Shown one piece after another: positions 1 through 64,000 of a stretch of 64,000 nucleotides of DNA. This DNA comes from an uncultured beta proteobacterium. GTDB lineage: Bacteria; Pseudomonadota; Gammaproteobacteria; Burkholderiales; SG8-39. The stretch spans positions 744,122 to 808,121 of the forward strand of contig CAVTJG010000009.1 in the NCBI GenBank assembly GCA_963735025.1, in the 5' to 3' direction. The translations under genes and the position numbers were made by a program. The first letter of the stretch is position 1. Each line of letters starts with the position of its first letter. The notes under the pieces are model-generated. The model was given only the letters and a program-made list of their open reading frames with translations. It was not told the DNA's origin and did not search any database.

Positions 1-690
1 CGCAACGTGGCACGGGATGATTTCCGGCATCCGAGCGAAGTACTCGCGTTCTTCGGCATCGACGATGGCAGCACGGTCGTCGAGATCCTGCCAGGTAGCA
101 GCGGCTATTACATGGAGATACTCGCGCCTTACCTGAAGGAGAAGGGTCGCTATGTCGCGGCGAGTCGCGACGCTGCCGCTCCGCCGCAGTATCTAGCCGA
201 CCACCAGAAGCTGCTCGCCCGGCTCAAGGCGGAACCCGCGTTGTACGGGAGAGTCGTCGTCACCGAATTCAACGCCGACCGACACGAGATCGCGCCGCCG
301 GGCAGCGCCGATTTCGTGCTCACCTTCCGTAACCTGCACAACTGGATCGAGCGGCACGAGATCGAAGGTGCGCTCCGCGCTTTCCACAAGGCGCTGAAGC
401 CGGGCGGCGTGCTTGGAGTCGTCGATCATCGCGGCCGTACGGACGTGCCCCAGGCGGCACAAATGAAATCCGGCTATGTTCGTGAAGACGTCGCGATTGC
501 GCTGATCGAATCGGCCGGATTCAAGCTGGTCGGTACGTCCGAAGCCAACGCGAATCCGAAGGACACCAAGGACTATCCGGCGGGCGTGTGGACGCTGCCG
601 CCGACCTATCGCCTGAAGGGCCAGGATCGCGCGAAGTACGAAGCCATTGGCGAGAGCGACCGGTTCACTCTGAAGTTCGTGAAGCAGTGA
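1..690 (+). CDS. class I SAM-dependent methyltransferase, 5' end probably outside the window
   Basis: ORF track 7..690, with the frame open back to base 1. It has a glycine-rich AdoMet-type motif (VVEILPGSSGYY) and later LKPGGVLGVVDH. Members of this small methyltransferase family usually carry an N-terminal signal peptide. None is present here, so the gene is probably truncated by the window edge. Confidence 0.7.
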   Translation, partial: RNVARDDFRHPSEVLAFFGIDDGSTVVEILPGSSGYYMEILAPYLKEKGRYVAASRDAAAPPQYLADHQKLLARLKAEPALYGRVVVTEFNADRHEIAPPGSADFVLTFRNLHNWIERHEIEGALRAFHKALKPGGVLGVVDHRGRTDVPQAAQMKSGYVREDVAIALIESAGFKLVGTSEANANPKDTKDYPAGVWTLPPTYRLKGQDRAKYEAIGESDRFTLKFVKQ

Positions 691-739
691 CGGCCGGGAT
701 GTCCGCCGCGACCTCGAGCCCTCTATCGGACCGGCGTCC

Positions 740-1411
740 ATGACGCAGCGAATCGAGGGCCCGACGCGGGACGAGATGGCCCTGCTGGAGCCGTTCACGG
801 GACTGACCATCGACAGGATCTTCGTCCCATCCACGCAAGCCGAGATCGACCACGCTGCCGCGGAACTGGCTGCCGCCCGGTTCGTCGGTTTCGATACCGA
901 GTCGAAACCGACCTTCGCGAAAGGTGAGGTCTCTGACGGACCGCACACGGTGCAGTTCGCGACGCTGGAGAAGGCGTACGTGTTTCAGCTCCACCGCACG
1001 GCGTGCCACTCGGCGGTGAGCGCCATCCTGACCTCGACCGACATCGTCAAGGTCGGTTTCGGCCTTCGGTCCGAGCAGGACCAATTGCCGAGGAAGCTGG
1101 GCGTTCACCCTCGAGCGATTCTCGATTTGTGTGCGGTATTTCGCCGCCAGGGTTACCGCAAGATGATCGGCGTCAAGACCGCAGTCGCCGTCGTGTTCAA
1201 GCAGAAGTTTCAGAAGTCGAAGCGCGTGACGACGTCCAACTGGGCGCGCCATGAGCTTGCGGCGAATCAGTTGCTGTACGCTGCCAATGACGCCTATGCC
1301 GCAGTGAAGGTGCTCGACGCGCTTGGCCTGAGCGAAGCCGACCTTCCGATCACGGACCGAAGCCTTCCATCGAGCGGGCTCGACCGCATCGACCCTCACC
1401 CCAACACCTAG
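740..1411 (+). CDS. 3'-5' exonuclease domain protein (DnaQ/RNase D-like)
   Basis: 223-aa ORF with an ExoI-like FVGFDTESKP motif and an ExoIII-like YAANDAYAAVKV (YxxxD) motif. Confidence 0.75.
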   Translation: MTQRIEGPTRDEMALLEPFTGLTIDRIFVPSTQAEIDHAAAELAAARFVGFDTESKPTFAKGEVSDGPHTVQFATLEKAYVFQLHRTACHSAVSAILTSTDIVKVGFGLRSEQDQLPRKLGVHPRAILDLCAVFRRQGYRKMIGVKTAVAVVFKQKFQKSKRVTTSNWARHELAANQLLYAANDAYAAVKVLDALGLSEADLPITDRSLPSSGLDRIDPHPNT

Positions 1412-1418
1412 GATCAGC

Positions 1419-2279
1419 ATGGCAAGCGGGGTGCCCTATGCGTTGCTCACGCTCTTCTGCTTCGGCCTGAACGATCTGCTCTTCAAGCGTGCGGCGCAGC
1501 ACGGTGCGGCCTCGCATCAGATGATGATGGTGTTGACGCTGACCATGCTGCCATTCTTCGTGGCTTACGGCGTGCTGACGCAGTCGGTCGTCCCGGACCC
1601 TTCGGCGCTCTGGGGTTCGCTGGGCGGACTGTTCGCGTTTTCGGCTTCTACAATTTCTCCCGGAGCCTGAGCTCGGGCGCGGTGAGCGTGCTGTCGCCGA
1701 TCTTCCGGCTCCAGTTCGTCGTCACCGCCGTCCTCGCTCTGGTGTTTCTCGGCGAATATCCGTCGGTGGTCAAGATCGGGGGACTGTTGCTGGCGATCGC
1801 CGCGGTTTGGCTGCTGCAGGGAAGCGCCGCCGGCGCGAAAGTGGAAGTTCCGCGTGAGGCCATCGCACGCGTGCTGCTGGCGACGGTCGCGGTGGGGATC
1901 GCGTTCTTCCTCTTCAAGTTGGCATTGCGGCAAGGCGCCACACCCGCCTCGGTGCTGCTGTGCCAGGTGGTCGCGCTGTCGTCGGCCTCGACGGCATTGT
2001 CGGTGTATCTCGATCGCGGGTCTCGCGGCCTCGCGTGCCGTATTACGCTACGGCATCCCGTTCGGCGTATCGCAAGCAATTGGCTTCGGTGCGCTCATCG
2101 AGGGGCTGGCGATCGGCGAGGCGAGCATCCTGGTGCCGATCGCGCAGTTGTCGTTCGTCATCACCGCGATAGTCGGTCTCACGTTCCTCAAGGAGGCGGT
2201 GACCACACGCAAGATGGCGGGTCTCGCAGCAGCGGTGGCCGCAGTGGTACTACTTGCGCTGGCGGCGAGACTGCCTTGA
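1419..2279 (+). pseudogene. EamA/DMT-family transporter interrupted by two frameshifts (or assembly indels)
   Basis: Three ORF pieces read as one hydrophobic roughly 287-aa DMT protein: 1419..1670, 1682..~2010 and ~2020..2279. The first break is at the T4 run near 1638-1641 (GGLFAF then GFYNFSRSLSSGAVSVLSPIF in the -1 frame). The second lies between LSVYL and AASRAVLRYGIPFGVSQAIGF. Confidence 0.7.
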
Positions 2280-2330
2280 CGGTCGATATTCGGCGCGCAA
2301 CGTGGCGCATGACGTCTACTTGAGGAGGCG

Positions 2331-2530
2331 ATGCATGGATCTGGGGCCGCGTCGGCGAAAGGCACAGCCGACTTCGAGGAGACGATCGCCGCCCGCTGGG
2401 CTGCGCAGGTACCGGCGCGAAGATTCGGGACTGCCGCGGAATTCGGGCAGACTTGTGCGTTCCTGTGCAGCGCCCATGCGGGGTACATCACGGGTCAGAG
2501 CATCCTGATGGATGGCGGGATTTTTTCCCG
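2331..2530 (+). pseudogene. C-terminal remnant of a short-chain dehydrogenase/reductase (SDR)
   Basis: ORF 2331..2627 encodes only an SDR C-terminal signature (PARRFGTAAEFGQTCAFLCSAHAGYITGQSILMDGG). There is no Rossmann TGxxxGxG motif or catalytic YxxxK region upstream, and its tail overlaps the start of the cupin gene. Confidence 0.5.
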
Positions 2531-2608
2531 GCGCGTATTGAAGCGGTTCGCGCAGCGGGATGTTCGAAGAAACTTGCGTGCCCGGATATGTATTGAAAGG
2601 AGTGACGA

Positions 2609-2941
2609 ATGGAATTGCCCGAAATGATCACACGCCTGCCCGAGGCCGAACTGCCGATTCCTCCGTCCAAGGTGAAAACGCACGTGCTGCCGTCGGACCG
2701 CGGGCAACTCGTCTTCTTTCAGGTCCTGGAGGACGTAGAAATCCCCCCGCATTCGCACAAGGCCCAGTGGGGTACGGTCCTCGAGGGCGAGGTGGAAGTG
2801 ACGATCGGGGGCGAAGCGCGCGTCTACAAGCCTGGCACCACGTACTTCATCCCGAGCGGAGTCGTGCACAGCGCCAAGGCACGTGCCGGCGCGAAGATCA
2901 TGGACCTCTTCGAGGAGCCCGATCGCTACCCGATCAAGTGA
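2609..2941 (+). CDS. cupin domain protein
   Basis: 110-aa ORF with a cupin-type metal motif context (PPHSHKAQWGTVLEGEV ... YFIPSGVVHSA). Confidence 0.75.
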   Translation: MELPEMITRLPEAELPIPPSKVKTHVLPSDRGQLVFFQVLEDVEIPPHSHKAQWGTVLEGEVEVTIGGEARVYKPGTTYFIPSGVVHSAKARAGAKIMDLFEEPDRYPIK

Positions 2942-2982
2942 ACCCGATCAAGTGAGAGACTCGCATGGGGAAGGGGTCGTAG

Positions 2983-3372
2983 ATGACCACGCACACCGGC
3001 GGATGTCATTGCGGGAAAGTGCGCTTCGAGGTCGACGCACCGGAAGATCTGAGAGTTTCGGAATGCAACTGCTCGATCTGCGGCAAGTCCGGATACCTCG
3101 GCGTGATCGTTCCAAAGGAGCGCTTCCGGCTGATCTCCGGCGCGGAGAGCCTGACGACCTACCAGTTCAATACGGGCGTGGCACGGCATCTCTTCTGCCG
3201 GCACTGTGGAATCAAGTCGTTCTACGCTCCGCGCTCGCACCCCGATGGAATCAGCGTCAATGCGCGGTGCATCGACCCGGGCACGGTGAAAAGCATGGAC
3301 GTCCGGCCGTTCAACGGCCAGGAGTGGGAAAAGCAGCTTCCGGCCGGGCGCGCGCTGTCGTTTCCGAATTGA
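2983..3372 (+). CDS. GFA family protein (glutathione-dependent formaldehyde-activating / CENP-V-like)
   Basis: 129-aa ORF with zinc-cysteine clusters typical of GFA: GGCHCGKVRF, CNCSICGK and FCRHCG. Confidence 0.85.
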   Translation: MTTHTGGCHCGKVRFEVDAPEDLRVSECNCSICGKSGYLGVIVPKERFRLISGAESLTTYQFNTGVARHLFCRHCGIKSFYAPRSHPDGISVNARCIDPGTVKSMDVRPFNGQEWEKQLPAGRALSFPN

Positions 3373-3427
3373 CGGCTCGCGGGCGAGCCGCAACAGCGAC
3401 TATGCCCTGGGGAAGCTCTGCAGCAGT

Positions 3428-3505
3428 CCGTCATTCCCGCGAATGCGGGAATTCGGTCGGAGCCCTCTAAATGCGTTACTGGATCCCCGCTTGCGCGTGG
3501 ATGAC
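3428..3505. repeat. inverted pair of REP-like palindromic elements
   Basis: ccgtcattcccgcgaatgcgggaattcgg (3428-3456) and ctggatccccgcttgcgcgtggatgac (3479-3505) are opposite-orientation copies of the GTCATCCCCGCGCAGGCGGGGAYCCAG family. The same family recurs at 4831, 9329 and 40549. Confidence 0.7.
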
Positions 3506-3520
3506 CTGATCAGAGGTTGC

Positions 3521-4573
3521 CTAGACGCTGCGGTTGAACCACAGTAGAGAAAGCAATGCAGCCGCAATCGCAAAGATAGCCGCCGCAGCGACGAAAAGCG
3601 CCGAGATCTCGGTCTCCTTGCGCTCCAGCACGAGCGACGAGTTGAGGTTCTGGTAGACCTTGCGCAGGTCATCCGCCGATCCGGCGTAATAGTATTCGCC
3701 GCGCGTGACCTCCGCGATCTGCTTCAGCGTCTCTTCGTCGAAGCGCACGTAGATGGACCACCCTTCGAAGCCGACTTCGCCGCCCGCTGCCGTGCCGAAC
3801 CCCACCGTGTAGATTCGAACGCCCCGCTCGGCCGCCATCTTGGCGGTCTCGATGGGATTCGGACCGGTGGTGGCCCGACCGTCGGTGAGGAGGATGATGG
3901 CGGCCGAAGGGTGGGATCCAGGCGGCACCGGCTTGAAGGGCTTCTGCTGCGGCTTGCCTGGCCGGTCGATCGCCACGCCGCGTCCCCCGTCCCGCGAAGC
4001 CCCCCGGAAGAGGAACGGCTCCAGGTCGATGCCGTCGTCCGGAAACAGAGCCGCCAGGGAAACAATGATGCCGCTGCCGATGGCGGTGTGACGCTGCAGC
4101 TCGAACCGGTCGATGGCCCCGATCAGGTCTTCGCGGTTGCGGGTCGGCGTCTGCACGACCGACGCCGTGCCGGCGAACGACACGATGCCGATGCGGACGT
4201 CCGAGGGCTGCTCCATGACGAAGGCCTTCGCCGCGGTCTGCGCGGCTTCCAGCCGGCTCGGCTCCACATCCCGGGCGCGCATGCTGAGTGACACGTCCAT
4301 GGCGAGAATGATCGTGCGCTGCTCGGAGGGCAGGGTGATGACGGCATTGGGGCGGGCGCTGGCCACGATCCCCGCGATGATGGCCAGCAGGAAGAGCAGC
4401 GGCGGGATATGACGCCTGTAACGCTGCCACGGACCCATCGCCTCGCGGACGAGATCCACGCTGGTGTAGCGTATGGCGACACGCTTCTTGCGGCGCAGCA
4501 GCAGGACATACAAGGCGACAAGCACCGGCACGCCGAGCAGCAGCCAAAGTACGCCTGACCACAAAAACGTCAT
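3521..4573 (-). CDS. VWA domain-containing membrane protein (BatA-like)
   Basis: ORF 3521..4630, with the likely start at ATG 4573 (MTFLWSGVLWLLLGVPVL, an N-terminal TM segment). It has the MIDAS motif in ILAMDVSLSM and a C-terminal TM segment. Confidence 0.8.
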   Translation of the reverse strand: MTFLWSGVLWLLLGVPVLVALYVLLLRRKKRVAIRYTSVDLVREAMGPWQRYRRHIPPLLFLLAIIAGIVASARPNAVITLPSEQRTIILAMDVSLSMRARDVEPSRLEAAQTAAKAFVMEQPSDVRIGIVSFAGTASVVQTPTRNREDLIGAIDRFELQRHTAIGSGIIVSLAALFPDDGIDLEPFLFRGASRDGGRGVAIDRPGKPQQKPFKPVPPGSHPSAAIILLTDGRATTGPNPIETAKMAAERGVRIYTVGFGTAAGGEVGFEGWSIYVRFDEETLKQIAEVTRGEYYYAGSADDLRKVYQNLNSSLVLERKETEISALFVAAAAIFAIAAALLSLLWFNRSV

Positions 4574-4830
4574 GGGATCTCTCCCGGAAACACGCACCCG
4601 CCAAAGCGCAATACTGCTCCGCTTCGGCAATCTCCGTCGCCTCGCGGACTCCCAAATTCAGCATACGTCAGCGGAACGACGCCCGCTCACTTTAGCACCG
4701 ACCGGCGGATTCGTACGCGTGACTTTGTGTCGGCCGGCGACGTTCGAAATCGCCAATTCCTGCTGGAAACCCTACACGGCGGCCAACGGCCGGCACTGGC
4801 CGTAGATACGGCTGAGGAAAGTCTGATTTA

Positions 4831-4908
4831 GTCATCCCCGCGCAAGCGGGGATCCAGGAAGGCTACGAGTGGGTTCAGTCTGGTTTCACGCATTCGCGCG
4901 AATGACGG
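4831..4908. repeat. inverted pair of REP-like palindromic elements
   Basis: gtcatccccgcgcaagcggggatccag (4831-4857) plus the inverted variant cacgcattcgcgcgaatgacgg (4887-4908). Confidence 0.65.
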
Positions 4909-4925
4909 ACCTCTGCAATGCTTTC

Positions 4926-5747
4926 TTAAGCCTCGTGCAGGATGCCGTGAACGATGTAGCCGCCCGACTTGTTGTCGCGCTCGAGATCGAGCAGCTTGCG
5001 GCTCTGCGCCTCCTCGAGAAGCTTGGAGAACGACCGGAAGCCGTAGTAGGACTCGGTGAAGCCCGGCATCCGACGCTTGATCGCCTGCTTCACCGCCGAG
5101 CCCCAGAGCTTCTCGTCGCCAGTCCGCTCGCCGAGCAGCTCCTCGGCGGTCTTCACCACGAGTTCCATCGCTTCCTCGGGCTTGCCGGCTTCCTCCTTCG
5201 GCGGCGCTTTCTTGTCGGTGTCGCCGCTCTTGGCCGGCTCCTTGCGGCGCGACCGCCGCTGCACCTTCTCGTCGCGCACCAGGTCGTCGTAATAGATGAA
5301 CTCGTCGCAGTTGGACATCAGGAGGTCCGAGGTCGAATTCTTCACTCCGACGCCGATCACCTCCTTGTTGTTCTCGCGCAGCTTGGAGACGAGCGGCGAG
5401 AAATCCGAGTCGCCGCTGATGATGACGAACGTGTCGACGTGCGGCTTGGTGTAGCAGAGGTCGAGCGCGTCGACCACCATCCGGATATCGGCCGAGTTCT
5501 TGCCCGACTGGCGAACGTGCGGCACTTCCACGAGCTCGAACGCGGCCTGGTGCATGGCGCTCTTGAACTCCTTGTAGCGCTCCCAGTCGCAATAGGCGCG
5601 TTTGACGACGATGCTGCCCTTGAGCAACAGCCGTTCGAGAACGCGACCAATGTCGAACTTGTCGTACTTCGCCTCGCGCACCCCGAGCGCGATGTTCTCG
5701 AAGTCGCAGAAGAGTGCCATGTTGTTGTCTTCGGCCTGATTTGGCAT
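4926..5747 (-). CDS. NYN (LabA-like) domain protein with C-terminal OST-HTH/LOTUS-like domain
   Basis: ORF 4926..6002, with the likely start at ATG 5747 (MPNQAEDNNMALFCDFENI). NYN signatures are present: ALFCDFENI, KNSADIRMVVDA and FVIISGDSDFSPLV. A Lys/Glu-rich linker is followed by a C-terminal helical domain (LWGSAVKQAIKRRMPGFTESYYGFRSFSKLL). Confidence 0.8.
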   Translation of the reverse strand: MPNQAEDNNMALFCDFENIALGVREAKYDKFDIGRVLERLLLKGSIVVKRAYCDWERYKEFKSAMHQAAFELVEVPHVRQSGKNSADIRMVVDALDLCYTKPHVDTFVIISGDSDFSPLVSKLRENNKEVIGVGVKNSTSDLLMSNCDEFIYYDDLVRDEKVQRRSRRKEPAKSGDTDKKAPPKEEAGKPEEAMELVVKTAEELLGERTGDEKLWGSAVKQAIKRRMPGFTESYYGFRSFSKLLEEAQSRKLLDLERDNKSGGYIVHGILHEA

Positions 5748-5853
5748 GCGCAGTGCTTTGTCCTTGTGCGGGTCGGCTTGGCCGGCCACGGAATTGCGAA
5801 TATCCCGATTATCCGCGCAATCGTTCCGGACCGCAGTAGGCGTGCGTGCGCTG

Positions 5854-7173
5854 TCAGCGTGCCGGATCGTCCGCCAGCGCCGCCCGCCGCCCGCGCTCGA
5901 CATCGATGCCCGCGAGGAGGGCGAGGCCGACGACGAAGAACACTCCGGTGACCAGGATCGCGAGACGATGGTCGCCGTGGGACAGCCACGACACCAGGCC
6001 ATAGCTCACTGGTCCGATGATCGCCGAGAGCTTGACGGCAAAGCCCCATAGCCCGAAGAACTCCCCGCGGCGCGCTTCCGGGCTCAGGTAACCGACCAGC
6101 GCGCGCGCCGCCGATTGGGACGCGCCGAGCGCGAACCCCGCCAGATTCGCCGCCACCCAGAAAAGCGCGCGTCCTTCGGCCAGCCACGCGCAAAGGATCG
6201 TCGCAATCCAGATCAGGAGCGTGAGTGTCAGGGTGCGCACGTGTCCGAGGCGGTCCTGCACCTGCCCAAAACCGAATGCGCCGATCGCCGCGGTGACATT
6301 GACCGCGAGAATCATCGTGATGGTGTCGGGGGTGCTGAATCCCAGCGCCTCCTGGGCATAGATTGCGGCCAGCGCCACGACGGTCTGCACGCCGGCCTGA
6401 TACACAGTCACGCACACGAGAAAGCGCGCGAGATCGCGGTACCGCGCGGCGTTCCGCAGCGTGTGTCCGAGACGCAAGAACGAATCCCTGACGTACCGAT
6501 GGCTGGGATCCACAGGCTGGGGGACGGCCCGTTCGCGAAGGATGAGAAACGTCGGCAGCGCCGCCACGGCGAAGAACGCCGCCGTGATGAGCATCGTGAC
6601 GGGCACGTACTCGGTTGCGGCCTGCCCCTTGCCCTCGGCCCACGTGACATAGGCGAGGCACAGCCCGAGGGCTAGAAGTCCCCCGAGGTAGCCGAGGGCC
6701 CAGCCCCAGCCGGAAACCGTGCCGAGCGACTCGCTGTCGGCGACCTCGGGCAGGAAGGCTGCGATCAGGTTCTCACCGGTGCCGAAGAAGTAGTTCGATG
6801 CCACAACCAGTGCCATCGCCAGCAGAAGACTCGACGGGCCCGTGAGCGCGAGCGCGGCCGTGAACGCGACGCAGCCCACGGTGGTGACCGCCAGCAGCTT
6901 CTTCTTCGCGGCCCGCAGATCCGCGTAGGCCCCGATCACCGGCGCGGTGAGCATGATGAGCAGGTAGGACACCGCGAGCGCTCCCGTCCACGCCAGCGTC
7001 GCCCAGGACGCCCGGTTCGCCACGACCCCGACGAAGTAGGCGTTGTACACGGCGGTGATGACAACGGTCGTGTAGCCGGAATTGGCGAAGTCGTACATCG
7101 CCCACGCGAGCACTTCGCGCGGACGCACGCCAGGAGCGAGCCGCCTGCGCTTCGTCGGAATGGTGGGATTCAC
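5854..7173 (-). CDS. MFS transporter (UMF1/Atg22-like family)
   Basis: 439-aa polytopic ORF with an N-terminal WAMYDFANSGYTTVV motif characteristic of the UMF1 group. Confidence 0.8.
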   Translation of the reverse strand: MNPTIPTKRRRLAPGVRPREVLAWAMYDFANSGYTTVVITAVYNAYFVGVVANRASWATLAWTGALAVSYLLIMLTAPVIGAYADLRAAKKKLLAVTTVGCVAFTAALALTGPSSLLLAMALVVASNYFFGTGENLIAAFLPEVADSESLGTVSGWGWALGYLGGLLALGLCLAYVTWAEGKGQAATEYVPVTMLITAAFFAVAALPTFLILRERAVPQPVDPSHRYVRDSFLRLGHTLRNAARYRDLARFLVCVTVYQAGVQTVVALAAIYAQEALGFSTPDTITMILAVNVTAAIGAFGFGQVQDRLGHVRTLTLTLLIWIATILCAWLAEGRALFWVAANLAGFALGASQSAARALVGYLSPEARRGEFFGLWGFAVKLSAIIGPVSYGLVSWLSHGDHRLAILVTGVFFVVGLALLAGIDVERGRRAALADDPAR

Positions 7174-7338
7174 GCGTATGACATCCGTGTATCGCGATCA
7201 TAACGGGCAAGCTAAAATCTGCGCGACCTGCTGCCGGGCGTGACGCTCTGCACCCGGGGATGCGCGGCGGCATGCCGGCCAGTTCCCGCCAATTGCCGAT
7301 TGATACCCGCTACTCAGCCACCCGGAGCGCGCGAAATC

Positions 7339-8781
7339 ATGCCCGAGACCACCGAGCGCAAGGAACTGGAGGACTTGCAGGAAGACCTGCACGCCGTCCA
7401 GGAACTCCTGTCGCGCCATCGCGTGGTCGAAGGCCTGGTTCATCGGCAGAGCATGCGCAACCAGGACGTCGTCGAGCAGCTCGTGCACCGGCAGCATCTC
7501 GCGGAGCTGCACCGCAAGCTGGACGGCATGCATCCCGCGGACATCGCCTTCATCCTCGAGGCGTTGCCGCTCGAGGAACGGCTCGTCGTCTGGGATCTCG
7601 TCAAGGCGGACCGCGACGGCGAGATCCTGCTCGAAGTCTCCGATGCGGTTCGCGAGTCGCTCATCGAGAGCATGGACTCGCAGGAGCTGCTCGCGGCCGC
7701 CGAGCATCTCGATGCGGACGAGATTGCCGACCTCGCGCGCGATCTGCCGGAGGAGGTGTTGCGGGGCGTGATCAACGCGCTTCCGGTCGAGGAGCAGGCG
7801 GCGTTGCGCACCGCGATGGCCTCCAAGGAGGGCACGGTCGGCGCGATCATGGATTTCGAGGAGATCACCGTCCGCGAGGACGTGACGCTGGAGGTGGTGA
7901 CGCGCTACCTGCGCCGCTACGAGGAGCTGCCCGATCACACCGACCAGCTCTTCGTGGTGGATCGCTCACGCCATCTGCGGGGCGTCCTGCCGATCTCCAA
8001 GCTTGTTGTCACCGACCTCGAGGAGATGGTCGGCGCCGCGATGAACAAGGATTTCGTCACGCTCTACCCGGACGACAAGGCCCAGGACGCGGCGCAGGCG
8101 TTCGAGCGCTACGACCTCGTCACCGCCGCGGTGATCGGTCGGGACGGCAAGCTGCTCGGCCGCGTCACCGTCGACGCGGTGGTGGACTTCATCCGCGAGC
8201 ACAGTGAAGCGCAGAACCTCGCGAAAGCGGGCCTGCGCGAGAGCGAGGACGTGTTCGCGTCCGTCTGGGACTCGGTGAAGAATCGCTGGGCTTGGCTGGC
8301 GATCAATCTCGTCACCGCATTCATTGCCTCCCGCGTGATCGACGCGTTCGAGGGCTCGATCGCGAAGCTCGTCGCGCTCGCCGCGCTGATGCCGATCGTC
8401 GCCGGCATCGGCGGCAACGCCGGCAACCAGACGATCACGATGATCGTGCGCGCACTGGCGCTCGGCCAGGTCGAAGAGGCGCAGGTGAAGAAGCTCTTTC
8501 GCAAGGAAGCCGCGGTCGCGCTATTCAACGGGTTGCTTTGGGGCGGAGTGCTCGGCGTCGTGTCCTGGCTGCTCTATCACAGCATCGCGCTCGGGGCAGT
8601 GATGACCGCGGCGATGACACTCAATCTCCTCCTTGCCGCCACGCTGGGCGTGGGCATCCCGGTGCTCCTGATGCGGCTCGGACGCGATCCCGCCCTCGGC
8701 TCGTCGGTGATAATCACCGCTTTCACCGATTCCGGCGGCTTCCTGATCTTCCTGGGTCTCGCCACGATCTTTCTGGTCTGA
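7339..8781 (+). CDS. mgtE: magnesium transporter MgtE
   Basis: ORF 7240..8781, with the likely start at ATG 7339 (MPETTERKE). It has the MgtE N domain, tandem CBS region and TM domain with [14 protein letters not shown]. Confidence 0.9.
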
Positions 8782-8864
8782 CCGGCGCGCGCGAGATCCG
8801 CTACACTCGTCGCGCCCACCCGAGGGCGCACAGCAGAACTAGTACTCGAAGAAGGAGTCCCGCA

Positions 8865-9290
8865 ATGGCAATCGTTCAGGAATTCAAGGAATTCGCAATC
8901 AAGGGCAACGTCATGGATCTCGCGATCGGCGTGATCATCGGCGGCGCGTTCGGCAAGATCGTGGATTCGGTAGTGAACGATCTCATCATGCCGATCATCG
9001 GGCGCGTCACGGGCGGCCTGGATTTCTCGAACTACTTCCTGGCGCTGAAGGAAGTGCCCGCCGGAACGCCCATGACACTGGATGCGGTGAAAAAAGCCGG
9101 CGTTCCGGTCTTTGCCTACGGCAACTTCGTCACGATCGCGCTCTACTTCGTGATCCTCGCATTCATCATCTTCATGATGGTGAAGTGGATCAACAAGCTG
9201 AAGCGCGAGGCGCCCGCGGCCGCTGCGCCGGCCGCGCCGCCCGAAGAGGTGAAGCTGCTGCGCGAGATTCGCGATTCGTTGAAGAAGTGA
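8865..9290 (+). CDS. mscL: large-conductance mechanosensitive channel MscL
   Basis: The last 141 codons of ORF 8292..9290, starting at ATG 8865: [33 protein letters not shown]... is a canonical MscL N-terminus. Confidence 0.92.
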
Positions 9291-9328
9291 CGCGTCGCGC
9301 CCGCGTGGGCGGGCCAGCGCGCGATGTC

Positions 9329-9386
9329 GTCATCCCCGCGCAGGCGGGGACCCAGCGCACTGGAGTCCCGCCTGCGCGGGACTGAC
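9329..9386. repeat. inverted pair of REP-like palindromic elements
   Basis: gtcatccccgcgcaggcggggacccag (9329-9355) and ctggagtcccgcctgcgcgggactgac (9360-9386). The spurious ORF 9185..9385 translates it as VIPAQAGTQ. Confidence 0.75.
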
Positions 9387-9402
9387 GGTCACCGGCGAAG
9401 AG

Positions 9403-10683
9403 TCACTGGTTGCCGAAAACTTCCTCGGCCACGCCGATCGTTTCGGCGATCTCGGTGTCCGTGTGCGCGGCGGACACGAAACCCGCCTCGTAAGCCGAGG
9501 GCGCGAAGTACACGCCCCGGTCCAGCGCGGCGTGGAAGAACCGGTTGAACGCGTCCTTGTCGCTCTCCATGACCTCCGCGAACGAGGTCGGCGGCTGCGC
9601 GCGGAAATAGAGCCCGAACATTCCGCCGGCGCTCTTTGCGGAGAAAGCGATGCCGCGTTTCTTCGCCGCGGCGGAGAGCCCTTCGACCAACGCCCGGGTG
9701 CGCTGGGACAACCGGTCGTAGAACCCCGGTTCCTGCACGATCTTCATGGTCGCGAGCCCGGCCGCCACCGCCACCGGATTGCCCGAGAGCGTGCCGGCCT
9801 GGTACACCGGACCAAGCGGCGCGATGCGCTCCATGATGTCGCGCCGCCCGCCGAATGCGGCGACTGGCATGCCGCCGCCGATCACCTTGCCGAGCGTCGT
9901 GAGATCGGGCGTGATGCCGTAGCGGCCCTGCGCGCACGTGAGCCCCACCCGAAAACCGGTCATCACTTCGTCGAAGATCAGCACCGCGCCGTGCTGCGTG
10001 CAGAGCTCGCGCATGCGCCCGAGGAACTCCGGGGATCCTTCGACGAGATTCATGTTTCCCGCGATCGGTTCGACGATCACGCCGGCGATCTCCTTGGCCA
10101 TCGTCCGGAACGCATTCTCGAGTTGCGCAGTGTCGTTGAACGACAGCACGATCGTCTGGCCGGCGATCTCCGGCGGCACGCCGGCCGAGCTCGGATTGCC
10201 GAATGTGAGCGCGCCCGAGCCCGCTTTCACGAGCAGGCTGTCGCCGTGGCCGTGATAGCAGCCCTCGAACTTGATGATCTTCGGCCGGCCCGTGAATCCG
10301 CGCGCGAGCCGCAGGGCCGTCATGGTCGCCTCGGTGCCCGAGCTCACCAGCCGCACGAGCGCCATGCTCGGAAGCAGCTTGCAGAGCAGCTCCGCCATCT
10401 CGATTTCGGCTTCGGTCGGCGCGCCGTACGAAAGCCCGCGACCCGCGGCCGCCTGTACCGCTTCCACGACCTGCAGCCGCGCATGGCCCACCACCGCGGT
10501 ACCCCACGAGCCCATGTAATCGATGTACCGCTTGCCGTCGGCATCCCAGGTATGGGGGCCTTCGGCGCGCGCGATGAAGCGCGGCGCGCCGCCCACGGCG
10601 CGAAATGCGCGCACCGGTGAATTGACGCCGGCAGGAATGACCCGCTGGGCGCGGTCGAAAAGCGTGTCGTTGCGAGATGTCAT
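9403..10683 (-). CDS. hemL: glutamate-1-semialdehyde 2,1-aminomutase
   Basis: 426-aa ORF with the typical N-terminus ([19 protein letters not shown]) and class III aminotransferase core. Confidence 0.95.
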
Positions 10684-11312
10684 GGCGAGGGTCGTTCGAA
10701 GAGGCGTTGGAAATCGGATGCCCGGGCAGTCACGTCCGGGGCGTCAAAGACTGCGCTGATCACCGCGAGGGCATCGGCGCCGGCGGCGATCACCAGATGC
10801 GCATTCGCGGGGGTGATGCCTCCGATCGCGACGAGCGGCAGCCCGACCGCGCGGCGCGCTTCCGCGAACAGCGCGAGCGGTGCGCGCACCGCCCCGGGCT
10901 TCGTGGATGACGCGAACACGCTCCCGAACGCAACGTAGTCAGCGCCCGCTTCCTTCGCGGCGAGGGCGAGATCCAGACGGTTGTAGCACGATGCGCCGAG
11001 CAGCTTGTCCGGGCCGAGCCGCCGGCGCGCCGCGGCGAGATCGCCGTCCTCGGCGCCGAGATGCGCACCGTCCGCGCCTGCCTCATTTGCGATGTCGATG
11101 TCGTCGTTGATGACGAGCGGTGCATGGTGCGCGCGGCAAAGTTCCGCGAGCCCGCGCGCTTGTTCTCGGCGCAGCGCCCCGGTCGCGTGCTTGCTCCGGT
11201 ATTGGATGGCGGCTGCGCCTCCGGCAAGTGCCGCGCGAACGAGGGTGAGGAGCCGATCGGTGTCCGGCTCCTCTGGCGTGATCGCATACAGGCCGCGTGG
11301 CAGCAATCGCAT
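10680..11312 (-). CDS. thiE: thiamine-phosphate synthase
   Basis: 210-aa ORF (LYAITPEE..., [14 protein letters not shown]). Its stop overlaps the hemL start (ATGA). Confidence 0.9.
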
Positions 11313-11315
11313 GAA

Positions 11316-12152
11316 TCAATTCTCGCGCGGCGGCTCGTCGGAGTCGTCGACCGTGCGCGCCCAGAAGAAGCGGTCGGGGATGAGCTGGCCCATGCCCGGA
11401 CGGAAAGCGGCGCGCAGCGCCTGCCACGTGTACTCCTGTGCCTCGCGGACGGCCTCCGGCACCTCCAGACCGTTCGCGAGCGTCGCGGCGATCGCAGACG
11501 CAAGCGTACAGCCCGAGCCGTGGTAGCTCCCCGGCAGGCGCTCCCACTCGTCGGAGCGCACGAGCCCGTCCTCGCCGTAGAGCGTGTTCACGACTCCGGG
11601 CGTGCCGTCGTGGGTGCCGGTGATGAGCACGTATTCCGCGCCGAGCTCGAGCAGGCGCGCAGCGCAATCTGCAAGCGGAAAGTCGTCGTCGTCGTCCGCC
11701 TGCACCAGCCGCCGCGCCTCGATACTGTTCGGCGTGAGCACGGTTGTCTGCGGGACGAGGAGCTCGCGCATGGCGGCGATCACGTCTTCCGTGGCGAGAT
11801 CGTCACCCCGGCCCGAGGCGAGCACGGGGTCGAAGACGAGGGGCACGTCCGGGTAGTCCGAAACGACCTCGGCGATGGCGGCCACGTTCTCGACGCTGCC
11901 TACCATGCCGATCTTGAATGCAGCGACCGCCATATCCTCCAGGAGGCTGCGGGCCTGATCGACCACCCATTCCGCGTCGATCGGCATCGACTGCTGAACG
12001 CCGGCGGTGTCCTGAACCGTGAGCGCGGTCACCACCGAGAGGCCATGGCAGCCCAGCGAGCCGAGGGTCAGCAGGTCGGCTTGCAGACCGGCGCCCGAGG
12101 TCGGGTCCGAGCCGGCAAACACCAGAACGAGTGGTGGCGCGGGGAGAAGCAT
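11316..12152 (-). CDS. thiD: hydroxymethylpyrimidine/phosphomethylpyrimidine kinase
   Basis: 278-aa ORF with [19 protein letters not shown] and a C-terminal [11 protein letters not shown] motif. Confidence 0.9.
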
Positions 12153-12236
12153 CGGGGCGGCCCGACGGACCGAGTGGCGAGCGGCCGCTGCCGCAAGGTA
12201 AGATGTGCGCCGATTTTAGCCCAAACCATTGGTGAT

Positions 12237-12422
12237 ATGACGGAAACTGCTCAAAAGTCGAAGACTTGGATGTGCCTGATCTGCGGATTCCTCTATGATG
12301 AAGCAGCCGGATTGCCCGAAGAGGGCATTGCGCCCGGCACGCGCTGGGAAGACGTTCCCCTCAACTGGACGTGCCCAGAGTGCGGGGCCCGGAAGGACGA
12401 CTTCGAAATGGTGGAGATCTGA
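12237..12422 (+). CDS. rubredoxin
   Basis: The last 61 codons of the long spurious ORF 11061..12422. It has two CxxCG knuckles (WMCLICGF and WTCPECGA). The start is ATG 12237. Confidence 0.9.
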
Positions 12423-12614
12423 CCTGCGGGCGGTCCCCCCGCCCCAATTCCCCGACCGAGGCGCTTTTCACACTTCAGAAACTGCGTTAAAAAGTTGTCC
12501 GAAGCTATGATTCCCACATAGCCATTCGGCCCGGCCGTCCATTAGAATTCCTCGACGCGCTAGCCTTGCGCGGGGGTGGAGTTTCCCCGCTGCGGGCCGA
12601 ACAGGAGACTCCGA

Positions 12615-13013
12615 GTGGGCGATACGGCCAATAGTCTTGACGGGACCAAGGTGATGGTGATCGATGACTCGAACACCATTCGCCGCAGCGCTGAAATTTT
12701 CCTGATGCAAGCCGGATGCAAGGTGATCCTTGCCGAGGACGGCTTCGACGCGCTCGCGAAGATCAGCGACCATCAGCCCGACATCGTCTTCTGCGACATC
12801 ATGATGCCGCGCCTGGACGGCTATCAGACCTGCGCGTTGATCAAGAAGAATCCGCGCTTCGCCCAGACACCCGTGATCATGCTCTCGTCCAAGGACGGTC
12901 TATTCGACCGGGCGCGCGGCCGCATGGTCGGATCCGACGAGTACCTGACCAAGCCGTTCACGAAGGACAGCCTGTTGAAAACCGTCGGCGCGCACACGCC
13001 CAGCCGGGTCTGA
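12615..13013 (+). CDS. pilG: twitching-motility response regulator PilG (CheY-like)
   Basis: ORF 12576..13013. An SD (AGGAG, 12603-12607) favours GTG 12615. The sequence KVMVIDDS...DIMMPRLDGYQTCALIK...SSKDGLFD...LTKPF is collinear with the PilG I recall from Pseudomonas. Confidence 0.85.
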   Translation: MGDTANSLDGTKVMVIDDSNTIRRSAEIFLMQAGCKVILAEDGFDALAKISDHQPDIVFCDIMMPRLDGYQTCALIKKNPRFAQTPVIMLSSKDGLFDRARGRMVGSDEYLTKPFTKDSLLKTVGAHTPSRV

Positions 13014-13033
13014 GATTCTAGGAGAAGCACGCC

Positions 13034-13399
13034 ATGACCGTTAACAAGATCCTGGTCGTCGATGATTCGCCGACCGACCGCCAGTTCATGACGGAGACCC
13101 TGTCGAAAAAGGGTTACAAGGTGGTCACTGCGGATAGCGGCGAGGCGGCCGTCGAAAAAGCGAAGACCGAATTGCCCGACCTGATCCTGATGGACGTGGT
13201 CATGCCGGGACTGAACGGCTACCAGGCCACGCGTGCCATCACACGCGACGAGAAGACTAAGCACATTCCAGTGATCATGTGCACGAGCAAGGGTGCCGAT
13301 ACCGACAAGATCTGGGGAATGCGACAGGGCGCGCTCGACTACCTCGTGAAGCCCGTGGATCCGCAGCAGCTGCTCGCGAAAATCGCGACGCTCAACTAA
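13034..13399 (+). CDS. pilH: twitching-motility response regulator PilH (CheY-like)
   Basis: 121-aa receiver domain (ILVVDDSPTD, MDVVMPGLNGYQATR, VKPV). Confidence 0.85.
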   Translation: MTVNKILVVDDSPTDRQFMTETLSKKGYKVVTADSGEAAVEKAKTELPDLILMDVVMPGLNGYQATRAITRDEKTKHIPVIMCTSKGADTDKIWGMRQGALDYLVKPVDPQQLLAKIATLN

Positions 13400-13430
13400 C
13401 GACCGTAATCACCGGACGCGCTATTCGGCC

Positions 13431-13943
13431 ATGGCGAAACGAATCAGCCTGCGCGAGTTCCAGCAGAATCTCGTGCACCGCCTGGGCGAGGCGGCGATCT
13501 CCACGGAGGCGCCGTCGGCACGCCTTGGCGTGGAGGTGGGCGGCGAGAAATGGCTCATGCGCCTCGAAGAGGCAGGTGAAGTGATGCCGGTTCCCCCGAT
13601 CGCGCCCGTGCCGCTCATGCGCTCGTGGTATCGCGGGTTGACCAATATTCGCGGCAATCTCTATAGCGTCGTCGACTTCGCCGCGTTCCAGGGCGGGATG
13701 GACACGCCGATCACGCCGGAAAGCCGCCTGATTCTGGTGGCGGACCGTTACAGCATGGGCGCCGCTTTGCTGGTGGGGCGCATGCTCGGCCTGCGCAACA
13801 TCAGCGCGCTAGAACGCCAGGCGGACACCCCGCAACACATCTGGGTGAGTGGCTGCTATCGCGACGGCGATGGGGAACTGTGGCGGGAGCTCGGCATGTC
13901 CGAGCTGTTGTTCGACAACGATTTCTTGCAGGCGGGCGTGTAG
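13431..13943 (+). CDS. pilI: CheW-like coupling protein PilI
   Basis: 170-aa CheW-domain ORF located between pilH and the MCP gene. Confidence 0.8.
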   Translation: MAKRISLREFQQNLVHRLGEAAISTEAPSARLGVEVGGEKWLMRLEEAGEVMPVPPIAPVPLMRSWYRGLTNIRGNLYSVVDFAAFQGGMDTPITPESRLILVADRYSMGAALLVGRMLGLRNISALERQADTPQHIWVSGCYRDGDGELWRELGMSELLFDNDFLQAGV

Positions 13944-14059
13944 CCGCCGACACATCCGATCGATTCAAAAGGGGTTAATCGCGTCGCGTCCCGCCCGGTT
14001 TTACGGGCCTCCGCTCCGAGAGGGCTGGCCGCGATGCAGATGAAGGGCTAGGGGGTTAC

Positions 14060-16240
14060 ATGGCAGTCAAGCTATCCGCACTGAACTTGCCGTTCGGCAA
14101 AGGCAAGCCCGAGGCCAAACCGGCCGAACGCAAGGTCGCCGCGAAGCGGCCGACGAAGGCGGCGCCGGATGCGCCGGGACGCGCGGCCGGTGCCGCGCGT
14201 GTCGCCAAGCTCGGGGGCATGGCGATCTCGCGCCAGACCCAGGTGCTGGCGGTGTTGCTCGTCGTTTTTACCGCGGCCGCCGTAGTGCTCACGTTTTTCC
14301 AGCTGCAAGGAGCGACCCAGCACGCGTCACAGATCTCCGCGACCGGCCAGATGGCGGTGCTGTCGCAGCGCATCGCAAACGAGTCGCAGCAGGCCCTGCA
14401 GGGCAATTCGGCGTCCTTCGCCCGACTGCGCGACAGCCGCGAGCGATTTGGTCTCCTGCTCACCTCCCTGGTCAACGGCGGTGAAGTGGGCGGCCTGCAA
14501 TTGCCCGCCGCCTCACAAGGCGATCTCGCAGCCATCGAGAGAGTGAAGGCGATCTGGGAAAAGACCAATCGCGGCGCGGGGCTGATGATCAGCCAGGAAA
14601 AGAACCTGGTCACCCTCGGTCAAGCGGTCAAGACGATCAACAACGATAACCCCACTTTGCTCGATCTCGCCGAGCAGGTTGCGGCGCTCAAGCTGCAGAC
14701 GCAGTCCTCTTCCCGCGAGATCTCGCTTGCCGGACAGCTGGTGATGCTGACGCAGCGGATGGCAAAGAATGCGAACACGCTGCTTGCATCTGACGTCGTC
14801 GACCCGGAGGTGACGTTCCTGCTGGGCAAGGATTCCAACACGTTCCGGGACGTGCTCCAGGGGCTGACCAAGGGCAGCGACTCGCTGCGAATTCCGGCGG
14901 CGCGCGACACCGAGACACTCGAGAAGCTGCGCGAGCTCGACGGGGCCTACGCGAAGTTCCGTCTGTCGATCAACGCGATTCTCAGCAGCCTGCAGCCGCT
15001 GGTGAACGCGAAGCGCGCGGGCGCCCAGGTCGTGCAGGATTCTGCCGCCTTGCTCGGCGCCGTGAATGAGTTGGAGCAGCGCTTCCAGGGTTCGCGCGGC
15101 GACCAGACACTCTATCTGGCGGCCATCGCGCTTTCGATCCTGCTCGTCCTCCTATGCGCGGGCATGATCGCCAAGGCTTACCTGGGCGAGAACCGCCGGC
15201 GGCGCGACGACAGCGAGCGTTTGCGTGAGGATGCTGAACGGGTGAACAAATCCAATCAGGAGGCGATTCTGCGCCTCATGAACGAGATGGGCAGCCTGGC
15301 GGACGGCGACCTGACCGTGCAGGCCACGGTGACCGAGGACATCACCGGTGCGATTGCCGACTCGGTGAACTACACGATTGAGGAACTTAAGGGCCTCGTC
15401 GGCCGGATCAACAGCGCGGCGGCCCAGGTGACGAACGCCACCGAATCCGCCCAGCAGACATCGGTGAAGCTCCTGCAGGCTGCGGAGAAGCAGTCGCGCG
15501 AGATTCAGGAAGCAAGTGCGTCGGTGTTGAAGATGGCTCGCGCCATTAACGAAGTGTCTGCGAGCGCGTCCAAGTCAGTGAGCGTCGCGCGCCAGTCTCT
15601 CGGCGCCGCGCAAAAGGGCCAGGAGGCGGTGCAGAACTCGATCGCCGGCATGAACGACATTCGCGACCAGATCCAGGACACTGCAAAGCGGATCAAGCGG
15701 CTCGGCGAATCCTCGCAGCAGATCGGCGAGATCGTCGAACTGATCTCGGACATTACCGAGCAGACCAACGTGCTCGCGCTGAACGCCGCCATTCAGGCCG
15801 CATCGGCCGGTGAAGCGGGTCGCGGATTCACGGTCGTTGCGGAAGAGGTGCAGCGGCTGGCGGAACGCTCCGGCGAGGCGACCAAGCAGATCGGCGCGAT
15901 CGTGAAGACGATTCAGACCGACACGGGCGACGCGGTGGCCGCCATGGAGAAATCGACGCAGGGCGTGGTCGACGGGGCGCGCCTGTCGGACAACGCGGGT
16001 CAGGCACTGGGCGAGATCGGCGAGGTGTCGCGCCGGCTCGCGCAGCTGATTGAGGAGATCTCGGTCACCGCGCAGGCGCAGGCGCAGGCCGCCGGCGTTG
16101 TCGCGACGTCCATGCAGGACATTCTGAACATCACCCGCCAGACGACCGAGGGCACGAAGCAGACTGCGGTCTCGATCGGCCAGCTCGCCAAGCTTGCGCA
16201 AGAACTGAAAGGCTCAGTGGCGAACTTCAAGCTGCAATAG
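14060..16240 (+). CDS. pilJ: methyl-accepting chemotaxis protein PilJ
   Basis: 726-aa ORF with an N-terminal TM segment, a large periplasmic domain, a HAMP domain and the highly conserved MCP signalling hairpin ([38 protein letters not shown]). Confidence 0.9.
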
Positions 16241-16330
16241 CGAGGCCACGAGACCGCGACGCAGAATCCGCAGAACACGAAACCGCTTGGTCGGCCATGC
16301 AACGCAGGCGCTCGCAAACGAATGGATTTG

Positions 16331-16390
16331 CAAGGGAGCTCGCTCCCTTGTTCGTTCGGGGGATATGCAGGGGGCGGCTCCCCTTGTTCG
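16331..16390. repeat. two tandem GC-rich hairpin units of the GGGGGATATRCARGGGG...CCCTTGTTCG family
   Basis: caagggagctcgctcccttgttcg (16331-16354) is followed by ttcgggggatatgcagggggcggctccccttgttcg (16355-16390). The core motif is shared with 23654-23694 (reverse orientation) and 60489-60559. Confidence 0.65.
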
Positions 16391-16442
16391 TCAAAAGGCA
16401 TTTTTTGAGGGTCCCCCCGGGGCAGTACCGCAGTCCGACTGA

Positions 16443-19400
16443 ATGCGATCGAGCGATAGTGAGAGGAGTGGTTTAACAGTGGCTGGCGAATTCGATATCG
16501 GGCCGTTGACGTGGGTCAAGGGCGAGATCGACCAAGCCCTCGAGAAGTCGCTCGGGTGCCTGCGCGCCTATGCCGCCAATCCGGCCGAGACGACGCAGCT
16601 GAAGTTCTGTCGCACGCATTTTCACCAGGCGCACGGCGCGCTGCAGATCGTCGGCCTGGACGGGGTGACACGCGTCTCGGAAGAACTCGAGGGCCTGATC
16701 GGCGAGACCGAGAAGTCGGGCGCGCCGCCCAAACCCGAGATGCTCGCCGCCGCCGAGCGAACCTACGAGGCCATTTCGGCTTATCTCGATCAGCTGCTCG
16801 CCGGCGAGCCGAACCAGCCGCTGCTGCTCTTTGCCGTGTACCGGGATCTCGCCGCAGCGCGCGGCAAGGATTCCGCGGATCCGGTCGATCTCTACTATCC
16901 TGATCTTTCGCACCGCCCGCCGCGCCGCGAACGCGCACCGTCGGCGCACACGGGCGACGCGCTGATCCAGCACTATCGCGACGCGCGCGCGCGCTATCAG
17001 CGCGGGCTGCTCAAGCTCCTCAAAAAGGATCCGACCGGAGCCGAAGACATGCGCGCCGCAGTGACGGCGGTCGAGGCGGCGCAAAGCGTGCCCGCGCAGC
17101 GCACATTCTGGTGGGTCGCCCTCGGATTCTTCGATGCGCTGGTCGCGCGTGCGATGCCCGACAACCCGACGCTCATGCGCCTGTGCAATCGCATCGAACA
17201 CCAGCTCAAGCGACTCGTCGAAGGCTCGACCAATGTCGCCGAGCGCTTGACGCGTGAGGCGCTATTCGCCGTGGCGCGCGCCCGGCCGGCAACCGAGCAC
17301 CTCCGGCAAGTCCAGGAGACCTTCGAGCTCGCCGGCTCGATCCCCGGCAGCTTCGAGCTGAAATCGGAATCCGCTGGCCAGTTGCCCGGCGTGCGTGCGA
17401 TGCGCGAGCTGGTCACGCAGGCCAAGACCTCCTGGAACAAGGCCGCATCCGGCCACCAGGGAAGCCTTGCCGCGTTCCGCGATCAGACCGCGCAGCTCGC
17501 CAAGCGTGCGGCCGAATCGGGCGACGATCTGTTGAAGGCGCTCGCCACCGATATGGCGATCACCGCAAAGTGGCTCGGCGACAGCCCCGACAAGGTGACC
17601 GACGCGGTCGCCATGGAAGTGGCCACCGCGTTGCTGCTGGTCGAGAACGCCACCGAGAACTACGCGCGCCTCGGCGATGAATTCAAGCAGCAAGTCGCAT
17701 TGATGCGCGGGCGGCTGCAGGGTGTCATGCAGGGCAAGATGCCCGAAGGCGCCGCGCCGGTGCTGGACGAGATGTCGCGCCGCGCCCAGGAACGCCTGCT
17801 GATGAGCCACGTCGTGGGCGAGATCAACGCGAGCCTGCGGTCGGTCGAGCAGGCGCTCGATGCGTTCTTCCGCGATTCCTCCCAGCGCCCCGAGCTCGTC
17901 GCGCTCGACAAGCCGATGCGTCAGGTGCTGGGCGCGTTGACCATGTTGAACGAGGACCGCGCCGCCGCGGCATTGTCCACGTGCGCGGCCGAGATCCAGC
18001 GCTTCGCCTCGCCGGACTATGCGCCAGCCCAGTCCGACTTCGAGCGAGTGGCCGGCACGCTGTCGGGACTCGGCTTCTATGTCGATTCGTTGCAGCACGG
18101 TAAGACCGATTTCGATGCCTTCATGCTGCCGATCGGCGCGCGCAAGGAAGCGCCTGCCGAAGAAGCGGAGACCGCCCAGGCGAGTGCCAGCGTCGAGGCC
18201 GGTCTTGCGAAGGGCAAGCGCGAAGTCCAGGAGCTCTTCGAGCGGTGGAAGAAAGAGCCTGGCGACGCGGCGCTCAAGGCCAAGCTCGAGGAGAATCTCC
18301 AGGCGTTGCAGAAGGACGCGAGCCTGACTGCGGAAGGCGCGCTCGAATCACGCGTCGCCGAGATGCTCGCGGTGCTCAAGAAAAGCGACGCCAAGACGTT
18401 CGATCCGGTGGCCACGCAGACGCTCGAGGGCATCACACCCGCATCCGCCGAGCCGCCGCCCTCGGCGAAGACCGAGGAACTCGTCAGCGCGAGCGCCGAG
18501 AAGGTCGACGCCGAGCTGCTCGCCGTGTATCTCGAGGAGGCGGGCGAGGTGCTCGCGACCATCGGTGCGAGCGTCGAGCAGGTGCGCGGAGAGCTGCACA
18601 ACATCGAGGAGCTGCGCACCATCCGGCGCGGCTTCCACACATTGAAGGGCAGCGGCCGGATGGTGGGACTGACCCGACTGGGCGAGGCCGCATGGGCGGT
18701 CGAGCAGGTGATGAACAAGTGGCTCGAGGAGGAGAGTCCGGCAACGCCCGATCTTCTGCGGCTCGTCGCCGAGGCGCAGTCGTTCTTCGGCGCCGCCGTC
18801 GAGGACCTCAAGTGCGGCGGAGCCGGACCCGACGAAGCCGCGATCGTCGCGCTCTCGCAGCAGGTGAAGTCCGGCGAACCATTGGGGGAAACCGCGAGTG
18901 CCCAATCGGCACCCGTGTCCGCGCCGGAAGCACCTGTCGAGGTGACCGAAGCACCGGTATTTGAAGAACAGGCTGCCGCCCCGGCAATCGAGGAAGTGGC
19001 GGAAGCGCCGGACACTCCGGTAATCGAGGAAGTGGCGGAAGCGCCGGACACTCCGGCAATCGAGCCACAGGAGTCCGTGCCCTTCGAACTTGCCGAAACG
19101 CTCACCGTGCCGCAAGAGTCAGCGCCAGAGGTCGACTTTCCCGCGTTCGAACTTCCCGGCGAGTCGCCTGCGCCCGCAATCGACCTGCCTGATTTCGATC
19201 TTCCGATTGGCGCACCGGAGGCGGAGGTTCTGCAGCCCGCCGCCGCACCGTCCGACGCACCGCCACCGGCCAAGGAGCCGGCACTTGGACCGATCTCGCT
19301 GGACTTCTCCCTGCCGATGTCGACCCTGAATGCCGAACCGGATGCGCAGCAGACGCCGCCGCCTGCCGAGACTCCGCCGGTCGAGGAACTGTTGCCATCC

Positions 19401-22400
19401 GCGATGACACCGGCTGACGACGATGCCGACAATACCGTGCACATCGGCGACGTCGAGCTGTCGCACTCTCTGTACGACATATTCAAGAGCGAATCGCGGG
19501 AGCATCTCGATGGCATCGCTGCCGCGCTGCGCGAGGTCGAGGGCGGGGCGCCCGTCAGCATCGATTTCCGCCGCGCCGCGCACACGCTTGCCGGGATTGC
19601 CGGAACGGTCAATTTCGATGGCATGTGGGCAGTCGGACACGCGCTGGAGCACATGCTTCACCGCGCCCAGGATCGCGCACTCGATGGCGCCGAGCTCGGC
19701 ACCGCGCGCGACGCGCTGGCGAAACTGGAGGAGATGGCCGCGGCGGTTGCCGCCGGTGTCGCGCCGCTTCCGGATCCGGATCTCGTCGCACGAATCGAGG
19801 CGACCGGCGACGCGCTCGCGGACTCGGCGGCGCTCAGCGATCCGGGCGAGAGCGACGATACGCTGACCCTTCCGGGCGGCGCGGGCGACGAAGACGCGCT
19901 CGATTTCACTGCGCTCGCCCCCGAGGGGGAAAGCGCTCCGGCGGCGCCTGCGGCGCCCGCCAATGTCGTGTCCTTCCCCGCTCCCGCGGAGGTTGCCGAG
20001 TCTCCGCCGGCCGACGTCAAGGTCGAGGAGATCCCGGTCGAGCGACGGCGCAGTCCGCGCGAAGAGGCTGCACGGGAGGCGCCGGCTGCGCCGCGCGCCG
20101 AGCACGGTCCCGACGTGACCGTCGAGGAGATTCCCGTCGAGCGGCGTCAACGCCGCCTCGACGACGATATCGATCCCGAGTTGCTGCCGATCTTCCTGGA
20201 AGAGGCGCACGAACTCATTCCGGCGGTGGGACAAGGGTTGCGCGACTGGCGCGCAAGTCCGGAGAACGCGGCCGCGGGCCAGGGTCTGCAACGCGTGCTG
20301 CACACGCTAAAGGGCTCCGCGCGAATGTGCGGTGCCATGGCGCTCGGCGAGCTGACGCACTCGATGGAAACGAAGATCGAGAACGCGATGGCGCTGAAAA
20401 CGCCACCCGACTCGCTGTTCGACGAATTCGACGCGGCCTACGACCGGATGGGTCTGCTCTTCGAACGCATGCAACTTCCCGAGGCGCTCGCCCCCGCTGC
20501 GCCCGAGCCGGCACCAGAACCGGCCGAGCCCGCAGAAGTCGAGCCGGATGTCGAGCCCGTCAGTGAGGCGGCGGCGTCCGAAGTGCCGGATGTCGATGCG
20601 CCGCAGCCGGCGGAGCCCGCTCCCGCGCGCGCCTCCGCCGCCCTCCCCGCGGCACGACCGGCCGGAGTCGAGCCGGACCCTGCTTTACAGACTCGCGCGA
20701 TGCTGCGCGTGCGCGCCGAGGTGATTGACCGGCTGGTGAACGAAGCGGGCGAGGTCAGCATCGCCCGCAGCCGGATCGAGGGCGAGTTGCGCGCCTTGAA
20801 GGGCGCGCTCTCCGAACTCACCGACAACACGAACCGTCTGCGCACGCAGCTGCGCGAGATCGAGATCCAGGCCGAGTCCCAGATGCAGTCGCGCCTCTCG
20901 CAGGTGCAGGAAGTCGAGACGCCGTTCGATCCGCTCGAATTCGACCGGTTCACTCGCTTCCAGGAAATCACGCGAATGATGGCCGAGAGCGTGAACGACG
21001 TCGCCACGGTGCAGCAGAATATTCTGCGTGCGGTGGGCGATGCGGACGGCGCGCTGTCCGCGCAGTCGCGACTCACGCGCGGCTTGCAAACCGACCTGAT
21101 GCGTATCCGGATGGTCCCCTTCTCGAGCGTCGCGGACCGGCTCTACCGCGTCGTGCGACAGGCGGCCAAGGAGACCGATAAGCGCGCAGTGCTCGACATT
21201 CGCGGCGGACAGGTGGAACTCGACCGCTCGGTGCTGGAGCGCATCACCGCGCCGTTCGAGCACATGCTCAGGAATTCGGTGGCGCACGGTATCGAAGCAC
21301 CCGCAACCCGCATCGAGCGCAGCAAGCCCGAGCTCGGCGAGATCAAGATCGAGGTGCGGCAGGAAGGCAACGAGATCATGCTCATGGTGTCGGACGACGG
21401 CGCCGGCCTCAACCTGCCGCGGATCCTCGAGAAGGCGCGTGCGCTGGGCCTCGTCGAGCCCGACCAGACGCCGACCAACGCGGAGATCGCGGATTTCATC
21501 TTCCACCCGGGATTCTCAACCGCCGCCGAAGTGAGCCAACTCGCCGGCCGCGGTGTCGGAATGGACGTGGTGAAGAGCGAGGCGGCGGCGCTCGGCGGGC
21601 GCATCGAGACGCACACCGAGCTCGGCAAGGGCACACGCTTCCTCATCTACCTGCCGCTCACGCTTGCCGTCACGCAGGCGGTGCTGGTTCGCGCCGGCCC
21701 GGTCCGGTTTGCCATTCCGGCGGTCATGGTCGAGCAGGTCCGGCAGGTCAAGACGCCGGAACTCGCCGCCTGTACGGAGTCGGGCGAGGCGCAGTGGCAA
21801 AATCGCAGCTATCCGTTCCGTTACCTGCCGCGCCTGCTCGGTGACTTCGACAGCCTGCCCGAGCAGAAGCGGTTCCACTCGATCATGTTCGTGCGCAGCG
21901 GCGCAAACGTCGTCGCGATCCACGTCGACGAAGTCGCGGGCGCGCAGGAAATCGTGGTCAAGAACACCGGGCCGCTGCTTTCACGCATCGCCGGCATCAC
22001 CGGCGCGACGGTGCTCGGCTCCGGCGAGATCGTGCTCATCATCAACCCGGTGATCCTTGCCGGCCGCGAACCGATCGAGTTCAGCTCGACGGACGCACCC
22101 GTCGTGGCGCGGGAGGAGGCGCCGATCCTCACCATACCGACCGTGATGATCGTCGACGATTCGCTCACGGTGCGCAAGATCACGGGCCGGTTGCTTTCGC
22201 GCGAGGGTTTCCACGTCCTCACGGCGAAGGACGGTGTGGACGCAGTGGAGCAACTGCAGGAGACGCTCCCGGATGTGATGCTGGTCGATATCGAAATGCC
22301 GCGGATGGACGGCTTCGACCTCACTCGCGCCGTGCGCGGCGATCCGCGGCTGCGCCACATTCCGATCATCATGATCACCTCGCGTACCGCCGAGCGACAC

Positions 22401-22523
22401 CGTGCGTACGCCAAGGAAATCGGCGTCAACGTGTATCTGGGCAAGCCTTTCCAGGAGGAAGAGCTCCTCGGGCACATCGCCACGTTCGTGGGCAAGGCCC
22501 ACACCGCCACGGACCCGGTGTAG
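16443..22523 (+). CDS. chpA: hybrid CheA-type histidine kinase ChpA (PilL) of the Pil-Chp pathway
   Basis: 2026-aa ORF with at least four Hpt-type motifs (HQAHGALQIVG, FHTLKGSGRMVG, AHTLAGIAGTV, LHTLKGSARMCG). It has kinase N/G boxes (HMLRNSVAHGIE, DDGAGL, GRGVGMDVV), a CheW-like domain and a C-terminal receiver (VMIVDDS...DIEMPRMDG...GKPF). An SD (GAGAGGAG, 16461-16468) suggests the true start may be GTG 16479. Confidence 0.9.
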   Translation: MRSSDSERSGLTVAGEFDIGPLTWVKGEIDQALEKSLGCLRAYAANPAETTQLKFCRTHFHQAHGALQIVGLDGVTRVSEELEGLIGETEKSGAPPKPEMLAAAERTYEAISAYLDQLLAGEPNQPLLLFAVYRDLAAARGKDSADPVDLYYPDLSHRPPRRERAPSAHTGDALIQHYRDARARYQRGLLKLLKKDPTGAEDMRAAVTAVEAAQSVPAQRTFWWVALGFFDALVARAMPDNPTLMRLCNRIEHQLKRLVEGSTNVAERLTREALFAVARARPATEHLRQVQETFELAGSIPGSFELKSESAGQLPGVRAMRELVTQAKTSWNKAASGHQGSLAAFRDQTAQLAKRAAESGDDLLKALATDMAITAKWLGDSPDKVTDAVAMEVATALLLVENATENYARLGDEFKQQVALMRGRLQGVMQGKMPEGAAPVLDEMSRRAQERLLMSHVVGEINASLRSVEQALDAFFRDSSQRPELVALDKPMRQVLGALTMLNEDRAAAALSTCAAEIQRFASPDYAPAQSDFERVAGTLSGLGFYVDSLQHGKTDFDAFMLPIGARKEAPAEEAETAQASASVEAGLAKGKREVQELFERWKKEPGDAALKAKLEENLQALQKDASLTAEGALESRVAEMLAVLKKSDAKTFDPVATQTLEGITPASAEPPPSAKTEELVSASAEKVDAELLAVYLEEAGEVLATIGASVEQVRGELHNIEELRTIRRGFHTLKGSGRMVGLTRLGEAAWAVEQVMNKWLEEESPATPDLLRLVAEAQSFFGAAVEDLKCGGAGPDEAAIVALSQQVKSGEPLGETASAQSAPVSAPEAPVEVTEAPVFEEQAAAPAIEEVAEAPDTPVIEEVAEAPDTPAIEPQESVPFELAETLTVPQESAPEVDFPAFELPGESPAPAIDLPDFDLPIGAPEAEVLQPAAAPSDAPPPAKEPALGPISLDFSLPMSTLNAEPDAQQTPPPAETPPVEELLPSAMTPADDDADNTVHIGDVELSHSLYDIFKSESREHLDGIAAALREVEGGAPVSIDFRRAAHTLAGIAGTVNFDGMWAVGHALEHMLHRAQDRALDGAELGTARDALAKLEEMAAAVAAGVAPLPDPDLVARIEATGDALADSAALSDPGESDDTLTLPGGAGDEDALDFTALAPEGESAPAAPAAPANVVSFPAPAEVAESPPADVKVEEIPVERRRSPREEAAREAPAAPRAEHGPDVTVEEIPVERRQRRLDDDIDPELLPIFLEEAHELIPAVGQGLRDWRASPENAAAGQGLQRVLHTLKGSARMCGAMALGELTHSMETKIENAMALKTPPDSLFDEFDAAYDRMGLLFERMQLPEALAPAAPEPAPEPAEPAEVEPDVEPVSEAAASEVPDVDAPQPAEPAPARASAALPAARPAGVEPDPALQTRAMLRVRAEVIDRLVNEAGEVSIARSRIEGELRALKGALSELTDNTNRLRTQLREIEIQAESQMQSRLSQVQEVETPFDPLEFDRFTRFQEITRMMAESVNDVATVQQNILRAVGDADGALSAQSRLTRGLQTDLMRIRMVPFSSVADRLYRVVRQAAKETDKRAVLDIRGGQVELDRSVLERITAPFEHMLRNSVAHGIEAPATRIERSKPELGEIKIEVRQEGNEIMLMVSDDGAGLNLPRILEKARALGLVEPDQTPTNAEIADFIFHPGFSTAAEVSQLAGRGVGMDVVKSEAAALGGRIETHTELGKGTRFLIYLPLTLAVTQAVLVRAGPVRFAIPAVMVEQVRQVKTPELAACTESGEAQWQNRSYPFRYLPRLLGDFDSLPEQKRFHSIMFVRSGANVVAIHVDEVAGAQEIVVKNTGPLLSRIAGITGATVLGSGEIVLIINPVILAGREPIEFSSTDAPVVAREEAPILTIPTVMIVDDSLTVRKITGRLLSREGFHVLTAKDGVDAVEQLQETLPDVMLVDIEMPRMDGFDLTRAVRGDPRLRHIPIIMITSRTAERHRAYAKEIGVNVYLGKPFQEEELLGHIATFVGKAHTATDPV
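18984..19064 (+). repeat. 36-bp in-frame tandem repeat (2.25 copies) inside chpA
   Basis: gYaatcgaggaagtggcggaagcgccggacactccg occurs at 18984-19019 and 19020-19055, with a partial third copy to 19064. It encodes IEEVAEAPDTP(V/A) twice in a Pro/Ala/Glu-rich linker. Confidence 0.9.
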
Positions 22524-22549
22524 ACCCGAACCGCGAAGATCCGCGGGCG

Positions 22550-23611
22550 CTAGCGCACCGATTCGAGCGGGCGCGTCTCGCCGTGCTTCAGCACCCAGAA
22601 CGCGTCGCTCGACAATCCTCGCGCGGCGAGCGCTGCGCGCAGGCGCTCCGGCGGCTCGTACAGCGACTCGTCAGTGAGATCGTCGAAGGTCCCCCAGTGG
22701 ATCGCGACCGACTGCCGCGCGCCGAGATCGAGATGGATCTGCACGGCTTCCTCGGGATCGACGTGCATGACCCGCATGAACCAGCGCGGAGCGTAGCCGC
22801 CGATCGGGATGGCGGCGAGATCGATCGTGCCGACGCGCGCGGCGATATCGCGGAAGTCGGGCGAGTATCCGGTGTCTCCGGCGAAAAAGAACCGCAGTCC
22901 GGAACCTTCGACGACGAAGCCGCCCCACAACGTCTGGTTGCGGTCCCACGGCGTGCGCGCGCTCCAGTGCTGCACGGGCACAAACCGGATCACGACGCTA
23001 TCGAGGCTGCGTGAGTCCCACCAGTCCATTTCTTCCACGTTCGTGATGCCGAGCGTGGCGAACCAGGGCTTGAGCCCGAGGCCGACGTAGAAGCGTGGCG
23101 GGCCGCCAGCCTGCTTGGCGAGGGCCCGTACCGATGCTTCGTCGAGATGATCGTAGTGGCTGTGCGAGACCAGCACGGCATCGATGTGCGGTAGCTTGGC
23201 GAGCGGAATCGCCGGCTCGACCACGCGCCTCGGCCCCACGCTGGAAAGCGGCGATGCGCGCAGCGAGAACTGCGGGTCGGTGAGGATATTCAGCCCGCCG
23301 ACACGCAGGAGCAACGTCGCATGACCGATCCATGTAACGCTCGGATTTGCGAGCGCGACTGGGTTTGCCTGCTGCTCGACCTCGAATCGATACCCGCCTT
23401 CCGGCTTTTTCGGCAGGCCGTCGCGCATTTGCTCCCACTTCCATTTCCAGAAGCTCCGGCCGCTTTCGTGCGGGTAGTTGTTGCGGAACCCCTCGGGCGT
23501 GTGATGTGGTTTCGAAGGATCGAAATACGGGTTCGACATCGTGCATCCGGCGAGGACGCTCGCCAGCAGAGTTGGCAGGAATCGTACCAGTCGTGTCATT
23601 GGCTGAATCAT
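22550..23611 (-). CDS. MBL-fold metallo-hydrolase lipoprotein (NAPE-PLD-like)
   Basis: ORF 22550..23764, with the likely start at ATG 23611 or 23599. It has a lipobox (LLASVLAGC) and the HxHxDH motif (VLVSHSHYDHLD). Confidence 0.8.
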   Translation of the reverse strand: MIQPMTRLVRFLPTLLASVLAGCTMSNPYFDPSKPHHTPEGFRNNYPHESGRSFWKWKWEQMRDGLPKKPEGGYRFEVEQQANPVALANPSVTWIGHATLLLRVGGLNILTDPQFSLRASPLSSVGPRRVVEPAIPLAKLPHIDAVLVSHSHYDHLDEASVRALAKQAGGPPRFYVGLGLKPWFATLGITNVEEMDWWDSRSLDSVVIRFVPVQHWSARTPWDRNQTLWGGFVVEGSGLRFFFAGDTGYSPDFRDIAARVGTIDLAAIPIGGYAPRWFMRVMHVDPEEAVQIHLDLGARQSVAIHWGTFDDLTDESLYEPPERLRAALAARGLSSDAFWVLKHGETRPLESVR

Positions 23612-23742
23612 GAAGATCGATACGCGCGCTTGGCGCGCTCGTATCGCTCCAGGCTCCGATGGAACAAGGGAGCACACCCCCTTGTATATCCCCCAATCAT
23701 GAAGATCGAAACGCGCGCTTGGCGCGCTCGTATCGCTCCAGG
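23606..23742. repeat. 48-bp direct duplication of the phr 3' end / MBL start junction flanking a 41-bp hairpin insert
   Basis: aatcatgaagatcgaWacgcgcgcttggcgcgctcgtatcgctccagg occurs at 23606-23653 and 23695-23742 (47/48 identical). The spacer 23654-23694 contains cccccttgtatatccccc, the reverse complement of the GGGGGATATACAAGGGGG motif. Confidence 0.85.
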
Positions 23743-25142
23743 GTGAGTTTCCTCGCGACCGCATGATCGACGATCGGCGACGGGTAGTCGCGGCCGATCA
23801 CGCACCCGCATGCGGACTGCTCGGGACCCGACATTTGCCAGGGCGCGTGGATGAATTTGTCGGGGACCCTGGCGAGCTCCGGAAGGTAGTGACGGATGAA
23901 CCTACCGCCTCCATCGAATTTTTCCGATTGCGTCACCGGATTGAAGATCCGGAAATACGGCTGCGCATCGCACCCCGTCGATGCGGCCCATTGCCAGCCG
24001 CCGTTGTTGGCGGCAAGGTCGAAGTCGTTGAGTTGTTCGGCGAAGTACTTTTCGCCCCAGCGCCAGTCCACGAGAAGATCCTTCACGAGGAAGGACGCGA
24101 CCACCATCCGCAAGCGGTTGTGCATGTAGCCGGTGCGGTTGATCTGCCGCATCGCTGCGTCCACCAGGGGATAGCCGGTGCGTGCCTCGCACCATGCGGC
24201 GAACCGCACCGGATCGTTTTCGAACTCGACGTCCTCGAGCTCGTGCTTGAATGCATGCCCGACGACGCGCGGGTGATGATGCAGGATCATGAAATAGAAA
24301 TCCCGCCAGACGAGCTCGGAAAGCCAAGTCTCGGCGCCGCGTCCGCCGATCGCGTGCGCGCGGCCGGCGAGTTCGCGGATCGAGATCGTCCCGAACCGGA
24401 GATGCACCGAAAGATACGACGGTCCGTGCAGCGCAGGATAGTCGCGGCGTTCGTGGTACTTGTCGATCCGCGCGAGAAACGCATCGAACAGCGCACGTGC
24501 GCCGGATATCCCGGTCGGGATCGGAAGATCGGTGAGGTTGGTGCGCCGAAAGCCGAGATCCTCGAGGGCGGGCATCTGCCGTACGCGGGGACGGGCGAGA
24601 CATCCGAGGCGGTCGGCGACGGGATGCGCGGCGAGATCGGCCACCGAAAGGCGCCGCAGCCAGGCGTTCTTGTACGGCGTAAAGACGGAGAACGGCGTGC
24701 CCGTCGCGGTGAGCAGCTCGTCGCGCTCGAACATGACCTGGTCCTTGACGGTCTCGAAGCCGATTCCCTGTTCCTCGAGCGCCTCCTGCACGGCCGCGTC
24801 CCGCGCGCAGGCCGCAGGCTCGTAGTCGCGGTTCGCGTACACCGTTGCGACGCCCAGAGCTGCCGCGAGCCGGGGCACTTCCACGCGCGCCCGGCCGTGG
24901 AGCACAATGAGCCCTCCGCCGCGCTCCGCGAGCGCATCGTCGAGCTCGCGAGCCGCGTGCCAGATGAATTCGACTCGCCGGTCGAAGCGCTCGGGGAGCA
25001 GGTCGAGGATCTCGGTATCGAAGCAGAATGCGCAGTACACCGCGCCGGACGCTTCAAGCGCACGGGACAGGGCGGCGTGGTCGGTCAGGCGCAGATCGCG
25101 TCGGTACCATACCAGGACGGGCTTTCTGGACGTGGACGACAT
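23697..25142 (-). CDS. phrB: deoxyribodipyrimidine photolyase
   Basis: 481-aa ORF with an N-terminal LVWYRRDLRLTDHAAL motif and an FAD-binding C-terminal region (WRDFYF, GYMHNRLRM, NNGGWQW). Confidence 0.9.
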   Translation of the reverse strand: MSSTSRKPVLVWYRRDLRLTDHAALSRALEASGAVYCAFCFDTEILDLLPERFDRRVEFIWHAARELDDALAERGGGLIVLHGRARVEVPRLAAALGVATVYANRDYEPAACARDAAVQEALEEQGIGFETVKDQVMFERDELLTATGTPFSVFTPYKNAWLRRLSVADLAAHPVADRLGCLARPRVRQMPALEDLGFRRTNLTDLPIPTGISGARALFDAFLARIDKYHERRDYPALHGPSYLSVHLRFGTISIRELAGRAHAIGGRGAETWLSELVWRDFYFMILHHHPRVVGHAFKHELEDVEFENDPVRFAAWCEARTGYPLVDAAMRQINRTGYMHNRLRMVVASFLVKDLLVDWRWGEKYFAEQLNDFDLAANNGGWQWAASTGCDAQPYFRIFNPVTQSEKFDGGGRFIRHYLPELARVPDKFIHAPWQMSGPEQSACGCVIGRDYPSPIVDHAVARKLTLERYERAKRAFRSS

Positions 25143-25319
25143 GGTGCGGTTGCGGGCTGGTGGTTGCGGAAGGGACTGTGCAGATCAGAATTCTGTGAAC
25201 TCCTGAGCGATGGCGCTCGCGGTGCCTGCCGAAGCTGAGCCGCATGCGATCATAAGATAGGTTCTATTCTCCCGTTGTGGGCGAACGGACATCATGACGA
25301 CGGCGCAAGGACAATGCGA

Positions 25320-26860
25320 ATGAAGAACGAAGAACCGGTCGTGATTCGCGGCGGGCGCGTTTACGCAGCGGCGGGCGGCAATGCCCACTGTCCGCGGACA
25401 TTCTCGTTGCCGGTGACACGATCGCAGCCATCGGACCGGCGGGCATGAAGGCGCCGGCCGGCGCGAAGAAGATCGACGCACGGGGCATGCTGCTGCACCC
25501 GGGGCTGGTGAATGCGCACGTGCACGGACACGGCAATCTCGCCAAGGGCATGGGCGACTTGTGGACGCTCGAGCTGCTGCTGGTCGCCGGCCCGTGGATC
25601 ACCGGCAACCGCGCTGCGGAGGACAAGTACCTCGGCACGCTTATCGGGGCGACCGAGATGCTGCTGAAGGGCTGCACCGCGTGCTACGACCTCACCCTCG
25701 AGATCCCGATACCCACGCCCGACGGCCTCGAGGCGTGCGCGCAGGCCTACGCGGACGCCGGGATGCGCACGGTGGTCGCGCCGATGGTGGCGGACGCAAG
25801 CTTTTACGAATCCATTCCCGGCCTGGTCGACGCGCTGCCGCCGGCGCTGCGGAAGGAAGTGGAGCGGTTCCAGCTCGCGCCCCGCAAGCAAACCCTCGCC
25901 GCCATGCGCAAGTCGCTGCGCGCATGGAAGTTCGACTACGATCGTGCGCGGCCGGCGGTTGCGCCGACCATTCCGCATCACTGCAGCGACGCGTTCATGC
26001 GCGACTGCGCCGCGCTGGCGAAGGACTTCGGCGTGGGACTGCACAGCCATGTGCAGGAATCGAAGGTGCAGGTCATCGTCGGCCTGCAGCGCTACGGCAA
26101 GACGCAGACCGCGCACCTCGAGGATCTCGGCTTGCTCGGGCCCGAATTCACGGTCGCGCACGGCGTGTGGCTCGACGATGAGGACATGCGCCGCCTCGCG
26201 GATCACGGCGCCTCCGTCGCGCATAACCCGGGCAGCAACATGCGCCTCGGCAGTGGCATTGCCGACGTGCGCGGCATGCTCCGGCACAAGGTCAATGTAG
26301 GGATCGGAACGGACGGCGCGAACTGCTCCGATAACCTGAACATGTACGAGGCGATGCGATTCGCGTCGCTCGCCTCCAAGGTGCAAGGCCCCGACACGGA
26401 ACAGTGGCTGAAGACTACCGAAGTGATGCAAGCGGCGACTTCTGGCAGCGCGCGCGCGCTCGGCTTCGAGGGCAAGATCGGTCGTCTGGAAGCGGGCTAC
26501 AAGGCGGACATCGTGTTTCTCGAACTCACGCATCCCAACTGGCTACCCTTCAATGATGCGACGAACCAGCTCGTGCACACGGAAGACGGTGGAGGTGTTC
26601 ACTCCGTGATGGTCGGCGGGAGGATGGTCGTCGCGGCGCGGCGCCCGCTGAACGTCGATCTGGCGAAGCTCGCGCGGCAGGCCGAGAAGGCGCGCGAGCG
26701 GCTCGAGCGCGCGAATCGCGGCAACCGGGCGCTGTACGAGCGACTCGAGGGAATCGTCAACCGGTTCTGCCCGGGGCTCGCGCGCACGCCGTACCACATC
26801 GACCGCTACGCGGGCGGCCATTACGAGCACCAGCACGCGAATCCGCACCGCCAGAAGTAG
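25320..26860 (+). CDS. amidohydrolase (cytosine/guanine-deaminase or chlorohydrolase-like family) with an apparent N-terminal frameshift
   Basis: The intact ORF is 25445..26860, with the metal motif LVNAHVHGH. The expected N-terminal strand is split. MKNEEPVVIRGGRVYAAAGGNAH reads from ATG 25320 in another frame, and ADILVAGDTIAAIGPAG reads in the main frame. This implies a 1-nt indel near 25389-25397. Confidence 0.75.
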
Positions 26861-26919
26861 GGCGGGCGTCGGCCTGACCCGTTGTACATTTCCGGCAAGC
26901 AGCCCTAGCGAGGAGCGCA

Positions 26920-27495
26920 ATGGCCATGCAGCTGCCAGTGAAGAGGTGGTTCACCTTCGTCGACGAGACCGAGGACCCGAGCGGGAATGACCCGCTCAGA
27001 AAGGTCGCGGTCGTGGCGGTCGTTGCGAACCCATGCGCGGGGCGCTACGTCGAGGACCTGAAGCCCATGATCGAGGCAAGCGGCGAGCTCGGTCGCCGGA
27101 TCGCCGAGCGTGCGGTGCAGGCGATGGGCCCCTACCGGGCGTTGAGCTATGGAAAGGGCGGCATCGTGGGCACCGCCGGGGAGCAGGAGCACGTCAATGC
27201 CCTGCTGACCACCGCTTTCGCCGAACCGCTGCGCCTGGCAATGGGCGGCGCGAAGGCCTGGATTTCCTCGATGACCAAGCGTGGCACACCGGGTACCACC
27301 ATCGACATCCCGTTCAACCACAAGGACGCGCTCTACGTGCGCTCCTTCTATGACGGTATCACGCTGACCCTGCACGATGCTCCGGCGCCCGACGAGATCG
27401 CCGTGATCGCAGGCCTTGCAAACCGCGGCCGCATCGGCGCCAGGGTGGGCGGCCTGCGACCCGAGGACGTGAAGGGTACGGACGGCCTGGTCTGA
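26920..27495 (+). CDS. amino-acid-synthesis family protein (DUF1185-like)
   Basis: 191-aa ORF with a strong SD (GAGGAG). The sequence (VAVVAVVANPCAG..., YGKGGIVGTAGEQEH, RGRIGARVGG) resembles the AA_synth/DUF1185 family as I recall it. This is not verifiable here. Confidence 0.65.
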   Translation: MAMQLPVKRWFTFVDETEDPSGNDPLRKVAVVAVVANPCAGRYVEDLKPMIEASGELGRRIAERAVQAMGPYRALSYGKGGIVGTAGEQEHVNALLTTAFAEPLRLAMGGAKAWISSMTKRGTPGTTIDIPFNHKDALYVRSFYDGITLTLHDAPAPDEIAVIAGLANRGRIGARVGGLRPEDVKGTDGLV

Positions 27496-27545
27496 ATTCT
27501 CGGTCGCGCGCCGGCCGCCCGGGTTTGAAAGTAGAATAGCGCAAC

Positions 27546-28106
27546 GTGCGGGCCGTCAATCTCACCCACCATTTTCTGATCGCGATGCCGGCGATGGTGG
27601 ACCCGTACTTTGCGCGCACCCTCACGTACGTTTGCGAGCACAACGACCAGGGCGCGCTCGGCGTCGTGATCAACCGACCCATCGAGTTGACTCTCGCGGG
27701 GCTCTTCGAGAGACTCGAGCTGAAGCTCGACGTGGCGGATCTGCGCGAGCTCCCTGTTTACTTCGGTGGCCCGGTCCAGACCGATCGGGGATTCGTCCTG
27801 CACAATCCGGCCGGCGAGTGGAGCTCGTCGCTGCCGGTGCGCGACGGAATCGCGCTCACCACCTCCCGCGACATCCTCGAGGCGGTCGGCAACGGCGCCG
27901 GTCCGGGCAAGTTGCTGATCACACTCGGCTACGCCGGCTGGGGCGCGGGCCAGCTCGAGCACGAGATGCAGCAGAACGCCTGGCTCACGGTCGAGGCGCA
28001 AGCGCACATCATCTTCGACCTGCCTGCCGAAGAGCGGATGGCCGCGGCGATGGAGCTCATCGGCGTGTCGTACGCGAGCCTGTCGGACGAGGCGGGTCAT
28101 GCATGA
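27546..28106 (+). CDS. YqgE/AlgH family protein (UPF0301)
   Basis: 186-aa ORF with an N-terminal [40 protein letters not shown], matching the AlgH family. Confidence 0.88.
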
Positions 28107-28118
28107 TGGTCGTCGATC

Positions 28119-28541
28119 ATGAGGAGCGAAACGTTGCTCGCGTTCGATTTCGGTGAGCGATACCTCGGTGTCGCGGTAGGCGACACGGAAGTGGGCATGG
28201 CACATCCGCTCGCCAGCATCGATGCGCGTGCCGCCGCGCCGCGTTTCAGGGCCGTCGCGGAGTTCATAGCCGAGTGGAAGCCGACCCGCCTGGTCGTCGG
28301 ACTGCCGCTCACGCTCGACGGCGAGGCGCACGACGTGACGCGCAAGGCCGAGCGGTTTGCGCGCCAGCTTCAGGGCCGTTTCGGATTGCCTGTGACGATG
28401 CAGGACGAGCGGCTCTCTTCGGTCGAGGCCGAATCGCGGTTGCGTGCAATCGGGCGCGGCGGTCGCCGGCACAAAGACCTTACCCATCCGATCGCCGCGC
28501 AGGTCATTCTGCAGGCCTATTTTGACGAGGCCGCCCGATGA
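28119..28541 (+). CDS. ruvX: Holliday junction resolvase-like protein RuvX (YqgF)
   Basis: 140-aa ORF with LAFDFGERYLGVAVGD and LVVGLPLTLDGE motifs. Confidence 0.9.
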   Translation: MRSETLLAFDFGERYLGVAVGDTEVGMAHPLASIDARAAAPRFRAVAEFIAEWKPTRLVVGLPLTLDGEAHDVTRKAERFARQLQGRFGLPVTMQDERLSSVEAESRLRAIGRGGRRHKDLTHPIAAQVILQAYFDEAAR

Positions 28542-29038
28542 GCGTCGTACTTCCCGATGCCGAGAAGGTCTACACGGACCTCTGCGCGCGCCTGAAGCAG
28601 GCGGTGACCGCGGAGACCGTCATGATCGGTATCCAGACCGGCGGCGCGTGGGTGGCCGAGCGCCTGCATCGTGACCTCGGAATCGCGACGCTGCTCGGCA
28701 CGTTGAACATATCGTTCTATCGCGACGACTACTCGAGCTCCGGGTTGCACTCCAACGTCCGCCCCAGCCAGATCCCCTTCGACGTGAGCGGCAAGCGGAT
28801 CCTGCTGGTGGACGACGTTCTCTACACCGGTCGCACCGTACGCGGCGCGATGAACGAGCTCTTCGACTACGGGCGTCCCGATACGATCGAGCTCGTAGTG
28901 CTCATCGACCGTGGCGCGCGGCAGCTGCCGATCTGCGCGCAGTTCATCGGTGAGACCGTCTCGGTTCCGAAGGGCGCGAAGCTCGATCTGCGGCGCGACG
29001 ACGCGGGCCGTCTCTCGCTGCACCTAGAAGAAAAATAG
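28538..29038 (+). CDS. pyrR: bifunctional pyr operon regulator / uracil phosphoribosyltransferase PyrR
   Basis: 166-aa ORF with the PRPP-binding loop [17 protein letters not shown]. It overlaps the ruvX stop. Confidence 0.9.
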
Positions 29039-29042
29039 CCGG

Positions 29043-30011
29043 ATGCGCAACCCGCAACTGAACGAGAAAGGCGAGCTGCAGCATCTGCTCAACGTGGAAG
29101 GACTGCCGCGCGAGCACCTCGTGCGCATCCTCGACACTGCGGCGTCGTTCGTCGGCGTGACCGAGCGCGAGGTGAAGAAGGTACCGCTCCTGCGCGGCAA
29201 GAGCGTGTTCAACCTCTTCTTCGAGCCTTCGACCCGCACGCGCACGACGTTCGAGATTGCCGCGAAGCGACTCTCCGCCGACGTAATCAACCTGAACATC
29301 AGCACTTCGTCGCAGTCGAAGGGCGAGACGCTGCTCGACACCATCGACAACCTCGCGGCGATGCACGCCGACATGTTCGTCGTGCGGCACGCGGCGAGCG
29401 GCGCGGCCCACCTCATCGCACGGCACGTGGCGCCGCATCATCACGTGATCAACGCGGGCGACGGCCGCCACGCGCATCCCACGCAGGGGCTGCTGGACGC
29501 ATACACCATTCGCCACTACAAGCAGGATTTCACGCGGCTCTCCGTCGCGATCGTGGGCGACATCCTGCACTCGCGAGTTGCGCGGTCGCTGATCCACGCG
29601 CTGAACATCCTCGGGACGCCCGACGTGCGGGCCATCGCCCCGCAGACGCTCTTGCCGACGGGCGTCGAGCAGCTCGGCGTGAAGGTGTTTCACGACATGA
29701 ATGAGGGGCTGCGTGACGTGGACGTGGTGGTGATGTTGCGCCTGCAGAACGAGCGCATGAGAGGGCCCCTGCTGCCCTCCGCACAGGAATTTTTCAAGTG
29801 CTATGGCCTCACGGCAGAGAAGCTCACGCTCGCGAAACCCGACGCGATCGTCATGCACCCCGGACCCATGAATCGCGGCGTCGAGATCGATTCCTCGGTT
29901 GCCGACGGCGGACAGGCCGTCATTCTCCCGCAAGTCACCTTCGGCATCGCGGTTCGCATGGCGGTGATGTCCATCCTGGGCGGCGGCAGCGCAGGCCGGA
30001 GCGAGGAGTGA
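29043..30011 (+). CDS. pyrB: aspartate carbamoyltransferase catalytic subunit
   Basis: 322-aa ORF with STRTR, HPTQ and HPGP motifs. Confidence 0.95.
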
Positions 30012-30018
30012 ATCAGGT

Positions 30019-31299
30019 ATGAAGATTCACATTCGCAATGGCCGGCTGATCGACCCGAAGCGCGCGATAGATGCCGTGCGCGATCTCTTCATCGCGGACG
30101 GCCGTATCGCGGGCGTCGGGACAGCGCCCGGCGGGTTCAAGGCCGATCGCGAGATCGATGCGAGCGGCCTGACGGTCGCACCCGGACTGGTGGATCTCTC
30201 CGCGCGGTTGCGCGAGCCCGGACTCGAATACAAGGCGACGCTCGATTCCGAGCTCTACGCCGCAGTCGCTGGTGGGGTGACGAGCCTCGCATGCCCGCCG
30301 GACACCGACCCGCCACTCGATGAGCCGGGGCTGGTAGAAATGCTCACGCGCCGCGCGTCGAGCCTGCATCTCGCGCGGGTCTATCCGGTCGGTGCCCTGA
30401 CCGCAAAGCTCGAGGGCGAGCGTCTTGCCGAGATGGCGATGCTGCATCATGCGGGCTGCGTCGCCTTCTCGCAGGCGGACGTGCCGATCAAGGACACCAT
30501 GGTGCTGTGGCGCGCCCTGCAATACGCGGCGACGCTGGGCTACAGCGTCTGGCTGCGCGCCCAGGATCCATTCGTCTCGCGCGAGGGCGTCGCCCACGAC
30601 GGCGACGTCGCGACGCGGCTCGGACTGCCGGGGATTCCGGCGTTCGCCGAAACGATCGCCCTCGCCACCATCCTCGAGCTCGTCCGCGCGACGGGCACGA
30701 CGGTGCACCTGTGCCGCCTGTCAACCGGGACCGGCGTAGACATGGTCCGACGGGCAAAGGCCGAAGGACTTCCGGTCACGAGTGACGTCGCAGTGCATCA
30801 CGTCCATCTTTCCGAGGTGGATATCGGCTACTACGACGCGCACTGTCATCTCGTGCCGCCGCTGCGCAGCCTGCGGGACCGCGACGCGCTGCACGCTGGC
30901 ATCATGGATGGCACGATCGACGCGATCTGCTCGGATCACACACCGGTGGACATCGATGCGAAGCAGATGCCGTTCAGCGAGTCCGGGCCCGGCGCGACCG
31001 CGCTGGAGCTCCTTCTGCCGCTCACCCTGAAGTGGGCGCAGGAGAAGCGGGTTTCGATGATCGATGCGCTTGCACGCGTCACCAGCGAGCCGGCACGCAT
31101 CCTGAAAATCGATGCGGGGCATCTCGGCGTCGGCGCACCTGCGGACATCTGCGTATTCGATCCGGAAGCGTATGTGAAGGTGACGCCAGGCACCCTGCGG
31201 AGCCAGGGAAAGAACACGCCCTTTCTCGGCTACGAGCTCCCAGGGAGGGTCTGTTTCACTCTGGTTGCCGGCGACGTCACGTACGAGGCGCGGGCGTAA
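30019..31299 (+). CDS. pyrC: dihydroorotase-like protein, probably the non-catalytic PyrC' partner of ATCase
   Basis: 426-aa amidohydrolase-fold ORF directly after pyrB. The canonical DxHxHxREPG metal motif reads DLSARLREPG, so both histidines are missing. Confidence 0.85.
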   Translation: MKIHIRNGRLIDPKRAIDAVRDLFIADGRIAGVGTAPGGFKADREIDASGLTVAPGLVDLSARLREPGLEYKATLDSELYAAVAGGVTSLACPPDTDPPLDEPGLVEMLTRRASSLHLARVYPVGALTAKLEGERLAEMAMLHHAGCVAFSQADVPIKDTMVLWRALQYAATLGYSVWLRAQDPFVSREGVAHDGDVATRLGLPGIPAFAETIALATILELVRATGTTVHLCRLSTGTGVDMVRRAKAEGLPVTSDVAVHHVHLSEVDIGYYDAHCHLVPPLRSLRDRDALHAGIMDGTIDAICSDHTPVDIDAKQMPFSESGPGATALELLLPLTLKWAQEKRVSMIDALARVTSEPARILKIDAGHLGVGAPADICVFDPEAYVKVTPGTLRSQGKNTPFLGYELPGRVCFTLVAGDVTYEARA

Positions 31300-31339
31300 G
31301 GTAGGATTTGAACAGGTGGGAACCGCCTGGTTCCCCCCG

Positions 31340-31654
31340 TTACCCCCCTTCCCGGTGCACCGGAAGCAGATTTGCCGGGTTGCACTCCGGCGAGGCGACT
31401 GTGATCAGTTTGTCGCGCGAGGTTTGGCCGCGGGCGACTGACACTTGCGCGCGGGGGACGCCGAGCTGCTCGGCGATGAACGCGACGACGGCCGCGTTCG
31501 CGCGGCCGTCGACCGGCGGAGCGGAGATCCTGATCTTTAGCCGTTCACCATGCACGCCGGCAACCGCCGTGCGCTTCGCGCCCGGCTGCACGTGTACCGC
31601 GATCGTCCAGCCGGAGGGGGTGCGGGTCAGCCAGGGCGCTCTCGCCGCGCTCAC
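31340..31654 (-). CDS. DUF167 (YggU) family protein
   Basis: C-terminal part of ORF 31340..32305 (WTIAVHVQPGAKRTAVAGVHGERLKIRISAPPVDGRAN). GTG 31654 overlaps the yggT stop (GTGA). Confidence 0.8.
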   Translation of the reverse strand: MSAARAPWLTRTPSGWTIAVHVQPGAKRTAVAGVHGERLKIRISAPPVDGRANAAVVAFIAEQLGVPRAQVSVARGQTSRDKLITVASPECNPANLLPVHREGG

Positions 31655-32217
31655 CTCATGCCCGTGAGCATCATCCGCGGCGCCCCCTCGAGCGCGATGA
31701 GCAGGATCTGGATCAGGATCAGCACGAAGAGCGGCGAGAGATCGATGCCGCCGATCGTGGGGATGAATCGTCGAAAGATGGAATAGAGTGGGCGCGTCAG
31801 CGCGTCGAACACCGGCGCAAGCGGCGAGTAGGGGCTCAGCCAGCTCGTGACGACGTGAATGATCACCACGAACATCGCGAGATACAGGCACGCACGGAAC
31901 AGCTCTATCACCGACCAGAAGAAGAGCAGCGTGCCTGCCGTCGCGAGGCCTCCGCCGACGAGCGAATAGAGCGCGATGAGCTCGACAAGTTTTGCGAGCC
32001 ACGCCAGCACGAGCGTGGAGAGATCGAGCCCCCTCGCAGTGGGCACGAAGCGCCGCAGCGGCAGTACCGCCCAGTCGGTGAGCGAGACGACGAAATGGCC
32101 GACGGGATTGCGGAACGGTGCGCGGAACATCTGCATGAAGAATCGCGCCAGCGCGAGATAGGCGATCAGACCGAAGGCGGTCCTGATGAGGAGCTCTGCG
32201 ATCTGCTCGAACATCAA
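31651..32217 (-). CDS. yggT: YggT family membrane protein
   Basis: 188-aa ORF with two YGGT-type repeats (RGLDLSTLV and GGIDLSPLF). Confidence 0.85.
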   Translation of the reverse strand: MMFEQIAELLIRTAFGLIAYLALARFFMQMFRAPFRNPVGHFVVSLTDWAVLPLRRFVPTARGLDLSTLVLAWLAKLVELIALYSLVGGGLATAGTLLFFWSVIELFRACLYLAMFVVIIHVVTSWLSPYSPLAPVFDALTRPLYSIFRRFIPTIGGIDLSPLFVLILIQILLIALEGAPRMMLTGMR

Positions 32218-33026
32218 TCCCTCCCGAGCTCGTCGCCCAGCTCGCGCGCCCGCCGGTTCGCAGCGTGGATCGCTCGCACGATGGCGTCCTGGACGTGGTC
32301 CGCATTCATCGAGGCGAGCGCCTGCTCGGTCGTGCCTCCCTTCGAGGTCACGCGCTCCCGGAGCACTGCGGCCGGCTCGGTGGATCGCGCGGCCAGCTCC
32401 GCCGCGCCGCGCATGGTTTCGATGGCGAGCAGGTTGCCGGTCTCCGGCGGCAGCCCCATTTCGCCCGCTGCCCGCTGCATCGCTTCGAGGAAGTAGAAGA
32501 CGTATGCGGGGCCGCTACCGGAGAGCGCGGTGACCGGATCGAGCAGCGCTTCGTCGTCCACCCACACGAGCTTTCCGGCCGCCGAGAGGATTGCGCTCAC
32601 GAGCTCGCGCTGATTCGCGTCCACGGCGGGCTTGGCGTAGACGGCAGTGATCCCGGCGCCGATCAGCGCGGGCGTGTTCGGCATGCACCGGGCCAGACGC
32701 GATTTGCCGCCCAGCCAGCGGCCGATGTCATCCATGCGGACTCCGGCCGCAATGGAGACCACGAGCTGATCCGCGAGGTGGGGCGCGAGTGCGCGACAGA
32801 CTTCGCGCATCTGCTGAGGCTTGATTGCCAGGACGACTGCGTCACCGTGCGGGACCGCTTCCGCCGGCGTCTCGAAGCACGCGATGCCGAACTTCTCCGT
32901 GTGACGCGCGCGTGCCTCGTGTAGCACCTCGACGACCCTCAAATCGGATGCGGCAACACCGCGCGCCATCAAGCCGCCGATCAGCGCGGTCGCCATGTTG
33001 CCGCCGCCGATGAATGTGACCCTCAC
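32214..33026 (-). CDS. proC: pyrroline-5-carboxylate reductase
   Basis: ORF 32214..33224, with the likely start at GTG 33026 preceded by an SD (GGGGGAGGG). It has FIGGGNMATALIGG and TSKGGTTEQAL motifs. Confidence 0.92.
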   Translation of the reverse strand: MRVTFIGGGNMATALIGGLMARGVAASDLRVVEVLHEARARHTEKFGIACFETPAEAVPHGDAVVLAIKPQQMREVCRALAPHLADQLVVSIAAGVRMDDIGRWLGGKSRLARCMPNTPALIGAGITAVYAKPAVDANQRELVSAILSAAGKLVWVDDEALLDPVTALSGSGPAYVFYFLEAMQRAAGEMGLPPETGNLLAIETMRGAAELAARSTEPAAVLRERVTSKGGTTEQALASMNADHVQDAIVRAIHAANRRARELGDELGRD

Positions 33027-33105
33027 TTTCCCTCCCCCTCGCTCCTGCGCTCGCACAGGAGGGGTGAGTTTAGCAGGGGTGAGTTTCGAAGCCGCGGGTC
33101 GATCC

Positions 33106-33792
33106 TCACTTCGGTCGCGGGCCGAATATCGCGGTGCCCACTCGCACCATGGTGCTGCCCGCAGCGATCGCCGCTTCGAAATCGTCGGACATTCCCATCG
33201 ACAAGGTGTCCAGGGCGAAACCATCCCGGTTCAGCGCATCGCGCAATGCGCGCAGCGATTCGAAGTGTTCGCGCTGCAGCACCGGGTCGGCAGTCGGCGC
33301 GGGAATCGCCATCAAGCCGCGCAGCTTGAGGCGCGGAAGGCGGGAAACCGCCATTGCAAGCGGGCGAACCTCGTCCGGCGTGATCCCTGCCTTCGTCGCC
33401 TCCCCGCTCACGTTCACCTCGATGCAGACCTGGAGCGCCGGCATTGTCGCGGGTCGTTGCGCGGCGAGCCGCTCCGCGACCCTCAGCCGGTCCACTGCGT
33501 GTACCCAGGCGAAGGACTCGGCGATGGGCCGCGTCTTGTTGCTCTGAACGGGTCCGATGAAGTGCCACGTGAGACCCAGGTCGGCCAGCGCGGCGATTTT
33601 CGCGAGCGCCTCTTGCGCGTAGCTCTCCCCGAAATCGCGCTGGCCGGCCGAGCGGGCGGCACGAACCGCGTCCGGCCCGAATGTCTTGGAGACTGCGACG
33701 AGAACTATTTCACGAGGGTCCCGCCCCGCGGAGCGAGCACTCCGCTCGATCCGGGAATTTACGCCTTGTAGGTTCGCTGCGATTGTGTTCAT
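33106..33792 (-). CDS. yggS: YggS family pyridoxal-phosphate homeostasis protein
   Basis: ORF 33106..33966, with the likely start at ATG 33792. It has the VAVSKT (PLP lysine), HFIGPVQSNK and LSMGMSDDFEAAI motifs. Confidence 0.9.
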   Translation of the reverse strand: MNTIAANLQGVNSRIERSARSAGRDPREIVLVAVSKTFGPDAVRAARSAGQRDFGESYAQEALAKIAALADLGLTWHFIGPVQSNKTRPIAESFAWVHAVDRLRVAERLAAQRPATMPALQVCIEVNVSGEATKAGITPDEVRPLAMAVSRLPRLKLRGLMAIPAPTADPVLQREHFESLRALRDALNRDGFALDTLSMGMSDDFEAAIAAGSTMVRVGTAIFGPRPK

Positions 33793-33909
33793 AATTCTCA
33801 GGTTCGCACGGGAACCGACTGAATTACAGAGATTTTTCGGTCCGAAACCCGGACTGGGCACCGATCGGCATTCCGGCGCCACCCCGCCGCACAACCAGGG
33901 ACGAATTAT

Positions 33910-34953
33910 ATGGATATCACCGAGCTGCTCGCCTTCGTCGTCAAGAACAAGGCGTCTGACCTGCACCTCTCATCCGGCCTGCCGCCGATGATCCGCGTGC
34001 ACGGGGACGTGCGGCGCATCAATCTGCCGCCAATGGAGCACAAGGACGTGCACGCGATGGTGTACGACATCATGAACGACGCGCAGCGGAAGGCCTACGA
34101 AGAGAATCTGGAGTGCGACTTCTCGTTCGCGGTGCCGGGGCTCGCGCGCTTTCGCGTGAACGCATTCAACCAGAACCGTGGCGCGGCGGCGGTGATGCGG
34201 ACGATTCCTTCGAAGGTGCTGACGCTCGAGGACCTCAATGCGCCGAAGATCTTCGCCGAGATTGCCAAGCAGCCGCGCGGCATCGTGCTCGTGACCGGCC
34301 CGACCGGCTCCGGCAAATCGACCACGCTCGCGGCGATGGTCAATGACATCAACGAGAACGAGCACGGCCACATCCTCACGATCGAGGACCCGATCGAATT
34401 CGTGCACGAGAGCAAGAAGTGCCTGATCAACCAGCGCGAGGTCGGTCCGCACACGCTTTCATTCTCCAACGCGCTGCGCAGCGCGCTGCGGGAGGACCCG
34501 GACGTCATCCTCGTCGGCGAGATGCGCGACCTCGAGACCATCCGCCTGGCGCTGACCGGCGCGGAAACCGGTCACCTGGTATTCGGCACGCTGCACACCA
34601 GCTCCGCCGCCAAGACGATCGACCGGATCGTCGACGTGTTCCCGGCGGCGGAAAAGGAGATGGTTCGCGCGATGCTCTCCGAGTCGCTGCGCGCGGTGAT
34701 CGCACAGACCCTGATGAAGACGAAGGACGGCGAGGGACGCGTTGCGGCGCACGAGATCATGATCGGCACGCCGGCCATCCGCAACCTGATCCGCGAGAAC
34801 AAGATCGCGCAGATGTACTCGGCGATCCAGACCGGCCAGCAGCTCGGCATGCAGACGCTCGACCAGAACCTCACGGAACTCGTCAAGCGCGGCGTGGTGA
34901 ACGTCTCCGAAGCCCGCGCGCGGGCGCAGAACAAGGACGCCTTCATCGGCTGA
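33910..34953 (+). CDS. pilT: type IV pilus retraction ATPase PilT
   Basis: 347-aa ORF with MDITELLAFVVKNKASDLHL, Walker A (GPTGSGKST) and AHEIMIGTPAIRNLIRE. Confidence 0.95.
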   Translation: MDITELLAFVVKNKASDLHLSSGLPPMIRVHGDVRRINLPPMEHKDVHAMVYDIMNDAQRKAYEENLECDFSFAVPGLARFRVNAFNQNRGAAAVMRTIPSKVLTLEDLNAPKIFAEIAKQPRGIVLVTGPTGSGKSTTLAAMVNDINENEHGHILTIEDPIEFVHESKKCLINQREVGPHTLSFSNALRSALREDPDVILVGEMRDLETIRLALTGAETGHLVFGTLHTSSAAKTIDRIVDVFPAAEKEMVRAMLSESLRAVIAQTLMKTKDGEGRVAAHEIMIGTPAIRNLIRENKIAQMYSAIQTGQQLGMQTLDQNLTELVKRGVVNVSEARARAQNKDAFIG

Positions 34954-35047
34954 CCGGCAGGTCCCAGCCGGTCTCGCGGCGGGGATCCCGAGTGGCTGGA
35001 CCAGGCGCATAATGGACGCGTTGCGCGTCCCTCGAACGAGGTAGACC

Positions 35048-36187
35048 ATGGAACGAGACCAGGCATCCAAATTCATCAACGACCTTCTGCGGTTGATGGT
35101 CAACAAGAAGGCATCCGACCTTTTCATCACGGTCGGCTTTCCGCCAGCCATCAAGGTCGACGGCAAGGTGACGCCGGTTTCGCAGCAGCCCCTCACGCCG
35201 CAGCACACCCAGGATCTCGTGCGCTCGGTGATGAACGACCGGCAGGCCGCCGAGTTCGAATCGAACAAGGAATGCAATTTCGCGATCAGCCCGGCCGGCA
35301 TCGGCCGGTTCCGGGTCAACGCCTTCGTGCAGATGGGCTCGATCGGCATGGTGCTGCGGACCATCAACGCCAAGATCCCGACCTTCGAAGAGCTGGGCCT
35401 GCCACCCGTGCTGCGGGAGGTCGCGATGACCAAGCGCGGGCTGGTGATCATGGTCGGCGCGACCGGCTCGGGCAAGTCCACCTCGCTCGCCGCGATGGTC
35501 GGACACCGGAACCAGAACTCCTACGGCCACATCATCACGATCGAGGACCCGGTCGAGTACGTGCATCCGCACGTGAACTGCATCATCACCCAGCGCGAGA
35601 TCGGGGTGGACACGGAATCCTGGGAAGTGGCGCTCAAGAACACCCTGCGGCAGGCGCCGGATGTCATCCTGATGGGCGAGATACGCGATCGCGAGACGAT
35701 GGACTACGGCATCGCGTTCGCGGAAACGGGCCACCTTTGCATGGCGACCCTGCACGCGAATAGCGCGAACCAGGCACTCGACCGGATCATCAACTTCTTC
35801 CCCGAGGAGCGCCGCCCGCAGCTCCTGATGGACCTCTCGCTCAACCTGCGCGGCATGGTGTCGCAGCGACTCGTGGCGCGGAAAGAGGGCAAGGGCCGGA
35901 TCGCGGTGATCGAGGTCATGCTGAACTCACCGTTGATCTCCGACCTGATCTTCAAGGGCGAGGTGCACGAGATCAAAGAGATCATGAAGCGCTCGCGCGA
36001 GCTCGGGATGCAGACCTTCGACCAGCATCTTTTCGATCTCTACGATACGGGCATCATCACCTACGAGGACGCGCTGCGTAACGCCGACAGCGTCAACGAT
36101 TTGCGGCTCATGATAAAGCTTCATTCCACCGAGGCGAAGAACCGCGACATCACGCAAGGCATCGATCACCTCTCCATCTCGAACTGA
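35048..36187 (+). CDS. pilU: type IV pilus ATPase PilU
   Basis: 379-aa PilT paralogue directly downstream of pilT, with Walker A (GATGSGKST) and a longer C-terminus. Confidence 0.9.
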   Translation: MERDQASKFINDLLRLMVNKKASDLFITVGFPPAIKVDGKVTPVSQQPLTPQHTQDLVRSVMNDRQAAEFESNKECNFAISPAGIGRFRVNAFVQMGSIGMVLRTINAKIPTFEELGLPPVLREVAMTKRGLVIMVGATGSGKSTSLAAMVGHRNQNSYGHIITIEDPVEYVHPHVNCIITQREIGVDTESWEVALKNTLRQAPDVILMGEIRDRETMDYGIAFAETGHLCMATLHANSANQALDRIINFFPEERRPQLLMDLSLNLRGMVSQRLVARKEGKGRIAVIEVMLNSPLISDLIFKGEVHEIKEIMKRSRELGMQTFDQHLFDLYDTGIITYEDALRNADSVNDLRLMIKLHSTEAKNRDITQGIDHLSISN

Positions 36188-36207
36188 CGGCGCCACCGCG
36201 CGCCAGG

Positions 36208-36237
36208 AAAAAAGGGCCGGCCATGCCGGCCCTTTTC
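36208..36237 (+). terminator. rho-independent terminator after pilU (bidirectional shape)
   Basis: An A6 run, then the stem gggccgg (36214-36220) / ccggccc (36226-36232) with a short loop, then TTTT (36233-36236). Confidence 0.75.
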
Positions 36238-36498
36238 AGTTGCATTTCCCTTCCGGGAGTTGCCCACTTGCGCCCTTGTGCACGCTTCCCGCACGGACCG
36301 ACGGCGCCGTGAGCTCCAGCCGGCCCGGCTGGCGCGTCCGGCAACCGTGACGTGAATGGATCACAGATTTCCGCCGTATCCGATCACTGAACCCCGCAGT
36401 GGGAAGCGCGACTATACGGTCCATCAGCACTGCGCTGGAACGGTTCCGGAAGACAGGCGCTGATAATTCAACCACACTCACTTGAAAGGAGTATCGAA

Positions 36499-36708
36499 AT
36501 GAAAAAGCTCTATGGTCTGATCGCTGGTGTCGCGCTTGCTGGTGTTGCCCCGTTTGCCCTGGCCGATGCCGATCCGCTGTACCTCATGCCCGAAGTGGGC
36601 GGCGCCGAAATCACCTTCAACGTTCAGCCGGACGAGACGGGGATCAACGACGCGGCCGACACCAACGCGTTCTTTAACGCGGGCACGGGCGGCGTGTCCT
36701 CGAACTAA
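36499..36708 (+). CDS. small secreted hypothetical protein (69 aa)
   Basis: A strong SD (GAAAGGAG) lies 7 nt before the ATG. The signal peptide is MKKLYGLIAGVALAGVAPFALA, and the acidic mature part has no recognisable family. The N-terminus resembles the start of an outer-membrane beta-barrel protein, so this could be a truncated remnant. Confidence 0.5.
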   Translation: MKKLYGLIAGVALAGVAPFALADADPLYLMPEVGGAEITFNVQPDETGINDAADTNAFFNAGTGGVSSN

Positions 36709-36781
36709 GCTGGCACCACTGAGACTGGAAGCGCGACCTAGGAGGGTAGGCAGAAAAACCGGCCTAGCGTACATAGCTTCT

Positions 36782-36819
36782 GCACTGCGCCCGCACCGGC
36801 AACGTTGCGGGCGCAGTGC
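36782..36819. terminator. 14-bp perfect hairpin between convergent genes
   Basis: gcactgcgcccgca (36782-36795) pairs with tgcgggcgcagtgc (36806-36819). No clear U tract follows on either strand. Confidence 0.45.
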
Positions 36820-36858
36820 GTTCTGCTGGCCCGGGGATCGGGGCGCGCGCCGGCGCTG

Positions 36859-37516
36859 CTACCAGGCGCGGGGCGGCCGGCGCTGAACAACGATTCTCCC
36901 GTTGTCGTACGCGATATAGCCGCCGGTGTTCAGGTCCTTGAGAATGCGACTGACCATCTCGCGCGATGCGCTGACGCGATCGGCAATGTCCTGCTGCGTG
37001 AAGCGTTGGTCGATGATGAGTCGCCCGTCGATGTCCTTGGCGAGCCCGAGGAGAAGCTTCGCCACCCTTCCGTAAACGTCCAGCTGCGCAAGATCCTTGA
37101 GAGTCTCGGTCATATGGCGCACGCGGCCAATGAGCCCCGGATGAGCTGCAAGGCCGCCTCGGGATGGCTTGCGAGAAAGTCCCGGAGCATATAGTTCGCG
37201 ATCACCGCCATCCGGCACGCTTCCAGCGTCGCAACCGATGCCGACCGCGGTCCTTCGTCGAGCGCGAACTCACCGAAATACTCGCCCGGCCCCTGGACGT
37301 TGAGACGAGGTCTTTGCCGTTCTCGTCACTGACGACGACCTTCACGCGGCCGGAGAGAATCACGTAGAGCGAGTCGCTGCGTTCCCCTTCGGTCACTACG
37401 ATCGTGTTCTTCGGGTAGGTGCGCACGATCGCAGCTTCGGAAAGCGCCGCGACCTCTTGCTTCGAGAGCCCGGAGAAGAGCGAAACCGCCTGCAGTGACT
37501 CGACGGTGGAGAGCAT
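36859..37516 (-). pseudogene. Crp/Fnr family transcriptional regulator with two frameshifts (or assembly indels)
   Basis: The N-terminal cNMP-binding part is in ORF 37202..37648 (start ATG 37516, MLSTVESLQAVSLFSGLS). The middle part (LNVQGPGEYFGEFALDEGPRSASVATLEACRMAVIANYMLRDFLASHPEAALQLIRG) is readable only in a third frame. The HTH tail is in ORF 36859..37218 (IGRVRHMTETLKDLAQLDVYGRVA...QQDIADRVSASREMVSRILKDL). The breaks are near 37304 and 37134. Confidence 0.75.
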
Positions 37517-37686
37517 GGTCTGGGGGTATGGTTCGCCGCCATGATATCCCGGAGCGTCGGGCCGGCGTGAAGATCTCACAAGTATTCGGTGCGCTGGCAT
37601 GCAGATCGTGCGACGCCTTGGGCGTAGCGTTGGGTCATGCGTCGGCAAGGACCTGTGCGGACGACCTTACAGAAAAGGAGGTTCAC

Positions 37687-37962
37687 GTGAAGCTCAAGAC
37701 ATACGCCGCAGCCCTCGTAGGGGTGGCTCTGGCCACGGCCTCGGGGATCGGCCTCACCCAGGAGCACGAGCTCTTGGCCGGGGCGCTCCAGTCCTCGTGT
37801 ACACCCGAACGGCAGAAATGCCTGGAAAGGCTCGAGCGGCGCCTCCCCCTGGACGGCGGAACCCGCGACCGCTCCGAGATCGAAAGTGCGTTGTTCCATC
37901 TGCAGGCGAACAATCCGGAGTGCGCGTTGCTGCTCCAGGGCACCGTGCTGCTCGGCTTCTAG
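37687..37962 (+). CDS. small hypothetical protein with an N-terminal signal-like segment (91 aa)
   Basis: The in-frame GTG at 37687 is preceded by an SD (AAGGAGG, 37675-37681). The N-terminus is hydrophobic (KLKTYAAALVGVALATASG), the protein has three Cys residues, and no family is recognised. Confidence 0.4.
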   Translation: MKLKTYAAALVGVALATASGIGLTQEHELLAGALQSSCTPERQKCLERLERRLPLDGGTRDRSEIESALFHLQANNPECALLLQGTVLLGF

Positions 37963-38200
37963 CTCGGGGCCGCGCCGGCGCCATGCGGGTGACGCGGGCG
38001 GCGCCCCCCAGCTCGACACCCCGCACCCCGATTCCTAGATCGGGGCCTGATCGCTCCCCTGTAACCGAACGGTCATCTTTTGCGGGGATCATTTCGATAC
38101 TCTTGAAAACGTATAATCGGGTACCACGATCGCTACCGCCGCCGCGGCTGCAGGCAATGCGCGGGCGAGTCGGGCGCGTCCCCGAGCTGCAAGGGAGAGG

Positions 38201-38717
38201 GTGACCATGATCGAACCGAAAAGGTACAACGTGCTGTTCCTTTGCACCGGCAATTCCGCGCGCAGCATCTTCGGCGAGGTGATCATGAACGACCTCGGGA
38301 TGGGGCGATTCATGGGTTACAGCGCCGGGAAGCTACCCCCGCGGCGAGGTGCATCCGCTGACACTCGAGGTCCTGAAGCTGCATCGAATACCGACCGAGG
38401 GGCTGCGCAGCAAGGATTGGGAGGAGTTCACCAGGCAGGGTGCGCCGCGCATGGACTTCGTCTTCACCGTCTGCGATCGGGCGGCCGCGGAACAGTGTCC
38501 GCTGTGGCCGGGCCAGCCGATTAGCGCGCACTGGGGCGTGCCCGACCCGGCCGAGGCCGAAGGTGACGAGGCGACCCGCATGCTCGCCTTCAGGCAGGCA
38601 TTCAAGGCGCTCGAGAACCGCATCAAGATCTTCACCAGTCTTCCCTTCGCGTCGCTGGACGAGCTGAAGCTCGCGCAGAAACTGCACGAGATCGGTCAGA
38701 TGCCCACCGATTCGTAG
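38201..38717 (+). pseudogene. arsC: arsenate reductase / low-molecular-weight phosphatase family protein, frameshifted (or assembly indel)
   Basis: ORF 38201..38524 carries the P-loop ([11 protein letters not shown]). ORF 38349..38717 carries the rest (HPLTLEVLK...DFVFTVCD...[10 protein letters not shown]). The two join if one A of the AA at 38330-38331 is removed (YSAG|[10 protein letters not shown]). Confidence 0.75.
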
Positions 38718-38884
38718 TCGGTCCGCACCTCCGCGCGGGTGTGGCCGCGCGGAATATCAGGATAGGTTCTAAAATGACCGCGCGCCTTGGGAGGGGCCAC
38801 ACCGCGACGGCGCCCGCATTGTCATTGTCGATGTGCCGGGCAGATTCCCGCACCGGTGCATTGCAGGCAAAGGGGGAAACGGTC

Positions 38885-39421
38885 ATGGACATCAAGTCGC
38901 TGCATCACGTCGCCTATCGGTGCAAGGACGCTCGCGAGACCGCGGATTTCTATACCCGCATCCTGGGGCTGGAGTACGCGATGGCGGTCGCCGAAGACCG
39001 GGTGCCGAGCACCGGGGAGCACTCTCCCTACATGCACGTGTTCTTCCGGATGGACGACGGAAGCTATGTCGCGTTCTTCGAAGTGCCGGAATCGCCGCCG
39101 ATGGGGCGCGACGAAAATACCCCGGCATGGGTTCAGCATCTCGCGCTGCGCGTGGCGGACGAAGAAACGCTCCTCGTGTACAAGGCGAAGCTCAAGTCGT
39201 ACGGTGTCGAGGTGATCGGTCCGACCGATCACGTCTTCTGCAAGTCGATTTATTTCTTCGACCCGAACGGGCACCGCCTGGAGCTGACGGTCGACACGAT
39301 GAACGCCGAGATGACCAGGCGGCTCGGCGACGTGCGCGACGCGATGCTCGACGAGTGGAGCCGCACCAAGCGCGCGCCGCAGCACGCCGCGTGGGTGCAC
39401 GAGAAAGCACTGCAAACCTGA
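38885..39421 (+). CDS. VOC (glyoxalase/dioxygenase) family protein
   Basis: Start at ATG 38885 after an SD (AAGGGGGAAA). The sequence includes LHHVAYRCKDARETADFYTRILGL, HLALRV and IYFFDPNGHRLELT. Confidence 0.8.
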   Translation: MDIKSLHHVAYRCKDARETADFYTRILGLEYAMAVAEDRVPSTGEHSPYMHVFFRMDDGSYVAFFEVPESPPMGRDENTPAWVQHLALRVADEETLLVYKAKLKSYGVEVIGPTDHVFCKSIYFFDPNGHRLELTVDTMNAEMTRRLGDVRDAMLDEWSRTKRAPQHAAWVHEKALQT

Positions 39422-39447
39422 ATCATCATCGGAAGGAGAGCGCCATC

Positions 39448-40544
39448 ATGCCCGACAAACCCCCGTTCCGGGCCGACCATGTCGGCAGCCTGTTGCGCCC
39501 TCCCGCATTGCAGGAGGCGCGCGCCCAGGCGAAAGCGGGCAAGCTGCCACCCGCCGAGCTGCGATCCGTCGAAGACAGTGCGATCCGCGAAGCCGTCGCG
39601 AAACAGGAGGCGATCGGCCTACAGGGCATCACCGACGGAGAGTTCCGCCGCGACTACTGGCACCTCGATTTCGTGAAGCAGTTCGAAGGCGTCACCCTCG
39701 CGAAAGTCGAGGGGATGACGTTCCAGGCGGAGGACGTGCCGCCGATGGCGAGCGTCACCGGCAAGGTGCGTTGCACGGCGCCGATCATGATCGAGGATTT
39801 CACGTTCCTGAAATCGGTCGTGAAAAAGACCCCGAAACTCTGCATCCCGGCGCCGGCGACGCTGCACTTCCGGGGCGGGCGGAACGCCATCTCGCGCGAA
39901 GCGTATCCCGATCTCGCGGAATTTTGGGTCGACGCGGCGAATGCGTACCGCGATGCAATCGGCCACATCGCAGCGGCGGGCTGCAACTATCTGCAGCTCG
40001 ACGATGTGAGCTTCTCCTACCTCTGCGACGACAAGGTGCGCGAGAACTTCCGGGCGCACGGCGACGACCCCGCGACGCTGCACCACGCATATGCCCAGGC
40101 CATCAACGGCGCCCTCGCCAGGCGGCCGGCCGGCATGGCGGTCACCATGCACACCTGCCGGGGCAACTTCCGCAGCACCTGGTTTGCGGCGGGCGGCTAC
40201 CAGGACGAAGTCATCGAGGCGATGTTCTCGACGAACGTGGACGGGTATTTCATGGAATACGACACCGACCGCGCCGGGACTTTCGCGCCACTTCGGTTGC
40301 TACCCAAGGGCAAGAAGGTCGTGCTCGGCCTCGTCACCTCCAAGTCCGGCACCCTGGAAAGTAAAGACGACATCAAGCGGCGCATCGACGAGGCGGCGAA
40401 GTTCGTTCCCCTGGAGAACCTGTGCCTTTCCCCCAGTGCGGCTTCGCAAGCACGCACCACGGAAACAAGCTCACGACGGACGAGCAGTGGCACAAGCTCG
40501 AGCGCATCGTCGAGGTGTCGCGCGAGGTGTGGGGAACGAACTAG
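39448..40544 (+). CDS. cobalamin-independent methionine synthase (MetE C-terminal-like) family protein with a C-terminal frameshift at a C5 run
   Basis: Start at ATG 39448 (SD GGAAGGAGAG). The protein begins with a family-typical FRADHVGSLLRP. After LENLCLSP the family-typical tail QCGFASTHHGNKLTTDEQWHKLERIVEVSREVWGTN* is readable only in the +1 frame, ending at TAG 40542-40544. The break is at ccccc, 40430-40434. Confidence 0.8.
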
Positions 40545-40548
40545 GAGT

Positions 40549-40575
40549 CTGGATCCCCGCTTGCGCGGGGATGAC
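40549..40575. repeat. single REP-like palindromic element
   Basis: ctggatccccgcttgcgcggggatgac, the same family as 3428, 4831 and 9329. Confidence 0.7.
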
Positions 40576-40580
40576 GTTTC

Positions 40581-41888
40581 CTAGATGAACTTCAGCGCCC
40601 TCGGCAGCCAGAGGGCAAGCGCGGGGAAGAGCAGGAGCAGAAAGACCAGCGCGAAATCCGCGGCGAGAAACGGACCGATGCCCCTGAACATCGTGCCGAG
40701 CGGAACGTCGGGCAGCTGTGCGCGCAGCACGAATATGTTCAGCCCGACCGGGGGCGTGATGAGCCCCATCTCGACCACCACGACCACGAGCATCCCGAAC
40801 CAGACCGGGTCGTAGCCGAGCGTCTGCACGAGCGGCAGGAACACCGGCACTGTCACCACGATCATGCTGAGCGAGTCGAGGAAGCATCCCAGCACGATGT
40901 ACACCATCACGAGGATCAGGATGACGGCCCAGGGCGCCACATCCAGTCCTTTCACCCAGGTCGCGACGCTCACCGGCAGCTGCGTGAGCACCATGAAATA
41001 GCCGAACAGGAACGCGGCCAGCGCGATGAAGAAAAGCGTACCCGTGGTCCACACCGTTTCTGTCAACGCGGCGCCCAGTTCCCGCCACCCGAAGTCGCAG
41101 GTCACGAACGCAATGACGATTGCCGCGAAAGCGCTCACTGCGGCGGCCTCCGTGGGGCTCATGATGCCCGCGTAGATCCCGCCCACCGCGATCGTGAAAA
41201 GCAGCGCCATCTTCCACAGGCTGCGAAGCGCGCGGAGCCGCTCGCTGAGGGGCAAGCCGGGTTCTTTCGGCACGCGCGCGGGCTGCAGGCGCGCGATGAT
41301 CGCGATGGCGACGATGTGCAGCAGCGTGAGCGCGATGCCGGGGAAGAGCGCCGCGGCATACATCTCCGGCACGCTGCGCTCGGAGAACAGCGCGTAGATG
41401 ATCAGGATGATCGACGGCGGGATGAGGATGCCAAGCGTACCTCCCGATGCGACGACGCCGGTCGCGAGACGCAGATCGTACCCGTGACGCTGCATCTCCG
41501 GCACGGCAACGCGCGCGAACGTCGCCGTGGTGGCCAGCGAGGAGCCGCAGATCGCGCCGAAGCCTGCGCACCCGCCGATCGTGCCCATCGCCAGCGCACC
41601 GCGCAGCCCGCTGAAAAGCGAGTTCGCCGCCTGATAGAGCTCGCGCGCCATGCCCGCGCGCACGGCGACCGCGCCCATGAGCACGAAGAGCGGCACGACG
41701 GTGAGGGTGTACTTCTCCGCCATTTCATAGGGAACGCTGCCGACGGCGATCAGCGCGTGTCGCCATCCGTCCACGGCGGCATAGCCGACGAAGCCGACCA
41801 GACCGAGCGCCACCGCGCACGGGATCCGCGCGAGAACGAGGCCGATGAGCGCCGCCAGCCCGAGAAGGCCGATGAGTTGACCGGACAT
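40581..41888 (-). CDS. dctM: TRAP transporter large permease subunit
   Basis: 435-aa polytopic ORF adjacent to the small permease and the binding-protein genes. Confidence 0.9.
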   Translation of the reverse strand: MSGQLIGLLGLAALIGLVLARIPCAVALGLVGFVGYAAVDGWRHALIAVGSVPYEMAEKYTLTVVPLFVLMGAVAVRAGMARELYQAANSLFSGLRGALAMGTIGGCAGFGAICGSSLATTATFARVAVPEMQRHGYDLRLATGVVASGGTLGILIPPSIILIIYALFSERSVPEMYAAALFPGIALTLLHIVAIAIIARLQPARVPKEPGLPLSERLRALRSLWKMALLFTIAVGGIYAGIMSPTEAAAVSAFAAIVIAFVTCDFGWRELGAALTETVWTTGTLFFIALAAFLFGYFMVLTQLPVSVATWVKGLDVAPWAVILILVMVYIVLGCFLDSLSMIVVTVPVFLPLVQTLGYDPVWFGMLVVVVVEMGLITPPVGLNIFVLRAQLPDVPLGTMFRGIGPFLAADFALVFLLLLFPALALWLPRALKFI

Positions 41889-41894
41889 CGAGAG

Positions 41895-42428
41895 TCAGTC
41901 GACGTCTTGGCGAGGCAGCTCGAGCGCGCGAGCGGCACCGCCGCGCAGCACGCGCCAGGCTACCGCAACGATGGCGATTGCCGAGCAGGCAAAACCCACG
42001 GCGATCGGAATCGCCTGCCACCAGCGCGGTAACTGCAGCGTCATCGTGCCTTCGCCATAGCGGTACTTGTCGAGCGCCGGGGGCACGATCTCGACGAGCG
42101 TCACCGCGATGAAGGCGAGCGAGAGGGCGAGGCCGATCAGGCGCAACGCAAACGTGAGGCGCTCCGAGCGGAGCGAATCGACGAGCCCGATGGTGATGTG
42201 CTCGTCGCGCAGGAACACGCCGGGGAGTGCGACGAAGATGCAGACGGCGAGCGCCATCTCCATCATGTCGACGACGCCGAACACCTCGATCTTGAACAGG
42301 GCGCGCGCGAGCACGGCGGTCGTCGTAAGCAGCATCATGAAGACAAGTGCGGCGACGGCTACCCAGCCGAACGGCCGGGCAGCCATCTCGAGGCGCGCGC
42401 GCAATCGATCCGATCGATCGCCGGGCAC
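41895..42428 (-). CDS. dctQ: TRAP transporter small permease subunit
   Basis: 177-aa ORF with four TM segments between the dctP and dctM homologues. Confidence 0.85.
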   Translation of the reverse strand: MPGDRSDRLRARLEMAARPFGWVAVAALVFMMLLTTTAVLARALFKIEVFGVVDMMEMALAVCIFVALPGVFLRDEHITIGLVDSLRSERLTFALRLIGLALSLAFIAVTLVEIVPPALDKYRYGEGTMTLQLPRWWQAIPIAVGFACSAIAIVAVAWRVLRGGAARALELPRQDVD

Positions 42429-42432
42429 GCGA

Positions 42433-43492
42433 CTACTTCCAGAAGGACTTGGATGTCTTATCGGCCTTCGCCGCGCCTTCCTGCATCAGCTTGTAGACAT
42501 TTCCTTGCCGGCAACCCCTTGCCTTCGAGGTCGGCGAGGACGCGCTCGGTGACCGCAGCGCCCGCCGCGCGGAATTTCGCATTCTCCTCGGGGGTCAGGG
42601 TGATGATCTGCGTGCCCGCCTTGATCATTGCATTCTTGCCCGGCGTGTCGATGCTGTCGAAGCGCCGGCCGGCTTCCGCTCCGCCACCCAGCTCTTCCAG
42701 CGCGTCAGTCAGGATCTTCTGGGAGGCCGGACCCAGGGCTTCCCAGGAGCGCTGGTTGATGACGGTGCCGAAGCTCACCACGTAGGCATACAGTTCGGTC
42801 GTGTACTTCGTGACCGGGCCCATGCGGAACGCAATGCCCGCGCCGCCGTAGTCGATGAACGCACCATCGAGCGTGCCCTTCTGCATGTTCTCGACGATCT
42901 CGGGCGACGGAATTCCGACCGGAGTGCCGCCGAGCTGGTTGATGAACTCGCGCACGGCAGGCGACGCGAAACGGATTCGCTGACCCTTCAGGTCCTCGAC
43001 CGTATGGATCGGCTTGGAGGCCATGTTCACGTTGCCAGGCTGGTGAGTGTAAAGCTGCAACACGTGCACGCCCACGTGCTCCTTGTCCAGGATGGCGCGG
43101 ATCTCGGGTTCGTTCAGCACCTTGGAGCCGATTTCCCCGCTGCCGAAGAGGTAGGGCATGTTGGAGATGTCGGTGAGTGGAAACCGGCCCGGCGTGAATC
43201 CATGGACGAACCAGCTGATGTCGGCTTGCCCCGTGCGGGCCAGGTCATACATGCGCGGCGCGGGGCCCATCTGGCCGTTGGGGAAGATCGCAATCTTCAG
43301 CTTTCCGTCGGACTTCTTCGCAACCAGGTCGGCCCATTCCTGCAGGTACTTGGAGTAGGGGTGCTGCGGGACGACGAAGTGCGCGAGCTTCAGCTCCACG
43401 GTCTGCGCGCCCGTGGTCGCGGGGACGCCCACGCCGATCAGCGCGGCGAGTGCAACACCCACGGCTGCACGCGGGATGCGGCATTGCATCAT
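42433..43492 (-). CDS. dctP: TRAP transporter substrate-binding protein with a C-terminal frameshift
   Basis: The intact ORF is 42458..43492, with a signal peptide and LKLAHFVVPQHP. After GKGLPA, an alternative frame gives NVYKLMQEGAAKADKTSKSFWK* ending at TAG 42433-42435, 4 nt from the dctQ start. The break is at the T3 (A3 on the coding strand) run, 42500-42502. Confidence 0.85.
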
Positions 43493-43572
43493 GACAATTT
43501 CCTCCTCGGCGTTTTCGTTGGTCTTTGCGATCGGATGGTACTGCCAAATGAATGCAAGTCAAATTGCGACGG

Positions 43573-44731
43573 TCAGCCGTTTCCGTCCTGGCGCCGCATC
43601 GACCCCGCAACGATCTTGAACTCGAACAGCCGGCACTCGAGCGGCCCATTGAAAAGCGGCGTGCGCTTCGACGCCTTCAGCCCGATCAGCTTCGCTAGCC
43701 GCAGGTCCGCGGTGAGGATGTAGCAGCGCCAGCCGGCGAAGCGCGCCTTCAGCGCGTCGCCGAGCTGCGGATAGAACGAGGCAAGCTCTGCGTCCTCGCC
43801 GACGCGCACGCCGTACGGCGGATTCGTCACCAGCACGCCGACCGGCGCGGGCGCGTCCACTTCCAGCACGTCCGCGCGCTGCAGCGAAACGGCTCCGGAC
43901 AGTCCAGTCTGCTCGAGCGCGGACTGCGCGCTGTCGAGAATGCTCGCATCACGATCCGCGCCGAAAATGGCCGGCTTCCGGACGTCGGTTGCGCGCTCGC
44001 TGGCCGCTGCGCGGAGATTGCGCCACAGGTCTCGCATCGAAATCATGCAATCGCTCGAACGCGAACGTGCGCCGGCTTCCGGGCGCGATGCCCAGCGCGA
44101 TCTGTGCCGCTTCGGCGAGGATCGTGCCGCTCCCGCACATCGGATCGAAGAGCGGCTCGTCCGGGCGCCAGCCGGAGAGGGCGATCAGTCCCGCGGCGAG
44201 ATTTTCGCGTAGTGGCGCCTCGCCGGTCGCGCCGCGCAGCCCGCGCTTCCAGAGCGGCTCGCCCGAGGTGTCGAGGTACAGCGTCACGGTACGCTCGTCG
44301 AGAAAAGCGTGAATGCGGACATCGGGTGCGCGCGTGTCCACGTCCGGTCGGCTGCCGGTATCGGCGCGAAAGCGATCGCACACCGCGTCCTTGATGCGCA
44401 GCGTCACGAAGTCGAGGCTCCTGAGCGGGCTGCGGATCGCGCTGACGTCCACGCGGATCGCGCAGCTGACATCGAACCGCTCCGGCCAGCGGACTGCGTG
44501 CGCCGTGTGGTACACGTCCCGCTCGTTGCGATAGGGTGCCTGCGCGACGCGCAGCAGAATGCGCGAAGCGATGCGGCTCTCCAGATTGGCGCGATAGCAC
44601 ACCGCCAGATCGCCGGCAAAGTGAACGCCGCCTCCGACGGTGTGCGTCGCGCGGGCGCCACAGGCGTCGAGCTCGCTTGCAAGTACTGCCTCGAGCCCGC
44701 GCGGGCAAGTGGCGAACATCGCCAGGGTCAT
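43573..44731 (-). pseudogene. THUMP-domain class I SAM-dependent RNA methyltransferase (RlmL N-half-like), frameshifted (or assembly indel)
   Basis: The upstream piece (start ATG 44731) has a THUMP region and motif I (DPMCGSGTILAEAA). The downstream piece (43573..44046) has NPPY motif IV (LVTNPPYGVR). The frames join near 44032 (FAFERLHDFDA|DLWRNLRAAA). Confidence 0.75.
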
Positions 44732-44757
44732 GGTGTCGAGGCCCGCGCGGCGACTGC

Positions 44758-45759
44758 TCAAAGGGCGATGAGCGGTCCGCCCTCGTTCGAGGACCGCGTC
44801 ACCGCGTCGAGGATGCGAACGTTGTCGAGCAACTGCTCGCGAGTGTAGCGATACGCCGATTTGCCCGCAGCGGCCTTCGCCCACATCTCGAGGTTTGCGC
44901 GCACGGTCTGCGCGGCCGGGAAAGATCGCGACGTGCGTTTGCCCGACGCGTCACTCACCACGAGCTCGCTCGGCAGCTCCTTGTCCACGTTGGCGCTCTC
45001 GCGCGCCTCGGCCCAGCCCTGCGAGCCGAAGACCGTGAGCCGACCGTAGTACGGTGTCGCGGCGAGCGACGAGATCGACGCGGTCGTTCCCGACGCGAAA
45101 TCGAGCCAGATCGACAGGTGATCCTGTCCGGTCGCATTCGGGAGAACGCGGACGGTGCGCGCCCGCACCGCTTTCGGTCGCCCGGCAAACGAGATGAAAA
45201 GGTCGGTGAGATGAACGCCCAGCGCCGTCATTCCGGCAGCAGGCGCATCCTTCGCCCCGACGCGCCAGTTCGACGTTTCCACATGCGCAAAGAGATCGTG
45301 GCTGACGTTCGCTTCCATGTGCAGGATCTGACCCAGAGTTCCGGCGGCGATCAGACGAGCGATCTCTTCCATCGCTGGTTCGAAGCGGCGTTCGTGCCCG
45401 ATGCCCAGCACGATTCCGGCCTTGTCGCACGCGGCAAGCATGCGCTCGGCGCTCGCGGTGGTGAGCGTGAGCGGCTTCTCGCAAAAAACCTGCTTGCCGG
45501 CCCGCGCCGCGGCGATCACCAGCGCCTCGTGCGTGCTGTGCGGCGTCACGATGAGCACCGCGTCGACGCCCGCATCGGCCAGCACGTCGTCGAGGGAATT
45601 CCGCAGAATCAGCCCGTGCTCGCGGGCGAACCCCGCGACGGCCTTCTCGTCATGATCGACCGCGTGGGTGATGTGCAAAACGGCGCTTCCGGCGAGCCGT
45701 TGCACGATGTACTTGCCCCACCAGCCCATTCCGACTACCGCAGCGCGCAATCCGCTCAT
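44758..45759 (-). CDS. Gfo/Idh/MocA family oxidoreductase
   Basis: ORF 44758..45795, with the likely start at ATG 45759. It has a Rossmann N-terminus (LRAAVVGMGWWGKYIV) and an EKPL motif. Confidence 0.85.
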   Translation of the reverse strand: MSGLRAAVVGMGWWGKYIVQRLAGSAVLHITHAVDHDEKAVAGFAREHGLILRNSLDDVLADAGVDAVLIVTPHSTHEALVIAAARAGKQVFCEKPLTLTTASAERMLAACDKAGIVLGIGHERRFEPAMEEIARLIAAGTLGQILHMEANVSHDLFAHVETSNWRVGAKDAPAAGMTALGVHLTDLFISFAGRPKAVRARTVRVLPNATGQDHLSIWLDFASGTTASISSLAATPYYGRLTVFGSQGWAEARESANVDKELPSELVVSDASGKRTSRSFPAAQTVRANLEMWAKAAAGKSAYRYTREQLLDNVRILDAVTRSSNEGGPLIAL

Positions 45760-45842
45760 CTTGAATGCCTCCGAATGCGTGGCATGATACGGCACTCACG
45801 CGGCACGCTGCAGGGCCGCGCCGTGAACCTACGGGGAGCAAC

Positions 45843-47039
45843 ATGAGCAATCGCGCAGAAACCATCGCATCCTCGGGATACCCCCTGGCGTTTCAGGCCG
45901 CGCGCGGCGCGCAGCCGAGCGAAGTCCTCGCCGGCGGTACCGGCAACATCACGATGCGCGTCGAGGCGCGTACGCTGACCGGGCATCAGAAGGAACTCCT
46001 CGTGACCGAGGGCGAGGGGGGCGACGTGTGGCGCCTCGTGAGCGACGAGGGACCGAATCTGAAGGGCACCGATCTCGCGCCGTTCCCGCTCGCATTCTTC
46101 AATGCCGCGCTGCATGCCGATTTTCTTCAGCGGGCGCTGGCGCTCGGCCAAGCGCACGGCGTGACGGTCGACGAACTGTCTGCCGCGCTCGACAACTATT
46201 ACACGTTCAGCGGATCGTTCTTCAAAGGGACCGGAAAGGGTACAGCGGATCCCGTTTCGGCGCGGGTCGCTGCGCGATCGTCCGCCGCGCCGGAGCACGT
46301 GACGCGCGTGCTCGACGCCGCGCTGGCCGCCTCGCCGGTCCACGCGGCGTTCGCGACACCGCTCGTCAATGTCTTTGCGCTCTACGTGAACGGCCGCCGC
46401 TGTCCGGTCGTGCGCGTCGCGCCCTCGACCTCCGGCGACGAGGTCGACCCTTTCCTTGCGCACCGCAAGGCACCGGCCCCGCTGGCCGCGACGGAGGGGT
46501 CGGACGCGATCATCACCCGGCTCGACCCCGACCCGAACGACAAGCGTCCAAAGCTCATCGCGCCGGAGGGCTTCGTCCCGATCCTGATTCGCGGCACCAG
46601 CGAGGTCGTGGATCCGGACGGGGTCGTCGCGACAACCGTACTGCCCGCCTCGCCTGGTGCGCGCTTCCGTCTGCTCGCGGATGGGCGCGCCGCGCGCCGT
46701 CGCGCACCCACGCCGCTCGCGCTCGCCGCGGCCGGCGTGGCGTTCTGCTACATGACCCAGCTGAGCAGGTACGTCGAGTATCGCAAGCACAAAGTGCACG
46801 GTATTCGCGTGGTGCAGACGAATCGATTCAGCGTGACGGGCAGCGCGCAGGACTTCTCGTTGCGCGGAGGCGTGGCGCCGTTCGAGACGCACGTCTTTCT
46901 GAACGCCGACGAGCCGGACGAGGTGATGCAGAACCTGCTCGAGATTGCCGAGAACACCTGCTATCTCCACGCTGCGCTCCGGAGCAAGCTCCCCGGTCGC
47001 GTCGAAGTCGCGCTGAACGGCGCTGCGGTGAGCGCGTGA
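45843..47039 (+). CDS. tandem OsmC-like domain protein
   Basis: Start at ATG 45843 (SD GGGGAG). Two OsmC-type modules are present. The N-terminal one (GTDLAPFPLAFFNAALHADF) lacks the cysteines. The C-terminal one retains both (AAGVAFCYMTQL and ENTCYLHAAL). Confidence 0.65.
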   Translation: MSNRAETIASSGYPLAFQAARGAQPSEVLAGGTGNITMRVEARTLTGHQKELLVTEGEGGDVWRLVSDEGPNLKGTDLAPFPLAFFNAALHADFLQRALALGQAHGVTVDELSAALDNYYTFSGSFFKGTGKGTADPVSARVAARSSAAPEHVTRVLDAALAASPVHAAFATPLVNVFALYVNGRRCPVVRVAPSTSGDEVDPFLAHRKAPAPLAATEGSDAIITRLDPDPNDKRPKLIAPEGFVPILIRGTSEVVDPDGVVATTVLPASPGARFRLLADGRAARRRAPTPLALAAAGVAFCYMTQLSRYVEYRKHKVHGIRVVQTNRFSVTGSAQDFSLRGGVAPFETHVFLNADEPDEVMQNLLEIAENTCYLHAALRSKLPGRVEVALNGAAVSA

Positions 47040-47115
47040 ACGTCACGGCGGAGCCGTGCCTGTGAGCACTCGCGTGACACCTTCAGCCTCCCGACAGCGG
47101 ACGCGAAGAGCTCCC

Positions 47116-47727
47116 ATGCAACGCCTGATCGTCGGCATCACCGGTGCGACTGGCGCGATCTTCGGCATCCGCCTGTTGGAAGCGCTGCGCGACGCTTCCG
47201 TCGAATCCCACCTGATCGTGAGCAAGTGGGGGCTACAGACGATCGAGCACGAAACATCCTACACCCTGCAGCAGGTCCGAGAACTCGCGACGGTCTTCCA
47301 CGAGCAGGGCAACATGGGCGCCGCACTGTCGTCGGGATCGTTCCTGACCGACGGTATGGTGATCGCGCCCTGCTCGGTGCGGACGCTTGCGGCGATCGCG
47401 CACGGCATCGGGGACCATCTCGTCCATCGCGCCGCAGACGTGATCCTGAAGGAGCGCCGCAAGCTTGTCCTGCTCGTGCGCGAGACGCCGCTCTCGGAAG
47501 TGCATCTCGAGAACATGCTGAAGCTTGCGCGGATGGGCGTGACGATCATGCCGCCAATGCCGGCGTTCTACAACCAGCCGCGCACGGTCGACGACATGGT
47601 CGATCACATCGTCGCGCGGATGCTCGACCAGTTCGGCATCGGGGCCGATTTCGCCAAGCGCTGGGACGGCGAGATGCACCGCAAGTCGGGCGCACGGCGC
47701 CGGGCCAAACCGGACAAGATCGGCTAG
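47116..47727 (+). CDS. ubiX: flavin prenyltransferase UbiX
   Basis: Start at ATG 47116. The sequence includes RLIVGITGATGAIFGIRLLEAL, MVIAPCSVRTLAAIAHG, LLVRETPLS and MPPMPAFY. Confidence 0.92.
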   Translation: MQRLIVGITGATGAIFGIRLLEALRDASVESHLIVSKWGLQTIEHETSYTLQQVRELATVFHEQGNMGAALSSGSFLTDGMVIAPCSVRTLAAIAHGIGDHLVHRAADVILKERRKLVLLVRETPLSEVHLENMLKLARMGVTIMPPMPAFYNQPRTVDDMVDHIVARMLDQFGIGADFAKRWDGEMHRKSGARRRAKPDKIG

Positions 47728-47778
47728 TCCGGCGGATGCCGGAAATGCGCGGCCGGGAGTGCCCGGCGCGCAATTGGC

Positions 47779-48216
47779 CTACTTCCCGATGGGCATTGTG
47801 TAACAGACCGCGGTGCCGTCCAGGACGACAGTTCCGTCGCCGCGCAGGACGCGGGTCTCGAGCTCGGTGATCGGCTTGTCCGCGCGGACTTTCGTGACCT
47901 TCACCTCGCCGGTGATCGTGTCGCCGGGGCGAACCGGCGCCAGGAATTTCCAGTTGACCTGCATGAACACCGTTCCCGGCCCTGGAAGGTCCTCCGCGAC
48001 CACCGCATTCAGGATCGCGCTCGTCACACCCCCCTGCACGACGATGCCGCCGAATGGTGTGGTGCGTGCCGCGGCTTCATCGTAATGCAGAGGATTGCGA
48101 TCGCCGCTCATTTCGGTGAAGAGCTCGATGTCACGCGCCGTGACTTCGCGCGAGCGGCGTCCAATCTGGCCGATCTCGGGCATCCCGTTCGGCCACGCAT
48201 CGTTCGTTTGAAACAT
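47779..48216 (-). CDS. MaoC-like (R)-hydratase / dehydratase domain protein
   Basis: ORF 47779..48261. ATG 48216 has better SD spacing (GAGGGG). It has the hot-dog fold motif (FTEMSGDRNPLHYDE). Confidence 0.85.
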   Translation of the reverse strand: MFQTNDAWPNGMPEIGQIGRRSREVTARDIELFTEMSGDRNPLHYDEAAARTTPFGGIVVQGGVTSAILNAVVAEDLPGPGTVFMQVNWKFLAPVRPGDTITGEVKVTKVRADKPITELETRVLRGDGTVVLDGTAVCYTMPIGK

Positions 48217-48320
48217 ACGCATCTGCCCCTCATTCGACGGCCAAGCGCGGACACCACGCACCTGCCCGAACGTTGTCTATGCGCGCGGACCGCCGGACTC
48301 TCGAGCCCGCCGCGGCTCTG

Positions 48321-50102
48321 CTACCGCTTGTGCGCGCTTTGCGAGCCGCTCAGGTTGGTGTCGTATCCGGGGAGTACTCGCACGTCGACGACGCATACTG
48401 CACCGCCCTGCGCGAGGCGCACCCCGCGCTCGATCGCCGGTGCAAGCTCCTCGATACGCGCAACCGGGCCGATTCCTTCCGCGCCCTGCGCGCGCGCCAA
48501 CATTGCCAGATCGATGTCCGGCTCGTCGATGCGCTGGCCGATCCAGCGGTTCTCCACCGGGCGGCCACGCGCTTTTGCCACGCGTTCCTGGTGCAGCTCG
48601 TCATTGAAGAACGACCGGTTGTTCGCGACCAGGATCAGGCAGGGGAGCTGGTAGTGGGTCGCTGTCCAGAGCGCAGTGCATCCCATGAGAAAGTCGCCGT
48701 CGCCCATGATCGCGACGGGCAGGCGGCCGCTGCCCTTGAGCGCGAGCGCCGCGCCCACGGTAATACCCGGGCCAGCGCCCACGCCACCGCCGCCCTCCAG
48801 GCCGATGTAGTCCAGCGGGTGCCTGAAGTGCGCGTACTCGCCATTCCAGCCGAGCGGCAGTCGGGTGATGCAAACCTCCGTGCGCCGGGTGGCCGCATCG
48901 AGCGCTTCCGCCAGCGCGCGGATTGAAACGACTTCGGAGGCGGAGGGCGCGATCTTCGTCTTGCGCTGCGGCTTGTCGGCCTTGCGCGGCTTCACCGCCC
49001 CGAGCAAGGCGGGCACTGCGGCGTCGGCCTCGCACATGAGGTAGACATCCGCGGGCGGCAATCCCTGGTAATCCATGCTCCAGCCGCGATGGACGTGGGC
49101 GTCGGGCGACACGCGGATGATCTTCGCGCCGATGGGCGCGTCGCCCCATGCCTGCTTGAGCGTGCCGGCGAGATCCGTCCAGTCGAGCGCAACCACTACG
49201 TCCGCGTCGCGCAGCACTTTGGCGGCCGCCGGATTCAGAAAGACGCCGGGCGGCGCGGCATGCAACGGATGATCGGTCGGAAACGCGGCTGCCATCTTGA
49301 GGTCCGTGAGTACTTTGGCCTGGAGCTTCTCGGCGAGCGCCACCCGTTGCCTCCAGGCGTCCTCGCTCCGCGACGCGCGGCCGGCGAGAATGACCGCGTT
49401 CCTGGACTTGGCGAGCAGGAGCGCGGCCGCGTCGACCAGATGCGACGCTGGCATCACCGGGTCGGGGGCGCGATACCGCCCGGCGTCCGGAAACGGCGGT
49501 AGCGCATCGAGCGCCATCTCTTGCAGCGCGGCATCGAGGTTCACATAGGTCGGCCCGCGCGGCGCCGTGTCCGCGATCTGCACGGCGCGCAACAGCGCCT
49601 CGTAGGCAGCGGGAACCGAGGCGGGCTGGTTGTCCCATTTCGTGTAGTCGCGCACGAGGGCACCCTGATCGGATACCGTATGGATCCAGTCGATCCAGGG
49701 GCGCCGCCGCGCCGCATCCCACGGCCCCGTCGCACCCAGAACGAGCATCGGCACGCGGTCGCACCACGCGTTGAAGATGGACATGGAGGCGTGCATCAAC
49801 CCGACGTTCGAGTGCAGCACCACGCCCATCATCCGGTCGGCGACCTTCGCGTAGCCCTGTGCGATGGAGACTGCGCTTTCCTCGTGCAGACACAGCAACA
49901 TCTGCGGCTGCGTGTTGCCGAGATGGTTGACGATACTGTCGTGGAGGCCGCGGTAGCTCGCGCCGGGATTGAGCGCGAGATAGGGAATATCGAGCGCGCG
50001 GAGCGCTACGGCAATCGCGTCGCTGCCCCACACGCTGTCGCTGACCGGCGTGGGTTCAGGCCGGTCATGGCGGGGCCGGTTTGCGGATTTTTCTCGTTTC
50101 AT
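48321..50102 (-). CDS. thiamine diphosphate-dependent enzyme (acetolactate synthase large-subunit-like)
   Basis: ORF 48321..50150, with the likely start at ATG 50102 (SD GAGGA). It has the N-terminal Pyr domain (LCLHEESAVSIAQGYA) and the C-terminal ThDP motif (GDGDFLM...NN). Confidence 0.85.
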   Translation of the reverse strand: MKREKSANRPRHDRPEPTPVSDSVWGSDAIAVALRALDIPYLALNPGASYRGLHDSIVNHLGNTQPQMLLCLHEESAVSIAQGYAKVADRMMGVVLHSNVGLMHASMSIFNAWCDRVPMLVLGATGPWDAARRRPWIDWIHTVSDQGALVRDYTKWDNQPASVPAAYEALLRAVQIADTAPRGPTYVNLDAALQEMALDALPPFPDAGRYRAPDPVMPASHLVDAAALLLAKSRNAVILAGRASRSEDAWRQRVALAEKLQAKVLTDLKMAAAFPTDHPLHAAPPGVFLNPAAAKVLRDADVVVALDWTDLAGTLKQAWGDAPIGAKIIRVSPDAHVHRGWSMDYQGLPPADVYLMCEADAAVPALLGAVKPRKADKPQRKTKIAPSASEVVSIRALAEALDAATRRTEVCITRLPLGWNGEYAHFRHPLDYIGLEGGGGVGAGPGITVGAALALKGSGRLPVAIMGDGDFLMGCTALWTATHYQLPCLILVANNRSFFNDELHQERVAKARGRPVENRWIGQRIDEPDIDLAMLARAQGAEGIGPVARIEELAPAIERGVRLAQGGAVCVVDVRVLPGYDTNLSGSQSAHKR

Positions 50103-50274
50103 GACGGATCCTCGCCGCGCGAATCTACGCTCGTCGCGTGGAATGGGCAATCGCCGCGCGCATCGCGCAAAATGCTCGCACCTTCAACGCTTGGCGGCGC
50201 TCGCCCGGGACGGTACAGTGGGGCCCGTCTTTGCCGAGATCGTTCATTCGGGCCGCCATGCAAACCGAGAACCT

Positions 50275-50691
50275 ATGACGCCGTCACGCCTCGAGATAGT
50301 CGTCGATTTCGCCGACTGCGATCCCGCGCGGATCGTCTTCTATCCCCGGTATTTCGACTGGTTCGATCGTGCGACCGAGCGGATGTTTCGGGAGCGAGGA
50401 CTACCATGGCCGGAGATGTATCCGCAGTACAAGATGGCGGGCGTGCCACTGGTCGACGCATCGGCGAAATTCATGGGCCCCGCACGCTTCGGCGACGCCA
50501 TCACGTTCGAGACCTGGGTCGGCGAGTGGCGCAACAAGGTGTTCATCGTCGAGCACCGGGTGCACAACAACGGCCGGATCATCGTCGAGGGACAGGAAGT
50601 GCGGGTGTGGGGGCTGCGCGACCCGAACGATCCTGAAGGCATGCGGGCGGGTGTCATTCCACCCGAGATCATCGCCCGGTTCAACGATTGA
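50275..50691 (+). CDS. acyl-CoA thioesterase (4HBT/YbgC-like hot-dog fold)
   Basis: Start at ATG 50275. The sequence includes VDFADCDPARIVFYPRYFDWFDRATE, with the catalytic Asp context. Confidence 0.8.
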   Translation: MTPSRLEIVVDFADCDPARIVFYPRYFDWFDRATERMFRERGLPWPEMYPQYKMAGVPLVDASAKFMGPARFGDAITFETWVGEWRNKVFIVEHRVHNNGRIIVEGQEVRVWGLRDPNDPEGMRAGVIPPEIIARFND

Positions 50692-50711
50692 GAGATACGA
50701 GGGAGCGTGAA

Positions 50712-51398
50712 ATGGAAAGCGTGTGGAAAACGAGACTGCCGCGCATCGGCGAGCTGGCACCCGACTTCACGGCGAAGACGACGCATGGCACGCGGTCGCT
50801 GGAGGACTATCGGGGCAAGTGGCTGGTGCTGTTCTCCCATCCCGCGGATTTCACGCCGGTCTGCACCACCGAGTTCATCGCCTTCGCGCGCAACCACGCG
50901 CGGTTCCGCGCGCTCAACTGCGAGCTCCTCGGCCTGTCGGTCGACAGCAACTATGCGCACATCGCGTGGGTCCGGAACATCAAGGAGAAGTTCGGCGTCG
51001 ACGTCCCGTTTCCGATCATCGAGGATCTCTCGATGCAGGTGGCGCACGACTACGGAATGATCCAGCCCGGGGCGAGCGACACCTCGACCGTGCGCGCAAC
51101 CTTCTTCATCGACCCCGAGAGCAAGATCCGCGCGCTCGTGTATTACCCGATGACGAACGGCCGCTCCGTCGAGGAGTTTCTCCGCTTGCTCGAGGCGTTG
51201 CAGACGAGCGACAAGCACGCGGTCGCGACGCCGGAAGGGTGGAAGCCGGGCGAGAAGGTGATCGTCCCGACACCCGCGACGACCACCGACGCGGACGCGC
51301 GCGTCAAGGCGGGCTATGAGACAACCGACTGGTACTTCTCGAAGACCGACCTGAAGAGCGCCCCGAAGAAGGCCGCGCCGAAGCGCGCGAAGCGTTAG
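50712..51398 (+). CDS. peroxiredoxin (1-Cys/Prx6-type)
   Basis: Start at ATG 50712 (SD GAGGGAG). It has the peroxidatic Cys motif (FSHPADFTPVCTTE) and a Lys-rich tail. Confidence 0.92.
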   Translation: MESVWKTRLPRIGELAPDFTAKTTHGTRSLEDYRGKWLVLFSHPADFTPVCTTEFIAFARNHARFRALNCELLGLSVDSNYAHIAWVRNIKEKFGVDVPFPIIEDLSMQVAHDYGMIQPGASDTSTVRATFFIDPESKIRALVYYPMTNGRSVEEFLRLLEALQTSDKHAVATPEGWKPGEKVIVPTPATTTDADARVKAGYETTDWYFSKTDLKSAPKKAAPKRAKR

Positions 51399-51405
51399 AT
51401 TTACG

Positions 51406-52002
51406 TCACTTCAGCGCGTTTGTGGTCCAGCCGATCAACCGGTCGATTGCCGAATCTGCGGCCAGCGCGAGCGCGCGCGCGCCGCCCGCGGCGTCGGCGC
51501 TCGTGGCCGGCTGATCGGTGCTGAAGGTCGTCTGTGCGACGAGGCGACCGTTCTCGACGAGCATCGCGCGCACGCGGACGAGCGCGTGACTGCGATCGGG
51601 CGCATCGAATACCTGGCTGAACTCGAGCAGCTCGACGCGCAGGGTCACTGCGGTGCGCACGCCGTCGGCCGGCGCGACCACGCCGTCGCGGGTCGTGGCG
51701 ACGAGCTGCTGTCGGAGCTGAGCGGTGAAGAGCTCCGCGGGCGGCGCGACCCAGCGGCTCTCGACGTAGGACCGCGGCTGCGACGCATCGCGATAGGCGA
51801 GGCGGTAGACGAGCGCCGGCGAGGCGATCCATGCGGGTGCGGTCACAGTTGCAACCGTGATTGCGCGTTGCAGGCGCGGCGACTCTTCGCGAGTCGCGGC
51901 GCCCGGGCCGAAGTCGTACTCGGCCGGCGAATGCGGCGTGTTGTTGGCGCACGCGGTCAGCGTGAGCGCGGCAATAACAATTGCGAGTTTGCGCATGGTC
52001 AT
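51406..52002 (-). CDS. ABC-type transport auxiliary lipoprotein (DUF330-like) of the MCE system
   Basis: 198-aa ORF with a lipobox (AALTLTAC). Its start overlaps the stop of the MCE gene. Confidence 0.75.
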   Translation of the reverse strand: MTMRKLAIVIAALTLTACANNTPHSPAEYDFGPGAATREESPRLQRAITVATVTAPAWIASPALVYRLAYRDASQPRSYVESRWVAPPAELFTAQLRQQLVATTRDGVVAPADGVRTAVTLRVELLEFSQVFDAPDRSHALVRVRAMLVENGRLVAQTTFSTDQPATSADAAGGARALALAADSAIDRLIGWTTNALK

Positions 52003-52955
52003 CGCCCGGCCTCGAAGCCCGCCTCACCGGGGCCGGGGCGCCGCGGCGGCAGGCCGAACACGAGGCTGTCGGGCTGGTCGGCGAGCCCGGTCAGCACCCT
52101 GTCAAGCACGCGCACTTCGTGCCGCAAGTCATCAGCCAGCACGTTCAGGCGCGGCAAGGTGTCGTCGCTGAGCGCGCGCGCCGTGGCACCGACGTCGGCG
52201 GCGTTGTCGCCAACCTGGCCGAGCGCCGGTGCACGCTCCTCGTACTTGGCGGCCAGCTGGGTCATCGAATCGACCATGATCTCCGCGCGCTTCACCGCGC
52301 CCCTGGCCTCGTTCACCGCCGCGCGCACATCGTTCACTGTGACATGCGTGTCCGCAATCAGCGGCGCGAGTGAGGCCGCGGCCGGCTCCAGGCTCGCAGC
52401 GAGCTTCGTTGCCTGCGCAGAGGCGGCGTCGATCCGATCCAGCATGCCGATGAGTACCTTCTGGTTCTCGTCGTTGAGCAGTTTTTTCATGCGGTCGGCC
52501 ACCTCGCCGAGCGCCGCAACGATCCCTTCGGCCGCGTCGAACAGGGATGGCCGCATCGGAATGCTCGCCGGCAACTCGGCCGAGGTCGCGAGCCGCTCGC
52601 GGGCCGAGCCGTCGTCGTCGAGCTGCACGAACGAGAGTCCGGTGACACCCTGGAAGCCGAGCTGCGCGTAGGTGCCGCGAGTGATGGGCGCCTCGGGATC
52701 GACCGTGATGCCGACCACCACACGGCCGGGCTCGGCCGGGTCGAAACGGATGGTCTCGACTTTCCCGACGTCGACGCCGCGAAAGCGCACCGGCGCCTCG
52801 ACCTTGAGCCCCGAGACCGCGCGCGTCGTCGTCACGATGTACGGTGCACCGCCGACCTGCTCGTCACGGTTGAGCCAGAGCACGCCGGCGACGAGCGCGA
52901 TGCTGAGGAGCAGTACGAACGTACCGGCGGCCAGCGCATAGGCTCTATTTTCCAT
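51999..52955 (-). CDS. MCE-domain (MlaD-like) substrate-binding protein
   Basis: 318-aa ORF with an N-terminal TM anchor and an MCE domain (VSGLKVEAPVRFRGVDVGKVETI). Confidence 0.85.
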   Translation of the reverse strand: MENRAYALAAGTFVLLLSIALVAGVLWLNRDEQVGGAPYIVTTTRAVSGLKVEAPVRFRGVDVGKVETIRFDPAEPGRVVVGITVDPEAPITRGTYAQLGFQGVTGLSFVQLDDDGSARERLATSAELPASIPMRPSLFDAAEGIVAALGEVADRMKKLLNDENQKVLIGMLDRIDAASAQATKLAASLEPAAASLAPLIADTHVTVNDVRAAVNEARGAVKRAEIMVDSMTQLAAKYEERAPALGQVGDNAADVGATARALSDDTLPRLNVLADDLRHEVRVLDRVLTGLADQPDSLVFGLPPRRPGPGEAGFEAGR

Positions 52956-52972
52956 TTAATTCTCCCGATTGC

Positions 52973-53848
52973 TCAGTTGCCGGCGATGGCCGCAGGCTCG
53001 AGCGCGCTCAATGCGCGCTGGCCGCGGTCGCCACCGAAGAAGTTCCGGATGAAAGGATGGTCGACGCTTACCACCTCCGACACCGAACCGATCGTGAGCA
53101 TCTCGCCCATGTACAGTACTGCAACGCGATCGGCGAGCGAGACCAGCGTGTCGAGGTCGTGCGTGACCATGACGACCGTGAGCCCCAGCCGGTCGCGCAG
53201 GGATGCAAGCAGGCTCACGAAGCTTTCGCTGCGGTCCGGGTCGAGTCCCGCGGTCGGTTCGTCCAGGAACAGGAGCTCGGGTTCGAGCACGAGCGCGCGC
53301 GCGAGGGCGATGCGCTTGACCATGCCTCCCGAGAGCTCGGACGGCATCCGGTCGGCGTGGCGCCGTTCGATATCGACCATGTCGAGCTTGAGCAGCACCA
53401 GGTCGCGAATGAAGTCTTCGTCGAACGCGCGCAGCTCGCGCAAAGGGAGGGCGAGATTATCGTAGACTGGCAGCGCGCTGTATAGCGCGCCTTCCTGGAA
53501 CAGCACTCCCCAGCGCTTGCGGATCTTCGCGCGGATCGCCGCCGGCGCTCGCCGCAGGTCGAACCCGAAAACCTCCACGCTGCCGCGGCTCGGACGCTCG
53601 AGCCCGACCATTTGCCGGAGGAGTGTCGTCTTGCCACTGCCCGACCCGCCGACGAGCGCAAGGATTTCGCCGGCATCGAGCGTGAGGTCGATGCCCCGGT
53701 GGACGACGTGGCCGCTGAACTCGGTCCAGAGTCCCTTGACGGCGAGGACGGGTCGTTCCGGCGTCCGTGGCGGCAGACGCACAGGGGCCCTCCTGGATGT
53801 CCTTGATCCGGAGGCCTGCCGAGGAGGTGCCATCGTCTTGTCGGTCAC
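52973..53848 (-). CDS. ABC transporter ATP-binding protein (MlaF-like)
   Basis: 291-aa ORF with Walker A (GGSGSGKTT), the signature LSGGMVKR and Walker B (LLFLDEPT). Confidence 0.88.
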   Translation of the reverse strand: MTDKTMAPPRQASGSRTSRRAPVRLPPRTPERPVLAVKGLWTEFSGHVVHRGIDLTLDAGEILALVGGSGSGKTTLLRQMVGLERPSRGSVEVFGFDLRRAPAAIRAKIRKRWGVLFQEGALYSALPVYDNLALPLRELRAFDEDFIRDLVLLKLDMVDIERRHADRMPSELSGGMVKRIALARALVLEPELLFLDEPTAGLDPDRSESFVSLLASLRDRLGLTVVMVTHDLDTLVSLADRVAVLYMGEMLTIGSVSEVVSVDHPFIRNFFGGDRGQRALSALEPAAIAGN

Positions 53849-53852
53849 GTCG

Positions 53853-54998
53853 TCAGCTTCGGAGCTCGAGGCCGATGTGGGAGAACGCGACCGCGAACAG
53901 CGAGTCGACGATGAGCACGATCGTGATGGCGGTCACCACCGACTGGGTGGTGCCGGCGCCAAGACTCTCGGTGTTCGGTCGGATTCGCAGGCCGAAGTGG
54001 CAGGCGGTCAGCGCGATCAGCGCGCCGAACACCGCTCCCTTTCCGAGCCCGAGCCAGAGGTTCGAAGTTGGCACCGCGACCGGAAGTGTTTGCATGAAAA
54101 GCGTAAAGCTGATGTCGAGCTCGAGTCGCGCCGCGAGCATCGCGCCGACGAGGGCGATCGCGCTGGTCCAAACGACCAGGAGCGGCACCGCGATCGTGAG
54201 TCCCACGACCTTCGGCAGAATCAGCCGGATGCCGGCGGGAATTCCCATCACGTTGAGCGCGTCGAGCTCTTCGGTCACCCTCATCACACCGAGCTGCGCC
54301 GTGATTGCCGAGCCCGACCGCCCGGCAACGAGGATCGCAGCGAGTACCGGCCCGAGCTCGCGGATGATACCGATGCCGACGATGTTGATGACGTAGATCC
54401 CGGCGCCGAAAGTCCGCAGCTGTTCTGCGGAGAGATAGCTCAGCACGATTCCGATGAGGAAGCCGACGAGCGCGGTGATGGGGAGTGCCTGCGCTCCTGC
54501 CCGGTGGAGCGTCGCCGACATCTCGCGCCAGGGGCCGCGCGACAGATTGGCGATCACCCATGCGCCGTCGAGCGCGACCTGGCCGGCGAGGCGGACGATA
54601 CCGGCGAGATGACTCCCGACGGTGATCATGCGTCGCCCGAGCGCCGCAAGCGGATCGAGCAGCGAGCGCCGCAGCACGGTGCGCTCGCCTTCGTCGGCAT
54701 GGGCGAGGTTCTCGAAGAAAAGCTCCTGCTCGGGTTCTATCCGGAGTTGTGCGGGGCGCTTTCGCTCCCACGCGCGCCAGAGGAGCAGCGCGCCGACGTA
54801 GTCCAGGCGCTCGATACCGGTCAGGTCCCAGGCGTCGCGCGCGGCGAATCGCGCGAGCTCGCCGCCCAGCGCGCTTGCGCGGGTTTCGAGCGCGCGAATG
54901 TCCCACGCTCCACCGACCCGGATGGTGCGCGTGCCGTCCGCGCTCAGCTCGGCGTCGATCTCGGGATCGCGGATCCGCTTGGGCGCAGGCTCGGCCAT
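53853..54998 (-). CDS. MlaE-family ABC permease with an N-terminal STAS-like domain
   Basis: ORF 53853..55106, with the likely start at ATG 54998. A roughly 110-aa soluble N-terminal region (TIRVGGAWDIRALE...WDLTGIERLDYVGALLL) is followed by the MlaE core (VGIGIIRELGPVLAAILVAGRSGSA). Confidence 0.85.
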   Translation of the reverse strand: MAEPAPKRIRDPEIDAELSADGTRTIRVGGAWDIRALETRASALGGELARFAARDAWDLTGIERLDYVGALLLWRAWERKRPAQLRIEPEQELFFENLAHADEGERTVLRRSLLDPLAALGRRMITVGSHLAGIVRLAGQVALDGAWVIANLSRGPWREMSATLHRAGAQALPITALVGFLIGIVLSYLSAEQLRTFGAGIYVINIVGIGIIRELGPVLAAILVAGRSGSAITAQLGVMRVTEELDALNVMGIPAGIRLILPKVVGLTIAVPLLVVWTSAIALVGAMLAARLELDISFTLFMQTLPVAVPTSNLWLGLGKGAVFGALIALTACHFGLRIRPNTESLGAGTTQSVVTAITIVLIVDSLFAVAFSHIGLELRS

Positions 54999-55084
54999 CG
55001 AACATTGCCCGGCGTGCGTTGCCGCTGCGCCGGTTTCCTCCCCTGTTGTTGCACGAAGCGAAGGGCCACACCCCCTCGCGCTCC

Positions 55085-55121
55085 CCAAAATCAGGAGAAC
55101 TGCCAAACAACGGCAGTTCTC
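55085..55121 (-). terminator. putative rho-independent terminator after the ClpX-like gene
   Basis: A perfect 10-bp stem (gagaactgcc, 55095-55104 / ggcagttctc, 55112-55121) is followed on the minus strand by CTGATTTT. Confidence 0.45.
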
Positions 55122-55205
55122 TCTCTGGCTGTTCAGGCTGAGGCTAGCAAATTAATGCCGCCTCGGCCATTGTGGAAAATCCGGCGGATGTGCCTGCGAC
55201 GGCGT

Positions 55206-56216
55206 TCAACCCGCGCGTGGGCCGTGAACCATGCGCGGCTCGACGAACAGGGACGCGATCTCGACTTTCCGGATCGTGGGGTCGTCGGGGACCTGGTACA
55301 GGACCGGGGTGATCAGCTCCTCGAAGAGCCCGCGCAGGCTGCGGGCCCCGGTCTTGTACTCGATCGCCAGGTCGGCGATCTGCTCGAAGACGTCGCGATC
55401 GACCGTCAGCTCGACGCCCTCGTCCGCGAAGATATCCCGAAACTGGGAGTACATGGCGTCGGCGGGCTCGGTCATGATGCGCACCAGCATGTCCCGGGTG
55501 AGATCCTGGAAACGCGCCGTGATCGGCAGCCGCCCGGTGAACTCGGGGATGAGCCCGAACTCGATCAGGTCGGTTGGCTTGACGCGCGCGTTGAGGCGAT
55601 CGAGGACGGCGGGATTGTCCTCGCCCGATGTGGAGATGTAGCCGTATGTATGGCTGTGCGAGGCGATCTTCTCCAGTCCGACGAAGGCACCGCCGCAGAT
55701 GAACAGGATGTTCGTGGTATCGAGGTACTGGCCGGTGCCCAGCTTGACCATGCAGCCTTCCATGATCTTCAGGAGCGCGTGCTGCACGCTCTCTCCCGAG
55801 ATGCCCTGAGGCTGTCCCTTCGTCCCCTTGAGCTTGTCGATCTCGTCGATGAAGACGATGCCGTTCTGGGCGCGATCGATGTCGCCGTCCGCGCCGTCGA
55901 CGAGGCGCTGCAGGATCGCCTCGATCTCGTCGTTGACATACCGGCTCTGCGCAAGCGAGGTGGCCTCCGCCGTCACGAACGGCACACGCAGCGCCCGCGA
56001 CAGCGTCTCGCACATCAAGGTCTTGCCCGTTCCGGTGGGCCCGATCAGGAGGACGTTGCTCTTGGCAATCGGTGCGGCGCCGCGGCGCGAGCGCGCGATC
56101 TTCTTCACGTGCGTGTACACGGCGACGGCCAGCGTCCGCTTGGCGTCGTCCTGTCCGATCACGTACTGATCGAGGTACTTCACGATGAGGCTCGGCTTGT
56201 TCACGGCTTCTGGCAC
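55206..56216 (-). CDS. ClpX-like AAA+ ATPase lacking the zinc-binding domain
   Basis: ORF 55206..56336. The start is uncertain (GTG 56216 or 56204; neither these nor ATG 56336 has an obvious SD). It is collinear with ClpX from YLDQYVIGQDDAKRTLAVAVY. It has Walker A (GPTGTGKT), Walker B (IVFIDEIDK), LIPEFTGRLP and TGARSLR. Confidence 0.8.
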   Translation of the reverse strand: MPEAVNKPSLIVKYLDQYVIGQDDAKRTLAVAVYTHVKKIARSRRGAAPIAKSNVLLIGPTGTGKTLMCETLSRALRVPFVTAEATSLAQSRYVNDEIEAILQRLVDGADGDIDRAQNGIVFIDEIDKLKGTKGQPQGISGESVQHALLKIMEGCMVKLGTGQYLDTTNILFICGGAFVGLEKIASHSHTYGYISTSGEDNPAVLDRLNARVKPTDLIEFGLIPEFTGRLPITARFQDLTRDMLVRIMTEPADAMYSQFRDIFADEGVELTVDRDVFEQIADLAIEYKTGARSLRGLFEELITPVLYQVPDDPTIRKVEIASLFVEPRMVHGPRAG

Positions 56217-56455
56217 GGCGGGGTTCCGGAGGTGACGATCTCCAACAATAGCGCTTCTGCGCCCATCCTGTTCCTTGTTCCCTGTTGGCGGCAAGGTTAA
56301 TCGGCTGGCACAGCGCGATTTGCATGTGCGGTGCATGCCGGGGATCGTTGGTGGTTGGGGACCGCGTTGCTATACTGGGTGCGTGAGTCGTCGAGTCACC
56401 GATGGCCGCGAATATTCGTTGCTGATGTTCTTCGAAAGTTTATTGGAGCTGATAG

Positions 56456-56734
56456 ATGGCGCGCATGGTCAAGTGCATCAAGCTCGGGCGCGAAGCCGAG
56501 GCGCTCGACTTCCCGCCACTCCCCGGTGAGCTCGGCAAGCGGCTCTACGAGAACGTGTCGAAGGAATCTTGGAAGCAGTGGCTCGAGCACCAGAAGATGC
56601 TGGTGAACGAGAATCAGCTCAATCTCTCCGACAAGAAGGCGCGCGACTATCTCCTGAAGCAGACGGAGAATTATTTCTTCGGTACCGGCGCGGACGTTGC
56701 CGCGGGCTACGTCCCGCCGGGACAGAAAAAATAG
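56456..56734 (+). CDS. yggX: oxidative-damage protection / Fe(2+)-trafficking protein YggX
   Basis: 92-aa ORF: [52 protein letters not shown]. Confidence 0.9.
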
Positions 56735-56807
56735 GCGTGCGCCACATTGAAGCGCGGAACCGGCACGTGCCGGCACGCCGTGCGATCCGTTTCCTGGCCA
56801 CAACATC

Positions 56808-57209
56808 ATGAGCAGTGATACGCCACAGCCGACCGACATCAAGCTGCATCAGAAGTCGCGGGTGCTGGAGCTCTCGTTCGCCGACGGTCAGACCTTCAAG
56901 TTGCCTTGCGAGTTTCTGCGCGTCTACTCGCCGTCGGCCGAAGTGCGCGGCCACGGCCCGGGACAGGAAGTACTCCAGGTCGGGAAGAGCGACGTGGAGA
57001 TCTCCCAGATCGAGCCGGTGGGCAGTTACGCAATCCAGCTCACATTCTCGGATGGCCACGACACCGGCATCTACTCGTGGGACCTGCTGTACGAGTACGG
57101 CCTGCACCAGGAGGAGATGTGGCGGAGCTACCTCAAGCGCCTGGAAGAGGCTGGCGCGAGTCGCGCCCCGGGCCCCGCACCTTACGCGCAGCGGCCGCAA
57201 TCGAAGTAG
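56808..57209 (+). CDS. DUF971 (gamma-butyrobetaine hydroxylase N-terminal-like) domain protein
   Basis: 133-aa ORF with LELSFADGQTFKLPCEFLRVYSPSAEVRGH ... VGSYAIQLTFSDGHDTGIYSWDLLYEYG, matching the DUF971 pattern. Confidence 0.85.
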   Translation: MSSDTPQPTDIKLHQKSRVLELSFADGQTFKLPCEFLRVYSPSAEVRGHGPGQEVLQVGKSDVEISQIEPVGSYAIQLTFSDGHDTGIYSWDLLYEYGLHQEEMWRSYLKRLEEAGASRAPGPAPYAQRPQSK

Positions 57210-57281
57210 CCGGGACGCGAGCCGCCAACCTTCGAGGCGTGCGGGCGCGATTCCCCGTCCCGGCGTTGCGAAAGAATCGAT

Positions 57282-58742
57282 ATGAATAAGCCGCTGCATC
57301 CAGAAATGTTGTCCCGCGCCGCACCGAGCGTGGCAGCGAAGGCGACCGACTCCTTCCGCGTCGTTCTCATCAACCCCTACGAGCTCGGCCGTCAGCCGTT
57401 TGCCTTGGCCGAACCCGCCGCCTGGCTGAAGCGCTCGGGATTTCCCGTGTCTTGCCTGGATCTCTCGCTGCAGAAGCTCGATCCCGAAGTACTGACCGGT
57501 GCGGGACTGGTGGCGATCTACGTGGGCATGCATACGGCCACCCGCATTGCGATCGAGGCATTGCCTCGCATCAAACAGCTCGCCCCACGGGCGCACATCT
57601 GCGTCTACGGGCTGTACGCCCCGATGAACGAGGCGCGCCTGCGCACGTTGGGTGTCGACTCTGTGCTGGGCGGCGAACTGGAGCCCGCGCTGCTATCGCT
57701 GTGCGAACGGGTGTGCGCCGACCGAACGTCCACGACCCAGCGTGAGCCGCTCGTCAGCCTGGCGAAAATACGATTCGAGGTACCGGACCGCAGTGTCCTG
57801 CCGAAACTTTCCCGGTACGCTCATCTCGTGCTGCCGGACGGATCGACTCGCACCGTGGGCTTCGCGGAGGGCAGCCGCGGCTGCAAGCACTTGTGCCGGC
57901 ATTGCCCGGTGGTTCCTGTGTACCAGGGAAAATTCCGGATCGTCCCGACGGACGTGGTAATTCAGGATATCGCGCAGCAGGTCCACGCAGGCGCCACGCA
58001 TATTTCGTTCGGCGATCCGGATTTCTTCAACGGCTCCACGCATGGTCTCAAGCTGGCGCGCGCCTTGCACGACGCGTTCCCGCATGTCACGTTCGACGCC
58101 ACCATCAAGATCCAGCACCTCATCGACCACGCCGAGCTGTTGCCCGAATTGCAGCGCTGCGGGTGCCGGTTCATCACGACCGCAGTGGAAGCGGTGGATG
58201 ATGAGATCCTGCTTCACCTCGCCAAGAACCACACCAGTCGCGACTTCGACAAGGCGGTTGCGCTGGTCCGCGCAGCAGGAATCGCGCTCGCCCCGACGTT
58301 CGTTGCATTCACGCCCTGGACGACGCTCGATGGCTACATCGCCATGCTCGAGCGGCTCGTCCAGCTGCAGCTCGTGGAAAGCGTTCCCCCGGTGCAGCTC
58401 ACGATCCGGCTGCTCGTTCCGGAGGGTTCGTATCTCCTGCAGTTGCCCGGGTTCCCGGAACAGCTGCTGGGTTTCGATCCTGCGCTCCTCGGCTACCGGT
58501 GGCGTCATGCCGATCCGCGTGTGGACCGGCTCCAGCAAGCTGTGCAGGATTGCGTGGCGCAGAGCGAGCGGGAAGGGCTCGCACGACGAGAAGTCTTCGC
58601 GGCCGTCTGGCACATGGCCCATGCGGCTGCCCGGCGCCGCGCACCTGAGCTTGCCGGCGATCTCGGGTCGCCGATCCCGCGGCTATCTGAGCCGTGGTAC
58701 TGCTGCGCCGAACCGACCGAATCGCAGCTCCAGTCTTTCTGA
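57282..58742 (+). CDS. radical SAM protein with an N-terminal B12-binding-like domain and a C-terminal CCAEP tail
   Basis: 486-aa ORF with a CxxxCxxC cluster motif (GCKHLCRHCPV, 57882-57905). The N-terminal Rossmann-like region is VVLINPYELGRQP...VAIYVGMHT. The tail is PWYCCAEPTESQLQSF (Cys-Cys codons at 58701-58706). Confidence 0.85.
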   Translation: MNKPLHPEMLSRAAPSVAAKATDSFRVVLINPYELGRQPFALAEPAAWLKRSGFPVSCLDLSLQKLDPEVLTGAGLVAIYVGMHTATRIAIEALPRIKQLAPRAHICVYGLYAPMNEARLRTLGVDSVLGGELEPALLSLCERVCADRTSTTQREPLVSLAKIRFEVPDRSVLPKLSRYAHLVLPDGSTRTVGFAEGSRGCKHLCRHCPVVPVYQGKFRIVPTDVVIQDIAQQVHAGATHISFGDPDFFNGSTHGLKLARALHDAFPHVTFDATIKIQHLIDHAELLPELQRCGCRFITTAVEAVDDEILLHLAKNHTSRDFDKAVALVRAAGIALAPTFVAFTPWTTLDGYIAMLERLVQLQLVESVPPVQLTIRLLVPEGSYLLQLPGFPEQLLGFDPALLGYRWRHADPRVDRLQQAVQDCVAQSEREGLARREVFAAVWHMAHAAARRRAPELAGDLGSPIPRLSEPWYCCAEPTESQLQSF

Positions 58743-58754
58743 TCGCTCCGCACC

Positions 58755-60014
58755 ATGCACCGCGTTCTGCTGTTGTTTCCGACCACCAGTTACCGCAACG
58801 TGGATTTTCTCGCTGCCGCGAAAAAGCTCGGCGTGGAAATCGTCGCCGCGGCGGACTACTGTCACCAACTCGCCCCGTCCTGGGGTCTGCCGCCGATCAT
58901 GGCCCTGCATTTCGACCGGCCCGAGCAGGCGGCGGACACTGTTCTGCGGGAGCTCGCGGGCAAGCCCACCGCCGTGCTGGCGGTGGACGATTCGGGAGTG
59001 GAGCTCGCTGCGTTGCTGACGGAGCGTCTCGGTCTGCCGGGAAACCCTGTTCATGCGGTGCAGCGCGTGCGCGACAAGCTGGCGTTCCGTCGACTGCTTC
59101 GCGAGCATGATTTCCTGTGCCCCGATTTTAGGCACCTGCCGACCGGCGTGGACCCTCGCTCACTGTCACGGGATCTGAAGTATCCCGTGGTGGTGAAAGC
59201 GCGGCGGCTTTCGGCGAGCCGCGGGGTGATTCGCGCCGACGATGCCGATGCACTCGTGCGAGCCGTGAACTGGGTGCGGGCCATCCAGTCCCGCGCCGAT
59301 CGTGATGCCCGGGAGCTGGGCATCCTCATCGAGGACTTCATACCCGGTCGCGAATATGCCCTCGAAGGCACGCTGGAGCGCGACGGCCTGACCATGCTCG
59401 CCCTTTTCGACAAACCCGATCCGCTGGACGGGCCGTATTTCGAGGAGACGCTCTACGTCACGCCTTCCCGGTTGCCGGGCGAGCTCCAGCACCGCTTGCA
59501 CCAGGAAGTCGCGCGAGCATGCCACGCTGCCGGGCTGGTGACCGGTTCGATTCATGCCGAGGTGCGTATCAACGACCGCGGCATCTGGATCCTGGAGATT
59601 GCGCCGCGCTCCATCGGCGGCCTGTGCGGGCGGATGCTCACCCATTCGCTCGGCATGACGCTGGAGGAATTCATCCTGCGCCAGGCCATTGCAGATCCGC
59701 GGCCGGTACGGAGCGCGGGCGGCGCGTCGGGCGTGATGATGATCCCCGTTCCGCGCCGCGGCATTTATCATGGCATCGAGGGGCTGACTGCCGCCCAGTC
59801 CGTGCCTGGTGTGACCGGACTGACCATTTCGGCGCAGCCCGGTCAGATCATCGCGCCGCCTCCCGACGGCGCGAGCTATCTGGGATTCATCTTTGCGCGC
59901 GCGGAGCATCCTGAGGAGGCCGAACGCGCGTTGCGAATGGCGCATTGCGCGCTGACGTTCGACATCCGTCCCGAGTATCCGGCGATGCTCGCGCCTGCAG
60001 CCGAAAAGGCATGA
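58755..60014 (+). CDS. ATP-grasp domain ligase (L-amino-acid-ligase-like)
   Basis: 419-aa ORF starting 12 nt after the radical SAM stop. ATP-grasp elements are present: DKLAFRRLLREH, YPVVVKARRLSASRGV, ILIEDFIPGREYALEG and IHAEVRINDRGIWILEIAPRSIGG. Confidence 0.85.
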   Translation: MHRVLLLFPTTSYRNVDFLAAAKKLGVEIVAAADYCHQLAPSWGLPPIMALHFDRPEQAADTVLRELAGKPTAVLAVDDSGVELAALLTERLGLPGNPVHAVQRVRDKLAFRRLLREHDFLCPDFRHLPTGVDPRSLSRDLKYPVVVKARRLSASRGVIRADDADALVRAVNWVRAIQSRADRDARELGILIEDFIPGREYALEGTLERDGLTMLALFDKPDPLDGPYFEETLYVTPSRLPGELQHRLHQEVARACHAAGLVTGSIHAEVRINDRGIWILEIAPRSIGGLCGRMLTHSLGMTLEEFILRQAIADPRPVRSAGGASGVMMIPVPRRGIYHGIEGLTAAQSVPGVTGLTISAQPGQIIAPPPDGASYLGFIFARAEHPEEAERALRMAHCALTFDIRPEYPAMLAPAAEKA

Positions 60015-60041
60015 CCGGAAATCACGCCGGCTTCTGAGCGA

Positions 60042-60461
60042 CTAGAACGGCTTCACGACGACGAGTATCACCGCCGCAACGAGGAACAGGACCGGCACCT
60101 CGTTGAACCACCGGAACCAGACGTGCGACTTCGTGTTCCGATCACTCTTGAAATTCTTCATGAGCTTGCCGCACCACAGGTGGTAGACGACGAGCGCCGC
60201 CACCACCGCCAGCTTTGCGTGTAGCCAGCCGCCCGCGAAGCCGTAGCCTAGCCACAGCCAGGTGCCGAAGACGATCGTCAGCACCGCGCTCGGCGCCATG
60301 ATGCCGAAATAGAGCTTGCGCTCCATGATCTTGAAGCGCTCGTTTCCCGCCTTCTCCGTGGGATCGATCATCGCGTGGTAGACGAACAGGCGCGGGAGAT
60401 AGAAGAGGCCGGCGAACCAAGTGACCATGAAGATGATGTGCAGGGCTTTTATCCAGAGCAT
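60042..60461 (-). CDS. hemJ: protoporphyrinogen IX oxidase HemJ (UPF0093 family)
   Basis: ORF 60042..60545. The family-typical N-terminus (MLWIKALHIIFMVTWFAGLFYLPRLFVYH) starts at ATG 60461. The upstream extension reads through a repeat insert. Confidence 0.85.
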   Translation of the reverse strand: MLWIKALHIIFMVTWFAGLFYLPRLFVYHAMIDPTEKAGNERFKIMERKLYFGIMAPSAVLTIVFGTWLWLGYGFAGGWLHAKLAVVAALVVYHLWCGKLMKNFKSDRNTKSHVWFRWFNEVPVLFLVAAVILVVVKPF

Positions 60462-60605
60462 GGTGCTATATCCATCGACGACCACCTGATTTGGGGGATA
60501 TACAAGGGGCGGGAAGGGGTGAGGGGGCCCCTTCCCTTCCCCCATAGCCCCTTTGTTCGATTGTGACCATGAAGATGACGTGCAGGGCTTTTATCCAGAG
60601 CATGG
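60421..60605. repeat. 43-bp direct duplication of the hemJ start junction flanking a 99-bp hairpin insert
   Basis: gtgaccatgaagatgaYgtgcagggcttttatccagagcatgg occurs at 60421-60463 and 60563-60605 (42/43 identical). The spacer 60464-60562 has ttgggggatatacaagggg, a nested stem (GGGAAGGGG 60511-60519 / CCCCTTCCC 60528-60536) and cccctttgttcg. Confidence 0.85.
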
Positions 60606-61397
60606 CTAGGAAAGCAATCGTTTGCGAAACAGGATGAGCGCAGCGTAAAAGGCGACCGCGCCGTACGCGATCAGCACCAACAAGTGTAGCGCGATGTCCG
60701 CAGGAATTTCGCCGAGCAGCAGCGGGCGCACGAGCAAGGTGGCATGCGTGAGCGGCAGTGCGTGCGAGACGATCTGGATGCCCGCGGGCAGCTGATCGAC
60801 CGGGAAGAAGACGCCGGAAAGCATCGCCATCGGCGTGATGAACAGCGTGAAGTAGTACATGAAGAAATCGTACGAGGGCGACACCGCCGTCACGACCAGC
60901 CCGAGCCCGCTGAACGCGAAGCCGATCACCGGGATGAGCGGCAGGACCCAGAGCGCGAGCCAGCTCTTGAGCAGACCCAGCGCCGCGGCCACCAGCAGGA
61001 TCGCCAGGCCGGAGAGGAACGACTTGCTCGCCGCCCACGTGCATTCACCGAGCACGATGTCCTCCAGCGCGAGCGGCGCGTTCAGCATGGCATCCCAGCT
61101 GCGCTGCACCTGCATGCGCGAGAAAGAGGAATAGAGGGTCTCGAACGTCGCGCTGTTCATGGTCGAGAAGCAAACCGTCCCGGCCGCAAGATAGACGATA
61201 TACGGAACGCCATTCACTTCCGGGAGCAGCCTGCCCAGACCGTAACCGAAGCCGAGCATGTAGATCATCGGATCGGCCAGATTGCCGAGCATCGAGGGCA
61301 CCGCGAGCTTTTGCCAGACGAGGAACATGCGGCGCCAGACGGCCGTGAAGCGCCACGAGAGCTGCGGCGGCGCGAACGAATAGGCGGCCGGGATCAT
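60606..61397 (-). CDS. nodJ: ABC-2 type exporter permease (NodJ-like)
   Basis: 263-aa ORF with six TM segments, downstream of the NodI-like ATPase gene. Confidence 0.8.
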   Translation of the reverse strand: MIPAAYSFAPPQLSWRFTAVWRRMFLVWQKLAVPSMLGNLADPMIYMLGFGYGLGRLLPEVNGVPYIVYLAAGTVCFSTMNSATFETLYSSFSRMQVQRSWDAMLNAPLALEDIVLGECTWAASKSFLSGLAILLVAAALGLLKSWLALWVLPLIPVIGFAFSGLGLVVTAVSPSYDFFMYYFTLFITPMAMLSGVFFPVDQLPAGIQIVSHALPLTHATLLVRPLLLGEIPADIALHLLVLIAYGAVAFYAALILFRKRLLS

Positions 61398-61421
61398 GAT
61401 GCCATCTCGTCGATCAGGAAG

Positions 61422-62372
61422 TCAGTCACGCAGCTCCCTTCCGGTCAGCTTTAGGAACACGTCCTCCAGGTTGGCGGGCCGGTGCAGGTAGCGAAGCTCC
61501 GGCTCGTGCTCCAGGCTCGCGAGGAGTGGCGTGTCATCCGTGGTGTAGCAGAACACAGTGTCGCCCGCCCGCTCGATGCGGCTGGCCAGTGCGCGTCCCG
61601 TTCGTTCCGTCCAGGCGTCCGTGCCGTCGCCGTGCACCTCGACCACGTGGCGTTCGATATGCCGGCGCACGAGCTCGCGCGGCGCGCCCGCGGCAATGAT
61701 CTGGCCGCGATCGATGATCACCAGCCGGTTGCACAGCCGCTCGGCTTCCTCCATGAAATGCGTGGTGAGCAGGATGGTCTTGCCCTGTCCCGTAAGACGG
61801 CGCAGCCGCTCCCAGATGAGGTGGCGGGCCTGCGGATCGAGCCCGGTAGTCGGCTCGTCCATGAAAACCACGTCCGGGTCGTTGATGAGCGCCCGCGCCA
61901 AGGTGAGCCGGCGCTTCATTCCGCCCGAGAGCGTCGCAATCTTCGACTCGGCACGGCCCGCGAGCCCGGCGAATTCCACGAGTCCCGGAATGCGCGCCCG
62001 CAGCACCTCGGCGCGGATGCCGAAGTATCGGCCGTAGACGAGCAGGTTCTCGGCCACCGTGAAATCGGGATCGAGGTTGTCCATCTGCGGGACCACGCCG
62101 ATCCGCATGCGCGCTTCGCGGCCGCGCGCGGGAACCGGCTTGTCGAGCACGGTGATCTCGCCGGCGTCCGGAGTGGTGAGTCCGAGCGCGAGTCGCAACG
62201 TGGTCGTTTTGCCCGCGCCGTTGGGGCCGAGCAATCCGAAACACTCGCCGCGCCGGAGCGAGAAATCGATGCCCGCCAGGACTTCCTGGGCCCCGTACGA
62301 CTTGCGCAGGCCGCGTACGCTGAGCACCGTGCCCGCACCCTGCTCGCCGGCTGAAATGTCGGGCTCGATCAT
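61422..62372 (-). CDS. nodI: ABC exporter ATP-binding protein (NodI-like)
   Basis: 316-aa ORF with GPNGAGKTTT, LSGGMKRRLTLARALINDP, DEPTTGLDPQARHLIWERLR and GKTILLTTHFMEEAERLC. It is closely collinear with the rhizobial NodI I recall. Confidence 0.85.
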   Translation of the reverse strand: MIEPDISAGEQGAGTVLSVRGLRKSYGAQEVLAGIDFSLRRGECFGLLGPNGAGKTTTLRLALGLTTPDAGEITVLDKPVPARGREARMRIGVVPQMDNLDPDFTVAENLLVYGRYFGIRAEVLRARIPGLVEFAGLAGRAESKIATLSGGMKRRLTLARALINDPDVVFMDEPTTGLDPQARHLIWERLRRLTGQGKTILLTTHFMEEAERLCNRLVIIDRGQIIAAGAPRELVRRHIERHVVEVHGDGTDAWTERTGRALASRIERAGDTVFCYTTDDTPLLASLEHEPELRYLHRPANLEDVFLKLTGRELRD

Positions 62373-62386
62373 GGGGCGCGGATCGT

Positions 62387-63046
62387 TCAGTGCCAGTTCC
62401 CTTTCACGATGTCACGGATGATGTTCAACCGACGGTGAAAGAAGTGGTCGGCCCCGGGAATCACGATTACCGGCAACTCCTGGGGACGCGCCCAGTCGAG
62501 CACCCGCGCGAGCGGCACGGTCTCGTCGTGCTCGCCGTGAATGACGATGGTGCCGGCCGGAACGGTCGGCGTGGTGTACTTGCGCTCGCCGAGGTCGCCC
62601 GCGGCGGTGCCTACGAGCACCAATCGCTCCGATGTCACGCGCTGCGCGACGCGCGTCTGAACGTAGCTGCCGAAGGAGAAACCGGCAAGCGCGAGCGGCT
62701 TCTCGCCGAAGCGATCGCGAGCATATTCGATCACCGCGAGCATGTCGTCCGTCTCGCCTTCGCCGTGGTCGTGCGTCCCCTCCGACTTGCCCACGCCGCG
62801 AAAGTTCGGACGGATTGCGACGTAGCCGAGCTCGACGAACGCGCGCGCGAGTGTCGCCACGACCTTGTTGGTGAGCGTGCCGCCGAAAAGCGGATGGGGA
62901 TGGCAGACGAGCGCGATGCCGCGCACGCCTTCGGAGACGCCGTCCGCGGGAAAAACGGTCGGATGCTCGACGACCGTCTCGATCCGTCCGGCCGGCCCGG
63001 CGACGAAGACGTGCTCTTCGGATTTCCGTCTCAGGGAGCTTTGCAT
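62387..63046 (-). CDS. alpha/beta hydrolase (COG2945-like)
   Basis: ORF 62387..63271, with the likely start at ATG 63046. It has a nucleophile elbow (GFSFGS) and a C-terminal HFF motif. Confidence 0.8.
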   Translation of the reverse strand: MQSSLRRKSEEHVFVAGPAGRIETVVEHPTVFPADGVSEGVRGIALVCHPHPLFGGTLTNKVVATLARAFVELGYVAIRPNFRGVGKSEGTHDHGEGETDDMLAVIEYARDRFGEKPLALAGFSFGSYVQTRVAQRVTSERLVLVGTAAGDLGERKYTTPTVPAGTIVIHGEHDETVPLARVLDWARPQELPVIVIPGADHFFHRRLNIIRDIVKGNWH

Positions 63047-63092
63047 GCGACGAGCGTGGCAAGGAGAGGAGGTGCCCCTTGCGTGTTCGAGT

Positions 63093-63401
63093 CTATATGC
63101 GCAGCCGCTCGACGACGCGCCCGTGCACCAGGTGCTCGTCGATGATTTCGTCGATGTCGGTCTTGTCGACGTAGGTGTACCAGACCTCTTCCGGATACAC
63201 CACGATGACTGGGCCCTCGTCGCAGCGGTCCAGACACCCGGCGGTATTGATTCGCACCTTGCCCTCGCCACTCAGCTTGAGCGCCTTGACGCGGTCTTTC
63301 GCATACGCGCGCACATCCTTCGCGCCGCGGTCCGCACAGCAGGCCTCGCCCGGCTCGCGCTGGTTGCAGCAGAAGAAGACGTGATGCTTGTAGTAGCTCA
63401 T
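63093..63401 (-). CDS. thioredoxin-like [2Fe-2S] ferredoxin
   Basis: 102-aa ORF with the Cys ligand pattern HVFFCCNQR...ACC...AGCLDRCDEGPV. Confidence 0.85.
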   Translation of the reverse strand: MSYYKHHVFFCCNQREPGEACCADRGAKDVRAYAKDRVKALKLSGEGKVRINTAGCLDRCDEGPVIVVYPEEVWYTYVDKTDIDEIIDEHLVHGRVVERLRI

Positions 63402-63623
63402 GAGAATGGATCACCGCTGGAGTCGGGAACGCCGCGCGCGACGCGCGGGAACTCTCGATTATAGCCAGCGCGATTCCGTGGCGTGCGCGATTCTCCAGCA
63501 GCCCGCCGGGCATGCGGCGCATGAAATCGGTGATAGCCTACGATGCTCGGGCAGCCGGGGATCGGCGGCCTGGCCGCTCTGCCCTCGGCCCCTGGCCCAC
63601 AATTCATCGTCGAGCGACCCGTC

Positions 63624-64000
63624 ATGAAGATCTCGCAACTGGAAGTCCACATCCTGCGCGCGCCGGACGACGGCCGACCGCACTGGGTCAGCCATTTCAA
63701 GGTCCCGAAAGCGAACGAGATCCTGGTTCGGCTGAGAACCGACTCGGGCGTCGAGGGCATCGGGCTCGCCACGAGCTATACGCCGATCGAGGCCGCGATC
63801 CATGCCTTTCGAACAGGCATCGGCGAGCTCGTCGTCGGCGCCGATCCGCTGGCGCCCGAGCGCCTCTACGAAAAGCTTTTCGCGCTCACCTCGCAACGCC
63901 TCGCGCACGAGAAGGGCTGGTCGCGCGAGGCGATCGTGCGCATCTCCTCCGCCGTGGACATCGCGGTCTGGGACATCGTCGGCAAGGTCGCGAATCTGCC
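63624..64000 (+). CDS. enolase-superfamily (mandelate racemase/muconate lactonizing enzyme) protein, 3' end outside the window
   Basis: Not in the ORF track because it has no stop. My own translation from ATG 63624 gives MKISQLEVHILRAPDDGRPHWVSHFKVPKANEILVRLRTDSGVEGIGLA...AVDIAVWDIVGKVANL, a typical MR/MLE N-terminal capping domain. Confidence 0.75.
   Translation, partial: MKISQLEVHILRAPDDGRPHWVSHFKVPKANEILVRLRTDSGVEGIGLATSYTPIEAAIHAFRTGIGELVVGADPLAPERLYEKLFALTSQRLAHEKGWSREAIVRISSAVDIAVWDIVGKVANL

Follow-up and report, generated by a model that had tools for sequence, protein, structure and literature searches.

MIRUs insert at start codons and bring a coupled ORF at −4 spacing (PMC12548453, summarising Supply et al. 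1997). In REPIN clusters, the repeated unit takes in the flanks of the element (Bertels & Rainey 2011, PMC3116915), and the insertion sequences IS1549 and IS1634 generate direct repeats of 8–514 bp (PMC2266710). Here we describe a locus that shares features with each of them. In the window –the whole stretch of 64,000 nucleotides that was analysed– a 41-nt member of a hairpin repeat family (Y) stands between two copies of a 48-nt segment (X) from the end of phr, a photolyase gene, at its junction with a gene for an MBL-fold lipoprotein. The junction contains the following features:

22550–23611, minus strand: MBL-fold lipoprotein gene (Pfam Lactamase_B_2; signal peptide with lipobox, LAGC)
23606–23653, minus strand: X copy B, duplicate of the phr 3′ end (47/48) that makes up the C-terminal half of the ORF bridging the two genes and keeps the native phr frame
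23608–23700, minus strand: bridging ORF of 30 codons, MIGGYTRGCAPLFHRSLERYERAKRAYRSS*, whose start overlaps the phr stop and whose stop overlaps ATG 23611, each time as ATGA
23654–23694, minus strand: Y, 41-nt copy of the repeat family, with the motif GGGGGATATACAAGGGG at 23694–23678, the hairpin ACAAGGGGG/TGTG/CTCCCTTGT at 23685–23664 and the tail TCCATCGGAG
23695–23742, minus strand: X copy A, the genuine phr 3′ end, ending in ..TCTTCATGATT, with stop TGA at 23699–23697 and an overlapping ATG at 23700–23698
23697–25142, minus strand: phr, deoxyribodipyrimidine photolyase, 481 aa by translation (Pfam DNA_photolyase and FAD_binding_7)

As in MIRUs, short repeat units lie between co-oriented genes, the ORF of the unit overlaps the start and stop of its neighbours at −4 spacing in a way that would keep them coupled, and tandem arrays vary in copy number, here in the loci L205 and L092. 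However, the Y family is found in Betaproteobacteria (host clade Burkholderiales), is unrelated in sequence and has a strong hairpin core. Its repeat unit is in part a duplicated piece of the flanking gene (about 19–105 nt), and its copies also occur antisense to genes and outside operon junctions. The Y family is an analogue of MIRUs, not a member.

With REPs and REPINs it shares short extragenic palindromic repeats in high copy number, a conserved 5′ extension and cluster units that take in flanking sequence; Y itself is an imperfect palindrome within the 20–60 nt of REPs, extragenic and present in many copies, and in some MAGs REPs with GTAGGAGCGG.. adjoin the motif. In contrast to REPINs, Y is a single hairpin rather than an inverted REP doublet, no RAYT was found among the ~45 window ORFs scanned, the flanking sequence that is duplicated comes from coding gene ends and is positioned such that the genes remain whole, and forms with one X-Y-X unit predominate. 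Long direct repeats of variable length are common to IS1634/IS1549 and the present loci (8–514 bp vs. about 19–105 nt), and a mechanistic model is absent for either. Yet IS1634 and IS1549 are autonomous, IS4-related elements of 1.5–2 kb with a DDE transposase and terminal inverted repeats, described in Mycoplasma and Mycobacterium, whereas the inserts here measure 40–99 nt, have no inverted termini and are accompanied by no such transposase in the scanned window ORFs.

Y also resembles MITEs (e.g. Correia elements) in being non-autonomous and multicopy. The same genomes carry a ~110-nt MITE with the terminal inverted repeat (TIR) GGGAAnCnCTGAnCAAG, and the Y hairpin and a CCCCTTGTTC segment are common to Y and the right TIR region of this element. 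This MITE has the inverted termini and the short fixed-length duplication by which MITEs are defined: both termini are present and only TA is duplicated. Y, in contrast, has no terminal inverted repeats in either its 41-nt or its 99-nt copy, and its duplications span about 19–105 nt. In 1.2 Mb of loci, the MITE termini flanked no full-length insertion sequence.

At the phr-MBL junction, a repeat search found the 48-nt segment in two copies only (23606–23653 and 23695–23742). They are identical at 47 of 48 positions (98%), with T/A at one position, and start 89 nt apart with the 41-nt spacer at 23654–23694. We thus reproduced, coordinates and identity included, the 48-bp duplication around a 41-bp insert of the motif family reported in the initial annotation. 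Its assignment of the two copies was also right: copy A is the genuine phr end (the last 14 codons, the stop and 2 further nt), and the TGA of copy B (23610–23608) overlaps the ATG at 23611–23609 as ATGA. On the minus strand, the phr end ...LERYERAKRAFRSS* (stop 23699–23697) is followed by GGGGGATATACAAGGGGGTGTGCTCCCTTGTTCCATCGGAG and then by the second copy, ...LERYERAKRAYRSS*. Copy B has TAT (Tyr), as do the phr ends of relatives, and the phr protein is 100% identical to the public protein P0270, encoded on a 2.29-Mb contig. The 41-mer is unique within the window. Only two high-identity non-tandem direct repeats of at least 40 nt exist in these 64 kb, both bracket the Y motif, and a chance origin of the phr-end duplication is excluded.

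For the MBL gene, the start is more probably ATG 23599–23597 than ATG 23611, judging from relatives, whose start is a Met homologous to ATG 23599 (M[VL]RFLP). The public annotation of the source genome places the start later still, at MSNPYF (P0258). Units of this kind mislead gene callers, as seen in the MBL lipoprotein, which is truncated in the public annotation and extended by other callers.

Y is a member of a REP/MITE-like repeat family that one clade of uncultured Burkholderiales carries in abundance. The window contains three copies of the 17-nt motif where 0.00 are expected, and among genome contigs at least 116 loci carry it, mostly in MAGs of Betaproteobacteria/Burkholderiales with many copies per MAG. 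The family core consists of GGGGGATATACAAGGGG, a variable loop and CCCCTTGTTCG; in the phr copy it folds into a hairpin with a 9-bp stem (RNA fold, −17.3 kcal/mol). The hairpin is maintained by compensatory changes, since the first inner pair is G-C in 26 cases and A-T in 8; inner stems average 0.98 pairs, compared with 0.48 in the null. The copies examined are single hairpins or direct dimers, never inverted doublets. No stop codon interrupts the core in any of the six frames, as is the case for 11% of shuffles too.

Searches for a known function or a mobilising partner were negative. Y had no match in Rfam, and a terminator and promoter scan called neither, with no T-run 3′ of the hairpin. 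Among about 45 of the 60 window ORFs, scanned against Pfam and of housekeeping type, there was no transposase, reverse transcriptase, RAYT or cas gene. No tRNA genes appeared as integration targets, and no donor copies of Y or its arms were found in the window and the loci. Viral contigs gave a single motif match, and a link to phages is unlikely. The motif string was absent from the searched literature, which likewise did not report bacterial MITEs with long duplications.

The two other motif copies of the window differ in their surroundings:

16331–16392, plus strand: third family copy, a dimer of hairpin units, CAAGGGAGCTCGCTCCCTTG then GGGGGATATGCAGGGGGCGGCTCCCCTTGTTCG, intergenic and upstream of a 2026-aa ChpA/FimL-like gene
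60421–60605: hemJ sister site, with X copies at 60421–60463 and 60563–60605 (42/43) and a 99-nt Y at 60464–60562
60466–60603, minus strand: bridging ORF of the hemJ site
60493–60509, plus strand: motif within the hemJ Y, antisense to the genes

The dimer has no flanking duplication, a fold z-score of −3.0 and an orthologous dimer in L064. At hemJ, X is CC plus the first 13.7 codons of the gene. An alignment with L204 (~97% identical) and L203 displays a clean empty site, with a single X and no Y. Insertion with target duplication is thus demonstrated at hemJ. The Logan contig L200 stops precisely where the hemJ X does, which a genuine two-copy repeat would lead one to expect.

We compared the window with MAG and metagenome contigs chosen for carrying the motif. 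Exact-protein look-ups of the window MBL, phr and AA_synth gave no result, and relatives were reached via cluster members. The X-Y-X layout was present in 8 of the 78 copies in other genomes, a set that leaves out MITE and REP-array copies, and these eight lie above the 99th percentile of a non-cognate null; the duplication thus accompanies only ~10% of copies. At other gene ends, the layout is repeated in at least seven genomes. Six further X-Y-X loci were located in other genomes:

L092: enolase
L019: cupin
L016: acyl-CoA dehydrogenase, then LOG
L117: IscS, then IscU
L118: SDR, then TtcA-like
L062: ThiE, then HemL

A scan of 1.28 Mb for X copies of at least 30 nt and at least 90% identity found non-tandem, non-REP X-Y-X around this motif only. 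Together with the six further loci, this bears out the earlier proposal that the duplication goes with the motif and is neither accidental nor part of a generic background of duplications. A search at the protein level, aimed at older duplications, yielded no additional loci. A 21-nt duplication at L093 was rejected because it consists of two tandem MITEs. The MAG JAJDOG01 has two duplications whose X copies are 100% identical, which marks them as very recent insertions.

These loci have a common geometry. All inserts between X copies measure 40–99 nt and contain the same motif, and the right X begins 8–10 nt past CCCTTGT at every locus (6 nt at hemJ). At every locus, a stop or start codon coincides with or closely neighbours one breakpoint, and the X end next to that codon, read on the motif strand, is the one that abuts the left end of Y. 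The unique target duplicated spans about 19–105 nt, with lengths of 19, 43, 44, 45, 48, 48, 64 and 78–105 nt. Hence, the suggested clustering near 43–48 bp holds as a mode near 45, without being a tight cluster. Both window cases leave the flanking genes intact, as first described, but their placement at coupled boundaries is not a rule for the family, and the expectation that every copy lies at a stop/start junction failed: 16331–16392, L019 and L208 lie outside coupled junctions. Elements were near a stop codon in 11 of 37 cases against 17 of 588 random positions, a test that we set aside because the fair control is random intergenic positions.

At the phr-MBL junction, the unit is stop-free and its period of 89 nt is 2 mod 3, so that the ATG overlapping the phr stop opens an ORF of 30 codons; the window chain reads phr, ATGA, 30-codon ORF, ATGA, MBL. 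The frame of this ORF is conserved. There are two equivalents of 30 codons in L205, the second starting with GTG, and one in L208; in L205 a start is kept despite the ATG to GTG change. Equivalent bridging ORFs exist in L016, L117, L118 and L062, and the periods of the forward coupled cases (89, 89, 89, 110, 119 and 110) are all 2 mod 3. From this arrangement we infer that the bridging ORF is translated and couples phr to MBL. It would run through Y and then through the second X in its native frame to the TGA that overlaps the next ATG, and ribosomes could pass along it from phr to the MBL gene, the kind of relay suggested for MIRUs. Such a relay would make the insertion nearly neutral for the operon, and hence it may persist.

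For the age of the phr event, the comparison changed the picture. The initial annotation had suggested a recent insertion into a phr-MBL overlap, but an orthologous element is present at phr in L205, L206 and L208, in the last with dctPQM downstream in place of the MBL gene. The L205 and L208 elements have the same left X boundary and the same tail TCGAT[TC]GGG, and their Y sequences align as orthologues with a strongly conserved core. In L205 the site is amplified to X-Y-X-Y-X; in L208 the second X has decayed (only ~60% identical). Substitutions are lineage-specific yet common to all X copies within a lineage in the alignment. This distribution indicates that the phr event is old, and the 47/48 identity in the window reflects homogenisation (concerted evolution), not youth.

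The ancestral phr-MBL overlap itself is unproven. The empty-site comparison was clean at hemJ (L204 and L203), whereas no clean empty site was found at phr-MBL among the relatives inspected (L001, L003, L120–L124, L121/L002, L205 and L208). L001, L003 and L120–L124 have different genes upstream of MBL, and in L121/L002 the phr site is not clean, with 36 unexplained nt in L121 whose similarity to X has p=0.03. X remnants upstream of MBL in dctM-MBL lineages were not significant. After insertion, the X+Y unit acts as a minisatellite: it can be amplified to X-Y-X-Y-X (L205, L092), its X copies become alike inside each lineage, the second X decays where no coupled gene comes next (L208), and Y can disappear (L121).

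Regarding the origin of the layout, we consider it probable that a REP/MITE-like non-autonomous hairpin inserted behind the phr stop, that 48 nt of target were duplicated in the process and that the relay ORF keeps the operon running. Y would have entered directly after the phr stop, and duplication of 48 nt of target would have given X-Y-X, leaving the photolyase C-terminus and stop unharmed on the left and a full X copy before the downstream gene on the right. The initial annotation had likewise proposed insertion with duplication of the junction. This is established at hemJ by the empty site in L204 and L203, and at phr we infer a single event. The enzymology may involve long staggered cuts as in IS1634/IS1549, or alternatively a copy-choice process beginning at a defined right end. 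A classical cut-and-paste MITE mechanism does not fit, as Y lacks terminal inverted repeats and has left arms of varied length (0–33 nt). Nor would selection alone account for the regular coincidence of one breakpoint with a stop or start codon.

A lesser but real chance goes to a history in two steps, in which the hairpin inserts without a long duplication and slippage or unequal exchange then tandemly duplicates the element with its flank, as in the REPIN clusters of P. fluorescens. Clusters of this kind that include flanks are documented (16 in SBW25; PMC3116915), and the multi-unit arrays (X-Y-X-Y-X in L205, and L092), the homogenisation of X copies within lineages, the like periodicity around the motif at the Bin_40_2 REP-array loci and a motif-free 14-nt tandem duplication of a gene end at 2928–2955 of the window are what it would lead us to expect. 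It predicts X-Y-X-Y, however, and not X-Y-X followed by unrelated sequence. At hemJ its intermediate would disrupt the gene (A-X-Y-B) or take two more steps, and the ~97%-identical relative displays the empty state only. Moreover, eight independent loci share the X-Y-X end state with the right X at a fixed distance from the hairpin. That fixed right end can also be read as the point where copying began, if Y was copied from the right (3′) end of another copy or of a transcript and joined to a nicked target in a SINE-like or template-switch reaction; the left end would then be variably truncated, with microhomology at the left junction, and the nick spacing would set the duplication length. The defined right end (tails TCGATCGG.. 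or TCGTCAAYCA, 8–10 nt, or 6 nt at hemJ, past CCCTTGT), the left arms of 0–33 nt, the variable duplications (about 19–105 nt) and the lack of terminal inverted repeats agree with it. So do the TGATT common to the phr target and the element, the ..CCTGATTTGGGGG read in the hemJ Y, and the right end lying approximately where a hairpin-terminated transcript would end, measured from the stem. Yet the scanned window ORFs include no reverse transcriptase, neither the window nor the loci yielded a donor identical to Y, the hairpin has no T-run or terminator call, and neither hemJ junction has microhomology. We know of no precedent for such retroposition in bacteria and regard this origin as rather improbable. 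Doubtful in our view is the proposal that the hairpin element is copied from a defined 3′ end onto a nicked target, with truncated left ends, target duplications of 17–105 nt, one breakpoint directed to a stop or start codon, and the operon kept by the relay ORF. If true, the family would spread by SINE-like target-primed or template-switch insertion, a process so far undescribed in bacteria, and its insertions would be self-insulating.

Selection offers another angle. In L016, L117, L118 and L092 the X copies differ at 33 sites, 26 of them third positions, and of the 28 codons affected only 4 encode another amino acid. A second copy that simply decayed neutrally would not give such a mostly synonymous pattern, which calls for selection on that copy or for recombination with orthologous alleles. 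One could take X-Y-X or the 30-codon ORF as a selected module, a small protein or a spacer that tunes coupling, instead of a tolerated selfish insertion. The same synonymous bias would agree, as would the strong conservation of the Y core across orthologous sites and the upkeep of length and frame in the window, L205 (twice) and L208, where X′ is ~60% identical and no coupled gene comes next. We hold this to be very unlikely: the loci use Y in either of two frames (GGYTRG, GDIQGG) and some from its opposite strand, so that there is no common peptide, L121 lost Y and retained the genes, and close relatives live with an empty hemJ site. Finally, X-Y-X looks like repeat-spacer-repeat and like attL-island-attR, which raises an assembly error or another system altogether, most improbable given that the structure occurs in independent assemblies from different assemblers, with point differences between copies, and that the Logan unitig stops right where X ends. 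A diversity-generating retroelement has a superficial likeness, as the downstream copy has A against T or G upstream at both window sites; it was rejected because copy differences involve all bases and third codon positions (L016, L117, L118, L092) and the scanned ORFs include no reverse transcriptase. Ectopic CRISPR spacer integration was rejected because the 'spacers' share one motif and measure 40–99 nt, with no cas genes among the scanned ORFs. The att sites of a degraded integrative element were rejected too, as X is different at every site and there is no site-specific recombination core.

Under the favoured reading, insertion of a hairpin repeat with duplication of its target, a small repeat can settle the overlapping stop/start junctions of a compact genome with neither gene broken, by duplicating the gene end and supplying an open relay frame. 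The Y family is in this sense a Betaproteobacterial counterpart to MIRUs, and its X-Y-X units create VNTR-like loci. It also puts a natural series on hand –an empty site, young insertions, amplified arrays and decayed copies– that is usable for the origin of long variable target duplications, unexplained too for IS1634/IS1549 and REPIN clusters.

At the junction between phr, the deoxyribodipyrimidine photolyase gene, and the downstream gene of an MBL-fold lipoprotein (MBL, Lactamase_B_2), the repeat search over 23000-24400 found one 48-nt repeat family with two copies, 98% identical and 89 nt apart from start to start. Together with the minus-strand reading, this confirmed the 48-nt duplication around a 41-bp insert described in the initial annotation. 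The duplication is real and no artefact. We call the duplicated gene-end sequence X, the hairpin-repeat unit between its copies Y, and the whole arrangement X-Y-X.

Features of the phr-MBL junction
23695-23742, minus strand: copy A, the genuine phr 3' end, reading ...CCTGGAGCGATACGAGCGCGCCAAGCGCGCGTTTCGATCTTCATGATT
Between copies A and B, minus strand: Y, 41 nt, reading GGGGGATATACAAGGGGGTGTGCTCCCTTGTTCCATCGGAG
23606-23653, minus strand: copy B, the duplicate, reading CCTGGAGCG...GTATCGATCTTCATGATT

Beyond copy B, the minus strand continues as CAGCCAATGACACGA... In translation, copy A is the true C-terminal end (...LERYERAKRAFRSS, then stop) of a 481-aa photolyase with the Pfam domains DNA_photolyase and FAD_binding_7. 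Copy B gives the phr end codons again, with Phe replaced by Tyr, and its TGA is overlapped by the ATG that opens the lipoprotein (MIQPMTRLVRFLPTLLASVLAGC...). The 41-mer occurs once in the window, and its 17-nt motif GGGGGATATRCARGGGG three times (0.00 expected). Only two long, high-identity, non-tandem direct repeats were found in the whole window, at phr and at the hemJ site (60421-60605), each with the motif between its copies. Start prediction is evidently misled by the repeat unit: for the window gene (22550-23611, minus strand), the public annotation of the source genome (P0258) starts MBL at MSNPYF (329 aa), which removes the signal peptide and lipobox, and other callers stretched relatives' MBL genes into the repeat (e.g., P0259/P0265, ..REARVSIFMIGANVRR..).

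Y belongs to a REP/MITE-like hairpin family, whose partial copies are flanked by long gene-end duplications. A motif scan using one genome per species retrieved at least 116 loci, mostly from MAGs titled Betaproteobacteria or Burkholderiales; the motif was essentially absent from viral contigs. Alignment on the motif gave a conserved core of GGGGGATATACAAGGGG, 3-12 variable nt and CCCCTTGTTCG, forming a CAAGGGG/CCCCTTG hairpin. Its inner pairs co-vary (first inner pair G-C 26 times, A-T 8 times), with a mean inner stem of 0.98 pairs vs. 0.48 in non-cognate halves, and the window Y folds at -17.3 kcal/mol with a 9-bp stem. The core is stop-free in all six frames, as are 11% of shuffles. No Rfam family matched the core, and in a terminator and promoter scan Y resembled neither.

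Contexts of the core
(a) A MITE of ~110 nt with inverted termini GGGAAnCnCTGAnCAAG and TA duplication, the hairpin overlapping the right terminus
(b) Composite arrays with GTAGGAGCGG-type REPs
(c) Direct dimers at conserved intergenic positions, e.g., window 16331-16392 and its orthologue L064
(d) Solitary partial units, e.g., the phr-site Y

The dimer at 16331-16392 (plus strand) lies 50 nt upstream of a 2026-aa ChpA/FimL-like gene, has no flanking duplication and is kept at the orthologous site of another MAG (L064, 2118-2190). Several MAGs have comparable dimers at orthologous positions, with TTCGTACGAA and a T-rich stretch behind them, so a host function is possible for the dimer form. The same 2026-aa gene contains a 36-nt in-frame tandem repeat (18966-19064, plus strand; 2.3 copies, 95%). 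The MITE, with 29 copies listed within L004-L116 (e.g., L065, L093), often lies directly 3' of stop codons and is sometimes tandem (L093, L075); the loci yielded no full-length insertion sequence that could be its partner. Dense arrays in MAGs JALHMS01 and LNEE01 (L058, L081, L018, L096, L088) carry the motif followed by Pseudomonas-like GTAGGAGCGG REPs (GGTACGCCCTGCGGCC..GGCCCGAGAGGCGGCCATGGGCCGCTCCTACAA), with up to 6 motif copies per 8 kb and periods of ~110-290 nt. An identical 17-mer and hairpin (GGGGGATATACAAGGGGGA..TCCCCCTTGTAAGAA) appeared in gut Clostridia (Clostridia/Oscillospiraceae MAG contigs L007, L044, L059, L070, L083, L115), always with a second hairpin in front (..CACCAGTC....GACTGGTGA) and an adjoining convergent gene end. 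It had no match in Rfam; it could be a conserved element with no relation to the family, or else a striking convergence.

At hemJ, the empty-site comparison in relatives that the initial annotation proposed gave a clean result. For the ABC-2 permease upstream of hemJ, a public contig of 2.29 Mb gave a 100% match, and close relatives were present elsewhere. Two comparison loci, L204 (~97% nucleotide identity to the window, same synteny) and L203 (from GCA_011391185.1), read ...TAGCCATGCTCTGG...ATGGTCAC|TTGGTTCGCC there, with a single X and no Y, so that the window gained exactly 142 nt (99 of Y and 43 of X) and both junctions are unambiguous. A Logan contig of 937 nt that is identical to the window terminates exactly at the X end, the point at which an assembly graph has to branch when X occurs twice. 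At the hemJ site, insertion with a long target duplication is therefore demonstrated.

To assess recurrence, 130-250 nt left of each motif copy were aligned to the same length on the right, against a non-cognate null. With MITE and REP-array copies left out, 8 of 78 copies exceeded the 99th percentile of the null; flanking genes were confirmed by Pfam.

Loci with the X-Y-X arrangement
Window, phr: X 48 nt; Y 41 nt; photolyase 3' end, then MBL gene
Window, hemJ: X 43 nt, the hemJ 5' end; Y 99 nt; antisense orientation
L019: X 64 nt, 100%; Y 47 nt; cupin 3' end plus 17 nt
L092: X in three copies, 145-nt unit; Y 40 nt; enolase 3' end
L016: X 48 nt, 46/48; Y 62 nt; acyl-CoA dehydrogenase, then LOG
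L117: X 44 nt, 40/44; Y 75 nt; IscS, then IscU
L118: X 45 nt, 37/45; Y 65 nt; SDR, then PP-loop ATPase
L062: X 19 nt; Y 72 nt; ThiE stop/HemL start, antisense orientation

A further locus, L079, may be a ninth, decayed case. The right X starts 8-10 nt past CCCTTGT (6 nt at hemJ), the Y tails form two subfamilies (TCGATCGG.. and TCGTCAAYCA), and Y has a heterogeneous left arm (0-33 nt). Read along the motif strand, X meets the left end of Y with whichever of its own ends is at or near the stop or start codon; thus, a sense motif goes with the upstream gene's 3' end as X, and an antisense motif with the downstream gene's 5' end.

The refuting finding named in the initial annotation, such duplications without the motif as generic tandem-duplication noise, did not turn up in 1.28 Mb of mostly motif-selected sequence. 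There, non-tandem, non-REP X-Y-X arrangements (X of at least 30 nt, at least 90% identity) occurred only around the motif, and the remainder were true tandem repeats. The placement of one breakpoint at a stop or start codon is not accounted for by selection alone; in this 65% GC genome, the target feature may be the locally AT-rich DNA of gene boundaries. The ~45 window ORFs scanned included no transposase, reverse transcriptase or integrase, inverted termini are absent from Y, and a search for donor copies of it found none. Long variable duplications like those around Y have precedents in IS1549/IS1634 (8-514 bp, without a model; PMC2266710) and in REPIN clusters, whose units take in flanking sequence (PMC3116915). 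As a hypothesis, Y may be copied from its right end, given that this end is defined, that the left arms are truncated and that TGATT is common to the element and its phr target.

X copies have also diverged. At L016, L117, L118 and L092, 33 positions differ between them, of which 26 are third positions of codons, and the amino acid is altered in 4 of 28 changed codons, vs. ~75% expected for random changes. At L092, copies 1 and 2 are identical across 105 nt, and 17 of the 78 X positions are different in copy 3; the locus is a mosaic, with the first 23 nt identical and the remainder diverged. Both the synonymous divergence and this mosaic would follow from homologous exchange with orthologous alleles free of the insertion. 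As separate observations, the window contains a much smaller, motif-free gene-end duplication (2928-2955, plus strand), a perfect 14-nt tandem (ACCCGATCAAGTGA twice) of the last 11 nt and stop of the cupin gene at 2609-2941, and an RlmL/RMKL-like methyltransferase (43573-44884, minus strand) split into two overlapping ORFs, possibly by a frameshift or sequencing error:

43949-44884, minus strand: THUMP and profile positions 1-70
43573-44046, minus strand: profile positions 57-195

The phr event is an old one, and the initial annotation's account of it was not borne out: the elements of L205, L206 and L208 and the homogenised X copies point away from a recent insertion between overlapping phr and MBL genes. 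In L205 and L206 (MBL MIQPMARMVRS...), X-Y-X-Y-X with 89-nt units lies between phr and MBL. In L208 (phr 83% identical, C-terminus ..KRAYRSS), the phr stop is followed by ACA, GGGGATATACAAGGGGATGTTTCCCCTTGTTCGATTGGG, a 47-nt segment and dctP, dctQ and dctM; the segment has the same X boundary and significant similarity to X (p=0.002). L121/L002 has phr then MBL with an ATGA junction, no Y and 36 extra nt whose beginning, GGAGCGA-ACG, is like that of X; the similarity to X is weak (p=0.03). Element tails at the orthologous phr sites read TCGAT[TC]GGG vs. TCCATCGGAG. The same X boundary and tail and the similar loops indicate that the elements of the window, L205 and L208 derive from one ancient event. 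Since each lineage's own substitutions are common to all its X copies (CCAGGCGCACG in the three of L205, CCAAGCGCGCG in the two of the window), the copies have been homogenised, and the 47/48 identity is therefore uninformative on age. Close MBL relatives mostly have dctPQM upstream of MBL (L001, L003), and the window dctPQM (40581-43492, minus strand) is 17 kb from the phr-MBL site. Relatives present phr-dctP-dctQ-dctM and dctM-MBL orders (L208, L003, L001), and phr adjoins MBL in the window, L205 and L121; a rearrangement has taken place beside the repeat unit.

The ATG within the phr TCATGA opens a 30-codon ORF (MIGGYTRGCAPLFHRSLERYERAKRAYRSS, then stop) that runs across Y and through copy B in the native phr frame, and its TGA overlaps the ATG at 23611. 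L208 also keeps a 30-codon ORF, and L205 has two in series, the second with a GTG start (phr, ATGA, ORF, GTGA, ORF, ATGA, MBL). Analogous ORFs at L016, L117 and L118 open at ATGA, TGATG or GTGA and run to the original stop beside the downstream start; those of L062 and hemJ begin at the duplicate of the start codon and terminate 5 nt short of the true ATG, or 1-3 nt past it. In all six forward units the period is 2 mod 3 (four independent events, p ~0.012), as the stop/start-overlapping arrangement requires. We infer that the bridging ORF is translated. Mycobacterial interspersed repetitive units (MIRUs) have a described architecture that matches an ORF chain overlapping the neighbours' stop and start (PMC12548453), as the window ORF overlaps the phr stop and the MBL start. 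The phr instance is an old, homogenised, MIRU-like intercistronic unit. Duplication together with an open frame would make insertion nearly harmless at operon junctions, and the phr unit is akin to known kinds: REP/MITE elements, MIRU-like coupling units and long-duplication insertions.

Follow-up and report, generated by a model that had tools for sequence, protein, structure and literature searches.

What kind of motor is encoded by a ClpX-like gene whose product has shed several hallmarks of ClpX, and would that motor still work with ClpP? The question is raised by a gene on the minus strand of a 64,000-nucleotide stretch of DNA from an uncultured betaproteobacterium (contig CAVTJG010000009.1; the whole stretch is referred to here as the window). 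An earlier note, made from the sequence alone, had described the product as collinear with ClpX and as lacking the zinc-binding domain (ZBD), the GYVG pore loop, the RKH loop and the IGF loop, and had proposed that it is probably a ClpP-independent remodeller, the elements for adaptor binding, substrate gripping and ClpP docking being lost. The features that bear on the question are the following, with the basis of each assignment in brackets.

55206..56216, minus strand: coding sequence, ClpX-like AAA+ ATPase, 336 amino acids plus stop (open reading frame list, start-codon survey, homologue starts)
56019..56042, minus strand: Walker A GPTGTGKT, residues 59-66 (E. coli ClpX alignment)
55926..55955, minus strand: pore-1 loop LAQSRYVNDE, residues 88-97 (alignment)
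55833..55859, minus strand: Walker B IVFIDEIDK, residues 120-128 (E. coli ClpX alignment)
55797..55832, minus strand: pore-2 loop region LKGTKGQPQGIS, shorter by 3 residues than its E. coli ClpX counterpart (Walker B-SGE spacing)
55713..55760, minus strand: RKH-loop deletion site EGCMVKLGTGQYLDTT, residues 153-168 (10-residue gap relative to E. coli)
55611..55661, minus strand: IGF-loop equivalent SHSHTYGYISTSGEDNP, residues 186-202, with its tip YGY at 55638-55646 (alignment, family tips)
55524..55535, minus strand: arginine finger GRLP, R229 (E. coli ClpX alignment)
55332..55355, minus strand: sensor-2 KTGARSLR, R292 (E. coli ClpX alignment)
55095-55121, minus strand: terminator-like hairpin, 11-bp stem followed by CTGATTTTGG (85 nt past the stop codon)

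The start codon is the GTG at 56216, which gives 336 amino acids and lies at the same position as the starts of homologues of 330-336 amino acids. An in-frame ATG at 56336 was rejected as the start, as it would add 40 residues that are absent from every homologue and contain no C4 motif. In pairwise alignment the 336-residue protein is collinear with E. coli K-12 ClpX at 44% identity, and its N-terminus falls at about E. coli residue 62, where the engineered E. coli variant ClpX-deltaN (residues 62-424) also starts. A scan of the window found no sigma-70-like promoter near the gene, and neither Rfam families nor tRNAs were detected in the window.

All features of an AAA+ motor of the HCLR clade (ClpX/HslU type) are present, including Walker A, Walker B, the arginine finger, sensor-2, and the large and small domains (Pfam AAA_2 and ClpB_D2-small), and GPTGTGKT, IVFIDEIDK, GRLP and TGARSLR are invariant across the family of relatives described below. 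Formal alignment with E. coli ClpX agrees with the earlier description of a ClpX-collinear protein with intact Walker A and B motifs. PDB ClpX chains are matched at an E of 2e-79, the top Foldseek matches are ClpX throughout, and structure prediction gave a ClpX fold overall, with residues 178-237, including the docking loop, at pLDDT <50 in the AF2 monomer model, which is thus informative on the fold and not on the shape of the loop. The protein scores 355.7 bits against the NCBIfam ClpX model NF003745, just below the curated cut-off of 359, and 318 bits against TIGR00382 (ClpX), below its cut-off of 370.75. Scores under both curated cut-offs, together with a position in a clade of its own outside betaproteobacterial ClpX, support the view that the gene product is a ClpX-derived protein and not an orthologous ClpX. 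The second-best profile is that of HslU (TIGR00390, cut-off 362), whose 169.7 bits are spread over 3 separate stretches. Like HslU (ClpY), which also lacks a zinc-binding domain, an RKH loop and an IGF motif, the protein is an HCLR-clade motor; unlike HslU, the family has neither the I-domain insertion nor the conserved C-terminal tail, and hslV is adjacent at 0 of 18 family loci. HslU identity was rejected on the profile score, the missing I-domain insertion and the missing hslV neighbor.

The absence of the N-terminal C4 zinc-binding domain was borne out. In addition to the start at about E. coli residue 62, the protein has no match to the Pfam model zf-C4_ClpX, even with the extended reading frame included, and no such domain lies elsewhere in the window, where tblastn with E. 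coli ClpX matches residues 58-414 only; among canonical ClpX loci, 118 of 120 have it. The RKH loop, described as peculiar to ClpX-family enzymes (PMC7112951), is removed by a 10-residue deletion, in line with the shortened stretch reported earlier. The spacing from EG to FICGGAF is 16 residues in the family versus 26 in 114 of 120 canonical ClpX (minimum 20), and a few ZBD-bearing ClpX representatives likewise have a spacing of 16-17 in this region. The pore-2 loop, which in ClpX also touches ClpP, is shortened as well, with a spacing from Walker B to SGE of 11 in 119 of 126 family members versus 14 in 194 of 231 canonical proteins (range 11-17). In the pore-1 loop, E. coli EAGYVGEDV aligns with AQSRYVNDE, such that Tyr93-Val94 are kept while the flanking glycines are replaced by Arg92 and Asn95; the family motif is [RKE][YF]V[NGSA], and GYVG is found in 116 of 120 canonical ClpX. 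Substrate contacts in ClpX structures are made by the pore-1 Tyr-Val pair (PMC7112951). The GYVG loop is missing in the sense that it has become RYVN, but the gripping Tyr-Val pair is retained family-wide. Neither this retention nor the shortened pore-2 loop had been among the features listed earlier.

At the position of the IGF loop, E. coli GSGIGFG aligns with HTYGYIS within the peptide SHTYGYISTSGEDN (tip residues Y191, G192 and Y193), in a segment 5 residues short of the E. coli length. Across the family this loop is 41-42 residues long (canonical mode 44, bulk 33-54), with an N-arm of 12 and a C-arm of 26-27 residues (canonical modes 15 and 26; canonical N-arm range 11-21); in the window protein it measures 41 residues, and its C-arm equals the canonical mode. 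The tip pattern [YF]-G-[YF]-I-[SA]-T-S is fixed in 127 relatives, with YGY in 76, YGF in 42, FGF in 6 and FGY in 3; G192 is conserved in 100% of the family, and I194, S197 and D200 in 98%. Among 267 canonical-type tips, 236 are [ILMV]-G-[FL], with FGF (4), IGY (6) and VGY (4) also represented. The published ClpP-docking consensus is (L/I/V)-G-(F/L) (PMC8745299), and the family tip lies outside it at the first position, with 0 of 127 members matching. In E. coli ClpX, any of I268L, F270L or V274A is enough to impair ClpP binding severely, and altered IGF-loop length lowers ClpP affinity (PMC7112951); the equivalent of V274 in the window protein is Ser. Ranked for conservation among residue stretches of the same size, the family loop falls at the 33rd percentile and the canonical IGF loop at the 4th, and this conservation along most of its length suggests that the family docking loop is an interface unlike a flexible IGF loop.

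While all four sequence differences from E. coli ClpX listed in the earlier note were confirmed as sequence by formal alignment, their interpretation was supported in part only. The IGF loop is missing insofar as the tip reads YGY instead of IGF, but a loop of canonical-range length with a fixed hydrophobic-Gly-aromatic tip is present. Because this loop and Tyr93-Val94 are retained, a loss of gripping and docking is not deducible from the sequence, and the contention that these two elements had been lost is not supported in that form. Nor was the alternative correct that the loops are conserved and had merely been misaligned, as the differences are real, though the docking loop itself persists.

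The relatives of this protein form hundreds of 90%-identity clusters of 330-346 amino acids, and clustering at 50% leaves essentially one family cluster, followed by a drop to canonical ClpX at 40-50% identity. Named members, so far uncultured only, all derive from Burkholderiales, Rhodocyclales or unclassified betaproteobacterial MAGs and include relatives of Accumulibacter and Sulfuritalea; public records label them inconsistently as "ClpX" or "AAA family ATPase". One apparent member with a zinc-binding domain (P0273) was set aside: it lies on a single 2.3-kb contig and switches from a canonical N-terminus to family sequence exactly at Walker A, and since the switch point coincides with this conserved stretch it is probably an assembly chimera. 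In a neighbor-joining tree the family is monophyletic in 100 of 100 bootstraps and sister to betaproteobacterial ClpX in 0 of 100, which places it in its own clade outside the betaproteobacterial ClpX; canonical ClpX is itself monophyletic in just 34-60 of 100, such that the family may lie either within or beside canonical ClpX as a whole. The mean distance between the family and canonical ClpX is 0.96, twice the 0.46 found among canonical ClpX of different phyla. The family is under strong purifying selection, with a dN/dS of 0.10 against a 92%-identical relative and a second value of 0.25. Both types occur within Sulfuritalea (family locus L005, canonical locus L021), which is coexistence at the genus level, and within Rhodocyclaceae (family L007, canonical L040). 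A mobile-element origin was considered and rejected, with no family members among the 80 best viral-contig matches (≤45% identity) or in 72,556 plasmids (all <60% identity). Models of anti-phage defence (PADLOC) gave generic P-loop matches only, over about 80 residues at E = 2e-7 or weaker.

To the extent that the family resembles canonical ClpX, it does so in its collinear large and small domains, its motor motifs, its pore-1 Tyr-Val pair and the loop at the IGF position. Unlike canonical ClpX, it has no ZBD, reads RYVN for GYVG in the window protein, has a pore-2 loop 3 residues shorter and a deleted RKH loop, carries YGY/YGF where canonical tips are (I/L/V/M)GF, and is never found in the tig-clpP-clpX-lon locus. 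The one described paralogue without a ZBD is Myxococcus xanthus ClpX3 (MXAN_2743, WP_026113955.1), a protein of about 350 amino acids and about 43% identity to E. coli ClpX that lacks the N-terminal domain and the RKH motif, is encoded in isolation from clpP, is induced in stationary phase, and is dispensable but required at high growth temperature (PMC11423568). The absence of the N-terminal domain, the absence of the RKH motif and a gene away from clpP are common to ClpX3 and the family. ClpX3-type proteins, which we retrieved from metagenomes via a published primer sequence, are 33-36% identical to the window protein and, unlike the family, retain GYYG, a full-length loop in the RKH region and a canonical [VMI]GF tip. 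Bootstraps united the family with ClpX3 in 0 of 100 cases and canonical ClpX with the family to the exclusion of ClpX3 in 93 of 100, and common descent with ClpX3 was rejected on the identity and the bootstrap values. In a literature search, no paper describing the subfamily and no characterised partner was found, ClpX3 being of another lineage; the possibility that this is an already characterised subfamily was not borne out, and the clade is an uncharacterised ClpX variant.

The surroundings of the gene are as previously described: it is divergent from yggX (PF04362) upstream and precedes, on the same strand, an MlaE/ABC/MlaD/ABC_trans_aux operon of the MCE/Mla type, from which it is separated by the hairpin at 55095-55121, whose stem is followed by a T-run. 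The Mla operon also adjoins the gene in the 92%-identical relative (locus L082), where yggX is missing and the hairpin was not found in the intergenic region. At 7 genome loci with 64-73% identity, tblastn of the window genes found no Mla genes or yggX nearby, and clustering of all neighboring open reading frames of these loci returned no shared neighbors. The contexts of 7 more relatives were read by Pfam annotation; in addition to the 92%-identical one, these include six that share 72-79% identity with the window protein, and all six sit in different surroundings, with genes for a racemase, a Rieske oxygenase, Dus, a methyltransferase and GST among the neighbors. Nothing is conserved past the 92%-identical relative, and the adjacency of the Mla operon and yggX is a local accident of no relevance. 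Similarly, clpP, lon and hslV are adjacent at 0 of 18 family loci, versus clpP at 61 of 73 canonical loci and at 14 of 14 canonical betaproteobacterial loci.

Collectively, the data are best explained by a minimal unfoldase of ClpX descent whose entry and docking surfaces have been re-specified and which would probably not be a canonical ClpP partner, a reading to which we would give an even chance. Judging by the conserved motifs, the protein would assemble into a hexameric ring and use ATP to pull polypeptides through an axial pore, gripping them by Tyr93/Val94. Because the ssrA-tag and ZBD-adaptor apparatus of ClpX would be missing and an Arg stands beside each Tyr at the pore mouth, substrate selection would differ from that of ClpX, possibly toward exposed acidic or unstructured tails. 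As the exit-face loop is off consensus in every family member, it most likely does not dock housekeeping ClpP canonically, and the protein would be a stand-alone unfoldase or remodeller, or its re-specified loop would serve some other partner. ClpP independence, as proposed earlier, is thus the more likely reading, but on other grounds, namely a tip that never fits (L/I/V)-G-(F/L) in any of the 127 members and not the loss of loops. A precedent for partial unfolding or remodelling is the activation of ALA synthase by mitochondrial ClpX (yeast Mcx1) without ClpP (PMC7547079), a likeness of functional analogy only, as these eukaryotic proteins have insertions of their own. Against the minimal-unfoldase reading, a hydrophobic-Gly-aromatic tip in the right place with a modal C-arm has the appearance of a ClpP-docking loop, whose retention without a docking partner is hard to account for, and ClpX paralogues that are not linked to clpP can use ClpP in trans, Myxococcus ClpX2 and ClpX3 being isolated genes (PMC11423568). 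These points lend some weight to a tentative alternative in which only the recognition parts, namely ZBD, RKH loop and pore flanks, have changed and a second, specialised ClpX feeds different substrates to a housekeeping ClpP encoded elsewhere via a variant [YF]-G-[YF] loop: the arms and total length are all in the canonical range, the tip Gly is invariant with fixed flanking aromatics, FGF, IGY and VGY occur among canonical-type ClpX, and the independently ZBD-less ClpX3 type keeps [VMI]GF. Nevertheless, the first tip position is never aliphatic, a fixed shift that would be unexpected if the ClpP pocket serving IGF were still the target, and such a coupling is further opposed by the severe defects of E. 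coli I268L and V274A (PMC7112951), with Ser at the V274 equivalent here, by the shortened pore-2 loop and by the lack of any adjacent clpP. A bolder version of the docking change, that this is a third kind of ClpX/HslU-type motor whose loop [YF]-G-[YF]-I-S-T-S...D-N would serve a non-ClpP partner or none and whose Arg-Tyr-Val pore would admit new substrates, is plausible but less likely than not.

The family would very unlikely be the sole ClpX of these organisms, replacing the orthologue in all its duties. While coexistence with canonical clpX is seen at the genus or family level and not within a single genome, the tig-clpP-clpX arrangement of canonical ClpX is found in Sulfuritalea (L021), in Rhodocyclaceae (L040) and in Burkholderiales (L056, L061, L068 and L080), the family occupies this locus in 0 of 18 cases, and it branches outside betaproteobacterial ClpX. 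Although the gene lies directly 5' of mlaE-ABC-mlaD-aux on the same strand in the window and in L082, a role in lipid transport, such as extracting or remodelling transporter components, is nearly refuted because the linkage is conserved neither at the 7 loci without Mla genes nor in the six further contexts, and the hairpin stands between gene and operon in the window. The conservation pattern likewise refutes a decaying, non-functional clpX duplicate or an artefact of annotation or assembly, readings for which scores just below the ClpX cut-offs and altered or absent hallmark loops might speak: the frame is uninterrupted, dN/dS is low, and the same changes recur, beside invariant catalytic motifs, in hundreds of full-length relatives that were sampled independently.

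ClpX is among the best understood unfolding machines, each of its accessory loops having an assigned job, and this family represents a natural experiment in which evolution dispensed with adaptor domain and RKH loops, spared the motor and the gripping Tyr, and rewrote the ClpP-docking tip, a design that strong selection has since preserved across many environmental Betaproteobacteria. A dedicated family model would keep its members from being counted as housekeeping ClpX, and their binding partner would reveal whether an IGF-type loop can be re-targeted and to what use a cell puts a bare ClpX motor. If the third-motor reading were true, Betaproteobacteria would hold an unknown proteostasis or remodelling pathway.

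The open reading frame listed for the ClpX-like protein is on the minus strand, opening with an ATG at 56336 and ending in a stop at 55206. Its homologues are 330–336 residues long and share a start (illustrated by MPDSVSKPSLIVKYL in a 92%-identical relative) that matches the in-frame GTG at 56216; we therefore place the gene at 55206–56216 (minus strand, 336 residues), exactly as an earlier note on this DNA had done. The protein contains AAA_2 and ClpB_D2-small domains (Pfam), and its top NCBIfam matches, by a wide margin, are the two ClpX equivalog models, with scores slightly below both curated cut-offs (355.7 vs. 359 and 318 vs. 370.75); the HslU model scores 169.7. Its top PDB sequence matches are ClpX chains (2e-79), and every top Foldseek match of its AlphaFold2 model (pLDDT 70.6) is a ClpX.

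In a formal alignment of E. coli K-12 ClpX (from the annotated record), the window protein and ten relatives, the window protein is 44% identical to E. coli ClpX, and the four differences that had been proposed are each present. The protein starts at approximately E. coli residue 62 and so has no zinc-binding domain (ZBD), which is found in no family member; a 10-residue deletion spans the RKH loop; AQSRYVNDE lies opposite the pore-1 stretch EAGYVGEDV; and HTYGYIS lies opposite the docking tip GSGIGFG. A further difference is a pore-2 region shortened by 3 residues. Walker A and Walker B are intact, as the earlier note had stated, and so are the arginine finger and sensor-2. Neither a ZBD encoded elsewhere nor clpP was found across the 64-kb window.

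The same landmarks were measured in 120–267 canonical-type ClpX sequences, taken from loci in bacterial genomes and viral contigs and from representatives of 50%-identity clusters, and in 127 members of the ZBD-less family.

Loop landmarks in canonical-type ClpX and in the ZBD-less family
Zinc-binding domain: canonical-type, 118/120; family, none
Pore-1: canonical-type, GYVG in 116/120; family, [RKE][YF]V[NGSA]
RKH region, EG to FICGGAF spacing: canonical-type, 26 in 114/120, minimum 20; family, 16
Pore-2, Walker B to SGE spacing: canonical-type, 14 in 194/231, range 11–17; family, 11
IGF region, total length: canonical-type, mode 44, bulk 33–54; family, 41–42
IGF arm before tip: canonical-type, mode 15, range 11–21; family, 12
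IGF arm after tip: canonical-type, mode 26; family, 26–27
Tip tripeptide, canonical-type: IGF 154, MGF 27, LGF 27, VGF 24, IGY 6, VGY 4, FGF 4, IGL/LGL 4
Tip tripeptide, family: YGY 76, YGF 42, FGF 6, FGY 3

An RKH-region spacing of 16–17 was seen in 3 of approximately 139 canonical-type cluster representatives. The family retains the pore-1 aromatic residue and valine, which in ClpXP structures are packed against the substrate (PMC7112951), and the claim that the GYVG pore loop is missing was overstated: the glycines are changed, while the substrate-gripping residues are kept. Similarly, the supposedly missing IGF loop is there as a docking-type loop with normal geometry; its tip is changed, and this change is fixed family-wide. 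Judged from these alignments, the family has kept a complete AAA+ motor and the pore-1 Tyr-Val pair, has lost the ZBD and the RKH loop outright, and carries a shorter pore-2 loop and a docking loop with a new tip.

A protein search with the window protein returned close relatives for all of the best 120 matches (73–93% identity, 318–411 residues), annotated variously as "ClpX" or "AAA family ATPase"; their named sources are Burkholderiales or Betaproteobacteria MAGs, with one labelled only Proteobacteria. The result was the same when the search was re-seeded from the family's most divergent member, and an exhaustive search of representatives clustered at 50% identity reduced the family to essentially one full-length cluster plus fragments, below which identity jumps to the 40–50% of ordinary ClpX. 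A genome-collection scan, whose narrow peptide patterns make its count a lower bound, found at least seven members (64–73% identity), all MAGs, from uncultured betaproteobacteria, Sulfuritalea, Accumulibacter and Rhodocyclaceae; next among the listed matches came canonical ClpX at ≤47% identity. No members were found on viral contigs (80 best matches) or among 72,556 plasmids. Compared with the 92% relative, dN/dS is 0.10; compared with a 74%-identical member (P0057), it is 0.25.

Neighbor-joining over 332 well-aligned columns (E. coli HslU as outgroup, 100 bootstraps) recovered the family as monophyletic in 100/100 replicates and as sister to betaproteobacterial ClpX in none of the 100; in 60/100, canonical ClpX was monophyletic with the family outside it, a tentative placement in which long-branch effects are possible. 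The mean distance between family and canonical ClpX is 0.96, approximately twice that among canonical ClpX of different phyla (0.46). Sulfuritalea has both a canonical ClpX (L021) and a family member (L005), as does Rhodocyclaceae (L040 and L007), and this co-occurrence supports paralogy with canonical ClpX at genus or family level.

The earlier note had allowed that the protein might belong to an already characterized ClpX-like subfamily, and we found no description of this one in the literature. The nearest described case is Myxococcus xanthus ClpX3 (MXAN_2743), which lacks the N-terminal domain and the RKH motif, is encoded by an isolated gene, and shares 43.5% identity with E. coli ClpX; deleting the gene makes cells heat-sensitive, and its expression rises in stationary phase (PMC11423568). 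As stand-ins for MXAN_2743, we searched metagenome contigs for the DNA of its published cloning primer and recovered eleven proteins (loci L175–L197) of 356–361 residues with the N-terminus MESSAR, 41–44% identical to E. coli ClpX, one of them at 43.54%, matching the published figure. These ClpX3-type proteins are only 33–36% identical to the window protein; unlike its family, they retain GYYG and a canonical [VMI]GF tip, and their loop at the RKH position is full-length. A joint clade with the window family was recovered in 0/100 bootstraps, and canonical ClpX grouped with the window family to the exclusion of the ClpX3 type in 93/100. We conclude that these are two independent ZBD-less lineages and that the window family, a well-conserved ClpX relative, is without a characterized member.

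Other unusual architectures were encountered. The ClpX3-type proteins are similarity mosaics, with their first ~100 residues 50–53% identical to E. coli HslU. The highest bit-score match in the representative-library search (P0121; 511 bits over 3 stretches) is an Asn- and Lys-rich protein of 1238 residues with three tandem ClpX-like AAA+ modules, each without a ZBD or IGF-type tip, and with pore loops GYHG, GYIG and SYRG. P0273 (419 residues, on one 2.3-kb contig) has a canonical ClpX N-terminus, including the C4 zinc finger, over its first ~135 residues, and from the Walker A stretch KSNVLLIGPTGTGKT onward it follows the P0122 branch of the window family (90% overall identity to P0122); this is probably a chimera created during assembly at the conserved Walker A DNA, although a genuine recombinant is conceivable.

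Pfam annotation confirmed the reported gene order, with yggX divergent upstream and an MCE/Mla-type operon (MlaE, ABC ATPase, MlaD, ABC_trans_aux) downstream on the same strand. The plus-strand block at 56456–60014 comprises yggX (PF04362), a GBBH-like_N protein (PF06155), a 486-residue radical SAM protein and an ATP-grasp ligase with LAL_C2, of which the last two look like a small modification or biosynthesis cassette. The 92% relative (locus L082) keeps the Mla operon and has different upstream genes, while Mla genes and yggX are absent from all other 13 independent family contexts examined, where no recurrent neighbor of any other kind was found; the Mla/yggX context is irrelevant. In the window the block separates the gene from hydrolase/ABC/ABC-2 genes at 60606–63271; in L082 it is absent, and the counterparts of these three hydrolase/ABC/ABC-2 genes lie a few kb upstream of its ClpX-like gene, with asparaginase, GFA and UPF0093 genes intervening.

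The hairpin reported between the gene and the Mla operon is real (55095–55121, 11-bp stem plus T-run) and lies within a ~80-nt stretch (55060–55140), missing from the shorter intergenic region of L082, that could represent a small insertion. One AT-rich 12-mer, TTAATTTGCTAG, is present as a single copy in the window (55144–55155, minus strand) and a single copy in L082 (8072–8083, plus strand), in each case within the intergenic region separating the ClpX-like gene from mlaE (chance expectation ≤0.02), where it could serve the Mla-type operon as a promoter or operator element. The MlaE-like reading frame (53853–55106, minus strand) has a TTG start at 55106 that overlaps the hairpin; the 381-residue L082 protein is consistent with an ATG start at 54998 (MAEPAPKR...). 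Pfam MlaE spans residues 199–406 of the 417-residue frame, with ~160 N-terminal residues lacking assignment. At the P0089 locus alone, N-end-rule transferase genes (Leu/Phe-tRNA-protein transferase and the arginyl-transferase ATE; L084 1–765) lie 6–7 kb upstream of the family gene. Elsewhere in the window, a PilJ-type methyl-accepting protein and a 2026-residue ChpA-like hybrid kinase that combines multiple Hpt domains with CheW and a receiver domain (14060–22523, plus strand) form a type IV pilus chemosensory cluster unrelated to the ClpX-like gene.

By analogy with the established ClpX mechanism, a hexameric ring would translocate polypeptide gripped by Tyr93/Val94, and the routes for adaptor-delivered and ssrA-type substrates would be unusable because the ZBD and the RKH loops, the latter critical to substrate recognition (PMC7112951), are missing. 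The Arg beside each pore tyrosine may, speculatively, favor acidic or unstructured tails.

We give roughly even odds to the motor no longer docking housekeeping ClpP at its exit face in the canonical manner, acting instead alone or with another partner. That it is a specialized ClpX still coupled to ClpP appears less likely: while the docking-loop geometry is normal and rare FGF and xGY tips occur among ordinary ClpX, the first tip position is never aliphatic in 127 members, and [ILMV]-G-[FL] accounts for 236/267 canonical-type tips. Moreover, I268L, F270L and V274A each severely impair ClpP binding in E. coli (PMC7112951), and the equivalent of V274 is Ser in the window protein. Unlike the flexible IGF loop, the family docking loop is conserved over most of its length (G192 100%; I194, S197 and D200 98%; Y191, T196 and N201 ≥91%), standing at the 33rd percentile among equal-length sequence windows of the family, compared with the 4th for the canonical loop in its protein. 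Linkage to clpP is also absent: clpP, lon or hslV adjoins the family gene at 0/18 loci (including a few near-duplicates), whereas clpP adjoins canonical clpX at 61/73 genome loci and at 14/14 betaproteobacterial ones. The earlier conclusion that this is not a standard ClpXP component is reasonable, although two of its four premises were overstated and the genomic context adds nothing to it.

Follow-up and report, generated by a model that had tools for sequence, protein, structure and literature searches.

A widespread gene pair for a CUAEP/CCAEP-tail radical SAM (seleno)protein related to ArsL and a predicted L-amino-acid ligase

The radical SAM gene and the ATP-grasp gene described here form a widespread and highly conserved pair, often found next to genes of Fe-S maintenance. 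In the 64,000-nucleotide stretch of DNA that was analysed (the window), the pair consists of a gene for a CCAEP-tail radical SAM protein of 486 aa (57282..58742, + strand) and a gene for an L-amino-acid-ligase-type ATP-grasp enzyme of 419 aa (58755..60014, + strand). In sequence comparisons, the CUAEP/CCAEP-tail family is sister to ArsL. By analogy with ArsL, we propose tentatively, and with somewhat less than even confidence, that the radical SAM protein is a transferase, which would assemble a γ-substituted 2-aminobutyrate on an atom that its C-terminal tail holds, and that the ligase would convert this amino acid into a dipeptide.

Both open reading frames are present exactly where the original prediction had placed them and, because of their strong family and domain profile scores (NF040546, Radical_SAM, ATP-grasp_4 and LAL_C2), they are judged to be true genes and not chance reading frames. 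Only 12 nt separate the stop codon of the radical SAM gene from the start of the ATP-grasp gene, and thus the two are probably co-transcribed. A gene for a DUF971/GBBH-like_N protein (56808..57209, + strand; PF06155, 113 bits) lies 72 nt upstream of the radical SAM gene, and yggX, coding for an Fe(2+)-trafficking/oxidative-damage protection protein (56456..56734, + strand), another 73 nt further upstream. On the other side, hemJ (60042..60545, - strand) is convergent to the pair; this orientation had been noted before and is confirmed for the window, but hemJ is an incidental neighbour, ruled out as a member of the cassette by its presence near the gene in 2/80 loci. Rfam searches gave no RNA match in the window region at E ≤ 1 and, at gathering thresholds, no riboswitch or regulatory RNA match in 10 diverse loci; a scan for promoters and terminators found none beyond shuffle expectation.

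The radical SAM protein belongs to the family of CUAEP/CCAEP-tail radical SAM (seleno)proteins, NF040546, as originally assigned: in a profile search it scores 599.5 bits (E 4e-180), above the curated cut-off of 500 bits, with residues 27-484 aligned to positions 1-467 of the 468 in the profile. The NCBIfam and Pfam searches suggested with the original prediction also matched Radical_SAM (PF04055, 44.9 bits) in this protein, and ATP-grasp_4 and LAL_C2 in its partner. The N-terminal domain had been described as B12-binding-like, and in the AF2 model a flavodoxin/B12-like β/α domain does occupy about residues 26-146, with AprD4 (E 6e-14), OxsB, TsrM, MgmA, MiaB and corrinoid proteins as the top Foldseek matches; the likeness, however, is seen at the level of the modelled fold only, B12-binding PF02310 being unmatched in Pfam at E ≤ 0.01. 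The radical SAM core is modelled as a partial TIM-barrel, followed by two long helices (residues 412-449) and the flexible C-terminal tail. The [4Fe-4S]/SAM cluster motif is C201-K-H-L-C205-R-H-C208 (residues 201-208; 57882..57905, + strand), and none of its three cysteines varies among 65 diverse members of the family or among four ArsL-type proteins; the family form of the motif is CxxxCxHCP, and His317 is also invariant in the family. No SPASM/twitch domain, RRE or extra conserved cysteine was found with NCBIfam, Pfam or the 65-member alignment. Orthologues in 80 genomes show 61-89% identity, a word-index search scored at least 8000 candidate relatives, all at E ≤ 1e-10, and 1700 representatives in a library clustered at 50% identity reach the same threshold. 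In agreement with the view that the family is uncharacterised, a literature search found no paper that assigns it a function.

The window protein ends in ...SEPWYCCAEPTESQLQSF, which includes the motif W472-Y-C474-C475-A-E-P478 (58695..58715, + strand), recognized by its conservation and by its alignment to the RCCLKC tail of ArsL. The stretch SEPW[YF]CCAEPT does not vary in any of the genome loci (80/80), and a C-[CU]-A-E-P tail is also found in 80/80 metagenome loci. Among the 65 diverse members, E470, W472 and C474 are 100% conserved, and apart from the cluster ligands, three in number, C474 is the sole invariant cysteine, with C/U475 right after it; C295, conserved in 69% only, is ruled out as a third conserved substrate-binding cysteine. 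The tail (residues 470-486) has pLDDT values below 50 in the AF2 model and is predicted to be flexible or disordered, and the Cys-Cys pair is a putative acceptor-binding or redox pair.

An in-frame TGA occupies the second Cys position in 60/80 distant loci (W[YF]C-TGA-AEP), and the motif continues in frame. The segment 3' of the TGA folds with -15.2 kcal/mol in CU loci versus -9.7 kcal/mol in CC loci (Mann-Whitney p 1e-13), a 6-bp SECIS hairpin is 89.8% paired in register versus 43-52% when slid, and the hairpin shows covariation (62 double-change cells versus 19.7 in shuffles; 0/500). Because the in-frame TGA, the stronger folding, and the pairing and covariation of the hairpin coincide, we consider Sec at position 475 genuine on the strength of the sequences. 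The downstream SECIS hairpin expected in TGA-bearing relatives therefore exists, but Sec had been assigned to the first Cys codon of the tail (58701-58703), and the TGA falls on the second (58704-58706): by alignment, the selenoprotein members have Sec where the pair has its second Cys, in C-U order. In the window the Cys475 codon (58704..58706, + strand), which is the Sec site of CU-type members, reads TGC; the window protein is thus the Cys form and not a selenoprotein.

By sequence, ArsL is by far the nearest characterised relative. The window protein matches NF040542, the ArsL or RCCLKC-tail family, with 273.2 bits, well below the cut-off of 450 bits, and the next radical SAM family with 40 bits. 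ArsL-type proteins are collinear with it and share 30-34% identity over about 400 aa; about 20 invariant core residues are common to the two groups, and in the alignment the C[CU] of the CUAEP/CCAEP-tail family stands opposite the CC of RCCLKC. ArsL, which makes the arsenic antibiotic arsinothricin, converts SAM into a 3-amino-3-carboxypropyl (ACP) radical that is joined to tail-held arsenite, and it is active in vitro in assays listing no cobalamin (10.1101/2024.02.01.577332). Its tail is not needed for SAM cleavage, is essential for C-As bond formation, and binds As(III) rather than being an auxiliary-cluster site (10.1101/2024.02.01.577332; 10.64898/2026.04.29.721666); the third Cys of the tail takes part in As binding (10.64898/2026.04.29.721666). 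The window protein has the vicinal pair only, and not the As(III)-binding RCCLKC with three Cys. The ArsL literature examined reports no sequence determinant of the SAM cleavage mode. Since an LAL-type ATP-grasp is also present in 4/4 ArsL-type plasmid islands inspected, the pairing of a radical SAM enzyme with such a ligase recurs in both sister clades; the characterised arsQML cluster of B. gladioli is without an ATP-grasp.

The ATP-grasp protein matches ATP-grasp_4 (PF13535, 99 bits) and LAL_C2 (PF18603, 61.5 bits), and its best relative in the PDB is the L-amino-acid ligase BL00235 (3vot; E 3e-32, residues 53-393). BacD is matched there at E 1e-7. In NCBIfam, DdaF and BacD give weak matches, and all NCBIfam matches fall far under their cut-offs. 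The amino-acid-ligase type assigned originally is upheld by the LAL_C2 and BL00235 matches, and dipeptide formation is predicted for the enzyme. The ArsL-linked ATP-grasps, at about 22% identity, are ruled out as its nearest kin; better plasmid matches are uncharacterised ligases beside EamA/DMT transporters. Where the flank is long enough, 48/69 proteobacterial and 28/49 distant loci have the ATP-grasp gene directly downstream in the same orientation, as anticipated for a conserved neighbour, and it is missing from roughly 23-41% of the loci with adequate flank. The adjacency to the radical SAM gene is kept even when the ATP-grasp is only 32-48% identical to the window copy.

Other neighbours recur less regularly. 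The yggX gene is found at most 3 kb from the radical SAM gene in 21/50 proteobacterial and 10/22 distant loci (about 45%), in varying arrangements and across phyla, and it is likely accessory to the cassette. The window yggX is an ordinary housekeeping copy, as it passes NF003817 (132 bits, cut-off 74) and as yggX adjoins a MutY-like ORF, assigned by eye from sequence, in locus L060. The Fe-S scaffold HCF101 has DUF971 as its C-terminal domain (PMC7980591); the DUF971 gene is a same-strand upstream neighbour in 32/50 proteobacterial loci, often overlapping the radical SAM start, in Betaproteobacteria only, and with 0/22 distant loci it is ruled out as a universal partner. Of the two co-occurrences to be examined, then, that of yggX extends across lineages, but that of DUF971 does not reach beyond Betaproteobacteria. 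Between DUF971 and the radical SAM gene, five loci have an ORF that was judged by eye, on its sequence, to code for a ubiE-like methyltransferase. SUF genes are near about 5 loci and an A-type carrier is near 7; a SUF operon is thus a recurrent theme, and is ruled out as an obligate neighbour. A POT-family di/tripeptide permease gene is divergently adjacent in seven distant loci and, in T. roseum, genes for an aminotransferase and an MFS transporter flank the radical SAM gene. Overall, the setting of the cassette is chromosomal, housekeeping and Fe-S related. ArsR, ACR3, ArsC, an aquaglyceroporin (MIP), CobW, CMD and ArsN1 were all absent from the 1.8 Mb of flanks of 160 loci, in which a single ArsM, genuine, was found, 1.4 kb upstream in locus L029. 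Finally, spacers measure 5-20 nt in most loci and clustering of the flanking ORFs revealed no conserved small-ORF cluster near the cassette, which bears out the earlier remark on precursor-peptide ORFs: no precursor-peptide gene fits in the cassette. A search of the DUF169 and YggX literature found no direct link to the cassette.

In the pathway that we propose, by homology with ArsL, the CxxxCxxC-bound [4Fe-4S] cluster would cleave SAM reductively at the Cγ-S bond, with methylthioadenosine and the ACP radical as products. A soft atom, a chalcogen or a metal(loid) but probably not arsenic, would then capture the ACP radical while held by the flexible tail's invariant Cys-Cys pair, which in many lineages is Cys-Sec, and a γ-substituted 2-aminobutyrate would result. 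The ATP-grasp enzyme may activate the carboxylate as an acyl phosphate and couple the amino acid to a second one, giving a dipeptide-like product, a step suggested by membership in the L-amino-acid-ligase family and by the conserved adjacency. Fe-S maintenance partners, or markers of the physiological setting, may be seen in YggX and, for Betaproteobacteria, in DUF971 and often in SUF genes; that setting would be iron/Fe-S homeostasis or oxidative stress. Family membership, conservation of the tail, the use of Sec, the linkage of the genes and the place of the family as sister to ArsL are established; the sequence does not disclose the regiochemistry of SAM cleavage, and the ACP mode is assumed by analogy. 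Points for an ArsL-like model are the closeness to ArsL in score, identity and aligned tail, the role of the ArsL tail in C-As bond formation, the conserved C474-C/U475 on a tail predicted to be disordered, Sec at position 475, the LAL-type ATP-grasp that stays beside the radical SAM gene and recurs in the ArsL-type islands, the POT permease in seven loci, and the aminotransferase and MFS transporter of T. roseum. Points against it are CxHCP in place of CxYCS, the invariant His317, the score of 273 against 450 bits, two tail ligands rather than three, an insert of about 55 aa, the loci in which the ATP-grasp is missing, its absence from the B. gladioli cluster and its low identity to the ArsL-linked ATP-grasps. 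Also against it, the very high conservation and the housekeeping, Fe-S-rich neighbourhood, which is without export or resistance genes, do not resemble those of typical antibiotic clusters.

It seems somewhat unlikely that SAM instead yields a 5'-deoxyadenosyl radical which abstracts H from a small-molecule or peptide substrate, the Cys-Cys/Sec tail being a mobile redox pair that acts as H-atom donor or as a disulfide/selenenylsulfide shuttle, as in thioredoxin reductase or class I ribonucleotide reductase, with the ATP-grasp working before or after the radical step. The canonical CxxxCxxC and class-B-like architecture, the disorder of the tail in the AF2 model and the differences from ArsL around the cluster motif are consistent with this, and AprD4, OxsB, TsrM, MgmA and MiaB, the structural matches, are mostly 5'-deoxyadenosyl radical users. 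Moreover, a vicinal Cys-Sec, in C-to-U order and on a flexible tail, is a hallmark of thioredoxin reductase, and replacement of Cys by Sec is typical of redox-active residues. However, 11 residues or more separate the CU pair from the C-terminus, and the pair is set within E-x-W-[YF]-C-[CU]-A-E-P-T, unlike GCUG-COOH, no partner flavoprotein or redox domain accompanies it, and the close relative ArsL, which also has CxxxCxxC, makes the ACP radical and uses its tail to bind the substrate and not for redox chemistry (10.1101/2024.02.01.577332).

Two further possibilities stay closer to ACP transfer. That the protein is isofunctional or nearly so with ArsL, placing ACP onto arsenite or a different metalloid, for instance Sb(III), and that the ligase then forms an arsinothricin-type peptide, is highly improbable: the sister relationship, the LAL-type ATP-grasps of the ArsL-type islands, the ArsM of L029 and a preprint by Haft that ties CU motifs to heavy-metal chemistry (10.1101/2022.07.06.499078) all point that way, but the NF040542 cut-off is missed, the third As-binding tail Cys is lacking (10.64898/2026.04.29.721666), none of the seven ars-related genes sought turned up in the flanks, the setting is chromosomal, housekeeping and Fe-S related, and the conservation is very high across orders, unlike that of a sporadic resistance or antibiotic trait. 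It is scarcely less improbable that the pair modifies a RiPP or a protein such as YggX, for example by a Dph2-like ACP transfer and then a ligation at a side chain or terminus. Dph2 moves ACP onto a protein (cited in 10.1101/2024.02.01.577332), and yggX keeps returning as a neighbour, in several phyla and arrangements; yet the spacers are too short for a precursor gene, no conserved cluster of small ORFs, SPASM/twitch or RiPP-recognition domain or extra conserved Cys was found, LAL_C2 is a domain of free-amino-acid ligases, and yggX is an ordinary housekeeping copy. The pairing itself would suit such a modification. Radical SAM and ATP-grasp pairs are known from RiPP pathways.

ArsL is so far the sole radical SAM enzyme bearing the canonical CxxxCxxC known for 'wrong way' SAM cleavage and formation of a carbon-heteroatom bond, and its authors predicted that further such enzymes are hidden in the radical SAM superfamily. 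The CUAEP/CCAEP-tail family is its nearest relative, much more abundant, strongly conserved and often a selenoprotein, and knowing the acceptor atom and product of its enzyme would test the generality of non-canonical SAM cleavage. More specifically, although we hold it to be doubtful, the pair might form a C-S, C-Se or carbon-metal bond, in place of one to arsenic, on the tail-held atom to give a new amino acid and then a dipeptide that would serve iron/Fe-S homeostasis or protect against oxidative stress, and the pathway would exist in soil and sediment bacteria by the thousands, from several phyla. Solving this chemistry would account for the rare Cys-Sec motif and could bring to light a metabolite that is new and widespread, and cultured hosts such as Variovorax sp. 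LjRoot84 and Thermomicrobium roseum make experiments feasible.

Among known systems, thioredoxin reductase (GCUG) and the mercuric reductase MerA (CC) likewise carry a vicinal Cys-Sec (C-to-U) or Cys-Cys pair on a flexible C-terminal segment, and the Cys-Cys pair of MerA binds a soft metal and passes it to the active site. There is no homology, however, the host here being a radical SAM enzyme and not a flavoprotein disulfide oxidoreductase, and the CU/CC pair differs from the GCUG end in its distance from the C-terminus, its flanks and its longer conserved motif. The analogy with thioredoxin reductase drawn originally is thus apt for the vicinal Cys-Sec on a mobile tail and for nothing else, the ArsL tail being closer by homology. 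The N-domain resembles, in fold, the corrinoid-binding domains of class B cobalamin-dependent radical SAM enzymes; the best structural match, AprD4, is cobalamin-independent, and the several weak matches to B12-radical SAM families in NCBIfam are all far below the family cut-offs. The ATP-grasp enzyme shares ATP-grasp_4 and LAL_C2 with the L-amino-acid ligases BL00235 (3VOT), BacD/YwfE and DdaF, but is of low identity to every characterised one and, unlike the bacilysin and dapdiamide ligases, is partnered by a radical SAM enzyme and not by a dedicated non-proteinogenic amino-acid pathway. With ArsL the family shares the B12-like N-domain, the radical SAM core with its CxxxCxxC and a C-terminal extension that ends in vicinal cysteines. 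ArsL differs in its cluster motif (CxxxCxYCS versus CxxxCxHCP), in a tail with three Cys (RCCLKC) in place of W[YF]C[CU]AEP, which has two ligands and often contains Sec, and in lacking the family-specific helical insert of about 55 aa that precedes the tail. Moreover, ArsL lies in an ars context, whereas the CUAEP/CCAEP-tail loci, without ars genes around them, are far more widespread, more conserved and placed beside yggX and Fe-S genes.

The two ORFs of the cassette lie exactly where the original prediction had placed them. On the forward strand of the window, a radical SAM (rSAM) gene (57282-58742, 486 aa), with the cluster motif CKHLCRHC at residues 201-208 (57882-57905) and a C-terminus reading ...SEPWYCCAEPTESQLQSF, is followed after a 12-nt spacer by an ATP-grasp gene (58755-60014, +, 419 aa). 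Profile searches of both proteins, suggested with the prediction as a check, match the first to the NCBIfam family NF040546, 'CUAEP/CCAEP-tail radical SAM (seleno)protein', with 599.5 bits (E 4e-180; curated cut-off 500) and the second to Pfam ATP-grasp_4 (99 bits) and to LAL_C2, the C-terminal domain of L-amino-acid ligases (LALs; 61.5 bits). The closest solved structure to the ATP-grasp protein is the L-amino-acid ligase BL00235 (3vot, E 3e-32), then BacD (1e-7). These scores and the BL00235 match show both ORFs to be real genes. The N-terminal ~25 residues of the rSAM ORF (57282-57360) fall outside the family profile, which matches from residue 27; they also show low conservation in orthologues and very low model confidence, and translation may in fact begin at a codon 3' of 57282. 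DUF971 (56808-57209, +) precedes the rSAM gene with a 72-nt gap, and yggX (56456-56734, +) precedes DUF971 with a gap of 73 nt. The convergent hemJ (60042-60545, -) is incidental to the cassette, being found there in 2 of 80 loci. The genes flanking the cassette at 53853-56336 (-), 60606-62372 (-) and 63093-63401 (-) were named by eye from their translations as an MlaE-like permease with a STAS-type N-terminal region, a ClpX-like AAA+ ATPase, a NodIJ-like ABC-2 exporter pair and a thioredoxin-like [2Fe-2S] ferredoxin; in other genomes none of them is kept beside the cassette.

NCBIfam already lists the family (NF040546), and a preprint by Haft notes its rare CU motif and calls it an 'uncharacterized' selenoprotein family (10.1101/2022.07.06.499078); the literature found assigns it no function. 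It is very abundant, with at least 8000 scored candidates in a word-index search, all at E <= 1e-10, and 1700 representatives at E <= 1e-10 in a library clustered at 50% identity, and the window gene is an ordinary Cys-type member. Cultured hosts exist, among them Variovorax sp. LjRoot84 and Thermomicrobium roseum. An AlphaFold model of the window rSAM (pLDDT 71) contains a five-strand beta/alpha domain (residues 26-146), and its top Foldseek matches are AprD4, OxsB, TsrM and MgmA. The B12-binding-like N-domain read from the sequence holds only at the level of the fold, since the domain alone finds corrinoid proteins in Foldseek, but Pfam B12-binding has no match in the window protein. Residues 470-486 have pLDDT < 50, and the C-terminal tail is predicted to be flexible. 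Across 65 diverse family members the only invariant Cys are the three cluster ligands and C474, which is followed by C or U at 475; C295 is conserved in 69%.

The original prediction placed selenocysteine (Sec), in the members that have it, at the first Cys of the tail; the Sec position is in fact the second. Of 150 diverse representatives, about one third have ...EPW[YF]C as their last residues, the mark of gene calls cut at TGA. We found W[YF]C-TGA-AEP[TS]xxQ, with the conserved motif running on in frame, in 60 of 80 distant metagenomic loci, a set that shares 39-46% identity with a CU-type representative. The mean folding energy of the 45 nt 3' of this codon is -15.2 kcal/mol (z -1.3) in 59 CU loci, versus -9.7 kcal/mol (z +0.2) in 100 CC loci (Mann-Whitney p ~1e-13). 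A 6-bp stem begins 17 nt into the TGA-anchored alignment; pairing in this stem reaches 89.8%, versus 43-52% with the partner slid, and there are 62 double-change cells versus 19.7 +/- 8.2 in shuffles (0/500). The proposed check for an in-frame TGA with a downstream hairpin in orthologues thus found both, but with the TGA at the second Cys codon. The equivalent codon in the window (58704-58706) is TGC, and the window copy is therefore the Cys form. T. roseum carries a CU-type member whose RefSeq CDS stops short at the Sec codon. On its megaplasmid (NC_011961.1; comparison locus L161, 6935-8371), WP_012643191.1 ends ...ESWFC at TGA; the frame runs on from there as AEPLEDPSGP... and reaches a stop after ~72 nt, and 17 nt 3' of the TGA is a GGACCC/GGGUCC hairpin. 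Because the frame continues and the hairpin follows, the protein as annotated is a selenoprotein truncated at its Sec codon.

The ATP-grasp gene is a conserved downstream partner, as the suggested neighbourhood check established. We examined 80 genome loci from distinct species (61-89% identical) and the 80 distant metagenomic loci. Judged by record titles, the genome loci come mostly from Burkholderiales and other Betaproteobacteria; Gammaproteobacteria, for example Acidiferrobacterales and Arenicellales, are also represented. Where a locus extends 1.5 kb or more downstream, the ligase gene follows directly on the same strand in 48/69 genome loci (70%; elsewhere in the locus in 5 more) and 28/49 metagenome loci (57%; 1 more). 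In the genome loci a spacer of 5-20 nt is typical, and the linkage is kept even at 32-48% ligase identity to the window copy. Where both flanks are available, yggX lies within 3 kb of the rSAM gene in 21/50 genome and 10/22 metagenome loci, either upstream on the same strand, convergent just past the ATP-grasp gene, or convergent right after the rSAM gene where the ligase is missing. Since yggX is a small gene normally present once per genome, this proximity is far above chance expectation. DUF971 precedes the rSAM gene, whose start it often overlaps, in 32/50 proteobacterial loci and in 0/22 distant ones, and is lineage synteny; of the two co-occurrences put forward, that of yggX extends to both sets and that of DUF971 to the proteobacterial loci only. 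DUF169 is an occasional extra, lying between the rSAM and ATP-grasp genes in four loci (L003, L004, L007, L031). This protein (PF02596, ~240 aa, four Cys in a representative) occurs in or beside the cassette in ~16 loci (also L040, L084, L103, L107, L113, L134, L154), and one preprint describes it adjoining hgcA-like and merR genes in Nitrospina. In seven distant loci with a CU/CC-tail rSAM (L102, L108, L112, L116, L124, L130, L139), a POT/PTR2-family di/tripeptide permease (PF00854, 218 bits) is divergent and directly beside the rSAM gene, which fits a peptide product or substrate, lineage synteny being the alternative.

SUF genes adjoin the cassette in ~5 loci, and seven loci have an A-type Fe-S carrier beside it. 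An Fe-S theme is visible in three contexts read from precomputed Pfam annotation. In cultured Variovorax sp. LjRoot84 (L167, 6000-17236) the order is VIT1-yggX-DUF971-rSAM-ATP-grasp-Rrf2-sufBCDSU-sufT-Rieske, VIT1 being an iron transporter; in L171 (1-8260) the block yggX-DUF971-rSAM-ATP-grasp is directly downstream of sufD-sufS-sufU-nfuA...Rieske; in L172 the cassette is preceded by genes for a CDGSH Fe-S protein and a MetE-like protein. Gene calling splits the rSAM gene of L171 (5511-6988) into pieces of 390 and 43 aa, for which a frameshift in a long-read assembly is a more probable cause than a real pseudogene. DUF971 is the C-terminal domain of the Fe-S scaffold HCF101 (PMC7980591), and YggX is named an Fe(2+)-trafficking/oxidative-damage protection protein in Pfam and NCBIfam. 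The yggX, DUF971, SUF and A-type carrier genes may support the oxygen-labile cluster of the rSAM enzyme in aerobes; the other reading is a possible role of the product in iron or Fe-S homeostasis or in oxidative stress.

The second-best NCBIfam match of the window rSAM is ArsL, the RCCLKC-tail enzyme of arsinothricin biosynthesis (NF040542, 273 bits); other rSAM families reach at most 40 bits. Plasmid ArsL-type proteins are collinear with the window family (30-34% identity over ~400 aa), share ~20 invariant positions with it and have in common the N-domain and the motifs RGC.H.C..C, F.D.DF, SA.E, PTF..F.PW, IQ...RL and Y.W.H.D..D.L; MAFFT aligns the CC of RCCLKC with the C[CU] of W[YF]C[CU]AEP. 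ArsL cleaves SAM reductively to methylthioadenosine and a 3-amino-3-carboxypropyl (ACP) radical, which is transferred to As(III); its tail, which is not an auxiliary-cluster site, is needed for C-As bond formation but not for SAM cleavage (10.1101/2024.02.01.577332). The most economical model, which we hold tentatively and in which we infer the mode of SAM cleavage, the acceptor and the product, is that the rSAM protein would be an ArsL-like ACP-radical transferase whose flexible tail offers an acceptor atom between Cys474 and Cys/Sec475; the LAL-type ATP-grasp enzyme would then join the gamma-substituted 2-aminobutyrate so formed to another amino acid. In the main rival, which follows the thioredoxin-reductase analogy of the original prediction and which we consider rather doubtful, the enzyme would use canonical 5'-deoxyadenosyl chemistry and the tail would serve as a redox pair. 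An isofunctional enzyme for arsenic or another metalloid would also account for the likeness to ArsL and is very improbable. Arsenic is an unlikely acceptor because the tail lacks a third Cys, the ArsL cut-off is not reached and the flanks hold no ars genes but one ArsM: ArsR, ACR3, ArsC, aquaglyceroporin, CobW, CMD and ArsN1 are all absent from 1.8 Mb of cassette flanks (160 loci). The exception, the sole arsenic gene near these loci, is an ArsM arsenite methyltransferase (L029, 36-914; motifs SCC, LGCGNP, SNCVINL, GCVAGAL) located 1.4 kb upstream of yggX-rSAM-ATP-grasp with an opposite-strand membrane protein between; its presence is probably coincidental.

An ATP-grasp gene of the same general type as that of the window is present in all four ArsL-type plasmid islands inspected. 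In Pantoea and Klebsiella (L162, 5016-10867; L165, 6001-11842), ArsR lies beside a series of ArsL-like, CMD-family, ATP-grasp, MFS, ArsM, CobW GTPase and aquaporin genes; in Bacillus and Priestia (L163, 1142-2970 and 6004-9146; L164, 2175-3996 and 5998-9134), CMD-ATP-grasp-ArsR lies ~3 kb upstream of ArsL-MIP-CobW. The CMD protein is small and CMD/AhpD-like. The island ligases match ATP-grasp_4 (that of Bacillus also LAL_C2 and ATPgrasp_N). Since they are ~22% identical to the window ligase, and the characterised B. gladioli arsQML cluster has no ATP-grasp gene, rSAM and ATP-grasp represent a recurring functional pairing and not strict co-inheritance. This parallel strengthens a small-molecule reading of the window cassette; a protein- or peptide-modifying system is very improbable. 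The islands may encode a pathway to an arsinothricin-containing peptide; one full-text literature search for arsinothricin and ATP-grasp returned nothing on such a pathway. Unlike ArsL, the NF040546 family has an extra ~55-aa helical insert before the tail, an invariant His317 and a CxHCP cluster motif (CxYCS in ArsL), and its tail offers two ligands, in contrast to the three Cys of ArsL, all of which bind arsenic (10.64898/2026.04.29.721666). We rate the family as an ArsL-like enzyme with a different tail, a putative other acceptor and a different physiological setting.
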